From Lepidodermella squamata (lineage: Eukaryota > Animalia > Gastrotricha): DNA of 64,000 nucleotides. The translations under genes and the position numbers were made by a program. Shown one piece after another: positions 1 through 64,000 of the stretch. The DNA lies in NCBI GenBank assembly GCA_047495785.1, contig JBLDXI010000015.1, positions 4,216,001 to 4,280,000 of the forward strand. The letters run 5' to 3'. The notes beneath the pieces were generated by a model. That model was not told the origin of the DNA. It was given only the letters and a program-made list of their open reading frames with translations, and made no database searches. How positions within the stretch are numbered: the first letter of the stretch is position 1; the number at the start of each line of letters is the position of its first letter.

Positions 1-1073
1 CGTGGGCAACGTCAAAAGGGGCTTCTTGAACCACAAGCACCAAACTTGCGCGCCCAAACTTTTTTCGAAAATTTAAATTTGATAATTTTTGTTGCAATCG
101 GAACTTTGAACATAGTTGTAATTCATCTTCATAATTTAATCTTATGATAGTTGAAAACTCTTAATTTTATTCCCGCCATTCCGCGCTTTGCTACCTCTGC
201 TGCGCTTTGGTAGGTAGTTTTTTGAGACACCCAGCAGTAGGTCACGCCTATCGCCTATCGCCTACAGCATCCCGACGCCCAGAATGCTGTAGGCGGTGTG
301 GCTCTGTGGCTCTATGGGCACGTCATTTTCGGATTTGGCATGAGCGGTGCATTAATTCACCGTGAGTTCTCCCTAATTACATCAAAATTTGAGACTTTCT
401 AGGTCTCGATAACTTGCTCTGCCGAAGACAGCGATCGTCTGCTGTTTTAACCGTTTTGAATTCGCATTGCTTTTCTAAGAGCATCCTAAATCCTTGTCAA
501 ACACATGATCAACTCCGCATAATTCGCTTGTATGATTTGCTCCTATAAATTAGATTAAAATATCCTCTTTCTGGGCGCATGTTAGTAGCTAGTCTCTTTG
601 CGTCCCATGCTGTTATAATATAGTCTCCTCTGAAATGATATGCTTACCGATTTATTACTAGCTTGTCAATAATTAATTCAACTGGGTTAACAGCAATAAA
701 ACACATTGTATTGTATTGTATTGTATAAGAGATGATTCGCGAATGAAGCTGCCAAAATGTCGAATTTAGTGCCGAACCTGTCGTTAATATTCAACGCTGT
801 GGCCTGATGCTCTTAGAACTAAGTTGTATTCGTAGCCTCCAGCCTCTAGCCTGGAATTCAACATAATGCACAGGTATAACAACCCCCTCGACCTATAAAC
901 ATATACAGTACTTATTGCAACTTCAGTATTTGTTCCGGAATGTTATAGGAACTTATGTGGTATTCTTGCTCCGTGCGCCATCGTGAGCTGCAATTTTTCT
1001 GTAATCTGTTGTAGATCATTAAAGTAAAAGGCTAACAGTGTTATGGCAGCGCCGTGAATATAGAACATTGTCA

Positions 1074-4000
1074 ATGTTTTCGATTGAAAGGCGCGACGTC
1101 ACGTTTACGGAGATTCTTTTTCAGCTATGTGAGAATCGAAATCATTCATCGCTGGTTGCTTTGTTGGAGCAAACCCAAGGTGAAAATGGGAGCAACGAAG
1201 ACATCGTGAATTTAAGAGATCCATCAGGCCAAACACCACTTTACGCCGCTGTTGCGAGCGGAGCCCTGAACTGTGTCCGTGTTTTGCTGGAGCATGGGGC
1301 CGACCCAAATTACGCATGTTCAGCGGCTTATTTTTGTCGAACGCCTTTGCACTTCTGCGCCGCAGAGGGAAGCGCCGTGGAAATTGTTGAGCTATTGCTT
1401 AACCACGGCGCCGAGCCTCTTCTGCAAGACCTTCACGGAGACACGTGCCTAACGTTGGCTAATCGTTATGGCCATTTAGACATGCATAGCCTGATGTCGA
1501 CGTGCTCTGAGCAGCGAGATCAGATGTTTGAACTCATTGTTAATCGTGAGTTTTCTAGATATTGTAGTCAACGGATACTTGATAACTACTTTTTTATTAG
1601 AATTCGAGTCGCTTCTCTTGAATGGTGACATTGACGCGGCAAAGAATTGTTTATTATCGGTGCGCAACAGGAGGCAAACTTTTCTGAAACATCTATCGCG
1701 TCGTTCGCAAGCAATTGTTATCCAGTAAGTACTCTCAATACTAAAGAAATTTGACGACATCTCCGTTTTTCTTATAGGTGCATCGAGCGTAATCTCGCCG
1801 ATTCTGTTCGATTACTGGCCGACAGTGGCATCGACTGCATGTCAATAATCATTGAGCCTAATGGAGATAATGTGCTGCATTGCGCTGCTAAATTCGGTGC
1901 TGATAAAGTTGCCGTTGTAATACTTGAGCGATGGCCGTCTTTGTTCTGCCGAACCTCTGCTCTTGGTCGATTGCCGCTTCACGATGCTTGTGAACGTGGC
2001 CGTGCTAGCGTAGTTCGGTTGTTTCTTACTTATCAAAACTACCCTCGTTCCATCGTGGTGACTCAACAAAGTCCTTATGGCTGCTATGAATTTCCGATAG
2101 ATCTCAATCATGTCGACGCCGATAGTCGCACGGCATTGCTAGATGCCTGCTCTTCCGGCAGCGTCGATACGGTGAAAGCTCTACTTGATGCGAAATTTAC
2201 ATCAGTCGGCTCTGGTTTCGGCAACTTTCAGATCCCTATCATCCATTCGCCTTCTGTGAACGAAACACCTGTTGGGAGTTTATCAAATTACGTATCGAGT
2301 TTATTCAAACGGATGCGAGTTCCATCAACGAATGGCAGCAGTACTGGCATTCCATTTTCTCACAGTTTCCAACTTGGCGTTGGAGGAGCCTTGGCTACTC
2401 CGAACAGCTCGAGTCGTCCTGTCAGGTCTGGATCGACCATTTCTTTGGAAGACCGGTCGATGCAAGGGGCATTCAGCGATTTTGAAATCGTCTCCCCTCA
2501 GCCTAAGCCAACGAGTCCAGGAGGCGTGTTCAATCCGATCGATTTGAACGTGTTTTCCTACGATCGCGTAACCCCGTTATTGGCAGCTATTCGAATTCAG
2601 AATCGTCAAATCGCTGCATTGTTGTTACAATCAGGCGCTGATCCGGAATTACCTGCTCAATGGCGGGGTTATACTGTGACACCGCTACACGCCGCGGTCG
2701 AACTTCGAGACGGCGAATTGGTTGACTTACTCCTTCAATCGGGCGCTATTGATAACGATTGCGCCGCTTTGGAAAGCGCGCTTAGATCCGCCCCTCATTT
2801 AGTTCCGGTTTTTCTCCGTCGGTGGAGTGAAGTTGATCGGGAAGTTCAGATTAACGTGGACTCAGTCGCTGAATTGGCCGAGCTGAGTCGCTGCAAAACT
2901 GAAAGTGTCGTTCCTGTCGCTATCAACTGGAGGGCGAAACCTCAACTTCGGGATTTGCCTCAAGCCTGGCTTGTAGGCTGTGCAATCTTTCACAATCCAG
3001 CGTTATTACTCGACGATTTTGTCGCCTGCTCCGTTATTACTCGACTCGATATTAGTGCAAATGCTCTTCGATCATTGCCTAGTTATTTATTCCATATGCA
3101 AAGTTTACAAACTTTGAATGCCGCGTCTAATCAAATTGAGGAAATTACGTCCGGAGGAATTCAGCGGACTTTTCTATCGTCCTCGCTTCGGGAAATCGAC
3201 TTATCATTCAACAGATTACAAACTATTCCTGCTTTTATTTTTTGGCTCAAACGCCTTAATAAGTTATACGCCGATAACAATATGATAATGTCCCTACCAT
3301 CAGATCTATGGGAAAATACTTCTTTAGCAGAGTTGAAGTTGGCGAATAACCGCCTGGAAGGAGTTCCAGTTAAACGACTCGGTCGAGCTGCTATTGCGAA
3401 AATGACAATTGAGGTGCAATCGAATCGCTCATCTGAGTCGCCATCAAACAGTCGGGGGCAGCAAAAAACGCATCGAAGCACACCGTCAGATGCCGGAAAA
3501 GAGCATTCAGAACTTCAACAACACGATTTGTGGTCACTTGAGCTGTCATCCGACGTCGGGGTTATAGCCGATGATAATATCGGGGGAATTCCGAACAATG
3601 CCGGTGACGCGAATGCTCAGCCGAATTGCTGTGCCATTCGATTCTTAGATTTGTCGAATAACCATCTAACGATTGTCCCATCTAGTTTGGTTTGCTTAGC
3701 GCCATTGTTGCGGACTTTGAACCTGTCGCAGAATCACATAACATCCATATCGCGTTGGCCGGCTGATTTCCCGCCATCGCTGCATACTTTGGATTTATCA
3801 AATAACAAGATCAGCGCCTTTTCCGGAAATATGAATGACGATTCATTGCAGCGAAAACCGTCGAGTGATGTGATTCTGCCGTGCTCGAACCCGGTTCAGG
3901 TTACAGTCGAACCCGATGAGAGGGCTCGAAGTGTCACTAGACCTGACTCTCGCCGCGTCAGAAGCCGGTCTTGTGATCGCAGAAAGGGATCAGAAGGCGA

Positions 4001-7000
4001 GCGAAGATTCGCCGCCAGTTGTTTACATCGTCAACACACGTCTCTGATCAGACTTCGAACATTAAATTTAGCGAATAATGGCATGACAAGTTTCGTGTTT
4101 GAATCATCCACCGCGCCTGGAATCACCCAGCTTGATTTGAGTTCGAATAAATTTACAGCGTTGCCACAATCGCTGACTCAGCTGCAAAATTTGTCGGTTT
4201 TGAACGTGTCAAACACTCTGATAACAACACTTCCACCTGAACTGTCCCGCCTGAACCGGCTGTGGAGTCTTGAAATATCCAACTGCCCGTTATCAGGCGA
4301 ACTGGGCGCATTAGCTCGAGGCAAAGTAAGAACTGCTGACATCATCTACCACTTGCGGGCATCATTGGACAGGGCCCGTCTTCGGCCTATAACTCGGCTA
4401 TTGGTGTGTGGCTTTCCAGGTTCTGGGAAGTCGAGTTTGATCGACGTGTTGAAACGAGCTGCGAGCACTACAACGCCCCCGCCAGGGCATCAGAATAACT
4501 CGGATTTGTCTCAGGTAAAATTGATTTTCAATTTATCGTTATATAATTCCAATTTCGAGGCGTTCTCAGTATAAAGCTGAAAGTTCGCTAACTTAATCTT
4601 TGCAGCTGTACATTTTTTAGCTGTCAGAAATAATTTTTTTTGAAGATTTCGAGCTCCTGAAATTGATACCGCATTTGTTCCAATAGCAGCCCGGGCTTCT
4701 AAAATTTCAACCTCAAAATTTTGAAAAATTCGAAAATCAATTTTCGGCGAATCGCTCATTTTTTATGTTTTCGAACCGACTTGACCCATCAACCCTGGGC
4801 TACTAGTGGAACACATACGGTATTAAAAATAGAAAACAGCAATGATGTTTTTTGGCTGGGTTTAATCAAGCGAACAAATGTTGATTTTATCGAGTTTGCT
4901 CGTGGTGTAAACATGATCATCTGAATTCATGGCCATCGCTTGTGCGTCAATGCCTGTTATATGAAGCCACAATTGAAAATGGCTGTAATTTTACCGTGTT
5001 GATAGTGTCAAATTGAGTTTGTGAAGTTGTAATTGAAAATTTAATACGCGCTAGCGAATGTTCAAAACTCGATAAAAAAATCTATACCTGATACATCGTT
5101 CAGCTGTGGCTAAGAGAATAATAATGGCTACTCAATATGGTGTAAAATTTATGAGCCAAAGGCCAGTTTTATGCGCAATTCCTATTTTTCAGCTGCTCAA
5201 CTGCATGTTTTTTGTTGCAAACAGACGAACGTGATAAGAATGCGAAGTTACATCACGTCGAGCGCGTGTTTTTATTTCACATTTGTCTCAAACAATTTTT
5301 TCAAGTTTTTTGAATGAAGATGAATGATGATAACGACAATAACAGTATTTATATAACCACGAGAAATTAGGTCTCTACTTTACAGACTGAAAGCATGGCA
5401 CATTTGAAAAGGTAAATATATTATAGCGATAGAAATCCAGTTTGAGATTCGTACTCACGTAAATTTTGGTTTATATTAATGCGAAATAGTGGTACAAAGT
5501 TGTATAGTTCGCCGCCGCTATAATAAGAAGATTATGACTCGAAAAACACATGACGCGGCGCATTATGAAGAGTGGCCAAATCAGCGAAATGTCCCTCGCG
5601 CTGTTGTTGAAATGATACGAAATGAGTGAAGCAAACAATAAAGTAAAAATAGCTAAAAATTTAGCGTTAATTGTCGATATATCACCAAAGCCGCGACGAT
5701 TAAAATCGTCGTACCAATGGCGATGGCAAGTGTTGAGAGCAGCAGACTTGCGGCGTGAGTGATTCTTTGCCGTTTCGATTCTGAGTTATTTTGGCACGCG
5801 AGGACTAAACTGGGGATGGCGAGCGGCAGGCAGCCGAAAACTAGCGATATCAGCGCGTAGCCTATGGCGAATCGCCGTTCGCTTTTCGTGATTTCAGGCC
5901 GGAGGACAGCTCCGTTCTGGAAAACGAAGGGCACGTTGCGTTGTAAATACGCGGCATAATCATCGCGAAAGTTGAGAAATTGCAAGTTCGACGTTGATTG
6001 AACGCTATTCCTCGAGGCCGATTGCTCGCCGCTGCGACTCTTCTTCAAACTAGCCAGCGAGTGGTAGATGACGTTATTCGTTAAGGTAGCACCTTTCTCC
6101 GCAGGTGGCGGCCGATTGTTGTTCAGGTTGAACGTGACTGAATAAATATTTTCGTTTTGCGATATCCGAGGTTGCGGCTGCACTATTTGCGGTAGCGCAT
6201 TTTTTGACGCGTTTTCGATATTCATGACAGGGAAGTGAAACGGGTTGGTGATGAATGCGCTAGGTATGTTCAACACCTCCGTGCTACCTGCTATTACGGC
6301 CGTTTCATCATCGCGCTCGGCCATAGGTAGGTAATAAAAAACACGGCACTCGATTCACCTAGAGGTAAGATAATAAGATGTTGCGATAAGTGCTTAGTGA
6401 AAAATGATTAAAAACAGCCGTTAATGCAGAGGTTTTTTGATTAAAATTTCATGTAAACACGGACGGTTGCTGGTCAAAAATAAATCCTCGAGTTGATAAA
6501 TTGAAGCGGTAGAAGAGCGGGTGACTTAGTGTGTATGTGTTTTATAAAAAGGAAAAGCACCCGAAATTATTAATATAAAAATGAAAACATAATTTGAAAT
6601 GGCGCTGGGCGACTTAATTCTACTACCTGTGCTGCAGCGTGTATTATTTTTCACTTGAGAATAAACGAGCGCGTTGAAAGGAGATTCGGGCAACCGACCG
6701 GACGACGCGCTAACAGCATAAATAAATAGCGCGCGGCCCTATTATAGCGCTACCTTAAAATATCGCGCGCGCGCGAGCGACAGAACGTGTTTGCGTCGTT
6801 CTTCGTCGAAAAATCGATGCACACGCGCGTAGACAAACAACTGGCGATGATGATGATGTTGATGGACAGCGATGCCAGTTTGGCCGGTTAATATAAGCAT
6901 ATTGTTATTACACGAGCCTTAAAGTCGCAAAATATAGAGACGTTGCGTTGGGGACGACGAACAGCGGAACTTCATTTGCTTTTTAATATAACAAGTGTTT

Positions 7001-10000
7001 GTTTCGACCCTCAGGTAAAAATTTGCGCCCGTCGTTGTCGCACTTGAGATCCCGCAAATAGCAATTACGACCGAGTGTTGACTCGGTTGTCGATAGGCCC
7101 TATCCGATATAAATTCATCGCTTTAATATTTTTTGTTTTCCTCTTTGCAGCCGTTAATCGATTGGGGCCAGCTCGCGGTGGAATTTCGCCCTGAGGGTCC
7201 TCTCACCTTCCGCCTCGGTGAACTGTCCGGCAAGCCTGACTTTCGATATATCGGCGCCAATTTCCTTACTCAACGATGTGTTGTTCTGATCACTTTTCGC
7301 TTGACCGACTACCCTACGTCGCAAATAGTCGACGCGCTGGCCAGCTTCGTACGCGATATCAACCTACTCATCCCATCAGCGCCGGTTCTTATCGTCGGAA
7401 CGTTCGCCGACGTGCTCGCCGAGAGCGTTCTCGAGAATGGCTCAGCTGATATGATGCCAATTTGGCGGCGAAAACTGGCAACTGCCTTTCAAAACGGCGA
7501 CCCGACTTCGATGTTGAACTCATCAACTAGTTTCAATTCGAGCGATATGCTATTTGACGTGTCCCTAAATAGCGCTGAGGCTAGTGATTCTGAGGTCATA
7601 TTACCTGGAAATTGTAAATTGATGGTAGTTTCGACGACGAAAAATCGGAAAAAGAACGGCAACCATTTGCTGCGGGAAGTTCATAGGCTAGCTTTCGAGT
7701 GGCGGGGTGGGTTGAATTCGCAACGAAACGCGACGCCTGGCCAGGGCAGCTACCAAACACCACCCACCTTAAAGCAAACAGTGCCGGCGATTTTCGCCGA
7801 TACTGAAAATGCGGTGAATAAATTGGCGCAAAGTTTACTGAACGCCAGATTGCCGCCACTCTTAGCCGGCGCGTTCTTCCAAGAGGCGGTGAAACAACAA
7901 CTGACTGAAATGAATTTGAAAACGTATCGAGATTTAGACGAACTCAATCAATGCGTGCGTTTCTTGCATGAAATCGGCATAGTCGTGCATTTCGACGAGC
8001 CGTCCGTTGCTGATTTGTACTTTCTAAACGTTCAGTGGTTGTCGAGATTACTCGCTGATGTAATAGCTAAAGCTGTGAGTGACCCGGCGTCGCCACGCCG
8101 CGGCCTTTTGGCCTTCGATGATGTGGTTCAGGTGCTAAATAAGCATGAACCAACCGGGGTTTTGACTCAGAATAAGTTCATATCACTACTGGCCCGCTTC
8201 GACGCTGCTTTTTCATGGGACGGTGGTTCCCATTTGATAGTACCAGGCTTTCTTCCAACCGTTGAAGACATCGATGGCCTTGTGCTACCGCTGAAACCTG
8301 TCCCGCAAGCACACCGGCCTTCGATCCGGCAGTCTTTATTAGAACCCGAAGTTGAAAGTAATAAGCAGTCGGATGAGTTAAATAATTCACTAGCGAACGA
8401 TTCAGACGCGTTTGCTTTCGATTTGAATCGGTTTTACCTCATCAATCACATTCCGTTGAATTTCTGGCCTCGTTTAGCCGTCCGTCTTCTGCCTTGTGAA
8501 TTATTAACCGAAATTCTGTCATGTGCCGACGAAAAATCGGGTCACACCCCCGCGCCCGTTGTCAAGCTATGGGACACCCGTATCGAGTTGTTCACGTCAG
8601 AATCCGCCAACAGCCCTATCATGATTGTCGAGCAAATCGATCGGCTGCATTTGAGACCTGGCAACCCGAAATGGAGTTTGTCCCTGAATGGGCAAATGTT
8701 GTGGACAGTTTCGAGTTCAGTTTCGCTGATATCGATCCGGGTACCCTACTTGGCCAAGTCTAACCTCGGGGTTCGGCTGATGAGTCTGATCACCGAATTT
8801 ATCGATCAATTGCTGGAAGATTGGTACCCGGCTATCGGCAGTAGATTCGCTCAGGATACGCTAGGATCTTACCTGGTCTACCGCCTCGTACCCTGCTCGC
8901 ATTGTTTTGCCGGCGACGATCTAGCTCTGGTGCCGTGTTTTCTGCTCGAGGAGTGCATGGCTGCGTCTTGCCCATTGAGCCAACCCGCATCGACCCCGAC
9001 AAATACCGAACCTCCATCAACAGCCGGGTCTTTGTTATGTCCGAAGGGTCACACCCTCGACATATCTTCAGCAGCTCCTGACCTAGTTTTCGCAGACATT
9101 CCGAAATCTCAACTCGTCGACTGCGCTCAATTCTTGGAGAAGGCCTCCTTACTAGGCTGCGGAGCTTTAGGCCCTGTTATCTCGGTATCCCTCGCGAAAT
9201 TGCAGCTACATGCTCGAAAATCAGCCCTGTCTAACGCTCACTCAACAGCCGCCGGTCAGGACATGTCGTTTTTCTTGCCGCGATCCGGTTCGTTCAACTA
9301 CCACCATCCGTCGAAAAGCGTCGCAATCAAGTTCTTCAACCCAGTCGATATCGATTTGACATCAGTTAGCGGCCCGGTCACGACCGCCCAAGGTTTGGGT
9401 GATCAGTACCGCCGCCTTAACGATCAGTTGCGGCGGCGTTTTAAGGCGGATCCTGTTCGATTGGCCTGTGAAGCTTATACCAGCGCGAGGCAGGAGCTAT
9501 CGGTAATGCTTTGCCTTAGGCACGCTCATATCGTCGGTTTGGTCGGCGTTTCACTGAAACCCCTCGGCCTGCTTCTTCAGCTAGCCCCATTAGGGTGTCT
9601 ACTCGATTGGCTGCAGTCGTATCGTAGAGTTGGCCAGCAATTGACGTCGAATACAGTGGTTCAGGTGATAGCTCAGCTGGCTGATGCGGTCGCGTATTTG
9701 CATCGAATGGGCGTGATCTATCGTGATTTGAAGTCTTCCAACATTCTGGTGTGGCGTTTCCCGCGACCAACTGCTGTTTCCAACGCTCCGAATGCTTTCA
9801 GTGACGTGCCCTCGCCCGCTGAATCGATGTCGAGTGTTCAAATTCGTCTATCAGACTTCTCGATAGCGAGATGGTCGGGCGGGTTCGGTTGCCGGGGCCA
9901 GGCGGGAACGCCCGGGTTCATGGCGCCTGAGGTCATTCAATACAACGGGGAGGAGACTTACACGGAAAAAATTGATTGCTTCTCGTTTGGAATGGTGGTT

Positions 10001-13000
10001 TATGAGCTGTTAACGCTACGATTGCCATTCGAAGACCGGCCGAGTGTTAATGCGAGACATGCCGTTCTCGCCGGGTTGCGGCCACCCCCTACCCTAGCTA
10101 TGTTCACGTACGGCCAGATTTTTACTGACCTAATCGCGGCTTGCTGGCGCAAAGACCCGGCTGGTCGGCCGTCGGCTCAAGATATCTTGCGACTAGCAAA
10201 CTGGCCTGGTATGACGCGAGTTGTTTCGATTTCGTCGATAAATGGCATTCCTGAGCTGTTGTACACTGCGCCTATTCCGCAACAGGCCGGGACCCGTGGT
10301 GCTGTTCTTGCGAGGTATAACGTGGCTGAAAATCGAACGCACATCGATTCGATCGGCTTCGACGGTGATGAGTGCTTTCAGCTGCAGCATTTGGCTGAGC
10401 ATCCACCTCGGGAGAATGCTCCGCGCAAGAATTCGAGAAATTCAAGTCAAACTGAGTCGCAGCAACAAGTGATTATGGTCACGTGTCTCACCATGTCTGC
10501 ACAGCTTCTATTCACTGCTGATATTGCTGGGCTGATTCATTGCTACCGGTAAGTGATAAAATTTAAATTCTTGGTGATCAAACTGAGTACCGAACCGAGG
10601 GATGTTTGTATCGAAACGTTGGCCATTGTAGGTAATTATAATCGACAAATTAGCGGCTTAATTTTTGCAATTTCGAGTCATTATTCTCAACATTTCGGGT
10701 AGATGTTATACCGTAGTGGCCATCGTCAAGCGATAAGCTACCAAACAATCAGCAAATAGATGGAGGCATCCTTCAAAGGTTTCCTTCAAAGTTTCACGTG
10801 CATGAACCCCTTAGGTTCTGAAAGGACGAAATTCTCGTAAATCGCACCAAGCGCGACAATGTTTCCGAAATTGATTATCACCAGGTCGGCGTCATCAGCA
10901 AAGGGCTTCGTTAGGATTCCAAGATGCCTGCAAACTTCTACCACCGTTCTATTATTCACAAGTAAAAGAAACTACTTCCGCGGTGTGCACAGTTTCTGAA
11001 AGTTCTTCAGGATCTTGTGTGTTTTTGTGTGAGGTTCTGCAAATTCGGCAACAACAAAACCCTCGATGAAAATGCGCTCTTGTTCATAGCGTGCAAAGGC
11101 ATAATTGCGACATTGCATTTTAACCATAAAATCCATTATGCCATCAAGAAGAGGAATGTCATCTGCTAGAAATGCAATCTCCACACATGAAGCCTTATTA
11201 GCAGGAAAACTGGATACTCGCTTGGCATTAGTTATTTTAGCACCGCAAGGCTGGAAAAGTACATCATTTTCATCAGCGGAAATTTGAAAGCTCGGAAATG
11301 CTGATTTTTCTGTTGTCTGCAGTAGCTTTATTTCATAACTGAACAGGTTGACATTAGTCAGTATTCTCATCACTTCGTTCACATCCCAAAGGAAGTAGTC
11401 GTCGCTGTCAGGATTGTTGGTTGCGTAAACGCGACCGGTGTCGTCTCCAAAGAAGCAAAACCCCTCTCCGCTGGCTTGATTGACAGCGAAGCCGCCGATA
11501 ATGTCAATCTTACGACCAAAAGCCCACGGAAAGTCCTTTACAAGAAATCCTTTTTTGGCGAAGAAAGATGACGCGGCTTTGACCGGATTTCCCGACGTGA
11601 TCTTGTGAACGTGAAGATGTGATCTTCCGCGATTTCGACAGTCTCGTTCTCCAAGAGAAGTGTCGCCCCCTCGAACGTTCTGGCAAACTTGGCCCATTCA
11701 AGGCCCTACATTCGGCAGGCTGTATAAATGACAAAAAATGACAACGAGTTGAAGCCCTTATCCTTCAGTGTATCTTACTCACCAACGCGACAACCCGATG
11801 CTTTATCGACGATTTCGCATGTGGTCATGAGTGTAAGACGGCCGTCCTGGGTGACTGCATTTTTCGTAAGGGAAACGGCCTGTAATTCGCCAATGACATT
11901 CACGCCCTTCTTACTGCCGGTCGCGAACAGCTGACTGATGCCTTCAAGGATAGGCCTATGCTTAGGCAGGAAGTACGTCATTACAGCCGTCATCGGAATG
12001 TCCTTAATCACCAGCTCAGGGTCATCCTTAGCTAGGCGAAGAATTTTGAACGGGTATTGGGTCACGGACGCCTAGGACGCCCTTGTTGGCAGTGGGCCGC
12101 TGTTCCGAGCTGAAAGTCCAGATTGATGGGAAATAAGCAGACTCGACCCTTTCAAGGTTGGTCGAGTATAAGATCGCCGGGAAGCGCGCCCCTGGCAATG
12201 ACGGAGTTGTTACCAAGTTTCAGCTATTTGAATTCCAGAACAAAAAAAGCATACCTAAAATAATTATTAAGGAATAATGCAGAAAAGAGTTGTTTCGGAG
12301 TCTCTGTACCCAGCTGACAAAAATCGCCTTGATTTCGAAATTTCGATCAGAAAATAGGATTCTGAGATATCAGGAAATCAAATAATATATTTCCGTTTTT
12401 TTTTTTACTTTAGGATAGCAAGTGGTGAGTATCTTGGCTGTGTGCCGGCTGGGCGAACCGGTTGTCACGCTATTTCCTTATATTGCTGCAACGAAAGTAG
12501 CCAGCCAAACAATACGAACACCTTGGACACGCCTCGAATCGCAGCTCCTTCAGACGCGGCAACGGCGAGCCACGATACCCTGCTGGCGTTGTATAGCAAC
12601 AGTTTGCTTGTGGTTTTAAGCGCTTCAGCCAATGCTAACCCTGTTCTGGCGCCGATCAGGCGCTTCGAATTGGACCCTGGCAAAGGCACAGTGTGCTGCA
12701 TGGCCGTCATCCGGAGAATGGGCCACGCGATGCCAACAATCAAAGCCCCACCCGCCCCGGGGATGAAACCATCACCATCGAAGCGAGAAAATGGTCTTTC
12801 GTCGAAAATCAGCATTTTCGAAAAAAAGTTTGTTCGAAGCTTTGATAATTAAAATGAATTGAATATACTTTAATAATGTACTAACTTCAATTCAGCAAAG
12901 CTCTGAAAGAATTCGTGGATGATATCAAGTTAATAGCTAGCTAAATCTTTGCTTGTTTTTAAATGGTGACGGGAAGTGCTAGATGATTCCGTCGTGCGTG

Positions 13001-13851
13001 TCTCACCTCGTGCTTGTAAAAAAAAAAGGTGGCGGTTATCACCGTGTTTAAAACAGCGTTTTTCGTAGAAAATCATGCGATTATTTTGCTATAAATTTCA
13101 ATATTTTTCAGAACTTCTTCAACTAAAATCAAGTCTTTCTTCACACGCCCTGCGTCGCCTGAAGAGTCGGAAAATTGCGGCCCGGGTGTCAACGAATTGT
13201 GGCTCGGGTGTTTCGACGGCAGTATGCTGCTGTGTTCGCCGAAATCGCTGACCACTCCGACAAGACTTCGCGCGCCATCGCTAGCCGGCAGTAAGGACAG
13301 CCAACAGGCGCCACCCATCGCGTCCCTAGTCACAGATTGCGCCTCTGAATCAGTATTTGCCACGCTCTATCTGTCTAGCATTGTCTCACGATGGAGCGTC
13401 CGCCAACGAGTATTACTCGCTCATTTCGATTTTGGAGAGCAGGTAAATTTGGGATATTAACAAAATTGATTAAAATTGAAAATTAAAAATTGAAAAATTA
13501 ATTAAAATTAATAATTAAAAAAATTAAGGTGGAATTTTTAAATTTTATTTTCGTACTCAGATAACGAGTATTTTGCCGCAAAGTTCGCGCCTGCTTCTCG
13601 GCACAATAACCGGTTGTGTGATATCGTCCGATCTCAGCACGCTGAGGCCGTTGAATTCTTTCCCGCTGCACGCCGACTCGATTCTTGCCCTGCTGCCCAT
13701 CGGCGCGAATCAGCAGCAGCTGCCGGACGACCCGGCTAATCAGGACCTGGTGGTCTCGCTCGGCCGCGGTCTTGCCGAGCCACTTGCCGGCCTGCTGGTC
13801 GACGCGGCGCCACCGTCGCGCATGTGCGTCGTTTCTCTGAGTTTCTCATAG
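1074..13851 (+). CDS. LRRK1: Leucine-rich repeat Roco kinase, LRRK1/LRK-1 type (ANK-LRR-ROC-COR-kinase-WD40-like tail), 7 exons
   Basis: Exons joined by eye via GT-AG: 1074-1545, 1601-1724, 1778-4514, 7151-10548, 12414-12827, 13112-13442, 13561-13851. Ankyrin repeats (GQTPLYAA, RTPLHFCA), LxxLDLSxN repeats, P-loop GFPGSGKSS, COR motif FWPRL, kinase motifs VAIK, YRDLKSSN and GTPGFMAPE. Confidence 0.9.
5653..6324 (-). CDS. CD225/dispanin-like (PRRT1/IFITM-like) membrane protein nested in LRRK intron 3
   Basis: 223-aa single-exon ORF with a low-complexity N-terminus, then two hydrophobic segments: ALISLVFGCLPLAIPSLVLA and ASLLLSTLAIAIGTTILIVAALVIY. Confidence 0.6.
   Translation of the reverse strand: MAERDDETAVIAGSTEVLNIPSAFITNPFHFPVMNIENASKNALPQIVQPQPRISQNENIYSVTFNLNNNRPPPAEKGATLTNNVIYHSLASLKKSRSGEQSASRNSVQSTSNLQFLNFRDDYAAYLQRNVPFVFQNGAVLRPEITKSERRFAIGYALISLVFGCLPLAIPSLVLACQNNSESKRQRITHAASLLLSTLAIAIGTTILIVAALVIYRQLTLNF
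10787..12216 (-). pseudogene. Disrupted multi-exon orphan gene nested in LRRK intron 4
   Basis: Coding-like ORFs 12216-12028, 12065-11775 and 11697-10972, plus a further in-frame exon near 10948-10787 after a short GTAGTT...AATAG intron. A frameshift near 12070 and an in-frame TGA just before 11697 break continuity. Confidence 0.45.
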
Positions 13852-14442
13852 CGACTGAAATGTAACAAAAAAGAACATTTTGTGTGAGTGTGATATCAAA
13901 TTTGAAAAATACTAATAATTTTGTTGCCGCGTACCGATATTTTTTCCGCTCTAGCTGCGTGTTTGACCGATTGTTTTACTAGCATCAATAATAAAATTGA
14001 AATGTTCCTGATCTTTCCCAGTGTCATTCCCTAAAATACTATTGTTGCCTTTTCCAAATAATTTCGAAAGAAAACGCTTCTAACTTGCTTCAACGCTTCG
14101 GTCGTGGTACTGTGAAATTTCTTTACTCAAGTCATTATGATGAGTTTTTACCTCTCGATGAAGAGAACTAATTCTTGCAATTTAGCTGATTTGTGAAATT
14201 TTTATCATCGTGAGTGAATGAATGACAACTATTGAACACAAGTGTTATTTTACGTTATTAAATTGTGCTGTTTTTGATACGTATGAGATCGACGACTCTA
14301 AAATGATGACAATCAGAAATCCCAGTATATATTTCAACTTTTGAATAAAAAACGGAAAGGTTTTACAAAATGCGCTTTTATTTCACGAAATCACGGGTAT
14401 AAACAATGGTAAAAAAACTGTTCCAGAAAACGACGAATGTGA

Positions 14443-14916
<474 letters not shown>

Positions 14917-15001
14917 TTAGCAGATCAGGTGGATGAATTAAAATGTAAAACAAACGTAATTCGCGTGAAATGTGGGATTAATTTGCGCAAGGCGAGGCAG
15001 G

Positions 15002-15043
15002 GTTTTATACATGGCCTTTGGTCTACTGGAATGTTCTGATTGG
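15002..15043 (-). promoter_or_regulatory. TATA box and CCAAT box of the H3 promoter
   Basis: On the minus strand, GTATAAAA at 15010-15003 and CCAATC at 15042-15037, about 100-135 nt upstream of the H3 ATG. Confidence 0.5.
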
Positions 15044-15224
15044 TGGAGGGGCGTCAAGTGGCCATTATGGCGCCTACTCTCATGGTGTGTAAAATCTGTT
15101 GCCCATGCTTTGGCGCGAAACTCGAAGACGAAAAAGCGATTTTATCAACAAATCGTAGCGTTTATTTTTCTTTACGCAATGTAGTACTGAAATCGTAACC
15201 AAGGTAATCACATACAGTTTTTTT

Positions 15225-15812
15225 TTACTTCGAGCTAGTGTATTTAGTCACAGCCTTTGTTCCCTCTGCAACGACAGTAATAAATAACCACAACTATGGC
15301 GATTTTTTATTCAAAGTTACCTGACACAGCGTGCTTGGCCAGTTCTCCGGGCAGAAGCAAACGAACAGCGGTTTGAACCTGAAATTTAAAAAAATACCGA
15401 CATGCTCCGGGTAAAATTCCGAAATTATTACCTCTCGTGAGCTGATGGTCGACTTCTTGTTGTAATGAGCGAGACGCGAGGCTTCTAAGGCGATCCTTTC
15501 AAAAATATCATTGACAAACTAAAAAAAACAGAAGGAAATTGATTGAGTAATTTCACTATTGGCTATTCATACCGAATTCATAATAGCCATGGCTTTGCCG
15601 GAAATACCAGTGTCAGGGTGGACTTGCTTCAAAACCTTGTAAACTAAGAAAAGCCAGTCAATTTATTGAATAATTTGTCATTTCTTACTGTAGATATTGT
15701 AAGATTCCTTCCTCTTGTGCTTGCGCTTCTTCTCACCGCCAGGGCCCTTAGTACCGGAGGCTTTTTTGGCCATCTTGCCAGACGAATTTTTGCCACTAGC
15801 AATTTTCGGCAT
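15225..15812 (-). CDS. H2B: Histone H2B, 5 exons and 4 short introns (missed by the ORF track)
   Basis: Exons 15812-15689, 15643-15573, 15518-15432, 15378-15321, 15265-15225 give MPKIASGK...[42 protein letters not shown]...[34 protein letters not shown]. Confidence 0.95.
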
Positions 15813-16324
15813 TTCGTCGTCGAAGTGAACTCAGCAAAAGTTATTGATTGCGTAAAAATGAGCCTAAATCAATGTAAAAAGTCAGTCGGCTTAAATGCAT
15901 CCACTGGCATTAGCGCGAGCACCAATCACAATCGAGATGCACTGCGATCACACTGGACGATGAGCACGTGCTGGCGATGTTTTTTTTCTTTCAGATGATT
16001 ATTTACGTACAGAGGCACCATCTTGAATGAAGAAATAACATGGATTTTTTGTTGCATAGTTTTGTTAGATTAAAAAATAGCTCTTGTTATACAAAACACG
16101 CTTCGAACGAATTCGCAGATTTAATTTGAAAAAGTAGGCCGATTAGGTCGCATTTTATATGAAGGCAATCGAAAGACGCGCCCGCTGAATTGTTTTATTG
16201 CTAACCAGCGACGCTTTGACCGCGGCTTTCGTGTAATATAATCGGCTGGGTCATTTTCAAAATGAGAGATGATGTATTTTTGAACGTAGAGCTTTTTATT
16301 TTCAAAAACTTATTGCATTGAATA

Positions 16325-16892
16325 ATGAGCGCTAATCCAGCTGTTGGGCGAGGCAAGGGCGGCAAGGCGCATGCAGCTGCTCGTAGTTTGTCCAAGTCGA
16401 AGTCATCGCGTGCTGGTCTTCAGTTTCCTGTAGGACGCATCACTCGACTTCTACGTAAAGGGAACTACGCCGAGCGGTATTTTTATTCTATAATTTATTT
16501 ATTTAAATTATGATTCTATTCCGATAGAATTGGAGCGGGCGCCCCCGTGTACCTAGCCGCTGTCATGGAATACCTCGCTGCTGAGGTGTTGGAGTTGGCC
16601 GGCAACGCTGCTCGAGATAACAAGAAGACCCGCATCGTGCCTCGCCATATTCAATTGGCGATTCGCAACGACGAGGAGTTAAACAAATTGCTCTCCCACG
16701 TTACCATCGCTCAGGGCGGTGTCCTTCCAAACATTCAGGTTAGAATTTCCCAGCAATACTTAATCGCGGGATTAATTTTCCAAATTTCAGACTGTTTTAC
16801 TACCGAAAAAAACGAGCACCGGCCCGAGCCAGTCAACGGCGGCGCCTTCAAAGAAGTCGAAGAGTGGAGGAAGCCAAAGCCAGGCTCATTGA
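16325..16892 (+). CDS. H2A: Histone H2A with an H2A.X-like extended tail ending SQSQAH, 2 introns
   Basis: Exons 16325-16476, 16528-16738, 16791-16892. [11 protein letters not shown]...[16 protein letters not shown]...GGSQSQAH*. Head-to-head with H2B. Confidence 0.93.
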
Positions 16893-17204
16893 AAAATCGT
16901 CTCTACCTGATAAAATTGAACCATGTGAACTGCTTTGCTCAATATCCAAAACGCGTTACAACTTGATAGAGATAGCGATTACATGTTATACTACCATCGA
17001 TATATATTGTTATTATACACGAGCAGTTATTTACGTCGAATTTGTTCTAGCCTCGTCATTTATATTACCTGTATGGCCGTAAAAATTTATTCAAAACTCA
17101 TGCACTAGTCGACAAAATTTATTCGGAAGTAAATAATATCCTAATATTTGATGTTTTAAGCAGGTTTTTGCGTGTGGAAAATACTGATGATGAGCCGTGT
17201 ATAC

Positions 17205-19400
17205 TCAACGTTGACCGACTAAGAATGATCCAACAGCCAAGGCGTAGCACAGCGTTAAAGTGAAATTGTTGGCATTTAGCACCGTGGCCGAACTCTTAAA
17301 TTTCGATGGCGTTGAGTAGCTCTCGCATCTGGGCCAATTTTTCGGAGGTCGCGGGAACTGATTCTTGCTCCCGACACTGATAGCCATCGTCATACCCATG
17401 CTCTAAAAAATTGGAAACAATTTCTCAGCTTAACACGGTGGGTCAAAAAAGTTACCATGTGGTAATCGACGTGGCAGTGGAGGAGCCAAACGCCTGGATT
17501 ATTGGCGATGAATCGAGTCACGACGTAGCCGCCGGGCGGAACCGTCACTGAATCTTTCGGTAAAGTTTTAGACATTTTCCTGACAAGGGTGCCATTTCGG
17601 TCCATAGCGAGAATTTCATCCGTTGTCAAGTTAGTTCGCACTCTTTCAATCGACAGAACGTGGAATTTGTAGCCGTGAAGATGCATCGGATGCAGAGCAT
17701 TGGGTATAATGCCTTCGTTATCGATCATTATCATCTCAACCAAGGCTCCAAGAGGCACATTGACAACGTGAATGCATTCGCAGAATTCGTCCTTGGGACA
17801 TCTTCTTTGATTAGCACTGCAGTAAAGATTCTCAGGCACGTCGTCAGGTTGACTCATCAACGGCGCTGGCGGCATTTTGAATGAAATTCCATTGATTGTA
17901 GGTGTAACAGTATGCTGGCGATTTTTATTAACCCACGGCCACATCCGGTAATCGTTTACTGCCCGAAAATCCTATAAAAAATGGAGTTAAAAAGAGACTC
18001 AATTTTAGAAATAAATGATACCAGTTCGATCAATATCTTCGCATCAGGTTTTCTCGAGAATACAGACTTATCCTCAATATATGGTTCCAACAGGTCCGTT
18101 TCCAATGTCTTGTTCTCAACAACTGCAAATGGGGGCAGAATTCTTTTATTGAAAACTACGCTCAAAGCCGTGACATTCGCCACGCCCAACGTAGCCTCCT
18201 CAACAGTTTGCGGCTTAGGATTGCCGCCGATATACAAGAATTTAGCCGCGCCTTTCGCTTGATTGGCCGAACATTGCGCATCGCCGTTAACATCAAAACG
18301 GTACGCATTTGTTGGCGACACAATGTCACCGGTGAAAACAGGCACAAAATCGTAACGTTCACCAGGGAATATCGCTAGACTTAAGGTAGGTTGCGCCTTA
18401 ATTGGAACGCCATCAGTGGCGAGTAGAATCAGCAAATGGCCCTCCAGTGTAATTACCATCGGGCATTCTAGATAGGCATTGTTTATAACGCGGAAGCGAT
18501 GTCGCTTTGTTGGATCAAGCGAAAAAACTGGCATTGTCGCTGTAGATAGAGGGTCGTCAACACCAGCGCCATATCTGCCATTTACCAGCAGAACCTTCGA
18601 CGGGGATCCATCAACCCCGGCGTAGTGATGGGGCGCGAATCTCGAGGTCGCTGATTCCGTTTCGAACCAGTCTTGAAGTAAAATAGGCTCGTGATTGTCG
18701 ACGTCGTACAATGGCGCGTGGGGGTCGGCGGCATCTCGAACGATGAAAGCGCCCGCCAGACCGTCAGCCCGTTGAACGCCGGTATGCGAGTGCCAAAAAT
18801 GCGTCCCCACATCATCGGCGTCAAATTCAAGGGTAAAGTTCGAATCGGGCATAATTGGGCATTGCGTTATCATCGGCGTTCCATCCATGAACGGCGATCG
18901 GCGTAGCGTGGCGCCGTGAAAGTGAATCGAGGTTGTTTCGCCGGTATGAAGTTTGTTAACCACTGTTAGCCGAACAGTGTCTCCCTTACAAACCTCAATA
19001 GCAGGGCCTTAAAGCTAAAAATGAGAAAAATCGGTAATGATTTTACTAAATTTCGAACCTGGTAATTGGCGATTGGCGGTTACAACAGGGCGTTTCGTGC
19101 CGCTACCTGGTAAACAAACTGGCAATGAGCAGTCAACCGGATCGTTGGGGCAGTCAAAACACGCCCTTCCCATAGTTGTGTACCATTCAATGTTGAAAAC
19201 ATATTCGCACAACTTAGGATCCTCGCCGAGGTGGCAGACACGGCGGCAATGATGAAGACTAAAATCATCGCCTAAAACTGCCGGTCGCACAGCAACAATA
19301 GGCGTTAATTGCAGGGCAACTAAATCCCAAGGAAAAGTTATTCAATTTTTTGTGATATTTAAAAAATACCTAAAGTCAAGAGCAGCGATTTGGTGGCCAT
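17205..19400 (-). CDS. Laccase / multicopper oxidase A (signal peptide, Cys-rich N-domain, hydrophobic C-terminus), 5 exons
   Basis: Copper motifs HFHG, FWHSH, HPMHLHG and [12 protein letters not shown]. Exons 19400-19370, 19319-19059, 19007-18022, 17971-17456, 17402-17205. Confidence 0.92.
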
Positions 19401-20021
19401 TTTTCCGCAGATAATAGCCAATTCTCCGTGCTTGTGTGAAAACGTCAATGAGTTTCAACTTGTTGACCAGCAGACGACGGTGATATATGTGGGTTGGAGA
19501 TCCAGTTCGGATTGGCTCATTGTATGTGTGGATGCCCATATGATGGATCATGTAATGAAATGCACGAAACGTTTCCGAAAATTATGTTATTTGCCGCTCT
19601 GGCTACTACCACGCAGTTTATAGGAAATGCCCTTCGCGCTTGAAAAAAACAACTACGCTGTTAAATGATCACTATAAATTGAAATGAAAGCTAGTGCTGA
19701 CACAGAGAGGTAATAATAATAGGTGTAGCTAATAGCTACAATGGTCTGTGAGTGATATCAAGCAGATCTTCAAATCCAACCGGCTACTTCCAGCGTTAGC
19801 TAAAAAAATCCAATATCATGTGCCGCTTGGTGGTGGCAAATTTATTCTCTCAAAATTATAACTTCGATCAAACAAACAACAAAACAAATCAGTTAATTCC
19901 ATCTCAAAAATGAAAGCGCAATTTTAAATTCATAATCCTGTAAAAAAACAATCAACAAAAAACTCTAGAACAGGAATATAAAACGGCAGTGACAAGCGTG
20001 GCAATGTTCGAAAAGGAATGA

Positions 20022-22092
20022 TTATCGAGGTCGAGTGGTAGTGGCCCTACTAGAAACAACGTAGGCAGCGTGTAGGGCTGCTGAAGTTTCTTGGAGCCAA
20101 GAAACGTAATTTGACACCTTGGTGTAGACGCCGGGCGAATGCGCCTCTGCACAGCCATAGCCCCAAGAAATTACACCAGTCAACACATAGGCGGTACCGT
20201 CGGCATTTGGACAAGCTAAAGGACCACCTGAGTCACCTTGGCAACTGTCCTATATCGGATTCATCATGACAAATAATAAGGGATAAGATGAACAAAATAC
20301 CGTCCCGCCCTCTTCCAAAAACCCAGCACAAATCATGTTGTCTTGAAAGAATTAAGAAATAGGATTGATAATAATTTCCCAATATTTTAAGTAATTTCTT
20401 ACCAGTGAGCTGATTAGACATTTTCTGGCTCGAATTGCGGCATTCATTTGAATCTATTATTGGGACATTGGCCACCTTGAGAAGGGGTATGTCAGTCGCG
20501 TTCTTTGTGTCTCCGAAGCCACTGATTACGCACAGTTGATCGACGATTGGTTCGACGTTTCGCTCTGGTAGACAGATTGGCGATGCAAGATTATTATATC
20601 TGACAGATTCAGCCAGGTAAATCAGGGCGATATCCGAGTCGAATTTCTTATTCGACTTGTCGCCGTATTTCGGATGAACAGCGATAGAAGCAACTTTTAG
20701 AGGCCCAATTTCCGCCAGCTCGCCCAAAGAGCGACGAACTTTACCCAGGTATACCGACCAATAAGAAGGGTCACTGGATCTAGAATAGAAATTAAACAGG
20801 AATATTGGCAAGATAATTTCATAAAATTTACAATTCCTTGAAGCAATGAGCAGCTGTGACAATCAGCCTGTTATCAATTAACGATCCGCCGCAGACGTGA
20901 GCGAGTTGGAATCGCAGCGAAACTTGCCAAGGTGGGTACGATTTCGCCTCGGTATCGGACACAGACACTCCGCCAACAATGCGGAAAGTTGGCTCGGAAT
21001 CCGACGAGTTGGTTATTTCGCTCGAGTTGCTTATGCTGGATGCTGCCTTGCCAGAAGGCTCATCGTCGTCATAATACTCGTAGGTGTAGACGAAAATATC
21101 GCCAGTTTCGCTCCCGTTATTGGGTACAGCTTCGCGCCGTTTGCGAAAATTGAGCATACTTGAATTGCCCAAAACGCCACATTTTTCTAAAAATTAATCA
21201 AATGCATAATAAAGTCATGCCAGGGTGATTTTAAACTCACGAAGATCAGTCAAAGTGACAGGCGGCAAAACTGCCGAGGGTGGGACCCGAAGCCGCGTGT
21301 CACTGTCGGTGCCAATCAACCTTGAATTTCGATGAGCCGCACTAGACCCGATAGCGGCGAGTCCACCCAAGCTAGCAAGACCAGCAACGATTGGCAGAGC
21401 AATGTTGTTCGAATTTCCGTTATAACCGCTCTAATAATAGCTTTAAAATTATTCAAACGGCTTAAAGTGCTATATCAACTTACATTTCGCGAGTGAGGGG
21501 GTTTCATTGTAGGAACCACCTGTGGAATAGGTATCACAGGTTTCGGTTGTACAACGACGTGAGGTTTGTGATGCCATTGGGGTTTAATCCCAGTCATTGG
21601 TTGAACGCTTGGAGGTTTAACGTGAGGAATACGTTGATTTCCGACCACCGGTGGAAGCGGTTTCACAGGTTTCGGCTGTACTACGACGTTTTGATGAGGT
21701 TTGTGATGCCATTGGGGCTTAACCGGGTTAACCGCAGCCATTGGTTGAACGCTTTGAGGTTTAACGTAAGGAATGTGTTTATTTCCAAGCGAGTTGCCTT
21801 TATTGTGGAAGTTGTTATTGGAAGATATGGATGGTCTTGGCGGGCTGATATGCCGGCTCGGAGTCCACGATGAAGCTGGGCGCGACTGATGGACCGGAAT
21901 ATGAGGAATATGACGACTGGAGTGGTGGCTCGAACCGCCAAATGAAAATGAAGAACCAGATCCATGCGAAAATCCGCCACGATGGTGACTGAATCCGCCC
22001 CCTCCCATGCCTCCATGCCCCCTCGAACTGATTGGATGATAAAAGACGGAGAATGAAATCACCGCAATGAGCAAGGCACTGTTAACATGCAT
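20022..22092 (-). CDS. Trypsin-like S1 serine protease with a long Gly/His/Pro-rich N-terminal extension, about 6 exons
   Basis: Signal peptide, activation site R-IVGG, TAAHC, DIALI and [10 protein letters not shown] (Asp189 type). The splice phases of the N-terminal exons join in frame. Confidence 0.85.
21510..21780 (-). repeat. Imperfect coding tandem repeat, two copies of about 41-49 aa
   Basis: IP(Y/H)VKP(Q/P)SVQPM...[21 protein letters not shown] occurs twice and is visible at DNA level (gaggtttgtgatgccattggg twice). Confidence 0.85.
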
Positions 22093-23312
22093 AGCTCTTC
22101 CGTTGCTATCTTAAAAACAAATTTTTAGAATGCAACGAAAACTTAATCGGCACTTAACTGTTATCATCAGCAAAATATTTGTGTAACTTCTCTCAGTTGT
22201 TTGCTCACAGTTGTTACCACGCTGGCATCGATGTAAATAGCGATGCACACGAAGCATCACGAGACTTGTAGCAGATTGAAACTCTGTACTACTCTCGGTG
22301 ATAGGAAATAGGAATTACTTACAGGAATTAATACAGAGTTATGCGTCGTAAATTCATGAAAAGTGAAAACTGGGTTTTGTGAGATTGCACAGCGTGCCCA
22401 TGAGTAACACATACAAAGAAAATACTCGGAAAAGGGACCAGAAAGTCTAAAATGAGAGGTGAAGTGACATCTCAGGGCCAGAAAATTTCCAAATTCCACG
22501 AGAGAGGTAATTAAGTATGACACTTGCCATGGAAATTAGAAACTCAGAGAAGTTTGGCCCAACCAGGCAAAATACCGAACCAGTTACAATAACGTTTTCC
22601 CGGGTTATTACTGTTAAATTTGCTGCATAAGTTGCAAATCCTTTTGCCGATGATTTCTATGATTGATATCTACGATTGATATCTATTGGCTATTTGCGCA
22701 CTTTCAAGTCCGATTTTGAACCAAAGCTATCAGCTGCTGGAATATCACTAATTATGCACTAAGACTAGCGCTACTTGCCTTGTGCGCTTGATGTCAGCAA
22801 GGCTACCACAACTTATCAGCTATCATTATTCGGCTGCCGGTGCGATCAAACTTGTTTAATAGGCCTTGATGATGTCTAATGTCTAACTGGCAGCTAGGTT
22901 TCTCTTCCTGTTACGGAAAGCTCTCTCTCTCTTTCTCTTACATGAATCAACTCGTATGACTCAAGGTTAAACGCCAAAGCCGCTTGAGAAGCCGATGTCG
23001 ACTTGGAACTTGGAAACTTGAAATCTTTTTTGGAAATACATAGCATGCGGCATAAAAATACACATAAACACAAACTATTCTGCTTTATTTTATTTTATTG
23101 CTAATTTTTTGAAGAAAATATGGTTTTAATATTCTGTACTTGAACTGATATATCTAGTCTTTTTTCATCGCAAAGGCGCGCAAATCCGGGGTCGCAGAAA
23201 GCCTCTTTGGTCCTTCGTGGTACTTCGTCGCAGCCTTGCGGTATCTAAACCTTCGCCCTTTGCCGTTTCTGCCACCCTAGCAATCGACGTTGTTGAGCCT
23301 GTTCTGTTTGAG

Positions 23313-24426
23313 ATGGCCGCTGTTCCTGTTCTCCCGGAAGAAACCTCAAGTTTTGGCATCACCAAAAGAATGATTAGCTTTGGCCGCGGTGAGTTACCAG
23401 AATACATCGACAACACTCAGGTTGAAATTCATTGGCAAGCCCGTATCGCAGCTGAGGAGGGTAATCACGACCATAGCCAAGACAAATCATGTTGTTCCTC
23501 TCGGGCTGGTGCTGTTTTGGATGATACTCGCAAGGTTTTTGGCGAAAAGCGCCCTATGAGCTTGGTCTTGGGACGGAGCTTTCGCTTGCCGTTGTTGGAG
23601 ACATGTGTCAAAACCATGTGCGCAGGAGAAGTGGCCGTGTTTACAGTGTCGGATCAAAAACTGACGTCAGCCTATCCTCCATTCGCAGCTAGTCTTCGTT
23701 CAATTGCCAAGCAACAACCGAGTCGAGGTCATTGTTGTGCTGGTATGGCTCAAACAGCTGGACTTGGCTATCCAGATCTAGACGACCTTGTTCATAACCC
23801 CGGTCAGAAGTTGGAATTCACGATTGAACTAGTCGCTGTCCATAAACCGGGCCAATACGACCCGGAGAAGTGGCAAATGACCGACGAGCAACGGATTGCT
23901 TTTCTAGAGAAATATCATCTCCAGGGAAATCAACTTGTTGCTGCTAAAGAATGGCGACTGGCAGCTGCAGCCTACTCCGAGGCTTTGGAGTCGCTGGATT
24001 TGCTGTGTTCACGGTATGAAAGTTTCATTGACGGGTAATTTTGAAACCGAGCCAATGTTTGTTGATTTTAGGGATCAACACGGCGAGCCAGAATGGAAAG
24101 AGCTAGACGAGAAGAAAACTGTATTTTATTTGAATCTCGCTCAATGCCAGTTACAACTGGAAGATTATGTTGGAGCTGTTGAAAGCTGCTCTCAGGTGCT
24201 AAAGCGAGACCCGAGCAATGTTAAAGCTATGTTCCGTCGAGCGAGGGCCTATTCTAAAGCATGGGAAGAGGAGAAAGCATTCTCTGACTGGGCTGATGTG
24301 TGCAGGCTGGATCCATCTCTAATTCAGACCGTTATGCGCGAATCAAATGACTTCCGAGCTCTTTTGGAAGCTCACAAAAAAGCCGAAGCTGATAAGTTGC
24401 GGCAGCTATTTGCTCCTAAACATTAG
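23313..24426 (+). CDS. AIP: AH receptor-interacting protein (FKBP-type + TPR co-chaperone), 2 exons
   Basis: PMSLVLGRSFRLPLLETCVKTM, HCCAGM, LGYPDLDDL and TPR motifs (NVKAMFRRARA). Intron near 24013-24071. Confidence 0.88.
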
Positions 24427-24601
24427 TCACTTGCCAAAATAGCATGCTATTTAAATGTCATGTCGTCGAAAAATTTTTGGTATTCTCTTTGTTATTTTTC
24501 TGCATGAGATTTGTTTGCAGTTTTGTATTCGCACTCGACAACGTTGAACGTTCATTTTACGATGTCATTGTTTCTTAGGTGTATTATATCTGTGTGTATC
24601 G

Positions 24602-25087
24602 ATGGCGGAAGACGATGATGGCGATTACGGAGATGTTGGCGATGACATCGAAGAGCCATTCGACGATGAGATCGGAGAGGAGGGAGCCGAAGGAGAGGAA
24701 GGGGAGCAAGACAAAGAGCGCGAGGAAGGCGGCGGTCGAGACGTTGATTTATATCAAGCTGGGGAAGTTCCCGAGCCAGCACGTGTCGATCCATCGCGAC
24801 GTGTTACCACTCCTTACATGACAAAATACGAAAGAGCTCGCATTTTAGGCACAAGAGCTCTTCAAATCGCCATGTGTGCCCCGGTGATGGTCGAATTGGA
24901 AGGCGAAACAGATCCTCTTGAGATAGCTCTGAAGGAACTAAAGTGAGAATCTTGTGTTATGTTATATTTTTTATTCAACCTTGTTATTGATAGGGCTCGA
25001 AAAATTCCATTCATCATCAGGCGTTATTTACCCGATGGAAGTTTCGAAGATTGGAGCGTTGACGAGTTGATAATCACTGAAACCTAA
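24602..25087 (+). CDS. POLR2F: RNA polymerase I/II/III subunit RPABC2 (RPB6), 2 exons
   Basis: Acidic N-terminus, then [25 protein letters not shown]...[27 protein letters not shown]. Intron near 24943-24993. Confidence 0.97.
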
Positions 25088-25233
25088 TCCATCAACCTGG
25101 TGTTTTTCTAGGCTCAAAAATACAGCTCATTCTTTGTTTTAATTTTCTGTAATTCGTTTTAGGTCTTTTTTACATTTAAAATGATGAGAGAATGTTGAAA
25201 ATCGCTGCGTTATGATTAGGCATCGTGGCTATT

Positions 25234-26881
25234 ATGAGTCATGAGCCTGGCCTTAACATAGAGGCAGTGGCGGTGGGCATTCCCGCTGGGAATGCTGCTA
25301 ACCCCGGTGCTACCGCGGCCGGCTCATTTGTTGCAAACGAGCCGTCGATCGCCGATCCTCGCTTAAAAAATGGCGGAGTTTTACTTCCTGTGCCTGAGAA
25401 CAGCGGCGGCCTAGTCGAAGGCCCTCCACCAAGTTGTTCTCGGAAGTTGCGCAAGTACTCTTTCGCCATACTGGTCAACAAATACATTTTGTACGCGGTG
25501 AATTGCCTGATATGGGTAAGAATCATTAACTGATCATCTCGCTATTTTTACAAATATGTTTTGAATTCAGCTTGGGGGTCTGTTACTGGTGCTTTTTGGC
25601 GTGTGGGCGCGAATCGAGGATTCTTCCGTAGGTTATCTGCAGTTATTGCCGTTCGACCCAGTTGCGCTTTTAATAGCGCTGGGTTCGCTTTCGGTGATCA
25701 TATCGTTTTTCGGCTGCCTGGGCTCCATTCGCGAAAACGTGTTTCTGCTGAAAATTTTCTGCGGTGCAATTGGCTGTTTATTCATCGCTGAACTCGCGTC
25801 TTGCATTGTCGGTTTCGTATCTGTCAACAGCATTAAAGACGCCGTGATTGCCAAATTCTACACTTCCATGGACTCGTATGAAGATGATGACCAAATTCAA
25901 GGCCTAGTCGATCGTATTCAGAAAGACTATCAATGCTGCGGGGCGGTCGGACCTCAAGACTGGGATCGGAGTGCTTACTACAACTGCTCGTCTAATTTTA
26001 ACACGGTCAACTCCGGTGCTTTGCAGCAGCAGCAACAACGACCTAGTTTTCTAGTTGGTCTGACATACGCTAATATCTTGCCGTCAGCCTGCGGAGTGCC
26101 AGCCTCGTGCTGCCGCTCATCGCCCATGCCGGTGCAACTTGTTTCCGGGCAACTGTCGCCCGGTTCTCAGCAGAAGATGAGCGGCAGTTCGAGTGGCAAT
26201 CCGATCGCGTCTTTTCCCGGGTCTCCGATCAATGACCAATGCGGCTTTGGCATTCGTCGGCTGCAGACTTCCGAACAATCGGCGGAAATTTTCATTGCCG
26301 GCTGCGCTGATCATATGACCGAATCTCTATCTCAAAATCTACTCTACGTCGCAGTCGTTGCTCTTGCGATCTCCTGTTTTGAGGTATAGTTTCATGAAAT
26401 ACAATTGAAAAGAGATTTTTATGATAATTTCTAATAGCTTATATCAATTTTGTTGGCTTTCATGCTGATTCGCCGAGTCACAACAGTTGTCGAGTACATG
26501 ACCTATATCAACTCGGGTCGGTTTATCGAGGTCGATCCGAGCCGACTGCCGCATCGCCATCACCGAAATCACGGCCGCCGGCATCAGAATCACAGCAGTA
26601 GTAACAACAACAACAACCATCGGAGCCATTCGCAGTCACGATCGAGCAGTAGTCAGCACAACACGCATCATCCGCTTAATGTGCCGCTGCAAGTCGTTGT
26701 CGCGAGCGAACCAGCAATCAGTAGCAGCAACTCGCAGTCGTCGACTAATGGCGGCGGTGGGTTACTTGCGGTTAGTCGTGGCGCGCCTCGAAGTCGCAGC
26801 AATGAGGCGTCCCGCGAACGCCGGTCCTCAAACGCTGCTCCTCTTCCTCCGGTTGAAAATTTGCATGACATCCATATTTAG
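25234..26881 (+). CDS. Tetraspanin, TspanC8 subfamily (Tspan5/14/17/33-like), 3 exons
   Basis: FFGCLGSIREN, and eight EC2 cysteines in CCG, DWDRSAYYNC, CGVPASCC, QCGFG and GC. Introns near 25516-25570 and 26384-26437. Confidence 0.87.
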
Positions 26882-28916
26882 CTTTGTGTGATAGAAAATG
26901 AAGAGACGTAACGATCATTTTCGACTTCGGAAAAATTAAGGCGGATTTTTTAAGTATTGTTATTTTCTTCATGGATAACACAATTACTTCGGTTGTAGCC
27001 ATATGCATAGGCGTTGTTTACTATGAACGGTTGTTTAATCTCTATCGTTTGTTCAACTGCATCTCTCTTTCCGGAATCTCTGCAACATGCACGTTGAAAA
27101 TGCGGTGACTATAAATTGCGATGAATACACTAATTTTTAATTCGAGTTTCGAGACAATAAGGATTTTACTTCTGCAGAGTTTTCTGTTCTCTCTCTCTTT
27201 CATTTTGTTTATAAAATCTGATTTTTTTCCACTCGTGTTTCTTTTATTTACGGATAAATGTTGTTGTGTTTTCTCTTCGCAATGGTTTTCATCGGTCTCT
27301 GGCCCACTTCACGTCCACAAGAAATACCTCTTCCTATGATTTTCTACGACAGTTGCTGATATATAACAACGTGTTTTAAATTGGATTAATTGAAGAAAAT
27401 TGTATATTGTAACAAAACTGATCATTCTCGTGCCGTGTTGTTTGCTTTGTTTTCTACGGTTGTTTGTCGAGTGCACAGCAAGCAGTCAGCAATACCTATA
27501 TAGATTATAAATGTTTTATATTATTATTATTATTGCGATGATCGATTGTTTTGTTTCGCGCTGACTCGAGCCGCTATTCCTGCTTCTATGTTTTGCCACT
27601 TGGCCGTATTTCCGGCACAGTCGCCGCTGTTGTCGTTGTTGTTGACGTTGCTGCTACGCCGCCGCATCACCTACCTGGATCTGGATGGCTTTGCCGCGGC
27701 GTAGCGCAGCGCAGATATTATACGAAATGAGCGCGGAAAAATTGAAGTTCTAATAAAAAATTGCTGAAAGTCAACCTGTTCGTTTTGCACCAACAGTTGC
27801 CGAGGTCAAACACCTCGGATTTTTTCATGCATTTATATTGCTACACCCAGTATGCGGAGAGTTGACACAGCTGCCGTCAAACATATGTAGGCGATAATAC
27901 GAAAATGTCACGTTTGCGCAAGAAAAAACGCAAGAGAAAATATTACAAAAATCATCGTAGTAATAAAGCCAGCCAGCTGCGTCTCCGACCGAGCTGAAAT
28001 GGCTTTTCTGTTTTTCTGCGAGCTGCTCGGCAGTGAGTAGAATCAGTATTATCGTGTTGCCCGGCGAGAAATGAGACGGCGGTGCATTCCTTTGAAAAAT
28101 ACACAACTTGGCCGCGGCTACTGTGCGGTCGCACCTGTGCGCGGCGATGAGCCGCATTCAGCAGCTTATCAAGAAATGAACTTGATTAAGACTAAAGGGC
28201 TTGAGAATTTTGCATAAATCTATATTATTATTGACGGATTCAGGATACTATATTGAGCCGACGGCGATGCAGCGAAGATTATTGACGAGACAAATGACTT
28301 GATTTCGAGTTGGTTTAAAGAGCGGCAATTTATCATAAACTTCATTAGGATGTGAATCGGTACACTTGGTACGTATTGTATGCATAGATATCAGATTGCC
28401 TTGAGCTCGAAGACGAAACATATTATTACAAGTCTCCCTTAATAAAAAAAAATTCGAACTAAATTTTCCGAATTTTGCCTGAGTTCTCCAATTAATTCCT
28501 CTCTGGTTAATCTGATCTCTGTGATTTCGTGAAAAAATAATATGATTAATTCGATTGATAAGAGACAGGACGAGATCGTACCTTTGATAGGGCAGATAGC
28601 AGATAGGTTCATGATAGGAGCCGCTATTACGTATCTTACGTAAATGCCGGTGCGGTTTTGACCCGCAAACGCCCGCAATTACACAACGACTGTGATAAGA
28701 TAAAATTTGGTTTGTAAATTATGCACATATACCATGAACAGTTATGCCCTGATTCGGCAGGTATATTTCAATGCATGAGAATTGTCGAGTTTGTTTAGGA
28801 AAAACCAGATCCTCATCTTCCATCTCCCGGACCAATTTAATTAGAATATTTTTGGCCTACTAAAATTTGTATCCTCGGCTTGACGCTGTATTTTTTTCTC
28901 AGGGTATATAGTAACG

Positions 28917-30198
28917 ATGACACCAGGGGCGGAAAGCGAACCGACTGAGTGGCACCTGAGTGAGGATGAGTTGATAGCAATCCTCGAAAAGGAGTTCGTT
29001 ACTTCGATCTTTATTTTGATCCAGCTTGATTTTTATTTTATTTTTATCAAGATTCGGTGTAAGGGCAGAAAGGTTGAAGCAATTGACAGGTTACTACGAC
29101 TTGAACTACTACGTCAAGGAAAAGGCTGCTCAAGGTCAAGGGCGCGAATTTATATTCAAGATTTACCACCATGAACACAAAACGGTCGAAGAGCTGAAGG
29201 GAGAAAATGACATGCTGAATTTTCTTCGCGAGCGAGGTTTTCCCGTTCCTGAGTTGACAAAAACCGTCAACGGCGAATACTTCCATACAAGAGGTTTTTA
29301 CAGTGGTGAACAATGGGGATTTTTCTTATTGTTTCGTTATAGATAAGAAGGACGGAAGCCCTGCACGATTAATTAGGCTTCAAAACTATTTCCGGGGGCA
29401 AATCATGGGAACCGCCACGATAAGTCCCCAACTTTGTGGCAAGCTGGGCGACATAATGGGACGAATGGATAAGGCCCTCGTCGAATTTGGAAACCACCCT
29501 TTGATTCCAAGTGCCAATGATAAGGCTGGAACCGAATGGAACTTGGAAACATTGGATACCTTGCGGCCCATGTTATGGTGCTTAGATGATGATGAGAAGC
29601 AGGCACTTGTCAAACGAGCAATTGATCACGCCGAAAGTTCGATCCAACCTGTTCTGGGGTTGCTACCTAGCCGTAAGAGAGATTCTTTGCCCTCAGGCAT
29701 CATCATATATTGATCAATTTTCAGAGGTTATTCACGGTGATATCAATGAGCAAAATGTGATTGTGACAGACGATGGCGCTGATGTAGTGGGCATCATTGA
29801 TTTTGGAGACGCTGTCAATACGAAGCGAATTTTCGAGCCTGCGGTTGCTATGGTATATTGGCTCCTGTTCGGTTCCGAACCTCTGCAGTGTGTGAAAGCT
29901 TTTTTCGAAGCCTACCAAAACCACGTAAAACTCACGAAAGAAGAAAAGTCCATCCTCTTGGTAAGGATAAGATTTTCTAAATCGGAAAGCTGTTAAAATG
30001 CTGTTATTTTTTTAGCCATGTATGATAGGCAGGTTTGCCCAGTCGCTGACAGTAGGAAACCACACAGCTCAGGCACTGATCAAAGAGGGAAAGCCCACCG
30101 ATTACGTCTTAATGACTTCGAAACGAGGTTTCGCAGTGTTGGAGCAGCTGTTTGGTTCCCTTGGTCGGGATCTGGCGGCGATTTTCGAGGCAAATTAA
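28917..30198 (+). CDS. HYKK: Hydroxylysine kinase / aminoglycoside phosphotransferase-family protein, about 5 exons
   Basis: KQLTGYYDLNY, FIFKI, IHGDINEQNV, GIIDFGD, RFAQSL. Confidence 0.8.
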
Positions 30199-30365
30199 CA
30201 GCAATCAATAGGCTTTTATTTAAATAGCTCTCTTATTTATTTCGTTCAACATTGAAATTGACAATAATTATATAGAGAACACCGAAGATTTTAAAAATGA
30301 ATGACTCTTCCTTCAAGAAAAATGAAAATAAATTAATCTGAAATTGACAGCCTTTTGCATTTATA

Positions 30366-32565
30366 TTATATATGGAATAAATTAGCAATAAGCGCGAAAA
30401 TAGTCACCAGATGATGCGGTTTAGATGTCAATAATAACGATAATGAAGACGATGTTTGTTTCACCAAGGCCATTGGAATCCCTCGCGGAGGCGCCCATCC
30501 TCCGCATTTCGGAAAGTCAGGCGGAAGGTCGGCTGGTGGCGATTGAGATCCGACTCGCATTACCAGTGTCATTCCCCAGTCCTAAAAATTATCCATAAAT
30601 TGGAAACTGAATTCAGCTATGATGGGTTCTTACCATATGAAAATCGATGTGGCAATGAAGTAACCAAGCACCTGGGTTATCTGCTCTAAAGCGAAGTACG
30701 ACGTAGCCACCCGATGGCACAGTAACAGTGTCTTTTTGCAGGGCATTTTTAAATTTCGGCCGATAAGTCTCTTCGCTGATGGTTGACAGCACTTCTGCCG
30801 CTGTTAGATTTGGATGCAACTGGTCCTATATTTTATGCAATTAAAAAAAGAAATTCCAAGAGTTTTACTCATACCATTCCAACAACTCGGAACGTGTATC
30901 CGTGCAAATGAGTAGGATGATTCGCGGTAGTAAAAATGCGACCGGTATCAACAAGAATGAGTTCGACTAGATCATTCAGCGCTACTTCCAGCTGATGAAT
31001 ACACGGGCAATGATCCTCCTTAGGGCATCGCCGATTTTCTGAATTACAAAACAGTTCCTTAGGAATGCTGCTCGACTGTGTGAGCAGGGGCACCGGAGGC
31101 TCTTTGAACGATAGGTCATTAAGCCGTGGAGTAAAAATTTTGACGCTGCCACCGGTGCGATAACTGTAAAACGGCTGTAGCCTGTCGTTGCTGGTAACAT
31201 TATGAAAGTCCTGGAAATTATTTTAATAATTTTCGCTAAATTCTAGTAAAAAATTCTAACCATTTCGATAGCGAATCGTTTATCAGGTTTACCGGATAAG
31301 GTCGGATCGTCGTGTAGGGCGTCGAGCAGTACGACGTTCATATTACCTTTCTTCAGCTGATCAGCTTGGCTCCAATCTGTCTTCTGATTTAACGCATTCG
31401 TTAGATTGGCTATCGATACATCGCCCTTGCTATTTGTCGCTTCAGCCTCCGTTCGAACCAGTGGATTTTGTTTGTTCAAATACGTGATTTTCGCCATTCC
31501 TACCGCGTTGTTATTCCTGCAATCCGCCTCGCCAATCGCGTGGAGCCAATAAACGCCGTCAGGGCTGGTGTAATCCCCAGTTCTATACGGGACAAAGTCG
31601 TAGCGCTCGGCAGGCATGATGAGCAACTCCCGCGTGACTTGCGGCTTAATCGGCATGCCATCGGTAGCTACCACCACCAAATTGTGGCCGTCGATAGATA
31701 TCTTAATCGGGCATAGCAAATACGCGTTACTTATCGCCCGGAATCGGTACCGAAATTTCGGGTCCAGTTTATATTCGTACGCAAAAGCCGGTGTCGGAAA
31801 AGCTAGCTGCTGAATGGCGTCGCCTAATCTCGGTATAAAAGTGTAGTTGGGCGAGGGTTGCCACATGCCGTTGACTAGAATCTGCTCAGGTTTGTTACTA
31901 GCATCCCCGAAATGATGAGTGCAAAACCGAAATTCAGCTGTTTCGTTTGGAAACCAGTCTTGAACAATCAACGCGGGCAATTCATCGCGGTCATATAAGG
32001 CTAAGTGAGGGTCATCAGGGTCGCGGATGATCAACGGCCCGTGCAGGCCGTCAGCTCTTTGCAGCCCTGCATGCGAGTGCCAGAAATACGTCCCCGCAGC
32101 ATCTGCCTCGAATTCATAGGTAAAGCTGGTTCCGGGTATTATCGGGCATTGCGTAATCATCGGGATGCCATCCATCCACGGTGTTTTAAGCTGGCGAAGT
32201 CCGTGCCAGTGGATGGCTGTACTTTGCCCGAGATGGTTTTCAATTGTCACTCTGATGCGGTCGTGCTTGCATACCTCGATGGATGGCCCGGGGAATAAGC
32301 TGTTAGTCGTGATAACAGGGCGTTGGCTTCCACTGCCTGTGAGGCATTTCGGCCGGAAACAGTCCTCGGGAACTAGTGGGCACCTGCCGCAGGCTCTCGA
32401 CATTGTAGCATACCACTCGGGTTTGAAGTGATACTCGCATAGTTTCGGCACGTTATCACAGCGCCGGCGGCATGGGTGGTCGTCGGAGAAATTTTCGCCG
32501 TAAACGGTAAATAAAAGTGATGTAATTGATATGAAGATTCTCAATATTAATCGAGTATTAAACAT
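30366..32565 (-). CDS. Laccase / multicopper oxidase B, 4 exons
   Basis: HWHG, FWHSH, HPTHLHG and [13 protein letters not shown]-terminal CRRRC...C Cys-rich domain and hydrophobic C-terminus. Confidence 0.92.
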
Positions 32566-33205
32566 TTCCGCCCTTCTAGGAACCTACATTATTACGGAAA
32601 AGAATTGCAATCGAAAGAGATTCGCTGCTAAGAGTCACGCTGCGGTTGAAATAAATAGGCTGGAACAGCTTTACAAGTGACAATGCTACATGACCGAGTG
32701 TAAACAATGCCTGGCCTCTCAGAATGCAAAAAATGTAAGTAGTGCTCTTATACCGCAACGGCGGTGAAATTTGGACATTGGACAATCAGTCTAACTAATT
32801 ATTGCGTTCAACTACAAAGATTAGAAAATTCATGCTGCAACCATCTGATATTCTGGAAGATCAGCTTTCCAGCGGTGCATAATATACAGCATTTGGAAAC
32901 GAACCTAATTTTTGAACAAATTAAATAAGCTTAAAAAGTCCCTTAAAAGCTCATTTTTGAGCGTCTTGAACTGTCGCCGGGTGAAAAAAAGAAACGTTAC
33001 TCACCAAGAATTCGGTACAGGTGAGTTCAAAGTTTACCTATGTTATGTTATGGTGCAAATGCGATAATTGAGTTGAGATACATAAATTAAATACGTAGTA
33101 AACTAGCGGGAAAATTGTAAGCGATTTTAGATGACGACATCAGATTCTTATCTGGCACCATTTGTAAAATTTCAATTTTATGAAAAATTATATTGTCCGT
33201 TGTTT

Positions 33206-33266
33206 GTCCGAGAGCAACGTAGATAATGTTGGATGGTCCGAGGGCAACGTAATGCTGGATGGAAGA
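33206..33266. repeat. Two-copy tandem repeat of about 30 bp
   Basis: gtccgagagcaacgtagataatgttggatg followed by gtccgagggcaacgtaatgctggatg. Confidence 0.6.
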
Positions 33267-33436
33267 TAAATAATAAATCTTCAAAACAGCCAATAAATGC
33301 CTGGATATGCCTAAAAAAGTTGATAATTTTATGGACCCTACGCAGCTTCCCGGGTCAGGTCGAGAAGTGATATAAATGCGCTAATCCTCAGAGCGCAATG
33401 TGGAAATTCCCAAATTTTTCACAACTATTGGGCCAT

Positions 33437-33640
33437 GGGAAAATCTTACGCCGGTACCAACTTTCATTTAATTCAATACCTAACCATTTTATTTGTTTTT
33501 TAACTGATTAGGGTTAGGGTTAGGGTTAGGTTAGGGTTGAAGACTGGGTCTTCAAATTGGGGATTTGGAATAATTTGGTACGGAATTCAATGATGTTTGG
33601 TACTGAATTCAATAATTTGGTAATGATTTCACTATATCCC
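33437..33640. mobile_element. 204-bp non-autonomous element (Mutator-like MITE) with a 9-bp TSD and internal TTAGGG repeats
   Basis: TTGGGCCAT at 33428-33436 and 33641-33649; ends GGGA...TCCC; degenerate inverted arms built from GTACCAA..CATT.AATTC units; about five TTAGGG units at 33508-33538. Confidence 0.7.
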
Positions 33641-33808
33641 TTGGGCCATGACATTTTTTCCAATTTTCATAATATTCAATGCTGATTTTCTGGACCCAAC
33701 AAATTTTGGTTTATCTAAAATAAGAGCTTTTGAGAATAAGAATAACTATTAATCGCGCGAATAATAATAATAATAATATAATCCCTCTCAAGCTTTTAGT
33801 GTGAAATA

Positions 33809-34797
33809 CCGTATTTCTCGAAAATATACGACACACCTGTATATATCCCCGCTCCCTAATACAACCCGACGAAAAAATCGTTTGTTCATATTTAACCCAG
33901 GCCTCGAAATTGTACCACAGCTATTTTAATTTGGGCGAAGCATGCGTTGGAACAAAAGAAAAGCCTTATTAATGACGCATTATCGTAATCAGTGATTAGC
34001 TATCGCGTAAGCCTCACTGGTCTCTACTTGGACAAAGTGGTCGGGCGAGATGTCTTCGGAAATCGGCGTCTCATGGTTTGGGATTCGTTCAGAAGTCACA
34101 TCAGCGAGGCTACCAAGAAGAAGTGCGCTGGCATGAAGCTCGACCTCGCCATCGTTCCAGGCGGCTGTACGAAATTTGTCCAACCAGCTGACCTCTGCTG
34201 GAACCAGCCTTTCAAAGCTCACATGCGACAACTCTACACGGACTGGCTTTCAAGTCCAGCTGCACAGGACGTGACCAAAGGCGGCAACCCGAAAGCGCCT
34301 CCTCTCCCGCTCATCTGCGAGTGGATTCTGGCTTCTTGGGATGCTCTGCCCACCAGTCTTGTCCGTCGGTCGTTTTACTTCTGCGGAATCGCCAACGCAC
34401 TCGATGGTTCCGAGGATGATCAGATCTCGTGCTTCAAGGATGGAAAGCCGTGCGCTGCTGGCCGAGAGCTACTGGCTTCGAAGATGGCATCAAACGACAC
34501 GTTCGATCAAGTCATCAGCCTGGATGATTTCAACGATGACGAAAGTGAACCTGACTTTTTTTTTATTGATAATTGATTTTGTTGGTTGATCAAAAAATTG
34601 TTAACTTTTTCACTTTTTCACTGAATCGACAAATAAAACAATCTAAAAACGTCGTCTTAATACGAATTGCTCGCGGCTTTTTGTGATGATTCGCAATTAA
34701 ACAGCACACCCGTATATATCCCCACTCCCTAATACAACCCGAATCAAAAATCATTTGTTCATAAATATAGCCCGCGGTAAATTTTCGAGAAATACGG
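33809..34797 (+). mobile_element. Internally deleted pogo-family (DD35D) DNA transposon
   Basis: 17-bp TIRs CCGTATTTCTCGAAAAT / ATTTTCGAGAAATACGG flanked by TA. ORF 33992-34576 has VWDSFRSH...QPAD with 35 residues between the two Asp. A subterminal direct repeat of about 60 bp lies near both ends. Confidence 0.92.
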
Positions 34798-35353
34798 TAT
34801 TTAGGTGAAGCCTTCGGAAAATTAACTGGGCGCCATAAAACAAAAAATGAAAAAATCTCAATCTATTTGCTTTCTAACAGGAATAACAGCTATACATAAA
34901 ACAGGCAGAGGTAAGTATAAGCAGAACCGCAACATGAAAAAAAGCTTGACAAAAAATTACTATTACCAAGCCTAACATTCGTGTCATGAAAAAATCCTCG
35001 CTGACAACGTATCACTTGTGATCGACCTACATTTGTGCGCAGAGTGGTTACCTGTTTGTTAGAAAAATCATTGCACCGACAGGGGATAACGCCGCGAAAA
35101 TGCACTAGAATAACTTCTGGCCCGATTAACAGCGACAAGTTCTAGTAATTTTTGAAACGCCCAGGAGAGATTTGTTACTTGGTTTTTTTTATTACCGTCG
35201 GTTGCGGTTCATTGGTTATCAACACGGCATAAAATTTGCACAACACAGTTTTAGCACCTGAAGCTACAATAAAGAATCTAAAAAGTCTGCTGCGAAGAAC
35301 TGGAAGACTCGGAAAAATGTGAATTCAGAGATTCTAACCACCTCGCGTGTAAT

Positions 35354-38300
35354 TCATCGATGGCTGTTAGTGTCCGATCCTAAATGCGTAATCAGGGTAT
35401 AATTCATTTTCGGCAATTTTTTTTCTACTACCTCATTTTTCGCTTCGTCTTTTTTGCTTACTTCCCGGCTTTTCGACGCACGTCGAAGCAATTCTCGCCA
35501 CAGCAACTGCGCTTCGTTTGTCTGTGAGAACATTTGCATATATAAAAAAATAGTCATAAAATAGCGGCCTCACCTTCATTACCATATCCGCATTTAGGCC
35601 AACGTGGAGAGGTAGGTTAAACTCGGTATCATTCGCTACGTAATGCGAGGCTGATACGAGTTCAACATTAGGCAAAAGGCGAGAAAATGTTGTAGCAAAC
35701 GCGCGAGTCATTGCCGCATCATCATCTGACACTAGTTCAAATTGCTAATCAAATAATTCGACTTTCGTACGAGATATAACTTACAAACAACAGAAAAAGA
35801 TGGCTTCGACTTCGCCTCTTGCTTATTTTTCATCTGATTGATCGCATTCGCGACCAAAGTCATGGCAGAGCGCGCTGAATAAACACAGTCCAAGGCGTTG
35901 CTGATGTTAGATTGAGCAAGTTCCCAAGACGGTGGGTTGTTATCCGCCGGTTTCTCGATCGATATTTCGAGTAAGCTTGAAACCGGCGCCAGACCGACTG
36001 ATTTTCGAACAACTGAACTTAGCTCTTCGGTTAGGAATGGCATGAATGGGTGTAAATAGTCGAACGCATCTTTCAGCGCCGTGTACAAAATGTTGAAAAC
36101 AACTCGACTCCTAGCGTCATCATCGCCCTTCAAATCCGCCTTAACATATTCCTGAAATCGCAAAATTATGGAGAATTGAAAACAAATTAAGAAAAATTAC
36201 AATATAAGTATCGCATAAATCGTGATGAACAAAATTCCGGACTGCCAGAGCAGCTGAGTGAATTCGAAGTGGCGCCAATTGAATGGGTTTGTTTTTCGTA
36301 CCAGTAGAAGCCATGGAAACCGGTTGAGAACTGAACGCGGCGTGGCATGTTAGTTTCATAGCTTGCAATCTGCCGATCAGCCACGCATCCATCGGATGAC
36401 TTGGTCCATCGCCATCTTCAGGAATCGTGGCTGGGCTGTTTTGGTCGAGTTTGAACTCGGGAGGCGTGTGCATGAGGACGAATCGAACTGCCTGCCACAA
36501 TTTATTGCCGAAACGCCGGCTCGCGGCCAAATGGCCCACATCGATATTTATGTCGGTGGCATGGGTGTCGTAAAGGCAAAGCGCCAGCCTTAAACCATCA
36601 GCGCCACATTCTGGAATGCCCTTAGGGTACAAACGCGTTTGAGCAGACCGCAGATTCGCATCTGCTGCAGCAGTGTACCTTGCTTGAAGAGCCTAAATTG
36701 CAGGAAAAATCCATTAAAAATTCCATTAAATTTAAAATTTTACTTGTAACGTAGCACCTTGAATCGCGTCCAGGGGGTCAATGACGTTGCCAAGTGATTT
36801 CGACATCTTTTTCCCTGTCGCATCGCGAACAATGCCATGAAGCAGGACAGTGTTGAAAGGTAATTGACCTTGATTCGGGGCTAATTCCGAACACATCATG
36901 ACCATTCGCGCGACCCAGAAGAACAGAATATCAGCCCCGGTCTCCATTATTGACAGCGGATAGCGATTCGTGAGTTCTGAATTTTGCCCTGGCCAACCCT
37001 GGGCAGCTAATGGGTACAAACCTGATGAGAACCACGTGTCCAATACGTCTTCATCTTGTTGCAGGGGCGTGTCTGATGCTAGACCAGCTATTTGTCGAGC
37101 TTCGTCGACGGATCGTGCAACAATCCATTTACTGTCTCCTGATGAGTTCGATTCGGTGGTGGCTAAACGATAAGCCGGGATTCGATGGCCCCACCACAGC
37201 TGCCGTGATATGCACCAGTCTTTTATATTAGTCAACCAGTTCAGCCAAACATTTTTGTAAAAATCAGGGACAAATCCAAGCTCTCCACTCTCAGCGGCCT
37301 GTTAAACACATCGATAAATCAGCTTCAATTTGGGTGTTAAATACCTACCTTAATTGCTCGATCAGCTAAGCGGCCTTTGCAAGCCACGAACCACTGATGG
37401 CGAAGTCTAGGCTCGACAACATCGCCTGATCGACTGCAAATCGGTAGAATTTGCTTGTGAGAAGCTATCGATTCAAGTAGGCCCATTTCACCAAGCAGAG
37501 AAATGACCCGTTCCCGAGCAGAATACCGCGATAAACCCTTCAAATTTTCAAAAATAATGAAATTATTTTGTATTACAGGAAATTCAAACCGAGAAATGAT
37601 CGAAACCAGGGCGAATCGCGGCAGAATCGTCAAAAATATCGATAAGACTGTCTTTTGGCATCTTGGCTCGTTCCCAAATTTCGAAATCAAGAGCATCATG
37701 AGCAGGGGTGACTTTGACCACCCCAGTGCCGAAATTGGGGTCGACGCCCTGATCGGCAATTATCGGTAGACGCCGTTGCGGGAAGAATGGGTGATGAGCG
37801 TATGATCCAATGAGGGACGAATACCGATTGTCTGTCGGGTGAACCGCCAATGCGACATCGCCGAGAATTGTTTCAGGTCGAGTTGTCGACACGGTTATAA
37901 AATTCTCTGAAAAAACGAGGTTTGACAGGGAAAATATTCTTAAATTGTATGCAAACTTGGGTTTGATTCAAGAGCATAACGGACTGTGTAAAGTCGCCCA
38001 AAAGCGACTTTTCCAGCTTTGTTGCTGGGAATTGTGAGTTCTGTTGCGCCATCTATCTCTACAGAGTCGACCTAAACATATTATAAAAACTGTAAAAAAT
38101 GCATTAGAATAGAATGGAAATTACCTCAATGTCGGAAACTGTCGACTTCAAATGAGGACACCAGTTGACAAATGATTGTTTCCTATAAATTAAACCGCTT
38201 TTATTAAGCCGGCAAAACGCTTCAGTGACAGCAGTAGAGTATCCCTAGAAAATTGAACTTAGAATTAGCGCTCCGACGTAAATTTAAACTAAACCTCATC

Positions 38301-38866
38301 CATTGTGAAGCGATACCGTTGCCAATCTAATAACGAGCCCATCTTTTCCAGCTGGTTACGAATTTCACTCTCTCGGCTGAAAAAAAACACAATTTAAGAC
38401 ATCGAACTTGTATGCTTAATACTACTGACTTGTTCTTCCAATCCATGACATGAGAAACGAATTTTTCTCGGCCAATATCGAGTCGAGACAAGTTTTGAGT
38501 CTTCGCCACGTGCTTTTCAACAGCGACCTGTGTCGCGATACTCGCATGGTCACATCCCGGGATCCAAACAGCGGAATGTCCTGTTTTACAGTGCCACCTA
38601 ATTAGCGCGTCTTCAATTGCGACAGTCAACGCGTGTCCCAAATGCAAGGAGCCAGTGATATTAGGCGGAGGAAGGCATATCGTGTAAGGCTTCTTATTCT
38701 GAGACGCCAACTTGGTGTTTACATCACTCCATTTAGCACGCTGAGAAGCCAACTCAACAGCTGCAGGCTCGTAGGCCTTTCGAATGATTGCGTCTGTTAG
38801 TAACGAAATTTTATCAACCGTAAATGGTCAAGTTTAAATCGAACCTATATTTCTCAGCTGTCTCAT
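35354..38866 (-). CDS. VARS2: Valine--tRNA ligase (probably the mitochondrial VARS2 type), multi-exon
   Basis: [71 protein letters not shown]. Start [17 protein letters not shown] inferred by splicing. VARS1 versus VARS2 is less certain than the family call. Confidence 0.85.
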
Positions 38867-38935
38867 TCACTTCGGCATTTTTACGTAAAACTCTTTAAAT
38901 AAAAATAGAAGATGCTTTATTAGACTATTTTTCCA

Positions 38936-39526
38936 TCAGTCAACAAAAACAGTATCGTAATTAGCCAAACAAGCAAACTCATTTCTGAGCTCGTTGTGCT
39001 TTGGCCTGAAATTGAGCAGCCGACAGCCGGGTAGGTGATCTGGAACTCGATCACCAATCGCCGCCCCGGTGAGATAAAGTATTTTACCCCTAGATCCGGC
39101 AACAACTTTCACACTCTGCGCCATGTTGCTGAGGCAATCCTCTGACAAAAATGGCGGATCAGCGATGACTATTGAAAAATCAGACGGAAATTTCCCGGCG
39201 TTTTTCATTGCCTGCAACTCCGCGGCATTGAAACAATCATATTTGGTGAATTTTGACCCAGCCATCTCGCCGAACCGTCGGTCAAATTCAAACAGGTAAC
39301 AGTCTGAAGTGCGTTCGCTATACATTTCAGTGAAAGCCGAGTACAAGGAGGGACAGCTCATAAACGCAATCTTTTCTCCGGGTTTTGTCGCGTAATAAAC
39401 CTCTTTAGCTAGCAATGATTTCGTCGAATTTGAATACCAGAATTGGGACAGTTGCCAATTTTCAGAGTCGAAGCCAAGTTGACCCTGGCACGCGACCAAC
39501 GGGAGGTTGGCGCAATATTCTACCAT
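38936..39526 (-). CDS. EEF1AKMT1: EEF1A lysine methyltransferase 1 (N6AMT2)
   Basis: ENWQLSQFWYS, IAFMSCPSLY, LFEFDRRF, IADPPFLSEDC, FRPKHNELRNEF. Confidence 0.93.
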   Translation of the reverse strand: MVEYCANLPLVACQGQLGFDSENWQLSQFWYSNSTKSLLAKEVYYATKPGEKIAFMSCPSLYSAFTEMYSERTSDCYLFEFDRRFGEMAGSKFTKYDCFNAAELQAMKNAGKFPSDFSIVIADPPFLSEDCLSNMAQSVKVVAGSRGKILYLTGAAIGDRVPDHLPGCRLLNFRPKHNELRNEFACLANYDTVFVD

Positions 39527-39926
39527 TATATACCGAAAAACTCTAAAAAACAATCGAATTCATAAAAACGTTTCTTTTATTATTGTTTTTTGGTTTTTCA
39601 CAGTTACCGCCGAAATCGCCGGCACGAAGAACACCACAACCACGACAGCACGAAAAAGAGAGAACTAGAAATTGATTAGAGACAAGAACAGACAATAAAC
39701 GCGGTCGTTTCTTAAACGACTCGTCATTTTTCAGCAAGATAAATTTAGCAGTCTGAGATGGAATTACAATATAATAATATTATTATCGGAAATTCACAGC
39801 GTTAACATCTTCAATGGTTCATTCGGCTTTACACATTTATATCACCCTTGAAACAAACACCTAGTTTTAAATTGCCATTGCATTGCTTGCCTCGGACTGG
39901 TTGTGTAACGGCTTGTAACGAGGCGA

Positions 39927-41662
39927 TTACTTGAACAAGAAGCTGTACGGGTAGCCGCCGTACTTCGACCGGAAAATCGAAATCAGGAAACTGAAGAAGA
40001 CGCAGTACAAGCTGATACCAGCGATCGCCAACACTATTATTCAAAATTGAGATTTTTCATCGGTTATGTTCGTTTGCTCACCTTTCTTCCGGGTAGCGTC
40101 TTTCACGTTGTTAACCTCGTACAGCAAGATCATACCCAATGTGATGAGCATATCTGAAAAATTGAAATAATTAGCCAAAGTCTTCCCGAATTAATGCCAC
40201 TTCTTGCCATAAAAATCCCCGAATACTCGAGATTTTTACGGCGACGAAGTGCAAATGGCTTGAAGCTACCAGATTGTAAAAGTGACGCGGCTCAGGTGAG
40301 AAATATGTGCATTAAATGACAAGATGGAAAAGTGTTATCTCTGTTGATTGAACACATGTGAAACGAGAAAAATGATATTAATTCCCAGTTAATTAAGTTA
40401 ATTTAAAGCACCCGAAAAAGCAGAGATAGATACCGTAAAATTTGAGTAACAGATATAGTTATCACATGAACTAAGTAGGGTAACATATAACAAAGCCTCG
40501 CGTATTTACAAATTGTGGCGATAATGATCGTTTCGGCGACGAATTGCCCGTCCTCATTGGGTAGAATGTACAGCTGAAAGAAAACGGGAAGAAAAATTAT
40601 CGGATGAAGGTGCAAGGTATAAAGAGCCAGACACGTCACTTTTAATCTAATAGTTCAGCCTTAAAATTTATTCGAGAAAAATTACAGTGGAAAAAGATGA
40701 TGTAACTCTCCGCAACAAACTGGAACTGAGTGCTGCCGCTGAAATAGCCCTTTACAATACAATAAAATTGTTATGATTTCCGCCCAAAAATAATTGAAAA
40801 CTATCGCAATAGAATTTGTTGAACGAAGCTCAAGTTTACTTACCATAGCGCCAGTCTGCTGGTTGCGATGCATGAACGGAGGTCCTCGAATTTGATTCCA
40901 CATTTGACCAGAGATCATGCAGAAAATGATGGCCTAACAACGTCACATTTATTGAAAATCCACAATTAACTCTTTGCAACGTACCATTACGGACATTCCC
41001 CAAATCTGCTTACTGTACAAAAATTCCAGGCTGTTACGTTTGACGTAAAGCATCAATCCAACCAAGCCGACAAGCATCATAACAGCGAGGGTTCCTGAAT
41101 AGTTTGGCGGACGGAAGATGCGAACATTCAATTCGGTTCTATCCGACACCCATTTTCCAATATTTTCAGCCTCGAAACCGATGCGCTGAATGTCCATCGT
41201 ATCTTGAGTACGAGGCTTGGCAGTTTTGGGCGGGAAATGGATGAAAACCGGAACTGATTGAAGGCTCATTTGTTGGAAAGCGTCCATGTTATCGTCAAAG
41301 TCAGCAATAGCAAAGAATAACCGACCGGGATTGCTTTGGCTGGACAAATAATGCCACGAATTGGCTACAATTTGGAATTCTTCTGTTGCTTGTTTGCAAA
41401 TCGAACAGCCTCGCTGAGGAGCGTTTGCTGTGAACATAACAACCACCGAATAGTTTTTGTGTTGAGTTTTGACGTAGTTTTTGAAGCGGTCGTTATTTAG
41501 CTTAATCATGGGTCGTGATTGAGACCATTCCGTCATCTGTTCAACTTTTTCGACGTATAGATCGTTCACATCAACGGCAGCAGCAGCAGAACCTCCTCGG
41601 CCAGCAGCCCAAGCAGTACCGCAGGCGATAACGCCAAGCAAGAGTCCAATTATTAACTTCAT
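39927..41662 (-). CDS. TUSC3: Oligosaccharyltransferase OST3/OST6 subunit (TUSC3/MAGT1) with alternative exon 3a/3b
   Basis: Thioredoxin-like [38 protein letters not shown]. Exons 41662-~40984, 40933-40844, [40749-40686 or 40573-40510], 40153-40082, 40033-39927. Confidence 0.93.
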
Positions 41663-41846
41663 TGTTCGTAACCCTATGAAGCAAAATAACGCGATGAATG
41701 GCAATTAAATATTTAGTTTTCGTTCAGGATTATCAAGCACTTCGATGGTCAGGGAAGAGAGGCAGAGATAGTTGACAAAATCATAAATAAAATCATTTCC
41801 TTCATAATCACAGCCAACAAAAATATTCACCCGGGATGTCATCAGA

Positions 41847-42425
41847 TTAAAGAGCACCTAAATAGTCTTCAGCTAGCTTTCGGTAATAATTCAGATCCGG
41901 AGTTATCGCATTTGGATCTTTGGCTTGCTCATCAATATTACGAACAGCGAGAATAGCACTAAGATACAAATGATTGCCAAACTCCATGGCTTCTTCTTCA
42001 CTCATGGGACCGCCTTGTAGTTTCAAAGTTTCAACACTAGCAGGTGTCAACTTGGCCATATATCCCTTGTTAACTGCTACTCTGAAACGCTTTGCGTTCA
42101 CATGATGACGGATTAAGTCGGAGACCGCAGTGGGGAATCCAACTCGTTCCACATAATCAGCACCAAGATTCTCATGATTCACCGATCCCAATATGACACC
42201 ATCGGGCGCAACTAACTCTGGCAAGCCCAATTCGAATCCCAGCAGATGACCAATGTCGTGGAACAGAGCAGCTAAAACAACAGTTGGGTCGTAACCACTC
42301 TTTTCCGCAATAGATGCAGCCTGAAGGCTATGTTGAAGGAATGTAACAGGTTCGCCGATATAAAGGGAATTTCCATGCTTTTCGAACAACGCAAACAACG
42401 CATCGATGGTAGAAGGATAAGTCAT
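41847..42425 (-). CDS. PhnZ/TmpB-like HD-domain diiron oxygenase (phosphonate C-P cleavage), intronless
   Basis: YIGEPVTFLQHSLQAA, AALFHDIGH, NHENLGA, HHVNAKR, ASVETLKLQGGPM and DEQAKDP match the PhnZ motif series. Confidence 0.85.
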   Translation of the reverse strand: MTYPSTIDALFALFEKHGNSLYIGEPVTFLQHSLQAASIAEKSGYDPTVVLAALFHDIGHLLGFELGLPELVAPDGVILGSVNHENLGADYVERVGFPTAVSDLIRHHVNAKRFRVAVNKGYMAKLTPASVETLKLQGGPMSEEEAMEFGNHLYLSAILAVRNIDEQAKDPNAITPDLNYYRKLAEDYLGAL

Positions 42426-42774
42426 TTTGCTACAATCACGATTAAGATAGGTATCAACAACTGAAAAGAAAAGATATATTACTAATAATGATACATCAGT
42501 TAGAAAAGTAAGCACAGACAACATTTAGACATGTTGCTTTTAGCTGTTATAGCTGTTAGCTGTCAAATGGGGGAGGGTGGGAGAAGTTTCAAAGTTTTCG
42601 ATTCAACAACACGAGAGGATACCTGGGAGCCTTGGACTCATAAGTCAAAAATGCTCAACGTACGCCTATCCGATGGACCGCAGTTACTTGAACATACGGG
42701 ATCCGGGAGCCGGCAAACTGCGAGTGCAAGTTGACCGGTCAAAAATAGTCAAACGAAGTCTGCACAGGTGGAAG

Positions 42775-44739
42775 CCTGCCTGCCTGCCTGCCCTCATAAC
42801 TAGGGAACCTCAGGATCCCTAGAAAGCAAATTAGATCATTGGGCAGAGGAAAGCCCTATTGTCAAAGGTAATTTGCCAATCCTCAGACAGTAGTTTGAAT
42901 GGCTGTGCTAACTATTTTCTCCAGACGTTTGAAGAAAATTAAGGTATTTTTTACAATTCTATTGTCAGCACTAAGCAGCCTTGCAGGGTCGTGGCCAGCA
43001 ACAGATAAACAGTCGTAAGAAATATGGTAGGCTAACTGGCTCAGAGGAGTAACGTTACCACAGAACATACATGTAACATCATCAATTCTGAAAATAAAAT
43101 GTTCGATACGGCGAAAGACGGTGTTCGTGACGACTCGCAGAGCAGTATTTCTAAGGTCAGGTGGATAATTTTCGAATATCTTACTAATGCCAAAGTAACC
43201 GTCCCTGGCTAATAGGTAGCTGGCATTATATTTATTATGAAATTTGACAGATAGTTCAGAAACATAGCAGTCTTTGACTAGGTTGAAAAATTGCTCCATG
43301 ACTGCCGGGTCACGCATAAACCAGAAGTCGGGAGGCAGATTGTAGGATAATAGAAATTTACGAGTTGCGTGGATGGGATTTAAGACACCCATCTTCGGAC
43401 GAGAATGGAAGTAAAAAGAAAAAGCATCATTCACTAAGGGGTTGGCACATTTCGTCAGCTCACATGTAAACTTGACTGCATTGAGTTTCGCCTTTAGGCT
43501 AGGGGGAATAAGTCCCATAACAAAACCAGTTGATAAACTAGACGCATTGTACGGAATGTCGCGCGCTCTTTTATAATACTTATAACAGACGCTGTCCAAT
43601 TTAGCAACACGGCTAGGGGCGAAGAGGCCCCAGAGTTCGGAGCCTGCAAGCATCGCCGCTTCAATTTTGCTACAAAATAGTGTATCCAAGTTATTGCGTT
43701 CTATCATACTCAATTTGATCCTATGAGAGGAAAGAGCGTTGTAACAGCTATTGCCACGTGTAAGCGCATTTTCAATAGCTTCAAACCAGCTCAAGTCGCT
43801 GGATATCGGTACGCCTAGGTAGAAATCAGATTTTACAACTTTGAGAGGTACGCCGTTCATATTAAAGGAGTAACGGTCAGGTGAAACAGGAGCTTGGGAA
43901 AAAATGATAACTTTCGTTTTACCGGGGTTAGGGCTGAGCCCTTCTCTAGTAGAATACGTCGACATAGCATCAATCTGTATTTGCAAATCCACCGCGTTAG
44001 TTGCAGTGGGTGTGGAGTCGTCCGCATATAATACGCAAAGTACCTTGGTAGAAAGTAACTTAGGAATGTCTGATAGATTTTTGGCATTCTCAGCCAGATG
44101 AAGAGGCAAATCGGCGGTATACAGATTGTACATTAGGGGACCTAAGACGTCACCCTGTCTAACACCGCGTTCAATGGCGATGTCTGCAATAGACAGTTTG
44201 CTGCCAACTCGCACTTTGGCTTTAGCGTCGGAATAGAGAGAGTTCAATCTCTTGGCAAAGGAAGATGAGATACCTAATCGCTGGCATTTCCATATAAGAC
44301 GGTTGTGAGGAACGCAGTCGAAAGCTTTAGTAAAGTCGATTAAACATATAAAGAGCATTCTACCGCGAACGTGGATTTGGTACGTCGCCAACGACTGAAG
44401 GACGAAAGCCGCGTGTAAGCGCGATAATCCTTTTTCGAAACCAAACTGCTCTTCAGGTATGATCGAGTGAATTCTACACCACTTTTCCAGTCTCAATTTC
44501 AGTATAGTAGAATAAGTTTTGTATATTACGGATAAAAGAGATAATGGCCGGTAGTTGTCCGGCTTAGAGGAGTCACCTTTTTTGAACAAGGTGCAAAACA
44601 GAGACAAATTTAGTCCCGATGGCAGGGTGTAGCTAAGGAAACACGGTTCAAAAATTTTAAAGAGCGTCTTGCTGAAAAAAGAAACATTCAGGTCACTGTG
44701 TTGCATGAATTCAGCTGTAATACCATCCGGGCCGGGCGC
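42775..44739 (-). mobile_element. 5'-truncated non-LTR retrotransposon with an intact RT ORF and a 10-bp TSD
   Basis: APGPDG, YRPLSLLS, QFGF, DFTKAFD, GVRQGDVLGP, YADD and a C-terminal CxxC..H..C. CAGGTGGAAG is duplicated at 42765-42774 and 44740-44749. (GGCA)n tail and a 3' hairpin at 42800-42822. Confidence 0.93.
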
Positions 44740-45340
44740 CAGGTGGAAGGTGGCTATGCGCTCAAATCCCACTATGCGCGCGGTTTGCCGAACATTTGAG
44801 GACCAAAAATATGTTTGTTCTTTTCCTAATTATATTGCTGAAAATTATTTGCAGAATCATTATCAAGACTTTCACAGTATATCTGTTGGGTGACCTTGAG
44901 ACGACCTTGACAGCTCAATTTTCATTTTCTGCGCGATTTTCGTTCCATCAGTCAGCGCGATGTTAGCCGGGATTCCACCTGAGCCTGACTGACAGTAAGG
45001 CACAATGCGCGATGCACTTTCACCACTTCTGTACCGTATCGTTACCTTCTCCATGGAACTTAAAATGTAGAGCTTCGTGAATTCATCGTAGATATCAGGT
45101 TATTCTCGGTTATTCTCTGGCGTAGCAGTCACCGCCAATCTTGAACATTTGAATACGCAGTCGGCAGGTTCATGCTTGTGTTTTATTTCATCTTAGTTTT
45201 ACGACGGGGTCAGCGCCCGAGAGACGCTGATCGATTGTAAACATTCACTTGAGCCAAATACTTTCTCCTTCAACTTGTGAGATCATAATATCCTAAATGA
45301 TTCTTACGCAGATTGCAGGCTTACGCATTATTGATATCAA

Positions 45341-47024
45341 ATGACGTTGCTTCGGCTCGCTAGAGGCTTATGCAATCGATCAGCTGACAGATATCGACCT
45401 GTAATTGGTTTGGAAGTTCATGCCCAAGTGCTATCCAAGTCGAAGCTGTTTTCCCGTGCTGGAACAAGCTTTCTTGCGCCACCCAATTCTCAAGTCTCAT
45501 TTTTTGATTGTGCTCTCCCCGGCACTCTTCCTGTCGTTAATCGTCGTTGTGTGGAAGCTGCGGTACTTACTGGTTTAGCCTTGTCTTGTGAGATCAATAA
45601 GCTTACGACGTAAGGTTTTTCCATGGTGATCATTCGGGTCGATTGACATAAGTTGCTAATTTCACAGCTTTGATCGAAAGCATTACTTTTATTCGGATCT
45701 GCCCAGTGGTTATCAAATCACGCAATATTTCAATCCTATTGCGTTGAATGGAAATGTCCTATTTCAGCACGTTACTTCGAAATCTGCATGTGAGGAAAAG
45801 ATAATTCGGATTAAACAAATTCAACTGGAGCAGGATAGTGGCAAGAGCATGCACGACAAAGAGGAAACTCTTGTTGATCTCAATCGCTGTGGAATGGCCC
45901 TTCTCGAGATTGTTACAGAGCCTGACTTTACATCTGGAGAAGAAGTGACCTCGTTTTTGAGAGAGGTTCAGCACATATTATCATTGATTGGCGTTTGCAG
46001 TGGTCGCTTGGAAGAAGGAGCTCTACGAGTTGATGCCAATGTGTCGATTCAACGCGTGGGCGAGGACTTCAAGGGAGTGCGAACGGAAATTAAGAACTTG
46101 AACAGTTTACGTTCAGTATTCAGATCTATTCAATTTGAAATTCATCGCCAGGTTTGCGCTGTATTTCATTGACGGCTTGTTAATCTTGAACCATCGTCTA
46201 GACAGAGTTATTGAAGGCCGGGAAGACTGTCGTTAATGAAACTCGTTCATTTGATGCTCAAAAAGGCTGCACAGTTTCTATGCGCGATAAAGAGCGTGTC
46301 TTTGATTATCGCTACATGCCAGAACCCAATTTACCACCTTTAAGGCTGTATGATAGCAAAGATTGGCCTGGCCAGCCCGCGTTAAATATCGATGATATTC
46401 GGAAGAAACTCCCTCAAATGATGCCAAATGACATTCGACGAGATTATATCGACCGCCTAGGTTTGCGTCAAGACTTGGCTGTTAGAATTGTTGGTGATTT
46501 GAACTTGTTGGCATTATTCGAAAGATGTCTCGCTCACAGGTAACTAATGTCAGGTATTTAGTTTAATGCTGCAATGAAGTTTCAGAGCTGGGGTGAACGC
46601 AACCAATTTAGCCAACTTTATTTTGATCGAAGCCGTCGGATTCGCGAATTCTCATGAAATCGCCGATATTAAGGCTTTACCAGCAGACAAGATTGCCGAC
46701 ATCGTGTGGCTGCGTTCTGAAGATCGATTGTCAACATATTCGATGAGATTGATACTGGAAGAAGCTTTATTGCGTTCTGATAAAACTTCCATGGAATCTC
46801 TTATCAAGGAAAGAGGCGTTGAGCAAGTGAATGACTCAGCAATAATAGAAGCCGAATGCCATAGAGTCTTCTCAACTATGGCTGATGCTGTCAAAGCCCA
46901 GGAGCGGAAAAAGAACGGCAAGCCTTTGCCTCTATTGATGGGCCAGTTAATGAAGGAAAGCAAAGGAAAAATCAATCCCAAGCAGGCTGATAAATTTTTC
47001 AAGCAATTGCTAGGGGTCTCTTAA
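45341..47024 (+). CDS. GATB: Mitochondrial glutamyl-tRNA(Gln) amidotransferase subunit B, 4 exons
   Basis: [58 protein letters not shown]. Arg/Leu-rich transit-like N-terminus. Confidence 0.95.
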
Positions 47025-47099
47025 TTATTACAAAGCATATTGTTTGTTAATTTACTCCATATCTTACCAATAGGTTTATAAAAAATGAAGTATTGATTA

Positions 47100-50000
47100 A
47101 TGGACGAATCCTGGCTGGTTGATACTTTCGCAATCATCGGATATGACGTAGTTTCGTTAGCAAAATCCTTAGCTGGGAATTTCGTGATTGACCGGCAATT
47201 AAATGAACGCCCAAGGATTTTATTTCGTTACCCCACTCTACCGATCGCAGAAGATGACTCGTCTGGACAAGTTGACCATGTCTCTAATATTATTGATTTC
47301 TGCCAGCCGATGGGCTGGTCCGTGTTTAAAACGCCAAGAACTCCTCAGTTTCACATGGTAGTTCTAACAGACACGCCTGGATGTCGCCTTTATGCTGCTG
47401 TTTTCAATTTGTTCGAAGCTGTTGCAATACCAAGAGATTCCGTCGACGACTACTCGCATAGCGAAGATCATGTCGCTTCTCAAGTTATCAACGAAGGCGA
47501 AGAAGTGACCGGAGACGCGGTATCTGTCAAAAGCTGGGTATCTGCCGGTCATGTGCAAAGCACTCCGGGCAAACGAACAGGAAACACGCTGTTAGGCCCA
47601 GTCGACGCTGTAATACGCCGTGATAGCAAATCAAGCTTACGATCTGCTGTATCAGCTATCAATCAAGAAATTCGGCCTGCTCCAATTGCTGAACCTACCT
47701 ACGTCTACGTACCAAAATCGCTTATCATAATATCAAAATACAACTACCCGGAGGTTTTCAAATCGTGTCTCAGTGAGTTTATTCTTGAACATGCCGAATT
47801 GAAGTTTTAATTTTCAATTTGTAGATGTTGTCTATCGTGTTCATCTGGAACAAATCAGCCGATTCCCAATCGAGACTGCTATTGCAAATTTGGTGGCTTC
47901 GGTGATCGTACCTCCACCGGGCTATCCTCCGGTTTCGTTTAGCCTTGGCGTCGGGCCTCGCTTGACGATTCGACAGCCTGTTTACAAAACAGTTCCCGTG
48001 ACTGGCTCAACTGTTTACCAGCTTTTTCATTACCTTGGGGTCCACAATACTCTGACTGCTATTTGCTGTTTGCTGAATGAATTTAAAGTTGTTGTCTACT
48101 CTGCCTCCCTTAACCATTTGACTCAATGCTGTCACGCGCTGGTATCTCTGCTGTACCCGCTGCCTTACTATCATGTTTATATTCCCGTTCTTCCGGAATC
48201 AATCATTGCTATGCTATCAGCTCCGACGCCGTTTCTTATCGGAATTCACTCGCTGCTAAAACATGAAGCGCTTTCTCAGCCTGACGTTGTTGTCATCGAC
48301 CTGGACGCTGGTAGCGTCCGTCTTCCCGAGTCCACTCGCCTGCTCCAGCTTCCCAATAGCTACCTTAACCGTGTAACGAATGATTTGATGCGGGTGCTAA
48401 ACCCTGAATTATTTGTTGCTGATAACGCGTTTTCATCTCCAACGACTCTGTTCTCGTCGCCATCCAACCCGGGCGATTCGTCATCGTCAGCCGTACTTTC
48501 ATCAGCAAACGCGTGTTTGACGGATAAAATGTTGCGGGCTTGCTTCTTGCGCCTCTTCGCATCACTTTTTGCCGGCTACCGCCACTCGTTGTCCGCGATT
48601 CGCATTTGCCCGGAGCCGCGTATTGTTTTTGACAAGGCCCACTTTTTAGGGCAACGCGGTGAGGCGTTCACGCCTTCAGAATGTTTACTCTGCTCTCTGT
48701 TGACGTCTTTCTTTCCTCAGTTCCTCCAGGTAACCTAGACATACAGCCTTCAGTGCAGTTGCTATTTGCTAATGTGTTTGCGTAATTACAGGAAAGAATG
48801 CTTCCGCACCGGCCAATCGACATTTACGACGAGCTTTGTGCCTCCATCACGTCGCTGCTTGCCGAGGAGGATGCAAACCCAGACCGCATTGTCGAAAATA
48901 TCCGGCTTGTTGCTCACCAATTGTTGCAGAATGAACAGATTCCAACGACAGGAATAAGTAAGGAAATTAAAACGCACTTGTCAAGTACATTAAGTTAGAT
49001 GATTTCTCAAAATTTGAAGGCAATATTTAATTTTTTATTTAAAAATGGAAAATGAAATAATTGAAAATTTCGAGAGAAAATGTTTTATAAAGAGAAAGTT
49101 ACTTGGAACAGCAGGGAATTCCGTAACGAATTTTGAATTTATCTTTGCAGCTCTTGGATCTACGCCCTCCACGAGTGAATTGGATAATTTTGCATCGCTT
49201 TTGGCAAATACTCCCAAACCATACCCTATTATGCAAGTCCCTGATGCAACCCAAGTTGATAGAATGGTAATTGATGCCCGCACCAAGCTGATTCTTGCGA
49301 ATTCCAGTGCTCTTAAACCTGTCGAGCCGACTGTTTCTTTGAAGAAGCGAAAAGTCATAATGGGAAATGCAGTTACTATCGACTCGTCTATGCCACATTC
49401 TTTCCAACGCCGTCTTGAAGTTGTAAAATCTTGCGTAGGCCACGTTTTCGGCAACCGAATAGCCGAAGCTCGCCGCCTCTTGCCAGCCACAATGCGGGCG
49501 TTGAAACTTGTCGAAGTTCGGCGAAGATTGCCAGCCGAGCTATCCCGCTATGCTTTCAGCGACGGCGAATTGCAGCAGACTGTTATTGCGCCGGTTTTGA
49601 ACAACCACCAGTTCGATTTGGTGGTTCAACTTGTCACTTTCGCTCTTAGCCTCGAGTCACATTGGGATGAAAATGGAATAGCCGCCGCGATCTTACCCTT
49701 ATCCACGATTTTCTACCGCTACTTGGGTGATTCTAGGCATCAACAGTTTTTGTATACCGCGATTCAGGAGCACCCTCTTTGGTTGAATCAAAGCTTTTGG
49801 ACTTCGGTGATTTACCGTCATATCGCGGCAGCTGTTGCCGCAGTTCATAATTCATCGAAATCCGCTAACACAGCACCAAATATCACTTTGGAACCGCCTC
49901 TGTCACTTGAAATGTGTGGTAAATACCTGGAACAGCAATTTACACATCACGAATCCGGACAAAATGGAGTTGAGGAAAAAGCTGAGACATTGTCTCGCGA

Positions 50001-53000
50001 GGAGGAAAGCATGGCCTATTCTTACTGTAAACATTTTGCGAATTTGATGGTTTATTTATTGACTCCACTCGACCCATCTCGCGATTTGAGTGGTTTGCTG
50101 AACAGCGGATCAGGACCTGGTGAATTTGCCGCTAATTCCTCCCAGTCGCATAATAACGACGCTCTTGGTGCTGATTCAAGCGTTTATTCTGAATCGGGAT
50201 TCGACGAGCAAGATTTACGAGATGTTAAGGGGGTCGTTCACTGGTTCATCAGCCGAGTTCTGCAAAATGTTTGCTCTGAAACCGGCGTCTCAGATGACCA
50301 TCGTCGAAATCTTGAGGCCATGCTAGGCGAGACGGTTGGGTCTCACATGGACTACCTAGAAATGGTCTATCAACACACGAGACATTTACCACCGCTGCAA
50401 AAGCCACGAATTCTAGAGCCGACCCTGTTACCGGGCGAACAGAAGTTGATCGGACCGCTTCGAGCGATAATTTTGCCTGATGGTCGTCGGTTGGGAATTA
50501 ACGGCGATACCTGGATTGGCCAGGCTCCGTCTAATTCGAAATCGACGAGCATCAGTGGCCCGGGTGGCCCACGTCGTTTGGCGCACAGTGGCGCGACCAG
50601 CGATATAACTAGTGTTGCCACTGGTACAGCCGGCGGAGACTTGGATGACGCTGGCAGTAGCGATCACGCTGTTTGTTTGTTGCCCGCCGAGGGTGCGGTT
50701 TTTCTCACCACTTACCGTTTGGTGTTCATCGGTAACCCGATCGATGCATACGCGTCGGAAGTCGTTGTTGTCAAATCAATCCCTGTCGCCAGTTTGTGGA
50801 GCGAAAAGCAAGTGCCTGCTATCTACCTCCACCACCCATACGATCACTACTTCACGCAATGCTACCAAATGCGTTCGAATACGTTTGAAATTATGAAGGT
50901 AAGTCAAAATGCGCTTTTTTAAGGCGGATTTTTTAAATTTATACTTAAATTCCCCGTATTTTAGATTTTGTTTGACTCGACTGAAGTGAATGAATCAGCT
51001 ATTGTTGACCTGCGGCAACAACTCGCGAGTTTGCGATGGCCCGTCGAAGTAACCAGCCTATTTTGCGCTCGCCAACTTTTCGCAACTACCGGCAGTCAAC
51101 CGGCCGTTTCTCAGCCTGAAGCTACCATGCCGGCATCGAGCACGATCACGCCCCTGGGCCAAAAACAGCATTCGAAATCGAAGTTTAAAACTCTGGCGAG
51201 AAACACGTTATCGAAGCTGAATGTTGGAGCGAATGTGCAACTGTCGTTGGAGCGGAAAATCACCCGCGGTACTGCGTTACTTCAACGGCAGATTTTCCAC
51301 GTGTCAGGTAATACTATCCGGGCGTCACAACGCAGTGCGACTATGCTTCAGCACCAGTCGTCCCAGGCGACTGCGGCTGGGCTGAATTTTATGAGCCAGG
51401 AGCGCGCTAATATGATGATTATGGATTTTGAGCGATTGAAGCTCGGCACGATAACAGGTCGTGCAGATGCGTCATCAGCCATCAATACTGGTTGGCGACT
51501 CAGTTTTGTCAACCGCCACTTCTCAGTTTGCCGGTCTTACCCGGAGGTGGTTTCAACACTAATGGCTCTTTCGGATGAAACGCTGAAGCGGATAGCCCAG
51601 GGTTGTCGCATGACTCGTTTTCCCAGCGCGGTATGGCGGCACCCTAATTCGGGCGCGGTTCTCATTCGATCTGCGGCTTTCATGTCACCGACTAACCGGG
51701 TAATAACCGCGATTCGACGAACCACAAACGACGGTGCGAGTAGCAGCAGCGGCAAAGACGAGGCGCTATCAATGCCATCGAGTTCCACCCTTGCCGCTGA
51801 TCTAGTCGCCTATATCAGTAACTTGGTAGTTGTAACATCGGCTACGAGTAGCGATGGAACCCTCCGCAACAACAATGTGGGCGAATCAGTACGACCTGAA
51901 TCGAAAAACAGCGGTCATTCCGACCCGAATGGCTTGGGAACGCCGCTGAATTCCCGCCGAGCTCCATCTGGGTCCATTTCGACTACGGCGAGTCACCACG
52001 GCAATGCCACCGTTTGCATTGTTGGAGACGCCGCCCAGCTTAAAACTCTGAAAACCGTGATAACCGACCCTGCTGTTGATTTTATTTCGATCCAAGTGAC
52101 AGCTCCGACCGCTGTGAAGGCCGCCTATAAACGCCTTGTTCAGAAGGCGGTGTGCCCGGCTGATGCCGGTGAGCGGCGAAAACGTGATGTTTTCAACAAC
52201 GCAACATCCTCAAGTGCGACTTTCCACCTTAACGGGTCGGCGAATTCTTCGCATCAGGAAGGCGGTTTTTCGTCAATGTTGAGCGGGGAAGGATTTTTCA
52301 AGGCATTCAACGATTCAGGGTGGCTTCAGCAGATCTCGACCTTACTTCGAGTCTCGTCGATGATTGCCATGCTGGTTGATGCTGCTTCAATAAGCGTAGT
52401 AGTGACGGCTGAGGATGGCAGCGATTTTGTAACGCAGGTTGTGTGCCTAGCGCAACTGCTACTTGATCCATTCTATCGAACTCGCAGTGGGTTCAAGGTC
52501 CTTGTAACTCGAGAATGGCTAGCCTTCGGACATCGATTCGGCGTCCGTGGCAATCAGATGGCCGTCAATCGATTGAACTCATTCATTCCAGTTTTCCTTC
52601 AATTCTTGGATGCGGTGAGTCATTCTAGCCAAAAATGTTCTTTTATGTAATGTTATTTTTTTCAGGTACATCAACTTTTGGAGCAATTTCCTATTGCTTT
52701 CGAGTTCAACCAGTTTTTCATCAAGGCACTCGCCTATCATTCGACGTCTAATAGATTTTTCGATTGGCTGCTCGACTGTGATGCAGACAGGCTGTCTTGT
52801 GGTCTTCCGCTTCTTGGCACTCAACCGAGCGAAGACAAGACAGAATGTTCTTTCTTCTGGGATTTTGTTGACAAACAGTGGGATTCTAGTCCAATCTACT
52901 ACAACTTTCTTTACGACGCAGAACGTAATCAATCTCTTGTTCTCTCTCCAAAGGTATGCTTTAAGGTGGAGTTTTGAATCGCTGATTAAATCATTTTTCT

Positions 53001-54934
53001 CTATTTTTCTTAGTACGTTCTGCCGTACTTGCGAATTTGGGATTATTTTTACGGAAATTCACTATCGAGTGATTTATTGTATGACACTTTCCTGCCACTG
53101 AATGGCAACCCGAACCCACGTCCGATCACTGATTCATCGAGTGCAATAAGCAAACCGGATGCTAACAGTCAAGTGCTTCTTGACGCTGCGTTTGAATGGC
53201 CAGATTCCGTTTTCTGCAACGGCTTCGTCGCTGCGTTGAGATCGTACTGTGATTCTTACGAGATGGCCTCTGGCAATTTCGATGAATCGCATGAAGGTAG
53301 TTTCCACGATTTGGCGTGGCCAGATGCGTTCAAAGCAGGCTGTTTGAACCGGCAAAAGCCGCAGATGGACAGTCAAATGTCGCCGGTTTTCCACCCGTGC
53401 GTGCCAGTGCCGGCCTCGCGCCAGCTGTTTAATTGGACCGTGGCGCAATTACCTGCGAATCAACTGCTAGACATCGCCCGCTCGTTAGGATCACTATCGC
53501 TGAACGAACTCGCGATTAGCTTCGGCCGCGGCACTGGTAGCCAGCCGCACCAGCTGCGCCACGTTTCATCCGTGTCGAAAGCCAGCATTTGCGGCGCGTG
53601 CTCCGCCATGTTGTGGCCCCCTACGCCGGCCGTTGTCTGCGACAAATGCCCGTAAGTCGCTTTTCAAATGAGTACATTGCAATCATTGCAGTAATTACCA
53701 TGAAAAAATACACCTAACGAAATAGGGTATTTTGGACCATATTATGGAAATGCGCTTAAGAAGACCTTAATTTTTCTTAAAATTCATGAAAGAAAAGAGC
53801 CAGCTTGATTTGAGAAATTCCTAAAATCGGGTCAAATTTTTTAAATTGCCGAAATTTAAGGATGGAATTTTTGAAAACAAAATTTTTGAAGTGTGGATTG
53901 ATTAATTTGCCAAAAAATGTCAAAATGTCAAAATTTCACGATTATTACTATTGCTCATTCCATTTCGTCCAAGGCCTAATCATTTCTTTGAGAACACGTT
54001 GCAAAATTATTCTGAAATAGCGCCTTTCAATGGTTTGCGTTTGATGTCACGCTTTGAAATTTGGCACCGCAACAGGCGCATTTGTTTCCGCTAAAAGATG
54101 TTTTAAAAATATGTAAATGAGTCAGAAATCGTCTTCCTCACCAATTTTCTTAGATAAGGAAGATTATTTTTGAGAGAGTCCTCAATCAGTATCAATACAA
54201 ATTTTCTGAATTGATCCCGATTTGTTGCTCTTTGAAAAACGCGGTTTTGTCCCAAGTTTTTATCGTTCAACCTCGCTCATATGCTTTCATGTTTTCTTGA
54301 TAGGCTGGTCGCCCATCGGCAATGTCAGGCTCGAGTTTTGAAACTTCACAATTGTTCTGGGCAGAATTTGCAAAACGGAGGCGATTCGTCGCCAAATGCC
54401 ATTTCACACCCGGCTAGTCCGCCCCAGGTGATCATGTACCGGTCTGACTTGATCGCCTCGTCACAACACCAGCAACTTCACAACCGGTCATCCGCGACGG
54501 GTCGAAGTGATACGATTTCTTCGATATCCCGATCAGCAGTTAATTCGAGCACATTGCCAGCTCCTGCGTCAGGAACATCGCGTTTTATGATGAGCGGGTC
54601 GCTCTACAAACGCGGCCAATTGCTACACGGCCTGACTAAGCGGTTCTACGTGCTAGACCTCGCATCTCAACGAATTGTGTACTACGAATCTCAAAGCGAG
54701 GCGGAGATCAGCGGCGGGGTGGGCGCTGAAAAAGGCGCCATTCCGCTGACGCAGATCGTCGAAGTTGTGCCGCTTGAAACGCAGCAATCGTCGTCGATGC
54801 TCGACTCGACGCAAGTCGCCGAGTACGGCTTCACGATTGTCACGACAAAGCGCAGTCATCACTTTTTGACATCGACGCAGAAGGAGGCGGAAAAGTGGAC
54901 CGAAGCGATTGGGAAAGCGTTAACTTTGCTATGA
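47100..54934 (+). CDS. SBF2: SET-binding factor / myotubularin-related 5/13 (DENN-GRAM-pseudophosphatase-C1-PH), about 7 exons
   Basis: DENN (FCQPMGW, YIPVLP, APTPFLIG), GRAM (LLPAEGAVFLTTYR), inactive phosphatase loop AEDGSDFVTQ, EWLAFGHRF, FLQFLD, a C1 finger and a C-terminal PH domain. Confidence 0.9.
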
Positions 54935-55430
54935 GCTTTCCATAATATTATTATAATCTAGAGCCTTTGCAACAAATTTTTGTGTAGTGCCGTATCTTCC
55001 ATTACAAGATATATTATTGCATTTTTGCGAAATATGAAATAAAATTTGGATCTTGCAATAGTATTATTATATTGTAGCTCTTGTGCTTTTTTTGCTGATG
55101 CGGCTGCTTTTTACGACGTGATTATTTGCGAGAATATGCAAATTTTCTGAAGCATAAAATCTCTCCATGTCTGAAGTCGGAATGTGAGACGTTCGTTTTT
55201 GGTTTCGTGTGTTTATATTTCTTATACGAGCAATAAAAGAGAAGCAACTTTTATGCGTTGGATTTTATTAATTTACTTCAGTTGTAAAATAGTCGGTAGA
55301 AAAATTGGTACGAAAAATACCCAAGTTCATGCGCAGCTGTAGTCGCGGAAATTCGATACAATAATTTGACTTGCATTGACGAGGTATCATAAATATTTAA
55401 GGAAGAAGAAGGAGATATTATATCGTTTAT

Positions 55431-58386
55431 TCAATTTCCCGTGCTATTCGGCCGCTTCGCACTCGTTGATTCCTGAACTATCGTTACGGACGGCTCATGC
55501 CCAGCTGATGATGGGTATACATTGCTGCTAGGCTGCCGGCCTACGTGTCGACGCATCGGTGAACGTCCAGCGTTCACCTCGTGCCTAAAGCTGTAAGTTG
55601 TCCCGCCTGTTGTGGCGCGAGGTTTGAAGAAACCACCGGTTGTGGCTCCGCGCTCATTGTCCCCCGAGCTGTCTGTCCGTACGCTGCTACGGTACGCGAC
55701 GTGGCCGATATTCCCGGCTCCCCGACTGTTCCGCTTTGTCATGACGAACCGACAGCGGAGTATATGCAAGAAGGTGTTCCGGAAAGTGGCGTTACAGTAG
55801 GCGTAGCATAGCGGGTTCAAAGTGCTGTTAATGTAGCAAAGCCAATAACTCATTTGATACAGGGTCGCCGGAACACAGCCAAAACAAAATGTCTCAATAT
55901 TTGTCTGAAAAAAATGAACGTTAAAATCAAAATCGAAACTCAAAAATTCCGTACCAAGACTGTGTAAGGCAACCAGGTTAGAATGAAAACTAGCAAGATA
56001 GCAGTTAGCATTTTAGCAGCCTTTCTTTCAGCCGCTCGGTCGTCGTGGACCTTCCTCACTGGAGCTTTAATTTGCCGGCTTCTGTTGTCGGAAGTCATGC
56101 AGCTGTCGCTGTCTATTGTCATGGTCATATTGCTTCGGCCGGTTGAACCTTGACCAACTAACGCAGCTGAAAACACAGAATATTTAGAGTGTGAGGCACC
56201 ATTATAAGATTTCATTTTTACCATTCCGTCCTTTCCCCTGCGTCATTGCTTTTGACGACCACAATCTAAATTGAGCAAACATGGACTGACGGCGCGTGCA
56301 ACTTTCAGGGAAGACATCTATTAAGGTGGCCTCGTCGACCGTAGACGGTGTAGAATTGTTATCGCCAACAGCTGCCACGTTACTAACACTTGGATGCTCA
56401 TCGGCAGTGGAGCCAACTGGAAGACTTCGGCTAATTGAGCTGTTGTTTTTTTGGAAGATGCAGTGCTTTTTGTTAGATTTAACGCTACTATGCCGCGAAC
56501 ACCCCTCTAATAAGGCCTGCCGGCTTTCCTCGTCGTCTTTCTTCCCTTTAATCGGCAGTATTTTAATATCTGGCATTGTCGAAGAAGTTTTGCTGCTGCT
56601 GTTCTCACTTGGCTCGCGGCGAAGTGCGATCGGTTCTAGACCAGCCTCGTCGAAAACAGCTCGTAGGGGCAGAATGGCTGGCATCGGCTTCGGTCGTTTC
56701 ACCATTGCAATCCAATTCATAGCGGCGATTTTGCTGATTGAACCAATCGATGATGACCTTGTCTCAGGTTTCGACTCAGCAGGTGATTCGCCGCTAATTG
56801 TCGCAACATCGCCGTTGCGTAACGCGGTTATAACCGGCGCCATTGTTTTTAAAATTCCATCCTCTTGCAAATAAAACGACAACCGGCTAAGAACTGCGTG
56901 CTTGCTTGGTGATCTCCGTTGAATTACTTGAGCTTCAGGTAATTTTTCCTTCGATTGAGAATCGCTGGCTGATGTCGATTCGTCCTCAGGTGAGTCGATC
57001 GAATGCATGTTGGAAAAGATGGTCGAGTCGAAAAATGCGCTCGGAGATTCAGTCGAAGAAGACTGGTGATCATCGCTTGAGTCAATCAGAGCAGCAGCGT
57101 GCCTGGACCCTGGCAATAGCCTCACCGCTAAACTCCTCGCCTCGTCACTCGCGGTGCTAACATATGATTTCGACTTGGGAATTTCGGCTGTAGTTGTCTC
57201 AGGTTTCATGCTGCTTGGCTGAACTGCTAACATTGAGTGAGATATCCGCGGCGCGGCAACGTGTTTAATAGATTGCCGGGGAGGATCCGAAACGCGTTTA
57301 TTGGAATCACCACCATTCGACGAGTGCCTCGGAACGACAACCGGTGGCTGAGATGCCCTGCTGTAGGCGCCTGGGCGCCGGTTGGCTTGCAGCATTTTCA
57401 GCTCATTCGTACGTTGGCGAGTTATTCCATAGACTTTGAAGTAGAGAAAGCACATGGCCGCGACGGGGCCGTAGAAAGCGACAAAAGTCAACGCGAGTGA
57501 CACCAACCGGCTAGTTAGATCTCCGCCGGCCAAAAATTGCAAGTAACATGTATCATCTGGAACTGTTCTCTGCCCCTCAATATATGGCCAGCCGATGATC
57601 CTGTCAAATTAAAAAATATTCACACATCAGCATAATATACAAAAAATTGTCTTTCACTTGTTCAAAATTGAAATTGCTTACCAAGGAGGCCACACAATGA
57701 CGGAAACGACCCATGCCGAGGCTATCATTAGGAATACTTTTTTAGGCGTTCTGCTCGCCCTATAAGTGAGTGGTCGAGTTAGGGATAAGTAACGATCGCA
57801 GCAGATGACGAGAAGATTGCAAACAGAAGCATTACACATGACGTAGTCGAATGTGAGCCAAAGATCGCAGACAATCGCACCGAATGGCCAGCGACCCAAT
57901 AAAACGAAAACTGTATACAGCGGCATTGAAATAAATCCTGGAAATCATAGAATGTTGAGACTACTGGCAAGAAGAAGTTGAATAAATTACCTATGCAACA
58001 ATCTGCAACTGCCAGCGAAAGTAAAAAGTAATTCGTCAAAATTCTCAACTGGCGATTTATAGCGAATGACAATAACACCAAAAGGTTGCCAACTATACAA
58101 AAAAGTAAGTTTTTACCACAGATCAATTTGGTCAATAGAAATTCTTACTTATGGTGACTAAGATGAGAATGATGGCGATTAGTGCAATCAAAATCATGGC
58201 AGCAATGCTCTGTTCGGAAGCGCCTGATTTGGAACCTGTCTCCGAACCATCGGCGGTGTAGTCGAAGCCGAGATTGACATCATCAGGCGGCCTGTCACTC
58301 GGCGACTCAAGATAGTTATATTCTTCGGGTAAGACTGCCGATGTGAACAGCGGCATCGTCAAGTTGCTTCTAAAGCCGCCGAACAT
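55431..58386 (-). CDS. Muscarinic acetylcholine receptor (class A GPCR with a long third intracellular loop)
   Basis: [80 protein letters not shown]. The start codon is uncertain. Confidence 0.88.
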
Positions 58387-61300
58387 TGTAATTATGGCGT
58401 CGCGATGAACAAAGAAATCAGCGATTAGGCTTTGCAACCATCTCTTCGATGAGCTTTGGTACGTTTAGAAGACGCTTTAGCTCAGATAAATCGACAAATG
58501 CGTCAGTGCTGGGGTTTTGCGATGTACATTCGACCGCGCCGTAGAAAAATAGCTCGCTGCTTCTGGTATTTTTTACTATTTCATAATGTGTTGAAGTATA
58601 GGAATGGATTGTTTTGATTACTCGCAATGTTAGTCTGTTGTAAAACTGATGAAGATGCTGATAATAGCGCTGATAATAACATCTACAATAATAGTAATAT
58701 TCATTCCACAATTGAAAGCAATGCTCAATGATGAACTAATAGCACCGGACAATGTCTGCTAAAAACAGCAGAAAAGATAATGCCAAATTTGCAGCGGTCA
58801 GCAGTCAGCTTACATCGCATATCTCCAGTAGCGAAATTGTGTGAGCGCAAAGCGTATCAATGAGCTGCAAGGAAAAGAGATCGACCAACATCCGCCAAAT
58901 ATCTATAGGTATAGTAATATTGAACTGTGCGTTAACATGCCGGCAAATCGAAAAATAATAGGTTCAAGACCGACTTTACAGCCGGTTCATGTGCAGATGC
59001 AGTTTGTTGCCGTAAACATGTCACAATATTATTTTCGACAATAAAAACTCTTAAGAGCAAAAAAATCACCATCAAAGAAAAATTATTGGTCTGAACGCTT
59101 CGGCGATTTTATTATGTGCGCCAGCGTTACCGGTTGAAAATACCGCTTATAAACAGCTGGTCATAAAACGTGATTTTTTGGTATTTTTACGAGAAATATA
59201 TGCACCTGAAGGCCTACAGATGTGATTGATGTATAAGATGTGAGACTTGATAGCATTTATTTAACGATCTCATTCCTTATGTATTGTCATTGGAAATGGA
59301 TATTATTCTAAGAACAGGCAATATAACATTTTTATGATACTGCGCTGAGAGTCTAATCTTTGACACCTGAAAGGTAAAACTTACTTCGTCGTATTTTAGG
59401 GTAATTTAATGGGCGTCGTCAGCGAAATATGACATTAAGAAAATGAAATTTCAAAATATCAAGTCAATTGACTGTTCTGAATAAGATCGGGTTATTATGA
59501 ACTACTTCTTGAATAGAGAGTGTCGTTATAATGAAGAGGCGTAATTTACGCAGACATTTTTCGACTAGTCTGAGGCTTTTCAAAATTAAATTGGATATAA
59601 TAGCGTCCACCCAGCCGCCCGCGCGGCGACGACAAGAAAAAACAAGCATTGTCCCATGCATCGGTCGTGTTTAGTTCGATAATAAACGGGTGGAATAAAC
59701 ATATCGAATGCACGGCGCATGACACATACAAACACTTGGGTTGCGGAAAAGAAGTCCCGTCCTGCTCGTCGTCACGTAGGGAAGCACGCGGTATCGGGCG
59801 AAAAGTGCGCACTCGAATAGCTCTCATCCGGAACGTTATCAGCGATAGCACGCGAGACATGTACACGTATATACATAGCTGGGCCACAAATCGCTTGTTA
59901 TATATAAAAGTAAAAAACTTTTTAATACATGCGATGAATCGAATCACAACTAAATGACATGTACACGGGCGTAATAAAGGAACTGGAAACGTGATTAAAT
60001 TTCGGCGCTCTCTTGTGCTGAGAAGGCACCGACGTCGCCTGTGGGGCCGGTCTGCAGTAATATTTAAATACAGACGATGAGATACTCCACTACTGGCTAT
60101 CGCAGTGCTCCTGTAAGTATGCGGCGAAGCATCGCTAAGATCTGACGTATTTATTTGCCAATCGCGCGACATGGGCTAAATCGAGAGCATTGGTTTTCTA
60201 TACATATCTCAACATTTTCGAAAATACATCTTAAGAGCAGGTGATGGATGACATCAGAACACCGGCCGCTAACATGGCATGTCATTTCGAAGACGCCATC
60301 GATGACGCGCATAGAGCTCTTCGGGTTTATGCTCGCAGTAATATGATAAAATGCAGAAAATTGAATAAAACTTTGAATTTTGAAATCAAAATCAATGCAA
60401 AAACACGAGACGAGACCAGTATAAATATCAAAATTATATGCTAAACAGTCGAGCGATTTTTTATACGATATATACGATAGTAAGGTTTTCGCATTAATAT
60501 ACGGCATCGCGTGACAAGACACCGTTTCGCGTTCGTGAAATCTATTAATCTTTTAATACTGCGACTTCTCTACGCGTAGACTTGCTAATATAATGAGACT
60601 AATGCAAGCCAGGGCCGGCCGGTTATTTCATGTGCGCAAAATCTTGTTATCGAAAAAAATTCGGGGCACCATTTAATTCAGGCCAGATTCTGCCAATAAC
60701 AAGAAGGAATCAGGCAATCTTTTGATAGCGATTTATGCTAGCAAATAGTCCAAATCGAGTGCGAAATTTCGGACAAAATTCTCATATCCTCTCAGTACCA
60801 GAAGAGCTACATCGCGCGTCGAAAGAAGCAGTGCGCTGTTTTCCTCGTTTAGTTTGAGACAATACATTCGGTTGAAATTTTAAATTAAAAAATGACAGGA
60901 ATTCCTATGAAGTATGCAAAGAGCTATGATATCATGTTCCATCAGTGCGATAACAAAAGAAAAAATGGATCACTGGCACTATATACTATCAATATGTATC
61001 CCTCGGGATCTCCGCGTAACATATTAGTATTTTTAAATAGAGCATTGAAATGACCCTTTATTAGTCACATTCTGCTTAATTACATGGCGCGAGACCCTCG
61101 GTGTCGATACCACAACGTTATTATCGACTTTACTGGTGCCGAACAACTCCCAACGCCGAGCCCAAATAGCGCGCGAGCTGAAAAGTTCAATTGCGGCAAT
61201 TGAACTTTTCAGCTCGCGCATGCCGAAAGCCTCTTTCATTTAATTGGATGTGTGTCATGCTAAGATGAATGGAGCATGCAACTTGCGCGGTAGATATATT

Positions 61301-63044
61301 TCTGTGAAATGCATGCAGAAAGCATCCGATCTATTGGTGCGATATGTATGAGCAGAAGAAATTCGCTGACGATTTTACTCATGTTATCCCTGTTATAGGC
61401 TCTCCGTCACAAAATCGGCAAAGATAATTTGAAGGATTATTTGGTCTTCAGTTTCCAGTATCTCCCTTTATAAACTCCCAATAAGTTGTCCTAATAACAT
61501 TGTAAACTAAATTAAAAAATTGAACATCGTCAAATTTCACAAGAATTGTAATTTCTCGGGTTTGAATTCCAGAAAAATGTTGCGGTACAGCCGTTTTTAT
61601 CAATCGCCCAAAGTCTATCAAAATTGTCCCATCTTTTTTATCTTCAATGGATTTTCATCTTTCACTTAGCATCGACATGTTGTGCTTGTAACATGATAAC
61701 ATTTATCGATTCGCCACGCGTCATTTAGATTCAGCATCCAGCCAAAAAAAACAGGATAAAAATCAGGGTAAAATCAGGATCAGGATTTATAATAGCGACA
61801 TGACGTTAATATGAATCATCTGAGTGCTAGCATTTGCACATTATGGCTAACATTTTATTTTGTACTTTTCTATTAACTTTGAGAATTTATCATCAGTGAG
61901 AAGCATTCAATGAGCCTTATCACTATCATTGCTGTAAAAAACATTTGTTATTGTGATCGTAAATCAACGCTCAGGAAGATGGTATTCTACATATAACCAG
62001 CAGGATGCATTTTCCAATTCACACCTTGGGAGCAACAATTATCAGCACTTCCAGACTTTTCCAACTCATCTTTTCAGCTGACGATTGAAGCAGACGGAAT
62101 TTGGCTCCAGAGACAGCATATAGGCGTCTCTAAAATACAGGCCCAAATGTTTTTGGTCGAAACAAATCTACAGAAAATTTAGCGCGAATAAAGGAAATTA
62201 TGTCAGGTTCGGCAACTCAGCCTTCGTGAAATTTTCAACTAAGTGTGTTTGTCTGCCCTTGGGCTTGGGCTTAGGGAACCTAGCAAAGTACTTGATTGAG
62301 AATGGACACTGTTATTACGAAATGCCTCAGGCAATATTGCGGTAGAAGCACTTGGAACTTTATTACTCATTGAGCTTTCAAAAATTACCGCGTTTAAGTT
62401 TTGACACTAAAATTATAGTAATCAGTAATACATTTTTAATTTTAGTTTTATTGAAAATCCACTAAATTTGATTTAATTTACGCCTAGCAACAGCGACGCT
62501 TTTCTGTCGCTCCTTGTTGACTGGCGAATCAAGAAATGAGTTCCACCTGTATACTCAAGAACTCCGGTCTTGCGTTATCTTCCCATTCTTTTCTTCAGCG
62601 TCAACCTTTGGCATTCGTAGTTTGATGGTTTGCTTAGTTTGATACTGATGAAAAATGCTGTGAGTTCTTCTTTGGGTGGCTATAAGTGGTCCAAAATTCT
62701 TACTTGAAACTAAGCATTTAAGTTCTGGGGGTGTTTGCGACACGATTCGATGAGAAAATATGGTGATAGGCTAGCTCAAACTTATCAAATGAGAGGTTGT
62801 GCAGCGCTCAGTGTGATCCGTTTAACTTTATAACTCCACTCCCTCAACCATCATCTCTATCAAATTATCCTTGTCTATTTCTTAGTGGTACAGACTGCGA
62901 GCTTTTACCGCATTCAGCCTCTCTCACTCTCGATTCTCCGGAGAATCTATCAGATCCCGTACTTGCTCTTCCATAATAACTTGCTATCTTGAATGCCCTC
63001 AAATTATCATTCACGTTGTTATTAGATATTGCCAGTTAACAGTA

Positions 63045-64000
63045 ATGTCGACTCGGCAGCTGGGCTCAAGTATGGAGGAAGCCGAGCAAGATTTCGAGAG
63101 TGAAGATGAAGATAACATGGACTCTGACGCGTCTCCCGAAGGAAGCATTGCTGGAGATGAAGCTGTGCCTAGAGATGAAGACTTAGAGACGGGCATGGTT
63201 ACTACGGAATTCGAGAGCGGTTCTGTTATTGCACCTGTCGCTCCTAAAGCAACATTGGCTCAGGAAATGTTGAATGAAGTCTCCTCTAGCCCCGCTTACC
63301 AGTGCTTAGATGAGGTAAAGGCGAGAATATCCACTTTCTAGTCCATATTGAACGTATTTTTACAGCTTCTGCAACAAGGGAAAATCACAGCCACGAAAGT
63401 AGCGCACTTCAAATCCAAATATCAGTACTTGCATGACCTTCTTAAAGGGTAATCCAGTTTTTAAGCTAAAGAAATAACTTCACTAAATTCTTATGATGAT
63501 GTTTGTAGCGCTAGAGACAATGAAGTCAAGCTTTTGCAGCGAGCAAAAGAAGCTACTGCTCAAGTAGAGCGTCAAAAGGGAGATTTGAACACATCAGCTG
63601 ATCAATTCCCAGACAATGCTTCAGCCACTGAAGTCGGACGCTTGCGTCTTCTGCTTTTAAAATACAATAACGATCTAGCAGAGACCGATGACCTGAACTA
63701 TCACCTTCAGTACAAAATCGAGAAGTAATATTACGCCTTTTGTCCAGTCTCTATATCAAGGAATTTACTTATCATAGCTTGGTGGAAGAACGCGACATTA
63801 TCAAGCGAGAATATGATCGTTTACCAAAACAAGAAGTAAGCGTTATTTCTTCAGAAAGCTCAAATTGATGCAATTTTTCTATGAAATAGGAGCTCGAAAA
63901 GCGCGTTCGTGATTTACAAATTAGTATCGACGATATGCGCCGCGAAATTACTCAGCGGCAGACTGATTTAAAGAGTCTCCGCGAAGATTTGGATAACCAC
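63045..64000 (+). CDS. CCDC146: Coiled-coil domain-containing protein 146, 5' part (runs off the window)
   Basis: SPAYQCLDE, KSKYQYLHD, NEVKLLQRAK, ADQFP...TEVGRLR...LLKYNNDL recall the CCDC146/MBO2 N-terminus. Short GT-AG introns. Confidence 0.8.

Follow-up and report, generated by a model that had tools for sequence, protein, structure and literature searches.

A gastrotrich LRRK-family kinase gene with replaced ROC switch residues and non-family residues at Parkinson hotspot positions

The analyzed DNA (the window, 64,000 nucleotides of the Lepidodermella squamata genome) contains an LRRK-family kinase gene whose marked divergence, as judged from sequence comparisons, is confined to the ROC domain and lies well beyond the background of its lineage, COR-B and the kinase being ordinary. 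The comparison with an ortholog indicates that this ROC is not decaying and that its altered form has been held by selection over a long divergence. The reading that we favor, with middling confidence, is that the domain binds nucleotide, cycles poorly or not at all, and would act chiefly as a fixed structural partner for COR-B, not as a timer.

Gene identity and exon layout

By its sequence, the gene belongs to the LRRK family, with the domain order ANK, LRR, ROC, COR, kinase and beta-propeller. Pfam matched Ank, LRR, COR-A and Pkinase, and weakly Beta-prop_LRRK2, and the closest solved relatives by both sequence and fold were LRRK1 and LRRK2. An ortholog (locus L001, protein P0001) with 59% identity, conserved synteny and a common splice junction was used for comparison, so that all comparisons between lineages refer to two lineages only.

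All parts of the gene are on the plus strand. One or more upstream ankyrin-repeat exons (1080–1725) matched L001 4123–4767 by tblastn with 50–63% identity, and ankyrin repeats were visible in the translated open reading frame. The next exon (1839–4514; Pfam Ank and LRR) encodes ankyrin repeats, LRR repeats and the start of ROC (beta1, the P-loop, alpha1 and the first half of switch I); its start coordinate is the ATG of the open reading frame, the L001 match already beginning at 1773. LRRK2 1220–1357 aligned up to the end of this exon, which is followed by a phase 0 donor GT (4515–4516) whose position is conserved in L001. After an intron (4515–7150; GT...AG, phase 0 on both sides, position conserved in the ortholog) with its acceptor AG at 7149–7150, a large exon (7151–10,549, the extent of an open reading frame of 1133 uninterrupted codons; Pfam COR-A and Pkinase) encodes the rest of ROC (residues 1–200), COR-A (201–375), COR-B (376–655) and the kinase (656–1025). 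G3, alpha3, G4 and COR-B all lie inside it. The junction 4514/7151 is predicted from its conservation in the ortholog. Downstream beta-propeller exons were located at 12,397–12,828, 13,104–13,451 and 13,534–13,848 by tblastn to L001, with a weak Pfam match to Beta-prop_LRRK2.

The intron between the P-loop and G3 holds a nested gene on the minus strand (5653–6324; 53% identity to L001 7849–8571, tblastn E 8e-52), which encodes a small membrane protein of 223 aa with a weak CD225 match and is not part of the LRRK. An exon missed here, which the preliminary description had named as a possible source of a canonical switch I or G3, did not emerge: G3 is inside the downstream exon, and a tblastn comparison of this intron with that of L001 found no conserved plus-strand coding, the antisense gene being all that was conserved.

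Kept and replaced residues in ROC

The nucleotide-binding motifs were largely retained. The P-loop GFPGSGKS (G1, 4410–4433) has an intact GxxxxGKS, as the preliminary description had reported, and reads GFPRSGKS in the ortholog. G4 is GTFAD (7397–7411; TFSD in the ortholog), keeping the Thr and Asp found in 50/50 LRRK representatives, with Phe for the usual His. This sequence had been read correctly before and taken as a sign of degeneracy, which it is not: GTFxD is a normal minority form (middle residue Phe in 5/50 and Tyr in 3/50 representatives), and a Pecten LRRK2-like protein also carries GTFAD. The G5-like STTK (7631–7642; SNAK in the ortholog, S/N-C-x-K in the family), a short and loosely defined motif, is preceded by a lineage-specific insert of ∼40 aa between G4 and G5 that is extra relative to human LRRK2 and predicted to be disordered (pLDDT <50, residues 118–145). 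The P-loop-to-G4 spacing of 117 residues falls within the 104–127 of family members without a large ROC insert (up to 140 with one).

The switch residues were replaced. The switch-I Thr (LRRK2 T1368; Thr in 43/48 representatives) is replaced by Gln, encoded by the final codon before the intron (4512–4514), the family motif TVG[IV]D becoming Q|PLID across the splice junction; the ortholog also has Gln, and no Ser or Thr near this position is conserved between the two genes. G3/switch II reads LGELSGK (7214–7234; LGELSG itself 7214–7231), with Gly for the family Trp (LRRK2 W1393; Trp in 47/48 representatives) and Glu for LRRK2 D1394 (Asp in 48/48; EISG in the ortholog). HMMER alignment to solved LRRK2 and LRRK1 chains paired lgELSG with vwDFAG without gaps. 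The position of Ras Q61 and LRRK2 R1398, Gln in 47/50 of the family, is Lys in the window gene and Lys or Leu across the two lineages, and Arg (7244–7246) stands at the Y1402 position, which is Tyr in 43/49 representatives. The earlier observations that G3 departs from WDFxG and that no switch-I Thr is evident were thus borne out, and every coordinate and residue given for the P-loop, G3, G4 and the hotspot Asp, Leu and His was correct.

The divergence was specific to ROC. Family-conserved columns were kept at 14/32 in ROC, 22/34 in COR-A, 20/24 in COR-B and 46/53 in the kinase (Fisher p = 2.5e-4). The ROC core of the window gene was 25.6% identical to those of the 50 representatives, whereas the representatives reach 50.5% with one another and the lowest of them 33.6%, while the corresponding values for window and representatives were typical for COR-B (29% versus 33%) and the kinase (36% versus 38%). 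Divergence at the background rate of a fast-evolving lineage, against which the earlier description had set its observation, does not account for this pattern. In Pfam scans, each of the two exons that share the domain was searched on its own. The downstream ROC piece stayed under the cut-offs, with a Ras match of 11.5 bits for the window gene and 17 bits for the ortholog, whereas the equivalent piece of three canonical LRRKs matched Roc at 57–70 bits; COR-A, at 45.2 bits, passed its cut-off of 35.3. A ROC-COR profile search dropped from 1416 bits for the ortholog to 176 bits for the next match, the best non-ortholog matches being proteins of Trichuris trichiura (P0015), the moth Eumeta (P0016) and Angiostrongylus (P0041) at 172–176 bits, and most further matches began only at COR.

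The ortholog carries every ROC and hotspot change, except for Lys at the R1441 position. Identity between the two genes was 60% in the ROC core and 55–59% in COR, with dN of 0.33 and 0.36–0.42, respectively; dS was saturated and dN was far below dS in every domain. The earlier view of a degenerate ROC-COR module therefore stands in part: ROC has diverged beyond background and lost its switch residues, but it is not decaying and keeps G1, G4 and the G5-like motif, and COR is not degenerate, given the conserved columns in COR-B.

An AF2 model that covered ROC from beta2 on had a pLDDT of 82 and a pTM of 0.84, with the order beta2-beta3-alpha2-beta4-alpha3-beta5-alpha4-beta6-alpha5, and G-domain topology is predicted to be retained in this part. 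Its best Foldseek matches were LRRK2 (E 2e-19) and LRRK1 (E ∼1e-19 for this pair), with further matches to COR, both in LRRK2 and in the C. tepidum Roco protein.

Hotspot positions and the kinase domain

Activating LRRK2 mutations cluster at the ROC:COR-B surface. At the C-terminal end of ROC helix alpha3, which reads DINLLI (7355–7372), the window gene has Asp at N1437 (7355–7357), Leu at R1441 (7367–7369) and Ile at A1442; HMMER paired the window segment DINLLIPSAPVLIVGTFAD with NIKARASSSPVILVGTHLD without gaps. These residues lie at the end of the model helix 57–73. The ortholog has Asp, Lys and Val, respectively, while Asn, Arg and Ala occupy the three positions in 37/50, 46/50 and 46/50 representatives. 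On the COR-B side, the ungapped pairing of NHIPLNFW with PYFPMGFW places His (8447–8449, within NHIPLNFWPRL) at Y1699, a position with Tyr in 38/50 and Phe in 6/50 representatives and His in both the window gene and the ortholog. The hotspot and G3 columns were identical in a MAFFT alignment with the 50 representatives, so that the residues first pointed out at N1437, R1441 and Y1699 stay in place, without gaps, in either alignment and are non-family residues in both lineages. The Trp equivalent to W1791 is retained (8822–8824; hidslmeeWfpgl versus fidqlledWypai).

In human LRRK2, R1441 caps a COR-B helix at W1791 and Y1699 docks on ROC alpha3 (PMC8863276, PMC10317166). N1437D is a human Parkinson's-linked variant, with kinase activity and GTP binding increased in homozygous mice (PMC11953335); the window gene and its ortholog carry the same Asp among many other fixed changes, whereas the human and mouse LRRK2 variant has it as the sole change in an otherwise canonical ROC. 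In human LRRK1, the native residues at the R1441 and Y1699 sites are Lys (K746) and Phe (F1022) (PMC7886321), the Lys being shared with the ortholog, so a non-family residue at a hotspot is by itself no evidence of uncoupling.

The kinase has the motifs VAIK, YRDLK, DFS and APE, and by sequence its catalytic residues are present (the VAIK Lys, the catalytic-loop Asp, the DFG Asp and APE). Sequence alignment showed DFS (9854–9862) in place of DYG, a natural Ser like that of G2019S at the DFG Gly. The kinase aligned better to LRRK1 (92.6 bits) than to LRRK2 (65.3 bits).

As a separate observation, the switch-I Thr, Y1699 and the DFG Gly were also lost together in two unrelated-looking LRRK-like proteins (P0153 and P0155), and this triad is a hint that the GTPase switch and the DFG motif of the kinase may have evolved in concert.

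Possible roles of the altered ROC

Under the favored reading, the ROC would have been remodelled long ago in the lineage and then kept in its new form. It would hold guanine nucleotide through the retained P-loop Lys and Ser, G4 Thr and Asp, and G5-like Ser..Lys, the elements for gamma-phosphate sensing and hydrolysis being gone (Thr to Gln, Asp to Glu, Trp lost, Gln to Lys/Leu, Tyr to Arg). The ROC:COR-B surface is altered on both sides, at N1437 (Asp), R1441 (Leu or Lys) and A1442 (Ile or Val) in alpha3 and at Y1699 (His) in COR-B, and the kinase, with its G2019S-like Ser, would be governed by inputs other than ROC. Both the binding of nucleotide with poor hydrolysis and its effect on the kinase are what we infer from these residues; a kinase that is no longer coupled to GTPase control, as the preliminary description suggested, is plausible.

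It is possible, although we consider it less probable, that this ROC is still a working switch with unconventional motifs and a co-evolved, compensated interface that keeps the kinase under GTPase control. Both lineages keep G1, G4 and the G5-like motif, and the ROC core is under purifying selection equal to that on COR. The G3 change preserves charge; Glu could in principle replace the Asp, or magnesium could be contacted by another residue. Changes at the interface fall on both partners, with W1791, the partner of R1441, retained, and may compensate each other and leave coupling intact, and LRRK1 natively carries Lys and Phe at the R1441 and Y1699 sites (PMC7886321). On the other hand, the replaced G3 Asp is present in 48/48 representatives and the switch-I Thr in 43/48, four more switch residues were lost together with them, the lineages have no conserved Ser or Thr in common near the switch-I position, and R1441K alone already reduces the GTPase activity of isolated human ROC (PMC12889809; bioRxiv 10.1101/676627).

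More tentatively, and with some doubt, the GTPase timer may have been retired and the kinase held in an active-like state by Parkinson-type substitutions, namely N1437D, the loss of Arg at R1441 and of an aromatic residue at Y1699, and the Ser like that of G2019S. We think it unlikely that the ROC is a nucleotide-free pseudo-GTPase acting only as a scaffold; the domain is below Pfam recognition and has lost the consensus of both switches, but GxxxxGKS, TxxD and S..K have been kept across two lineages with saturated synonymous sites, which is hard to explain without bound nucleotide and thus argues against such a scaffold. Very improbable is a gene-model artefact (a missed or alternative exon) or a decaying gene, for although 2.6 kb of intron separates the P-loop from G3, the residues from G3 to COR-B share one uninterrupted exon, the phase 0 donor and acceptor are conserved in the ortholog, the sole conserved intron coding is antisense, the P-loop-to-G4 spacing is within the family range, and dN is far below dS throughout.

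Among known systems, protostome LRRKs of the C. elegans LRK-1 and Drosophila Lrrk type, of which the Trichuris, Eumeta and Angiostrongylus proteins were the nearest found, resemble the window gene in domain order and in COR-B and kinase conservation, but most of them keep TVG[IV]D, WDFGGQ, NIQARAP and GTHxD, of which the window gene and its ortholog have none of the first three. Human LRRK2 (PDB 7lht, 6vno, 8fo9 and others) has the same architecture, with the YRD loop and W1791 in common, and aligns without gaps across G3, alpha3 and G4 at ∼19% identity in the structural alignment. Human LRRK1, unlike the window gene, keeps NIEAK and GTHLD. The Rnd proteins and RhoH are nucleotide-binding, non-cycling GTPases or pseudo-GTPases that keep the fold and nucleotide motifs with catalytic or switch residues replaced. 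They retain the switch-I Thr and G3 Asp and lose other catalytic residues, whereas in this ROC it is the Thr and Asp that are replaced, in a domain that forms part of a ROCO kinase.

Human-pathogenic residues often occur in distant orthologs, so the hotspot residues alone would not surprise a specialist, and the value of the gene is comparative and hypothesis-generating. Control of the kinase by the ROC GTPase is the central open question for LRRK2, and a natural LRRK with an ordinary kinase and COR-B and a ROC without the canonical switch offers a comparison protein. It lets one ask what ROC is needed for beyond GTP cycling, which residue combinations make hotspot substitutions tolerable, and whether the ROC switch and the DFG glycine co-evolve. 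If the timer has indeed been retired with the kinase held active-like, this would be a natural, selectively maintained 'all-hotspots' LRRK, whose other changes would show how such substitutions are tolerated or compensated.

Gene architecture and the intron splitting the ROC domain

A single large plus-strand gene occupies positions 1-14000 of the window. Pfam scans matched its exon frame at 1839-4514 to ankyrin and LRR repeats and its exon from 7151 to ~10549 to COR-A and protein kinase, a weak match to the LRRK2 beta-propeller was found farther downstream in the same gene, and among solved structures human LRRK2 and LRRK1 matched the large exon best (HMMER, ~130 bits each). On these matches, the gene was assigned to the LRRK family of ROCO kinases. 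It has the architecture of an LRRK, its ROC (the GTPase domain) gave no match to the Roc family model, and two of the five G motifs were absent in recognizable form. The nearest LRRKs by sequence are those of protostomes (Trichuris, a moth and Angiostrongylus), most of which carry canonical ROC motifs, unlike the window gene. We class the gene as an LRRK whose ROC is remodelled and non-canonical.

An ortholog was found in the metagenomic scaffold L001, which is syntenic with the window, having a RasGAP gene upstream and histone genes downstream of the LRRK. Its protein over the large exon (P0001) is 59% identical to that of the window and was the only hit in a word search with the large exon; neither a word search with the ROC/COR-A piece nor scans of metagenomes matched any further ortholog. 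In the exhaustive search of representatives, scores dropped from 1416 bits for P0001 to 176 bits with none between, and the best stretch of most remaining matches began at COR. Statements on the lineage below are therefore statements on two sequences, the window gene and its L001 ortholog.

The ROC is split by an intron between the P-loop and G3. The exon before it runs to 4514 (cag|gtaaaa) and the one after it starts at 7151 (ttgcag|ccg), both in phase 0, and the junction in L001 lies at exactly the same position. Compared in all six frames, the two introns shared one conserved coding region, which is on the minus strand (E = 8e-52); a missed exon in this intron was rejected, as the only conserved coding in it was this antisense nested gene. 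The product of the nested gene (5653-6324, minus strand) is a small membrane protein of 223 aa whose C-terminal membrane region is conserved; it matches CD225/dispanin weakly and is 53% identical to the product of the positional counterpart in L001. A 22-base element at 6783-6804, ~460-480 bases upstream of its start codon, is identical at both loci and may be a promoter or 5' exon of the nested gene. Farther downstream, ~1.85 kb (10550-12396) separate two LRRK coding pieces that adjoin in L001; this segment, which holds minus-strand ORFs at 10972-11697 (241 aa) and 11775-12065 (96 aa) without Pfam match, may represent an intron insertion specific to the lineage, another nested gene or a mobile element.

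Motif and interface residues of the ROC-COR module

The preliminary description of this gene had read its ROC-COR module as degenerate, with differences at three positions mutated in Parkinson's disease in human LRRK2. The residues and coordinates behind that reading, GFPGSGKS at 4410-4433, LGELSG at 7214-7231, GTFAD at 7397-7411 and the Asp (7355-7357), Leu (7367-7369) and His (8447-8449) codons, were all correct. HMMER alignment with LRRK2 matched Glu to D1394, Asp to N1437 and Leu to R1441, with one two-residue gap between G3 and G4 that lies upstream of helix alpha3, and a separate short match placed His on Y1699. The last part of the upstream exon aligned to LRRK2 residues 1220-1357, with the P-loop Lys falling on K1347 by coordinates. 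The same columns were recovered in an FFT-NS-i alignment with 50 other LRRK representatives. Since MAFFT --addfragments misplaced the short upstream-exon fragments, the switch-I equivalence was read from contiguity at the conserved junction.

In that alignment, the switch-I Thr (43/48 representatives) is Gln at both loci, the Trp preceding G3 (47/48) is Gly in the window and Ser in L001, and the G3 Asp, present in all 48, is Glu at both. The Gln after G3 (47/50), equivalent to Ras Q61 and LRRK2 R1398, is replaced by Lys in the window and Leu in L001, and Tyr1402 (Y in 43/49) by Arg at both. At the ROC:COR-B interface, N1437 (N in 37, S in 6, T in 4 and A in 2 of 50) is Asp and Y1699 (Y in 38 and F in 6 of 50) is His in both sequences, while R1441 (R in 46/50) is Leu in the window and Lys in L001, and A1442 (A in 46/50) is Ile and Val, respectively. 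A count of 10/10 at key positions is descriptive only, as the positions were picked after the window and L001 residues had been seen. GTFAD does not indicate degeneracy: Phe occupies this position in five and Tyr in three of the 50 representatives, and a Pecten LRRK2-like protein reads GTFAD itself. In the P-loop, both loci carry Pro (window 4416-4418; L001 7408-7410) at the position of Ras G12 and LRRK2 T1343, the latter a phosphorylation site of LRRK2, and in L001 the residue equivalent to Ras G13 is Arg.

Divergence, conservation and predicted fold

Divergence was measured by two unbiased quantities, retention of family-conserved columns (those identical in 80% or more of the 50 representatives) and mean identity to the representatives. 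The window kept 14/32 conserved columns in the downstream part of the ROC, 22/34 in COR-A, 20/24 in COR-B and 46/53 in the kinase (Fisher p = 2.5e-4), and its ROC value was below that of every other representative. Mean identity of the ROC core to the representatives was 25.6%, against 50.5% among the representatives, the lowest of which had 33.6%; the corresponding values were 29% versus 33% for COR-B and 36% versus 38% for the kinase. Background divergence was accordingly rejected as an explanation, the excess being confined to the ROC by both measures: the domain most conserved in the family is the most deviant in the window lineage. With exons scanned separately, the downstream ROC piece of the window and L001 scored 11-17 bits to Ras in Pfam, and the same piece cut from three canonical LRRKs as an exon-split control scored 57-70 bits to Roc.

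Between the window and L001, identity was 60% in the ROC core, 55% in COR-A, 59% in COR-B and 69% in the kinase, with dN of 0.33, 0.42, 0.36 and 0.27, respectively, and synonymous sites saturated. The ROC-core values rejected a decaying ROC; given this identity and low dN at saturated synonymous sites, the remodelling is older than an old split, and purifying selection has kept the remodelled form since.

An AlphaFold2 model of window positions 7151-9106, comprising the COR and the downstream ROC without beta1, P-loop and alpha1, was obtained with a pLDDT of 82 and pTM of 0.84. Its strands and helices follow the order expected of a G domain. It places the Asp and Leu at the N1437 and R1441 sites (Asp69 and Leu73 of the model) at the C terminus of helix alpha3 and the His at the Y1699 site (His433) just ahead of a short COR-B helix, and predicts the G4-G5 insert to be disordered. 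Foldseek matched it to LRRK2 and LRRK1 at E ~1e-19. TM-scores were highest with active-like LRRK2 conformers (0.59 for 8fo9_A; 0.56-0.58 for 8fo7 and 8u7h, with type-I inhibitors) and 0.50-0.53 against inactive full-length structures, a gap too small to lean on that may reflect the predictor and not the protein.

Functional interpretation

In human LRRK2, R1441 caps a COR-B helix at W1791, Y1699 docks on ROC alpha3, R1398 contacts T1368, and the ROC:COR-B interface is believed to be loosened by mutation of N1437, R1441 or Y1699 (PMC8863276, PMC10317166). N1437D is itself a Parkinson's-linked allele and increases both kinase activity and GTP binding in homozygous mice (PMC11953335), and even R1441K reduces the GTPase activity of the isolated ROC (PMC12889809; bioRxiv 10.1101/676627). 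LRRK1 natively has Lys (K746) and Phe (F1022) in place of two of the three hotspot residues, and K746G is activating while F1022C and G1411S are not (PMC7886321), so the effects of hotspot residues depend on context. The kinase of the window gene reads DFS in place of DYG (9854-9862), a G2019S-like state common to L001, at a position where 48/50 representatives have Gly. Human-pathogenic residues are common in distant orthologs.

The reading we prefer, at roughly even odds, is a ROC that folds, as the model predicts, and probably binds nucleotide, lacks the canonical machinery for gamma-phosphate sensing and catalysis, has a COR-B interface rebuilt on both partners, and may cycle poorly or not at all. 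The G1 GxxxxGKS, the G4 Thr and Asp (each in 50/50 representatives), a short and loosely defined G5-like S..K and W1791 in COR-B are kept at both loci. These residues are also consistent with the main rival, an unconventional but working ROC switch with a compensated COR-B interface, which is possible but the less probable of the two, considering the switch-I and G3 replacements. A nucleotide-free scaffold is doubtful beside the intact G1. A gene-model artefact is very improbable as the source of the pattern: G3, alpha3, G4, G5 and COR all lie within one uninterrupted downstream exon, so that a missed exon could not restore G3, and the P-loop-to-G4 spacing of 117 residues falls among those of relatives without a large ROC insert (104-127; up to 140 in relatives with one).

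Two LRRK-like proteins from the representative search, P0153 (Logan assembly) and P0155 (ENA), have also lost the switch-I Thr and carry a non-aromatic residue at Y1699 and a residue other than Gly (Ser, Asn) at the DFG glycine. They hint, in too few independent cases, at joint change of the DFG motif, the ROC switch and the interface between ROC and COR-B. A narrow literature search found no published account of an LRRK with such a remodelled ROC. The finding is comparative and hypothesis-generating; on the preferred reading, the ROC of this lineage would act mainly as a structural partner, and kinase output, on which the natural G2019S-like Ser also acts, would be set by other inputs.

What the first reader, a model, noticed from the sequence alone, without database searches (positions are those of the whole stretch)
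9854..9871. LRRK kinase naturally carries the G2019S-equivalent: DFSIAR instead of DYGI
GAC TTC TCG ATA GCG AGA encodes D-F-S-I-A-R at the DFG/DYG motif. In human LRRK2, DYG to DYS (G2019S) is the commonest activating Parkinson mutation. TCG is at least two substitutions away from any Gly codon, so a single base-call error is unlikely. The other catalytic motifs (VAIK, YRDLKSSN, APE) are intact. Together with the ROC-COR changes, this suggests a wild-type hyperactive-like LRRK and a source of compensatory substitutions.
Basis: partly seen in the sequence, partly recalled or inferred. Interest (0 to 1): 0.8.

Follow-up and report, generated by a model that had tools for sequence, protein, structure and literature searches.

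The report
LRRK kinase with natural G2019S-like serine
This small invertebrate's LRRK kinase does carry, as its normal and selectively maintained state, the serine that causes Parkinson's disease when it arises in human LRRK2, but all sampled bdelloid rotifers and related environmental animals carry it too, and whether it makes the enzyme overactive is untested.

Summary
Observation confirmed. Window 9854-9871 reads GAC TTC TCG ATA GCG AGA (DFSIAR) in frame in the kinase domain of an intact, multi-exon LRRK gene. The Ser aligns with human LRRK1 G1411, the LRRK2 G2019 equivalent.

It is not an error:
- A roughly 1% divergent contig from a public run keeps the codon.
- Three metagenome relatives (67% identical, synonymous sites saturated) read DFSISR with codon TCA.
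- Variants in the exon are 34 synonymous to 1 non-synonymous.

It is not unique. Seven bdelloid rotifer species in public annotations have DFSISR or DYSISR, and so does a sister clade of metagenome sequences. More than 100 LRRKs from arthropods, nematodes, molluscs, annelids, deuterostomes and vertebrates keep Gly.

The gene falls in the invertebrate LRRK3 type on a very long branch. Trees cannot tell whether its Ser shares an origin with the rotifer Ser (AU p 0.32 and 0.58). The codon class differs: TCR here, AGT there.

The "hyperactive" reading is only inferred. All catalytic residues and the alpha-C Gln partner of the Ser are present, and Phe replaces the Tyr "brake". But the same change in human LRRK1 does not raise activity. 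Whether the genome has a second LRRK could not be checked.

Interest is moderate: a clade-wide natural experiment that none of the papers I could search describes.

The parts
9854..9871 (+). DFSIAR: the Mg-binding DFG/DYG motif with Ser (TCG, 9860-9862) in place of Gly and Phe in place of the LRRK-typical Tyr
   Evidence: sequence and frame; alignment to LRRK1 DYGISR; X1 contig 9554-9897 unchanged at this site
9155..10222 (+). Protein kinase domain, with lineage-specific inserts after the G-loop and before the DFS motif
   Evidence: Pfam Pkinase 6.6e-33. AF2 model has mean pLDDT 88.4 and pTM 0.87; only the two inserts have low confidence. Generic kinase fold matches, including Roco4 G1179S.
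9320..9331 (+). VAIK (beta-3 lysine)
9488..9496 (+). RQE of helix alpha-C: the catalytic Glu, and the preceding Gln that hydrogen-bonds the mutant Ser in Roco4 and LRRK2
   Evidence: role taken from PMC4017136
9719..9742 (+). YRDLKSSN catalytic loop (the LRRK-type Y-R-D form of HRD)
9923..9931 (+). APE, the end of the activation segment
7151..10548 (+). Large exon encoding the rest of ROC, COR-A, the kinase and the start of the C-terminal propeller. The acceptor AG ends at 7150 and the donor GT is at 10549-10550.
   Evidence: Variants are 34 synonymous to 1 non-synonymous. Contigs of run X2 cover the exon but not the intron stretch 6440-7039.
1185..4514 (+). Upstream exons: ankyrin repeats, LRRs and the ROC P-loop GFPGSGKSS (4410-4436). 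The large ORF runs 1839-4514, with donor GT at 4515. Further Ank exons lie from about 1185; that boundary is approximate.
   Evidence: Pfam Ank and LRR; sequence; tblastx to L001
7217..7234 (+). ROC switch II equivalent, GELSGK, where other LRRKs have WDFGGQ (degenerate DxxGQ)
   Evidence: profile-aligned columns; sequence
12409..13848 (+). Downstream exons of the C-terminal beta-propeller (about 12409-12720, 13083-13451 and 13561-13848; boundaries approximate)
   Evidence: tblastn of LRRK C-termini to 13552-13833; tblastx to L001; weak Beta-prop_LRRK2 hit

Best explanation
Shown: this is a functional LRRK gene (Ank-LRR-ROC-COR-kinase-propeller) of the invertebrate LRRK3 type, under purifying selection. 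Its wild-type activation-segment anchor reads D-F-S instead of D-Y-G. The Ser is fixed in this lineage. It also occurs in all sampled bdelloid rotifers and in a sister metagenome clade, so it is a clade-level character state, not an oddity of one genome.

Inferred: the kinase is catalytically competent, because every catalytic residue is present. The Ser hydroxyl most likely does what it does in Roco4 G1179S and LRRK2 G2019S. There it hydrogen-bonds the Gln next to the alpha-C Glu (RQE is conserved here) and stiffens the Mg-positioning loop, favouring the DFG-in 'on' state. The Phe in place of Tyr removes the hydroxyl 'brake' described for LRRK2 Y2018. The domain would then be intrinsically biased towards the active conformation, with net cellular output probably re-tuned by co-evolved changes elsewhere. 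In this lineage the ROC switch II is degenerate, so kinase control may depend less on the GTPase.
For: - Sequence, frame and motifs.
- Alignment of the Ser to LRRK1 G1411.
- Codon kept in a roughly 1% divergent run contig.
- DFSISR in three relatives at 67% identity with pS 0.86-0.88 (saturated) and dN 0.27-0.36.
- Variants 34 synonymous to 1 non-synonymous.
- DFS or DYS in seven bdelloid species and in metagenome clades.
- Placement inside the LRRK3-type clade (SH-aLRT 95).
- Confident kinase fold, including the DFS segment.
- Published mechanism and kinetics: the Roco4 G1179S hydrogen bond to Arg1077 (LRRK2 Gln), abolished by the double mutant (PMC4017136); LRRK2 kcat/KM of 1.1 for wild type, 2.4 for G2019S and 4.9 for Y2018F (PMC6660771).
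- ROC switch II GELSGK against WDFGGQ.
Against: No activity measurement exists for any Ser-type LRRK. In human LRRK1, the closest solved relative by sequence, G1411S gives wild-type activity (PMC7886321), so the effect of the Ser depends on context. The protein sits on a very long branch (stem 1.94 substitutions per site) and has large inserts, so the local geometry may differ. The AF2 model gives no information on the activity state. Expression rests on contigs of one run whose RNA status is only a guess, and coverage of the exact codon in that run was not shown.
Confidence: 0.5

Rival explanations
1. Tolerated, functionally near-neutral substitution. In the LRRK1/LRRK3 structural context a Ser at the DFG glycine does not change activity. 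It drifted to fixation once or twice in fast-evolving lineages and is now simply kept.
For: LRRK1 G1411S behaves like wild type (PMC7886321). The window lineage and the bdelloids are long branches with many other changes in the domain, such as inserts and YLD for YRD in Adineta and Rotaria.
Against: The glycine is otherwise invariant in more than 100 LRRK clusters and nearly so in kinases generally. Once acquired, the Ser was never lost in any of about 20 sampled sequences, across divergences at which synonymous sites are saturated. That fits selection for the Ser better than drift. In Drosophila, a review reports that the LRRK3-type G1914S mutant promotes lysosome clustering whereas wild-type dLRRK inhibits it (PMC11900240).
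Confidence: 0.33
2. Attenuated or scaffold-like kinase. The loss of the flexible glycine, together with the N-lobe and activation-segment inserts and a degenerate ROC, marks a protein drifting towards pseudokinase function.
For: ROC switch II is degenerate and Pfam detects no Roc domain in this gene. There are large disordered inserts. The branch is very long.
Against: The G-loop, beta-3 Lys, alpha-C Glu, catalytic Asp and Asn, Mg-binding Asp and APE are all intact here and in the relative. Purifying selection is strong. G-to-S at this site is activating or neutral, never inactivating, in the three systems tested.
Confidence: 0.12
3. Sequencing or assembly artefact, or a rare private allele.
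For: None found.
Against: An independent contig with nearby differences keeps TCG. Three relatives from two metagenome samples have TCA. The codon is two steps from any Gly codon.
Confidence: 0.01

Closest known systems
Invertebrate LRRK3-type kinases (Drosophila Lrrk, C. elegans LRK-1 and their orthologues)
   Same: Ank-LRR-ROC-COR-kinase-propeller layout. YRDLK catalytic loop, LVW after it, RQE in alpha-C and the 'xxD[YF]xISR' activation-segment start. The gene falls inside this clade in a COR+kinase tree (SH-aLRT 95).
   Different: DFS instead of the DYG said to unite LRRK1-3 (PMC13565929). ROC switch II is GELSGK instead of WDFGGQ. There is an insert of about 35 aa between the G-loop and VAIK and one of about 15-20 aa before DFS. 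The stem branch is very long.
Bdelloid rotifer LRRKs (e.g. Didymodactylos carnosus CAF0744397.1, Adineta vaga I4U23_024954, and Rotaria and Adineta 'unnamed protein products')
   Same: A natural Ser at the DFG glycine: DYSISR in Didymodactylos and DFSISR in Adineta and Rotaria. They also share Ala at the 'GxAGT' position and Leu/Val at exon-2 residue 949, which is Phe in 88% of Gly-type LRRK3s.
   Different: Only about 40-44% identical in the kinase. ROC switch II is intact (WDFGGQ). The Ser codon is AGT (one step from GGT), against TCG or TCA here. Adineta and Rotaria have also lost the HRD arginine (YLD). Common ancestry of the Ser is neither supported nor rejected (AU p 0.58 on the kinase and 0.32 on COR+kinase).
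Human LRRK2 G2019S (and the engineered Y2018F) and Dictyostelium Roco4 G1179S
   Same: The same residue position and the same amino-acid change. The alpha-C Gln that accepts the Ser hydrogen bond is present. The Phe state equals Y2018F.
   Different: Those are mutants of a different paralogue (LRRK2) or of a distant ROCO kinase, with measured activity gains of about 2- to 4-fold. Here the Ser is the wild type of an LRRK3-type protein and no activity data exist.
Human LRRK1 (best match among solved structures, E 3e-28)
   Same: Highest sequence similarity among solved proteins; a DYGISR-type activation-segment start.
   Different: LRRK1 has FCD instead of YRD and keeps Gly. Engineered G1411S does not raise LRRK1 activity. 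The tree places the window protein with LRRK3, not with LRRK1.

Membership tests
LRRK / ROCO kinases | N-terminal ankyrin and leucine-rich repeats | tested here: met
   Pfam Ank (1.5e-18) and LRR_8 (3.1e-27) on the 1839-4571 product
LRRK / ROCO kinases | ROC (Ras-like GTPase) domain with P-loop, switch II DxxG and G4 motif | tested here: inconclusive
   The P-loop GFPGSGKSS is present, and a GTFAD motif stands where others have GTHxD. Switch II is GELSGK rather than DFGGQ. No Pfam Roc hit was found on either exon product, but the domain is split by an intron.
LRRK / ROCO kinases | COR domain directly after ROC | tested here: met
   Pfam COR-A 1.2e-11, above the gathering score
LRRK / ROCO kinases | Ser/Thr kinase domain of the TKL/LRRK type after COR | tested here: met
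   Pkinase 6.6e-33. The best PDB sequence matches are LRRK1 and LRRK2. All top database hits are LRRKs.
LRRK / ROCO kinases | C-terminal beta-propeller | tested here: inconclusive
   tblastn of LRRK C-termini hits 13552-13833. Exons are conserved with L001. The Beta-prop_LRRK2 hit is only sub-threshold.
LRRK3 subfamily (protostome-type LRRK) | Groups with protostome and invertebrate LRRKs, apart from LRRK1, LRRK2-like and DFG-type (LRRK4-like) sequences | tested here: met
   610-column COR+kinase tree with the DFG triad removed: inside a 47-row clade with SH-aLRT 95, but on a long branch and unresolved within the clade
LRRK3 subfamily (protostome-type LRRK) | DYG motif, stated to unite LRRK1-3 (PMC13565929) | tested here: not met
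   DFS here; both the Tyr and the Gly are replaced
G2019S-like activated kinase (functional class) | Ser at the DFG glycine plus the alpha-C Gln/Arg hydrogen-bond partner | tested here: met
   Ser at 9860-9862; RQE at 9488-9496; mechanism from PMC4017136
G2019S-like activated kinase (functional class) | Kinase activity higher than that of the Gly version | not testable with these tools
   Needs an enzyme assay. The LRRK1 precedent is negative; the LRRK2 and Roco4 precedents are positive.

The most novel reading that the evidence does not exclude
Rotifer-type LRRKs, this lineage included, have run for a very long evolutionary time with the equivalents of two LRRK2-activating changes (G2019S, and in most of them Y2018F) as their wild type. 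That would make the kinase constitutively 'on'. In the window's lineage it would also be uncoupled from the ROC GTPase, whose switch II is lost. The substitutions that co-occur with the Ser would then be natural suppressors that show how a cell lives with a G2019S-type LRRK. Candidates are the C-spine position 949 (Phe to Leu/Val) and the activation-loop Gly to Ala.
Probability: 0.15. Interest if true: 0.7.

Novelty: new variant of a known kind. Interest (0 to 1): 0.45.

Why it matters
[quoted passage not shown] A whole animal clade that carries Ser there as wild type, often with Phe for the 'brake' Tyr, is a ready-made natural experiment. Swapping Ser and Gly between these proteins and conventional LRRK3s would show how much of the G2019S effect belongs to the motif itself and how much depends on context. 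The residues that co-vary with the Ser are candidate compensatory sites.

The value is limited in three ways. The protein is an LRRK3-type paralogue, not an LRRK2 orthologue. The same change is silent in LRRK1. Nothing is known about the biochemistry of rotifer LRRKs. I found no paper describing this natural variant, although the bdelloid sequences that show it are public.

Tried and rejected
- Sequencing error or private allele: rejected.
- 'Unique to this genome': rejected after the exhaustive HMMER search and the follow-up word search found DYS and DFS in bdelloids and in metagenome clades.
- Identifying the organism from a multicopper-oxidase exon failed. The best named hits (36-44% identity) were spread over tunicates, echinoderms, molluscs, insects and Brachionus. 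Other agents' notes call the genome 'probably a rotifer'. My LRRK data are compatible with that but do not prove it.
- One origin or two for the Ser remains unresolved. The free trees do not join the window clade to the rotifer Ser clade, but AU tests do not reject joining them (p 0.58 and 0.32). The codon class differs (TCR against AGT), but the neighbouring conserved Ser has also switched class in this lineage, so that argument is weak.
- A second, conventional LRRK in this genome could not be tested. The genome's proteins are not in the searchable databases, and the scan's notes list other ROCO proteins but no second LRRK. The ENA and JGI LRRK hits I checked (P0003, P0004, P0031, P0385) come from samples other than those of the relatives P0001 and P0277.
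- The Foldseek search of the AF2 model gave only generic kinase matches and says nothing about activity state.

Full report
**1. The observation**

Window 9854-9871 reads GAC TTC TCG ATA GCG AGA, which is D-F-S-I-A-R. It lies in frame in a 3.4-kb exon (7151-10548, + strand). That exon has a polypyrimidine/AG acceptor and a GTAAGT donor. Pfam finds COR-A and a protein kinase domain in the exon. The upstream exon (ORF 1839-4514, donor CAG|GTAAA) carries ankyrin repeats, LRRs and a ROC P-loop, GFPGSGKSS.

HMMER against all PDB chains puts human LRRK1 first (3e-28), ahead of LRRK2 (2e-19). It aligns 'IRLSDFSIARWS' to LRRK1 'IKLSDYGISRQS'. The Ser therefore occupies the DYG glycine: LRRK1 G1411, equivalent to LRRK2 G2019.

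The G-loop (GCGALG), VAIK, alpha-C RQE, YRDLKSSN and APE are all present. An AlphaFold2 model built on a 56-sequence alignment is confident (mean pLDDT 88.4, pTM 0.87), including around the DFS motif. Confidence drops below 50 only within the two lineage-specific inserts (query residues 53-66 and 236-238).

**2. Real, fixed and constrained**

- A contig of public run X1 covers 9554-9897 and differs from the window only at 9631 and 9766. The DFS codons are therefore unchanged in a roughly 1% divergent haplotype or strain.
- Run X2 may be RNA, but that is only a guess. Its contigs cover both large exons and a nested gene, but not the intron stretch 6440-7039. This hints at transcription. Its coverage of the exact codon was not shown.
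- Of 35 listed differences between the run contigs and the window in exon 2, 34 are synonymous.
- The nearest database relatives are P0001, P0276 and P0277, from two metagenome samples. Their contigs L001 and L006 show the same layout: the Ank-LRR exon, a nested minus-strand gene, the COR-kinase exon and downstream histone genes; L001 also shows a RasGAP gene upstream. They are 67% identical, and synonymous sites are saturated (pS 0.86-0.88, dN 0.27-0.36). All three read DFSISR, with Ser codon TCA.

**3. Not unique**

An exhaustive HMMER search with the kinase domain against 1.84 billion cluster representatives, followed by a motif read-out on the profile alignment, gave DYG in 96 domains and DFG in 174. 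It also gave DYS in six LRRK-like clusters and DFS in two domains, only one of which (P0001) is an LRRK.

One DYS cluster is from the bdelloid rotifer Didymodactylos carnosus (CAF0744397.1). A word search seeded with that protein returned LRRKs of Rotaria sordida, R. socialis, Rotaria sp. Silwood2, Adineta vaga, A. ricciae and A. steineri. Every one reads KLSDFSISR, and each also has YLD in place of YRD.

Further DYS sequences from ENA and JGI metagenomes (P0135, P0156, P0174, P0203, P0223, P0292, P0385) group with the bdelloids; the four used in the COR+kinase tree (P0135, P0156, P0292, P0385) form their sister clade.

By contrast, all of about 100 other LRRKs in these searches keep DYG (102 of the 108 motif matches). 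Those named come from insects, mites, ticks, spiders, a millipede, crustaceans, nematodes, molluscs, a leech, a nemertean, a hemichordate, a crinoid, amphioxus and vertebrates.

**4. Where the gene belongs**

I built a tree on 610 COR+kinase columns with the D-F/Y-G/S triad removed. It places the window clade inside the invertebrate LRRK3-type clade (SH-aLRT 95). That clade excludes vertebrate LRRK1, a sponge LRRK2-like sequence and DFG-type sequences. The window clade sits on a stem of 1.94 substitutions per site, and its position within the LRRK3 clade is unresolved.

The bdelloids and their DYS sister group form one clade (SH-aLRT 99). In that lineage Gly-to-Ser therefore came first. Tyr-to-Phe, together with loss of the HRD Arg, came later, in Adineta and Rotaria.

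Forcing all Ser-bearing sequences into one clade is not rejected (AU p 0.58 on the kinase alone, where the constrained tree was in fact better; p 0.32 on COR+kinase). The data do not positively support it either.

Codons were the other line of evidence:
- Bdelloids (L007, L008) and the metagenome sister clade (L005) use AGT, one step from GGT.
- The window lineage uses TCG or TCA.
- This would favour two origins. However, the neighbouring conserved Ser of 'ISR' is AGT in five loci from other lineages, TCA in L001 and GCG (Ala) in the window. Codon-class change has therefore occurred in this lineage anyway.

Other agents of this scan judged the genome 'probably a rotifer'. My one attempt to test this with a multicopper-oxidase exon was uninformative. 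If the animal is a rotifer, a single ancient origin is the simpler reading.

**5. What it probably does**

From the literature:
- In Roco4 G1179S the new Ser hydrogen-bonds the residue before the alpha-C Glu (Arg1077, equivalent to an LRRK2 Gln). The LRRK2 G2019S/Gln-to-Ala double mutant returns to wild-type activity (PMC4017136).
- In LRRK2, kcat/KM rises from 1.1 (wild type) to 2.4 (G2019S) and 4.9 (Y2018F). The Tyr hydroxyl is described as a brake that stabilises the inactive state (PMC6660771).

The window protein has the Gln (RQE), the Ser and the Phe. The simplest mechanistic inference is a kinase domain biased towards the DFG-in state.

Against a confident 'hyperactive' label:
- LRRK1 G1411S is no more active than wild type (PMC7886321).
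- This protein is of the LRRK3 type and highly derived.
- Cellular output will have been re-tuned over evolutionary time.

I therefore give about 0.5 to 'active and conformationally biased on', about 0.33 to 'tolerated and near neutral' and about 0.12 to 'attenuated or scaffold-like'.

**6. Relation to the ROC-COR changes**

ROC switch II is WDFGGQ in every other LRRK3 aligned, the Ser-bearing bdelloids included. It is GELSGK here and SEISGL in the relative. The G4 motif GTHxD is GTFAD here. The ROC degeneration is therefore specific to the window's lineage and does not travel with the Ser.

Within LRRK3, two positions co-vary with the Ser:
- The activation-loop 'GFGGT' glycine is Ala in all Ser types, but also in the leech and nemertean (both Spiralia) and in a mite and a barnacle.
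- The residue at position 949 of the exon-2 protein, which I take from memory to match PKA C-spine residue L227, is Phe in 88% of Gly types and Leu or Val in all Ser types.

With only one or two independent origins, these positions are leads and not evidence of compensation.

**7. Not done or not possible**

- I had no access to the rest of this genome, so the question of a second, conventional LRRK stays open.
- Only assembled contigs of three runs could be laid on the window, not raw reads.

**8. Verdict**

It overstates both the uniqueness of the trait and its functional meaning. The real finding is broader and somewhat more interesting than a single-genome oddity. A whole clade of LRRK3-type kinases (bdelloid rotifers, allied metagenome lineages and this animal's lineage) has replaced the near-invariant DFG glycine with Ser. 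None of the papers I could search describes this.

Noticed in passing
window 7217-7234 and 7394-7414: ROC switch II is GELSGK where all other aligned LRRK3s, Ser-bearing bdelloids included, have WDFGGQ. The G4 motif is GTFAD instead of GTHxD. The relative P0001 has SEISGL and GTFSD. The GTPase may be impaired or re-wired in this lineage only.
   Followed up: partly
window 5653-6324 (-), inside LRRK intron 1: A nested 223-aa minus-strand ORF, conserved in the relative's intron (L001 7819-8088, 69% over 90 aa by tblastx) and covered by contigs of run X2. It has only a weak, sub-threshold CD225/dispanin hit (E 0.0099).
   Followed up: partly
window 10972-11697 (-), inside the intron after the kinase exon: A 241-aa ORF with no Pfam match. 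The corresponding intron in L001 is short (about 13357-13522) and lacks it, so this intron has grown here by about 1.9 kb.
   Followed up: no
window about 4640-4839: Contig depth in run X1 jumps to about 9700, against about 80 elsewhere, and there are many loose ends. This is a high-copy repeat in the LRRK intron.
   Followed up: no
P0281-P0288 (Adineta and Rotaria LRRKs): These bdelloid LRRKs have YLD in place of YRD/HRD (no RD arginine) and LACK in place of VAIK, in addition to DFS. Didymodactylos keeps YRD and DYS.
   Followed up: partly
L005 (JGI metagenome 3300078829), 139-6390: A DYS-type LRRK (P0385, 2083 aa) encoded as a single 6.25-kb ORF without introns, on a contig with 41.7% GC. 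It belongs to the sister clade of the bdelloid LRRKs; the organism is unknown.
   Followed up: no
window 42883-44772 (-), 47100-52650 (+), 17390-18963 (-), 31243-32565 (-): A reverse-transcriptase ORF (RVT_1); a DENN-SBF2-myotubularin (MTMR5/13-like) gene; and two multicopper-oxidase genes whose best named relatives are scattered across animal phyla at 36-44% identity.
   Followed up: partly
run X2 laid on window 5576-10295: Many short contigs of run X2 carry 'opposite strands' joints about 90-120 bases apart (fold-back chimeras). This looks like a library or assembly artefact rather than biology.
   Followed up: no

Follow-up and report, generated by a model that had tools for sequence, protein, structure and literature searches.

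A conserved tandem pair of 64-nt exons in the OST3/6 (TUSC3/MAGT1) gene of Lepidodermella squamata

The window analyzed here is a 64,000-nt stretch of the genome of the gastrotrich Lepidodermella squamata (contig JBLDXI010000015.1, positions 4,216,001 to 4,280,000) carrying on its minus strand an OST3/6 gene with five exon positions, the third of which is present twice, as established by reading of the sequence and scripted translation (Table 1). The family identity proposed in the original prediction, OST3/6 (TUSC3/MAGT1), is borne out by a Pfam PF04756 OST3_OST6 match to exon 1 alone (184 bits against a cut-off of 27, E = 5.6e-54) and by a PDB search in which human MAGT1 in the OST-B structure (6S7T chain H) was matched at 1.6e-61. 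The same search matched the TUSC3 thioredoxin domain structures 4M8G (6.5e-55) and 4M91 (about 1e-54) as well as yeast Ost3. The CxxC motif is present as CSIC (C86-C89) in the luminal thioredoxin-like domain, and the spliced product aligns end to end with animal TUSC3/MAGT1, ending in GYPYSFLFK, which corresponds to the YPYSF-type tail of the family. The C-terminal membrane part has four helices, counted by reading the sequence. In a gene tree the window protein groups with P0001, the protein of its closest relative, and P0003, a transcript-derived protein of a relative, as sister to Brachionus-like and bdelloid sequences (support 100/98), a rotifer-like placement.

Table 1. Exons of the OST3/6 gene and arms of the predicted intronic helices, in window coordinates.
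Feature	Position	Strand	Description
Exon 1	41662-40985	-	Start codon, signal-like N-terminus, thioredoxin-like domain with CSIC, TM1, start of TM2
Exon 2	40933-40844	-	90 nt, 30 residues; TM2 and luminal loop; joints 40933>40985 and 40844>40749 in spliced contigs
Exon 3a	40749-40686	-	64 nt; default copy; present in spliced contigs X1, X4, X2
Exon 3b	40573-40510	-	64 nt; alternative copy with acidic loop; AG/GT ends, open frame
Exon 4	40153-40082	-	72 nt; remainder of TM3 and cytosolic loop; joints 40153>40686 and 40082>40033
Exon 5	40033-39929	-	TM4, C-terminus, stop codon; from joint 40033>40082 and translation
Helix, upstream arm	40660-40624	-	Intron 3a-3b; encloses 3b; predicted
Helix, downstream arm	40257-40293	-	Intron 3b-4; predicted
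Outer 11-bp helix, arm	40680-40670	-	5 nt after the 3a donor; predicted, probabilities 0.81-1.0
Outer helix, partner arm	40181-40191	-	About 28 nt upstream of the acceptor of exon 4; predicted

The neighbors of the OST3/6 gene lie on the same strand. Directly upstream is a gene for an HD-domain protein (41850-42425; PF01966, 5.4e-10), and directly downstream a 205-aa ORF (38939-39553) matching PF10237, a probable N6-adenine methyltransferase (4.2e-44). Further upstream a 629-aa ORF (42883-44772) is reverse transcriptase-like by its YADD motif and probably belongs to a non-LTR retrotransposon.

Copy 3b sits in the intron immediately after 3a, on the same strand. The original prediction described the two as tandem 64-nt exons with identical phase, AG and GT ends and a shared QFVAE motif, and this was confirmed to the base by minus-strand reading and scripted translation. 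Copy 3a has AG before it and GTAATT after it, copy 3b has a pyrimidine tract and CAG before it and GTAAAT after it, and each encodes 21 residues plus one base. The polypyrimidine tract of 3b is the best of the gene's five acceptors, with 95% pyrimidine in 20 nt compared to 50-70% elsewhere. The copies are identical at 24/64 nucleotides and 8/21 amino acids and, with the topology taken from family knowledge, their residues form the end of the luminal loop between TM2 and TM3 and the first half of TM3.

Scripted translation demonstrated that 3a alone or 3b alone gives an open product of 335 aa, while an mRNA with neither exon is frameshifted. The frameshift originally predicted for inclusion of both copies was also confirmed, with a stop arising inside 3b. 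Because each copy is 64 nt long (3n+1), only one copy can be productive per mRNA, and mRNAs containing both copies or skipping both should be lost to nonsense-mediated decay (NMD). Within the window no duplicates of exons 2, 4 or 5 were found, there was no match to Rfam, and no U12 features were detected at the pair, with both donors being of the GTAA type, the exon 4 acceptor being AG and no TCCTTAAC branch site being present.

The use of the two copies in RNA was assessed from contigs of four sequencing runs (X1-X4) placed on positions 39850-41750, these being assembled contigs and not raw reads. The contigs of X1 and X4 are spliced and therefore derive from RNA, those of X3 are unspliced and continuous and therefore derive from DNA, this run probably being where the window sequence comes from, and those of X2, from a related organism at approximately 95% identity, are spliced as well. 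Joints were seen at 40985/40933, 40844/40749, 40686/40153 and 40082/40033, all GT..AG on the minus strand. The first of these occurs in contigs of X1, X2 and X4, spliced contigs of X1 and X4 show the chain 2-3a-4-5 and extend to exon 1, and the X2 contig of the related organism joins exons 1-2-3a before continuing into exon-4-like sequence. Both junctions predicted for 3a (40844-40749 and 40686-40153) were thus recovered in spliced contigs, the flanking coordinates 40844 and 40153 having been placed correctly, with the second joint leaving out 532 nt, 3b among them. The two junctions predicted for 3b (40844-40573 and 40510-40153) were absent from the contigs of X1, X4 and X2, and neither a joint nor a loose end at 40573 or 40510 was present in the contigs of any run.

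Sequencing depth is in keeping with this. In X1 the depth was about 470-620 on exons 3a, 4 and 5, while the two bins covering 3b had depths of 5.8 and 1.1; the adjacent intron had a depth of 5-18, so that 3b is no higher than intron level. Depth over 3b was zero in both X4 and X2. In P0003, 3a is likewise joined directly to exon 4. A word search of a 5.8-billion-protein collection yielded no b-type isoform, which is a weak negative as the search needs three shared 5-residue words and applies a length window. Residues 231-270 of the Brachionus calyciflorus gene model P0040 used as a word query returned only P0040 itself, the window ORF holding 3b returned no candidate, and no b-type isoform was found by word search among transcript-derived rotifer proteins. 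Exon 3a is the default exon, with inclusion of 3b at about 1% or less in these bulk samples; this is a contig-based bound that does not prove absence, because contigs drop rare variants.

The closest relative of the window gene is carried by a pair of metagenome contigs from ENA (L001 and L002), which encode P0001 with 83% protein identity to the window protein. These contigs are syntenic with the window, an HD-domain gene lying upstream of OST3/6 there too. In L001, exon 3a (1796-1859) encodes a peptide identical to that of window 3a at 20/21 residues, and a second 64-nt exon (1895-1958; peptide MVIAPYEDEQFKLESYITGAI) is located between 3a and exon 4, as in the window, with AG before it, GTAA after it and an open frame in the same phase. 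The flanking introns differ in length, with 35 nt between 3a and 3b in L001 compared to 112 nt in the window and 88 nt between 3b and exon 4 compared to 356 nt. It is probable that the 35-nt intron between the copies in L001 cannot be spliced.

Within 3b there is no indel between the window and L001, and the last seven exon bases together with the GTAA are identical. Overall 32/64 nucleotides match, a level reached in 0/100,000 shuffles, with matches distributed over the three codon positions as 14/22, 12/21 and 6/21 (Fisher p = 0.016). Such a pattern is that of translated sequence under relaxed constraint. The constraint on 3b is weak, since 9/21 amino acids (43%) are identical compared to 20/21 (95%) for 3a. 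No further genomic relatives were found in JGI metagenome contigs using either the protein or a three-sequence alignment. Looking for the duplicate exon in orthologues, a check proposed with the original prediction, was positive, in that L001/L002 keep a 64-nt 3b with its splice sites and Brachionus has an analogous pair. The original prediction had rested on 3b being conserved and at least sometimes spliced in; conservation is evident in the relative, while splicing-in was not seen, with the contigs and P0003 containing only 3a.

Brachionus plicatilis (L005) also carries the exon twice, each copy being 64 nt long, but with the order reversed: VYMSDDNDFQLVAETLIVLFI, the acidic copy, comes first at 4060-4123 and GFFAGGHGYQFIAETYIVFAI second at 4178-4241, with 54 nt between them. 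Both have AG acceptors and both are followed by the donor ATATCCTTTT, with a single branch site TTCCTTAAC and an AC acceptor preceding exon 4 at 4309. The two copies cannot be spliced to each other because a U12 donor cannot pair with a U2 acceptor, and from the arrangement of splice sites either copy can reach exon 4; this is a design based on spliceosome incompatibility. Incompatibility between the U2 and U12 spliceosomes is a described mechanism of mutual exclusion (PMC4165533). The acidic b copy is identical at 20/21 residues between B. plicatilis and B. calyciflorus (P0040) compared to 84% for the whole protein, and the Brachionus b copy is therefore under strong constraint.

A different arrangement is found in the bdelloid Rotaria sordida (L003, 5490-6215), where a nested duplication has given the order 2a-2b-3b-3a with exons of 90, 84, 51 and 51 nt, all in frame, the extra 51-nt exon 3 being GLFADDSNMQYIAETYI. 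Only one copy is present in each of Rotaria socialis, Rotaria magnacalcarata and Adineta steineri. The b copy of R. sordida resembles its own a copy most closely (11/17), and since it is also missing in the three other bdelloids the duplication is separate and recent. In this species a 13-nt micro-exon precedes the AT-AC intron, and the gene models P0080 and P0081 hold odd combinations of the copies. In terms of peptide similarity the window b copy and the window a copy each match the Brachionus b copy at 8/17 positions. With these scores even and the order reversed in Brachionus, sequence comparison does not show the b copies to be orthologous from one lineage to the next.

In the window, the 532 nt that separate 3a from exon 4 fold at -126.8 kcal/mol (z = -3.9), with 0/100 shuffles folding as well. 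The main helix predicted in this interval has 33 pairs, 31 of them with a probability of 0.86-1.0 and the other two with 0.50 and 0.59, and is seeded by repeat I2. The helix arm was not found as a repeated element in the window, and one arm has a weaker competing partner in inverted repeat I4, which is 75% complementary. No bracketing helix is present in L001 (z = 0.16), and the predicted helix is therefore without comparative support. The second haplotype, seen in the DNA run X3, differs at 40188, which still pairs (G-U), and at 40191. The X3 contigs of this haplotype carry seven substitutions and one inserted base within the 77 nt of 40177-40253 in the intron between 3b and exon 4; the adjoining 1069 nt (40254-41322) are represented in X3 by a single contig without variants.

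The exon pair is real and conserved. The two copies are probably mutually exclusive, 3a being the default and 3b unproven in use, and on balance we favor 3b being a coding alternative that selection has maintained and that is used rarely or is confined to a particular cell type, stage or condition. The two copies are tandem duplicates of the loop/TM3 exon of the OST3/6 subunit, and 3b would swap a Gly/Ser-rich loop (SGSTQF) for an acidic one (PNEDG) and alter the TM3 face. In all b-type copies two or three acidic residues (PNED, PYEDE, DDND, DDSN) replace the Gly/Ser-rich loop end and the first turns of TM3 are altered. The 3n+1 frame would make the double-inclusion and skipped forms unproductive, with NMD removing them, while the predicted helices would loop out 3b and bring the 3a donor near to the exon 4 acceptor, favoring the splice from 3a to exon 4. 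Based on the folding model, this long-range helix probably contributes to 3b being skipped by default in spite of its strong acceptor. Elsewhere exclusion would be achieved by other means, namely U2/U12 incompatibility in Brachionus and the 35-nt intron in the closest relative. The mechanisms of exclusion invoked here are established ones (PMC4165533). The anatomy of the pair and the logic of the frame are as originally described. That one gene could make two OST-B accessory subunits, as first suggested, is plausible, although only 3a was recovered from RNA.

It is conceivable that 3b is instead an unused relic of exon duplication that has not yet decayed, a pseudo-exon, such that only the 3a protein is made. 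The transcript data showing 3a alone and the absence of b-type proteins from the database would fit a relic, as would the lower amino acid identity of 3b to the relative (43% compared to 95% for 3a) and a nucleotide identity of 50%, which is not far above the level that saturated neutral sites might reach. Yet the 64-nt length, AG, GT and open frame have been kept in two species whose introns are unalignable and differ up to fourfold in length, with codon positions 1 and 2 conserved and position 3 not. The strongest acceptor tract of the gene belonging to 3b and the strong amino acid constraint on a parallel second copy in Brachionus likewise argue against a relic, which we consider unlikely.

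Less likely again is a role for 3b as a regulatory poison exon, in which its inclusion together with 3a would generate a stop, trigger NMD and tune the level of OST3/6, no protein variant being made. The stop that arises inside 3b on double inclusion is what such a role needs, the instability of the resulting mRNAs would fit the missing 3b in the contigs, and the retained strong splice signals are compatible with it. A poison exon, however, needs neither an open exon-3 frame nor hydrophobic TM-like sequence nor QF..E, yet both species keep all of these, and the conservation of 3b shows codon periodicity. Moreover, the double inclusion on which it depends is probably blocked by the 35-nt intron in the relative and is forbidden by U2/U12 incompatibility in Brachionus. 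As for chance, whereby 3b would be intron sequence that happens to be open between an AG and a GT, open AG-64nt-GT segments are not rare, with 142 on both strands of the window. Compared with the 3a peptide, however, 3b is the best of these after 3a itself, scoring 21 against a background mean of -19 (sd 14), and its place is immediately downstream of 3a, on the same strand. This ranking and the homologous copy at the same place in the relative effectively refute a chance resemblance, making it extremely improbable.

A rarely used, protein-coding 3b can be compared with known systems. Clusters of mutually exclusive 3n+1 exons, such as that of lev-11 in Caenorhabditis elegans, have been reviewed (PMC4165533). 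As in the lev-11 type, 3a and 3b are tandem, homologous exons of the same non-3n length and the same phase with their own splice sites, and double inclusion or skipping leads to a premature stop; unlike the lev-11 type, here one exon of the two is seen in RNA and exclusive use is inferred. With respect to RNA structure, exon choice in Dscam involves docking and selector sites. In ATE1, exon choice is controlled by competing RNA helices (PMC7797038). The window resembles both in having a long-range intronic helix that would bracket one alternative exon, but differs in that this helix is predicted from one sequence without covariation and is absent from the closest relative.

Yeast Ost3p and Ost6p, like vertebrate TUSC3 and MAGT1, are paralogous, mutually exclusive OST accessory subunits, so that variety in this oxidoreductase subunit comes from a pair of genes in both animals and yeast. 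The suggestion that the exon pair is a splicing analogue of these paralogues holds as an analogy only: the family is the same and so is the idea of two versions of one OST subunit, but the paralogues are whole genes that differ throughout, including in the substrate-binding thioredoxin domain, while just 21 residues vary here. A role in Mg2+ handling has been claimed for MAGT1/TUSC3 and is disputed. Were one gene to exchange the loop/TM3 segment alone, this would mark that segment as a functional determinant, whether of STT3B docking, of substrate range or of the disputed Mg2+ role, and 3a and 3b would offer a natural two-variant experiment. Full-text literature searches returned no account of TUSC3, MAGT1 or OST3 exons being alternative or mutually exclusive, nor any such account for this gene in rotifers.

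The intron that follows the exon pair has its own history. In the snail Lymnaea stagnalis (L010, 8993-9420) there is a single exon-3 copy, and the intron after it is of the U12 GT-AG type (GTATCCTT, TTCCTTAAC) and matches the rotifer AT-AC intron in position and phase, while the window and L001 have an ordinary U2-type GT-AG intron at that site. The minor intron has therefore been converted in the window lineage. The mutually exclusive exons of the JNK genes (MAPK8-10) are enforced by U2/U12 incompatibility. The B. plicatilis pair is alike, its exon-3 copies being flanked by a U2 intron on one side and a U12 AT-AC intron on the other, and each combining a U2 acceptor with a U12 donor. This mechanism is unavailable in the window and its closest relative, which differ from the JNK type in having a U2-type GT-AG intron in place of the ancestral U12 one. 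Besides JNK, we know of no other example of an exon pair with this U2/U12-incompatibility design. Across rotifers, the comparison would present a compact example of one exon pair kept exclusive in three ways, by U2/U12 incompatibility, by a too-short intron and by frame plus RNA structure, and would also show the outcome of converting a minor to a major intron. Both human paralogues, MAGT1 and TUSC3, appear in a list of minor-intron genes (PMC7507305).

A more tentative and broader proposal, which we regard as possible but doubtful, is that the exon just upstream of this ancient U12 intron underwent repeated duplication in rotifer-like animals, once each for the window clade, Brachionus and R. 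sordida, with each extra copy gaining an acidic cluster at the boundary of the lumen and TM3 and so forming a conditional switch in OST-B docking or divalent-cation handling. In the window lineage, loss of the U12 intron would have led to the frame with NMD and the helix replacing incompatibility. The effect of such a switch on docking or cation handling is speculation. Many deposited rotifer TUSC3 models are truncated (P0006, P0009-P0011, P0014, P0018 and P0040, from Rotaria, Adineta and Brachionus), with tails such as YILF..., because gene prediction ran on through the AT-AC (U12) intron.

What the first reader, a model, noticed from the sequence alone, without database searches (positions are those of the whole stretch)
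40271..40648. Complementary intronic elements bracket exon 3b: candidate RNA-pairing switch
Sense AGAUU-AAAAGUGACGUG-UCUG-GCU (40648-40625, between 3a and 3b) can pair with AGC-CGCGUCACUUUU-AC-AAUCU (40292-40271, downstream of 3b). The duplex has a 12-bp core with one G-U pair plus two flanking helices. Pairing would loop out 3b and bring 3a close to exon 4, like the docking/selector pairing known for Dscam and 14-3-3 exon clusters. These introns are also far longer than the local norm.
Basis: partly seen in the sequence, partly recalled or inferred. Interest (0 to 1): 0.75.

Follow-up and report, generated by a model that had tools for sequence, protein, structure and literature searches.

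The report
Intron stem loops out alternative exon
Two intron stretches on either side of one of two alternative exons of an OST3/TUSC3 (protein-glycosylation) gene can zip into a strong 33-base-pair RNA stem that probably helps the cell skip that exon, but nothing yet shows that it is conserved or works as a switch.

Summary
The complementarity is real and larger than reported. The arms are 40660-40624 and 40293-40257 (minus strand): 33 bp, -39.8 kcal/mol. In a fold of the 1-kb pre-mRNA the stem is in the minimum-energy structure, with pair probabilities mostly above 0.9. It beats all 240 dinucleotide shuffles and 399 of 400 GC-matched genomic controls.

The stem encloses exon 3b with both its splice sites in a 330-nt loop. 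That cuts the 532-nt 3a-to-4 intron to about 128 unpaired nt.

RNA contigs from three runs join 3a directly to exon 4. None shows 3b, although 3b has the best polypyrimidine tract of the gene and evolves like coding sequence.

This fits a loop-out/approximation stem like stem II of Drosophila srp. It is not a docking/selector switch:
- No competing pairing exists (intron 2 against either intron is at chance).
- No 3b-containing RNA was seen.
- The only relative found (83% protein identity, synonymous sites near saturation) has a 35-nt 3a-3b intron and no pairing, so it probably relies on steric exclusion.

There are no covariation data, so a neutral inverted repeat is not excluded. Earlier notes of this scan report intron stems at other alternative-exon clusters of this genome (HPRT, CD109). 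Verdict: a plausible new member of a known kind, of moderate interest.

The parts
40624..40660 (-). Arm 1 of the long-range duplex, in the intron between exons 3a and 3b. It starts 25 nt after the 3a donor and ends 50 nt before the 3b acceptor.
   Evidence: unique in the window
40257..40293 (-). Arm 2 of the duplex, in the intron between exon 3b and exon 4. It starts 216 nt after the 3b donor and ends 103 nt before the exon 4 acceptor.
   Evidence: no haplotype variant inside it, although 7 SNPs and 1 insertion lie in the adjoining 77 nt
40686..40749 (-). Exon 3a (64 nt), the form found in RNA. Weak acceptor tract (11 of 20 pyrimidines).
   Evidence: joints 40843->40748 and 40686->40153 in runs X2 and X3 (the first also in X4)
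40510..40573 (-). Exon 3b (64 nt), the alternative copy that lies inside the loop. It has AG/GT borders and the strongest acceptor tract of the gene (19 of 20 pyrimidines). No RNA joint to it was seen.
   Evidence: coding-type conservation against L001 (identity by codon position 13/12/6 of 21)
40574..40685 (-). Intron 3a-3b, 112 nt (35 nt in relative L001)
40154..40509 (-). Intron 3b-4, 356 nt (88 nt in relative L001)
40082..40153 (-). Exon 4 (72 nt), the constitutive acceptor exon joined to 3a
   Evidence: joints
40844..40933 (-). Exon 2 (90 nt), the constitutive donor exon upstream of the pair
   Evidence: joints
40308..40344 (-). Weaker alternative partner of arm 1 in the same intron (-17.1 kcal/mol). 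It would also loop out 3b.
   Evidence: (pair I4)
40547..40588 (-). Local 9-bp hairpin that pairs the 3b polypyrimidine tract with exon 3b and leaves the acceptor AG in a 24-nt loop. A possible second brake on 3b.
   Evidence: pair probabilities above 0.96 in the 1007-nt fold, but z only -1.76 on its own
40231..40252 (-). Possible remnant of a decayed third exon copy, directly 3' of arm 2. It matches 18 of 22 nt of exon 3b 40547-40526.
   Evidence: 1 of 1000 shuffles with the exon as query; weaker when the flanks are included (48 of 500)

Best explanation
The gene is an OST3/TUSC3/MagT1-type oligosaccharyltransferase subunit on the minus strand. It has two tandem 64-nt alternative exons, 3a and 3b. 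Using both or neither shifts the reading frame.

In the pre-mRNA, a 37-nt stretch 25 nt downstream of the 3a donor pairs with a 37-nt stretch 216 nt downstream of the 3b donor. This makes a 33-bp stem. Exon 3b, its branch region and both its splice sites sit in the 330-nt loop.

Inferred mechanism: once arm 2 is transcribed, the stem forms. It shortens the 532-nt 3a-to-4 intron, ten times the local norm, to about 128 unpaired nt, and it puts the strong 3b acceptor in a separate loop. Together these favour the 3a-4 splice, suppress 3b inclusion and suppress the frameshifting 3a+3b double inclusion. In this reading it is a one-sided loop-out/approximation stem that sets 3a as the default, like stem II of Drosophila srp. 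Use of 3b would need the stem to be prevented or melted, or 3b to be spliced before arm 2 is made.

Shown here: the sequence, the statistics, the predicted folding, the gene model and the predominance of 3a. Inferred: that the stem forms in vivo and causes the skipping.
For: - Duplex of 33 bp, -39.8 kcal/mol.
- It is in the minimum-energy fold of the 1007-nt pre-mRNA, with most pair probabilities 0.9-1.0.
- It is the closing stem of both the minimum-energy and the centroid fold of the 404-nt arm-to-arm segment, z -3.3.
- Forcing arm 1 single-stranded costs 22.7 kcal/mol.
- 0 of 240 shuffles and 1 of 400 GC-matched genomic controls are as strong.
- The arms are not a repeat family in the window.
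- RNA contigs of three runs carry the 40686->40153 joint or its equivalent. Depth over 3b is 2.4 against 570-620 over 3a in run X2.
- 3b has the best acceptor tract of the gene (19 of 20 pyrimidines against 9-13) yet is skipped, so something represses it.
- 3b is under coding constraint, with first and second codon positions conserved and the third near random against L001. It is therefore a real exon that needs regulation.
- All three base substitutions between the arms are transitions that keep G-U pairs.
- Mutational work on srp shows that the same geometry promotes the upstream exon by approximation and suppresses the in-loop exon (PMC4691838).
Against: - There is no covariation or conservation evidence.
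- The only relative (L001 and L002, identical here) has a 35-nt 3a-3b intron, an 88-nt 3b-4 intron and chance-level complementarity.
- The two haplotypes of the source are identical across both arms, so they give no test.
- No 3b-containing RNA was seen, so a regulated choice is not shown. The RNA evidence is assembled contigs only, which drop rare forms.
- Scored as DNA without G-U pairs, the repeat is unremarkable.
- Other repressors could explain 3b skipping: a local hairpin at its acceptor, or a pyrimidine-tract-binding protein (inference).
Confidence: 0.5

Rival explanations
1. Neutral inverted repeat. A short stretch was copied in inverted orientation into the neighbouring intron (for example by templated insertion during break repair) or arose during the exon duplications. 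It has not yet decayed. It may or may not fold in vivo, but it is not selected and does not control exon choice. 3b is kept silent by other means: the local acceptor hairpin, a tract-binding repressor, or decay of misjoined RNA.
For: - The elements are absent from the only relative, whose introns are 35 and 88 nt.
- A near-perfect long repeat in otherwise unconserved introns suggests a young origin.
- The 3b-4 intron shows signs of duplication debris: a possible exon remnant at 40252-40231 and a partial second copy of arm 2 at 40344-40308.
- About 1-2% of same-geometry genomic places carry an equally strong duplex without GC matching.
- The rank is ordinary when G-U pairs are not counted.
Against: - Only 1 of 400 GC-matched places is as strong.
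- Its position exactly brackets the skipped exon of an alternative pair.
- All three substitutions between the arms keep pairing.
- A 33-bp stem with a 330-nt loop is predicted to form at probability above 0.9 and would be expected to affect splicing even if it arose neutrally (PMC4691838).
Confidence: 0.3
2. The flanking inverted repeats promote back-splicing of exon 3b into a small circular RNA, not (or not only) linear exon choice.
For: Inverted repeats of about 30-40 nt flanking an exon are enough for circularisation in expression constructs (PMC4201285). The geometry here matches.
Against: - No 'goes back' joint between 40510 and 40573 was found in any run, and depth over 3b is lower than over the intron beside it (contigs only, so this is weak).
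- A 64-nt circle would be unusually small (my own knowledge).
Confidence: 0.05
3. True docking/selector competition as in Dscam or 14-3-3xi. Arm 1 or arm 2 has a second, exon-3b-promoting partner that was missed.
For: The cluster context fits. Arm 1 has a weaker second partner at 40344-40308.
Against: - Intron 2 against intron 3a (-12.6) and against intron 3b (-15.8) is weaker than the shuffle means.
- The second partner lies in the same intron, so the outcome is the same.
- Arm 1 against the exon 3a or 3b edges gives only -12 to -13 kcal/mol.
Confidence: 0.07

Closest known systems
Downstream pairing (stem II, Us-Dd) of Drosophila serpent (srp) exons 4.1/4.2; Yue et al. 2016, PMC4691838
   Same: - Two tandem mutually exclusive exons.
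- One element in the intron between them pairs with one in the intron after the second exon.
- This brings the first exon's donor near the constitutive acceptor and puts the second exon in a loop.
   Different: - srp also has an upstream stem I that competes and promotes exon 4.2; no counterpart exists here.
- The srp stems are conserved among flies and were tested by mutation; here there is neither conservation nor a test.
- The gene and phylum are different.
Docking site/selector sequences of Dscam1 exon 6 and of 14-3-3xi, Mhc and MRP (described in PMC6071210)
   Same: Long-range intronic base pairing inside a cluster of duplicated alternative exons, which loops out non-chosen exons.
   Different: The defining competition of several selectors for one docking site is absent. 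There is only one significant duplex.
Mutual exclusion by a too-short intervening intron (steric hindrance), listed as a mechanism in PMC6071210; related intron-length constraint in OGDH, PMC7969005
   Same: The relative L001 has the same exon pair only 35 nt apart, shorter than any RNA-confirmed intron of this gene (48-94 nt).
   Different: In the window the intron is 112 nt, so steric exclusion probably no longer applies. The stem may do that job instead (inference).
Short flanking inverted repeats that drive exon circularisation (Liang and Wilusz 2014, PMC4201285)
   Same: Inverted repeats of 30-40 nt in the two introns that flank one exon.
   Different: No back-splice joint was seen. The exon is only 64 nt and is one of a frame-coupled alternative pair.
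FGFR2 IAS2-ISAR stem and classical exon loop-out hairpins (cited in PMC4691838 as Muh 2002 and Baraniak 2003; otherwise my own knowledge)
   Same: A single intronic stem acts by approximation and decides between two mutually exclusive exons.
   Different: In FGFR2 both arms lie in the one intron between the two exons and activate the upstream exon. Here the arms lie in two different introns and enclose the downstream exon.

Membership tests
Docking-site/selector competing RNA pairings (Dscam1 exon 6, 14-3-3xi type) | One docking site complementary to two or more selector sequences, each tied to a different variable exon, so that pairings exclude one another | tested here: not met
   There is a single significant duplex. 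Intron 2 against intron 3a or 3b is at or below the shuffle mean. The weak second partner of arm 1 lies in the same intron.
Docking-site/selector competing RNA pairings (Dscam1 exon 6, 14-3-3xi type) | Elements conserved among related species, with compensatory changes | tested here: inconclusive
   Absent from L001/L002, the only relative found. That relative is near saturation at synonymous sites. The haplotypes are identical in the arms. Two metagenome scans found no closer relative.
Bidirectional dual pairing (srp exon 4 type) | Downstream pairing: an element between the two exons pairs with an element after the second exon | tested here: met
   40660-40624 pairs with 40293-40257: 33 bp, pair probability above 0.9, 1 of 400 GC-matched controls as strong.
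Bidirectional dual pairing (srp exon 4 type) | Upstream pairing: an element before the first exon pairs with an element between the exons | tested here: not met
   The best intron 2 x intron 3a duplex is -12.6 kcal/mol against a shuffle mean of -15.2.
Exon loop-out / intron-bridging stem | Complementary intronic segments enclose an alternative exon together with its splice sites | tested here: met
   The 330-nt loop holds the 3b acceptor, the exon and the donor.
Exon loop-out / intron-bridging stem | The enclosed exon is skipped in the mRNA | tested here: met
   The joint 40686->40153 is present in X2 and X3, and its equivalent in X4. There is no joint to 3b, and 3b depth is 2.4 against about 600. 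These are contigs only, and the link is a correlation.
Exon loop-out / intron-bridging stem | Skipping depends on the pairing (disruption and compensation) | not testable with these tools
   This needs a minigene, genome editing or in vivo structure probing.
Inverted-repeat-driven circular RNA | A back-splice junction of the enclosed exon | tested here: inconclusive
   No such joint among the contigs. Raw reads were not available.
Mutually exclusive exon pair (tandem duplicate, frame-coupled) | Same length, homologous, own splice sites, frame lost if both or neither is used | tested here: met
   Both exons are 64 nt with AG/GT borders and share an xY...QFVAE..II motif. With both included a stop appears at residue 284; with neither, at residue 264. 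The pair is also present in L001. Use of 3b in RNA was not shown.

The most novel reading that the evidence does not exclude
Mechanism turnover between two related species. The ancestor kept 3a and 3b apart by a too-short (about 35 nt) intron, as the metagenomic relative still does. In the window's lineage both introns grew, partly through a further exon duplication that then decayed, and steric exclusion was lost. A newly arisen 33-bp long-range stem took over the task of preventing 3a+3b joining and of setting the default exon. This would be a natural example of one way of enforcing mutual exclusivity being replaced by another. It would also show RNA-pairing control of exon choice in a phylum (probably Gastrotricha, according to earlier notes) where none is described.
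Probability: 0.2. Interest if true: 0.65.

Novelty: new member of a known kind. Interest (0 to 1): 0.4.

Why it matters
RNA-pairing control of mutually exclusive exons has been shown by mutation in arthropod genes (Dscam1, 14-3-3xi, srp, Mhc, MRP) and in a few vertebrate genes such as ATE1. My paper searches found no report for TUSC3/MagT1/OST3 genes and none for rotifers; gastrotrichs were not searched. A working stem here would widen the phylogenetic range of the mechanism.

It would also give a compact test system: five short introns and one stem. Paired with the relative that has a 35-nt intron, it would let one ask how a gene changes the way it enforces 'one exon only' when an intron grows.

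It also predicts a rare or conditional 3b isoform, which changes a lumenal loop and the start of a membrane helix in a subunit that selects substrates for N-glycosylation. If the repeat turns out to be neutral, the finding is ordinary.

Tried and rejected
- **Whole-intron RNAduplex energy.** Rejected as a statistic because it chains many small helices. Observed -53.7; shuffles -36.6; genomic places -56.0. I replaced it with the best duplex in 40-nt windows.
- **Whole-window self-BLAST for inverted repeats.** It timed out, as did the first shuffle script. I redid the BLAST in tiles.
- **Repeat family or transposon ends.** The arms occur once in 64 kb with up to 3 mismatches. The 10-nt core occurs only at the two arms.
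- **Known RNA family.** No Rfam match up to E=1 in 39800-41000.
- **Upstream or competing pairing.** None found.
- **Closer relatives.** Two metagenome scans found nothing. The look-alike look-up in earlier findings was blank. The protein word search gave only one genomic relative (P0001, loci L001 and L002, identical here) and one spliced transcript of the 3a form (P0003).
- **Rotifer genes.** Adineta, Rotaria and Brachionus loci (55% identity) have a single 3a-like exon and a different intron layout, so they cannot test the stem.
- **Apparent similarity of arm 1 to exon 3b of L001.** The score of 18 is at chance level.
- **Local hairpin at the 3b acceptor.** Only marginal on its own (z -1.76), and no significant fold in L001.
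- **Haplotype variants as a covariation test.** None lies in the arms.
- **Not done.** Raw-read checks for rare 3b joints, double inclusion or back-splicing were not possible: read laying allows one call and all four runs were contigs.

Full report
**Gene and exon layout**

The finding lies in a minus-strand gene. Its first exon (41662-40985) matches Pfam OST3_OST6 at E 5.6e-54, and its best database relatives are TUSC3/MagT1-type oligosaccharyltransferase subunits.

Reading the sequence and checking frames in a script gives this model:

| Part | Coordinates | Length |
|---|---|---|
| Exon 1 | 41662-40985 | 678 nt |
| Intron 1 | | 51 nt |
| Exon 2 | 40933-40844 | 90 nt |
| Intron 2 | | 94 nt |
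| Exon 3a | 40749-40686 | 64 nt |
| Intron 3a-3b | | 112 nt |
| Exon 3b | 40573-40510 | 64 nt |
| Intron 3b-4 | | 356 nt |
| Exon 4 | 40153-40082 | 72 nt |
| Intron 4 | | 48 nt |
| Exon 5 | 40033 to the stop at 39927 | 107 nt |

- Exons 3a and 3b are each 64 nt. They have AG/GT borders and share a xY...QFVAE..II pattern.
- Either one alone keeps the frame. Both together give a stop at residue 284, and neither gives a stop at residue 264.
- RNA contigs from three public runs confirm the joints 1-2, 2-3a, 3a-4 and 4-5 at exactly these borders.

**The observation**

The complementarity runs further than reported. Arm 1 (40660-40624) and arm 2 (40293-40257) form 33 bp in five helices (4+3+9+12+5), separated by bulges of 1, 1, 2 and 4 nt, at -39.8 kcal/mol.

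- In a partition-function fold of the 1007-nt pre-mRNA from exon 2 to exon 5, the stem is part of the minimum-energy structure. Most of its pairs have probability 0.9-1.0.
- It closes both the minimum-energy and the centroid fold of the 404-nt arm-to-arm segment: z -3.3, 0 of 100 shuffles as good.
- Forbidding arm 1 to pair costs 22.7 kcal/mol.

**Is it more than chance?**

Whole-intron RNAduplex energy proved useless, because it adds up many small helices. I therefore used the best duplex within 40-nt windows. The observed value is -36.2 kcal/mol.

| Control | Result |
|---|---|
| Dinucleotide shuffles of both introns | -19.4 +/- 2.5; 0 of 240 as good |
| Same-geometry places elsewhere in the window | 4 of 240 as good |
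| Same-geometry places matched for GC | -22.1 +/- 3.2; 1 of 400 as good |

- Allowing for the three intron pairs one could have looked at, this is about p = 0.01 against real genomic background.
- A DNA-level score that treats G-U as mismatch ranks the repeat only about 13th-19th among local inverted repeats of the window. Its standing therefore depends on reading it as RNA.
- The arms are unique in the 64 kb and match no Rfam family.

**Geometry**

- Arm 1 begins 25 nt after the 3a donor and ends 50 nt before the 3b acceptor.
- Arm 2 begins 216 nt after the 3b donor and ends 103 nt before the exon 4 acceptor.
- The 330-nt loop holds the 3b branch region, acceptor, exon and donor.
- With the stem formed, the 3a-to-4 intron of 532 nt, about ten times the local norm, is reduced to about 128 unpaired nt.

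**What the RNA shows**

- Runs X2 and X3 carry the joint 40686->40153 (3a to 4, skipping 532 nt). In X4, from a related organism, the contig ends at 40686 and continues with exon 4 letters.
- No contig joins anything to 3b. Depth over 3b in X2 is 2.4, against 570-620 over 3a, and is lower than over the neighbouring intron.
- A spliced transcript of another relative (P0003) is also of the 3a form.
- All four runs were served as contigs, which drop rare forms, so 3b use is unseen, not excluded.
- Yet 3b has the strongest acceptor tract of the gene: 19 of 20 pyrimidines, against 9-13 for the others.
- 3b also evolves like coding sequence. Against the relative L001, identity by codon position is 13, 12 and 6 of 21; for 3a it is 21, 20 and 11.

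So 3b is a maintained exon with good signals that is nevertheless skipped in bulk RNA. Something represses it, and the stem that encloses it is the obvious candidate.

**Comparative evidence**

The only genomic relative I could find is a metagenomic contig pair, L001 and L002, identical in this region. They show 83% protein identity in exon 1 and the same upstream HD-domain neighbour.

- This relative has both exons, each 64 nt. Its 3a-3b intron is only 35 nt and its 3b-4 intron is 88 nt.
- The two introns pair at chance level: -7.3 kcal/mol, with 249 of 500 shuffles as good.
- A 35-nt intron is shorter than any RNA-confirmed intron of this gene (48-94 nt). That species therefore probably keeps the exons apart sterically, a known mechanism (PMC6071210).
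- The stem is thus not ancestral to the exon pair. Third codon positions between the two species are near random, however, so loss of any intronic signal is expected, and this absence says little about function in the window's lineage.
- Rotifer genes (Adineta, Rotaria, Brachionus; 55% identity) have one 3a-like exon only.
- The two haplotypes of the source run differ at 7 SNPs and 1 insertion within 40177-40253. They are identical from 40254 to 41322, so the arms carry no variants and no covariation test is possible.
- The three base differences between arm 1 and the complement of arm 2 are all transitions that keep G-U pairs. This is a weak hint, and it is biased by how folding programs choose alignments.

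**Not a docking/selector switch**

- Intron 2 against intron 3a (-12.6) and against intron 3b (-15.8) pairs worse than the shuffle means.
- Arm 1 against the edges of exons 3a or 3b gives only -12 to -13 kcal/mol.
- The one weaker alternative partner of arm 1 (40344-40308, -17.1 kcal/mol) lies in the same intron and would loop out 3b as well.

There is therefore no competing structure that would favour 3b. The closest described case is stem II of Drosophila srp. There, an element between exons 4.1 and 4.2 pairs with one downstream of 4.2. The pairing is needed for 4.1 inclusion, it acts by bringing sites together, and it suppresses the in-loop exon (PMC4691838). srp also has an opposing stem I, which is missing here.

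**Origin**

The long 3b-4 intron may contain debris of a further exon duplication.

- 40252-40231 matches exon 3b at 18 of 22 nt. With the exon as query this is 1 of 1000 shuffles. With the wider flanks searched it is 48 of 500.
- Arm 2 sits at what would have been that copy's 5' edge.
- This fits the general idea that duplications of exons with adjacent intron generate such pairings (PMC6071210). It fits a neutral by-product equally well.

**Verdict**

- The most likely reading (about 0.5) is a one-sided loop-out/approximation stem that makes 3a-4 the default splice and keeps 3b and the frameshifting double inclusion down.
- A neutral inverted repeat (about 0.3) is not excluded.
- A true competing docking/selector system (0.07) and a circular-RNA role (0.05; PMC4201285) are unlikely.
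- The organism was not identified here. Earlier notes call it probably the gastrotrich Lepidodermella squamata. One note compared it with bdelloid rotifers, but this gene is no closer to rotifers than to other phyla.
- Earlier follow-ups in this genome report intron stems at two other alternative-exon clusters and none at a third. That is context, not evidence.

Noticed in passing
window 40231-40252 (-), with 40526-40547: Possible remnant of a decayed third copy of the alternative exon inside intron 3b-4. It matches 18 of 22 nt of exon 3b, with the FVA codons in the same frame, and has no splice sites left. Arm 2 of the stem abuts its former 5' edge.
   Followed up: partly
window 40547-40588 (-): A 9-bp local hairpin pairs the polypyrimidine tract of the 3b acceptor with a purine run in exon 3b and leaves the AG in the loop. 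Pair probability is above 0.96 in the long fold, but z is only -1.76 on its own. No significant fold was found at this place in L001.
   Followed up: partly
window 40206-40242 (-): A 12-14 bp hairpin lies just 3' of arm 2. The two haplotype SNPs at 40223 and 40227 fall in its loop and none fall in its arms. It would shorten the spacer to the exon 4 acceptor further.
   Followed up: no
window 40177-40253, 41323-41378, 41087-41168: Differences between haplotypes or strains come in dense patches (7 SNPs plus 1 insertion in 77 nt; 4 in 56 nt; 8 in 82 nt) inside otherwise identical sequence. The pattern looks like conversion tracts or a mosaic of diverged copies.
   Followed up: no
L001 1560-2230: The relative lacks introns 1 and 4 of this gene. 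Its introns are 63, 35 and 88 nt, so intron number and length have changed a great deal between two species that share the exon pair.
   Followed up: partly
window 40129/40197 and 40300/40423: RNA-run contigs (X2) show 'opposite strands' joints inside intron 3b-4. The cause is unexplained; it could be an assembly or reverse-transcription artefact at local hairpins.
   Followed up: no
window 4517-4534 and 4727-4744: This inverted repeat was the only one of 400 GC-matched controls stronger (-40.6 kcal/mol) than the finding. It lies in the stretch another note assigns to the LRRK ROC-COR region.
   Followed up: no
window 41850-42524 (-) and 42886-44772 (-): An HD-domain gene lies directly upstream of the OST3 gene, as it does in L001. 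Next to it is a 629-residue reverse-transcriptase ORF (Pfam RVT_1).
   Followed up: partly
window 61171-61219: A perfect 24-nt palindrome with a 1-nt spacer.
   Followed up: no
L004-L007 (Adineta, Rotaria, Brachionus OST3 genes): These rotifer genes have a single 3a-like exon with a different intron position. Several annotated proteins are shortened at the C-terminus (260-291 residues against about 325-335).
   Followed up: partly
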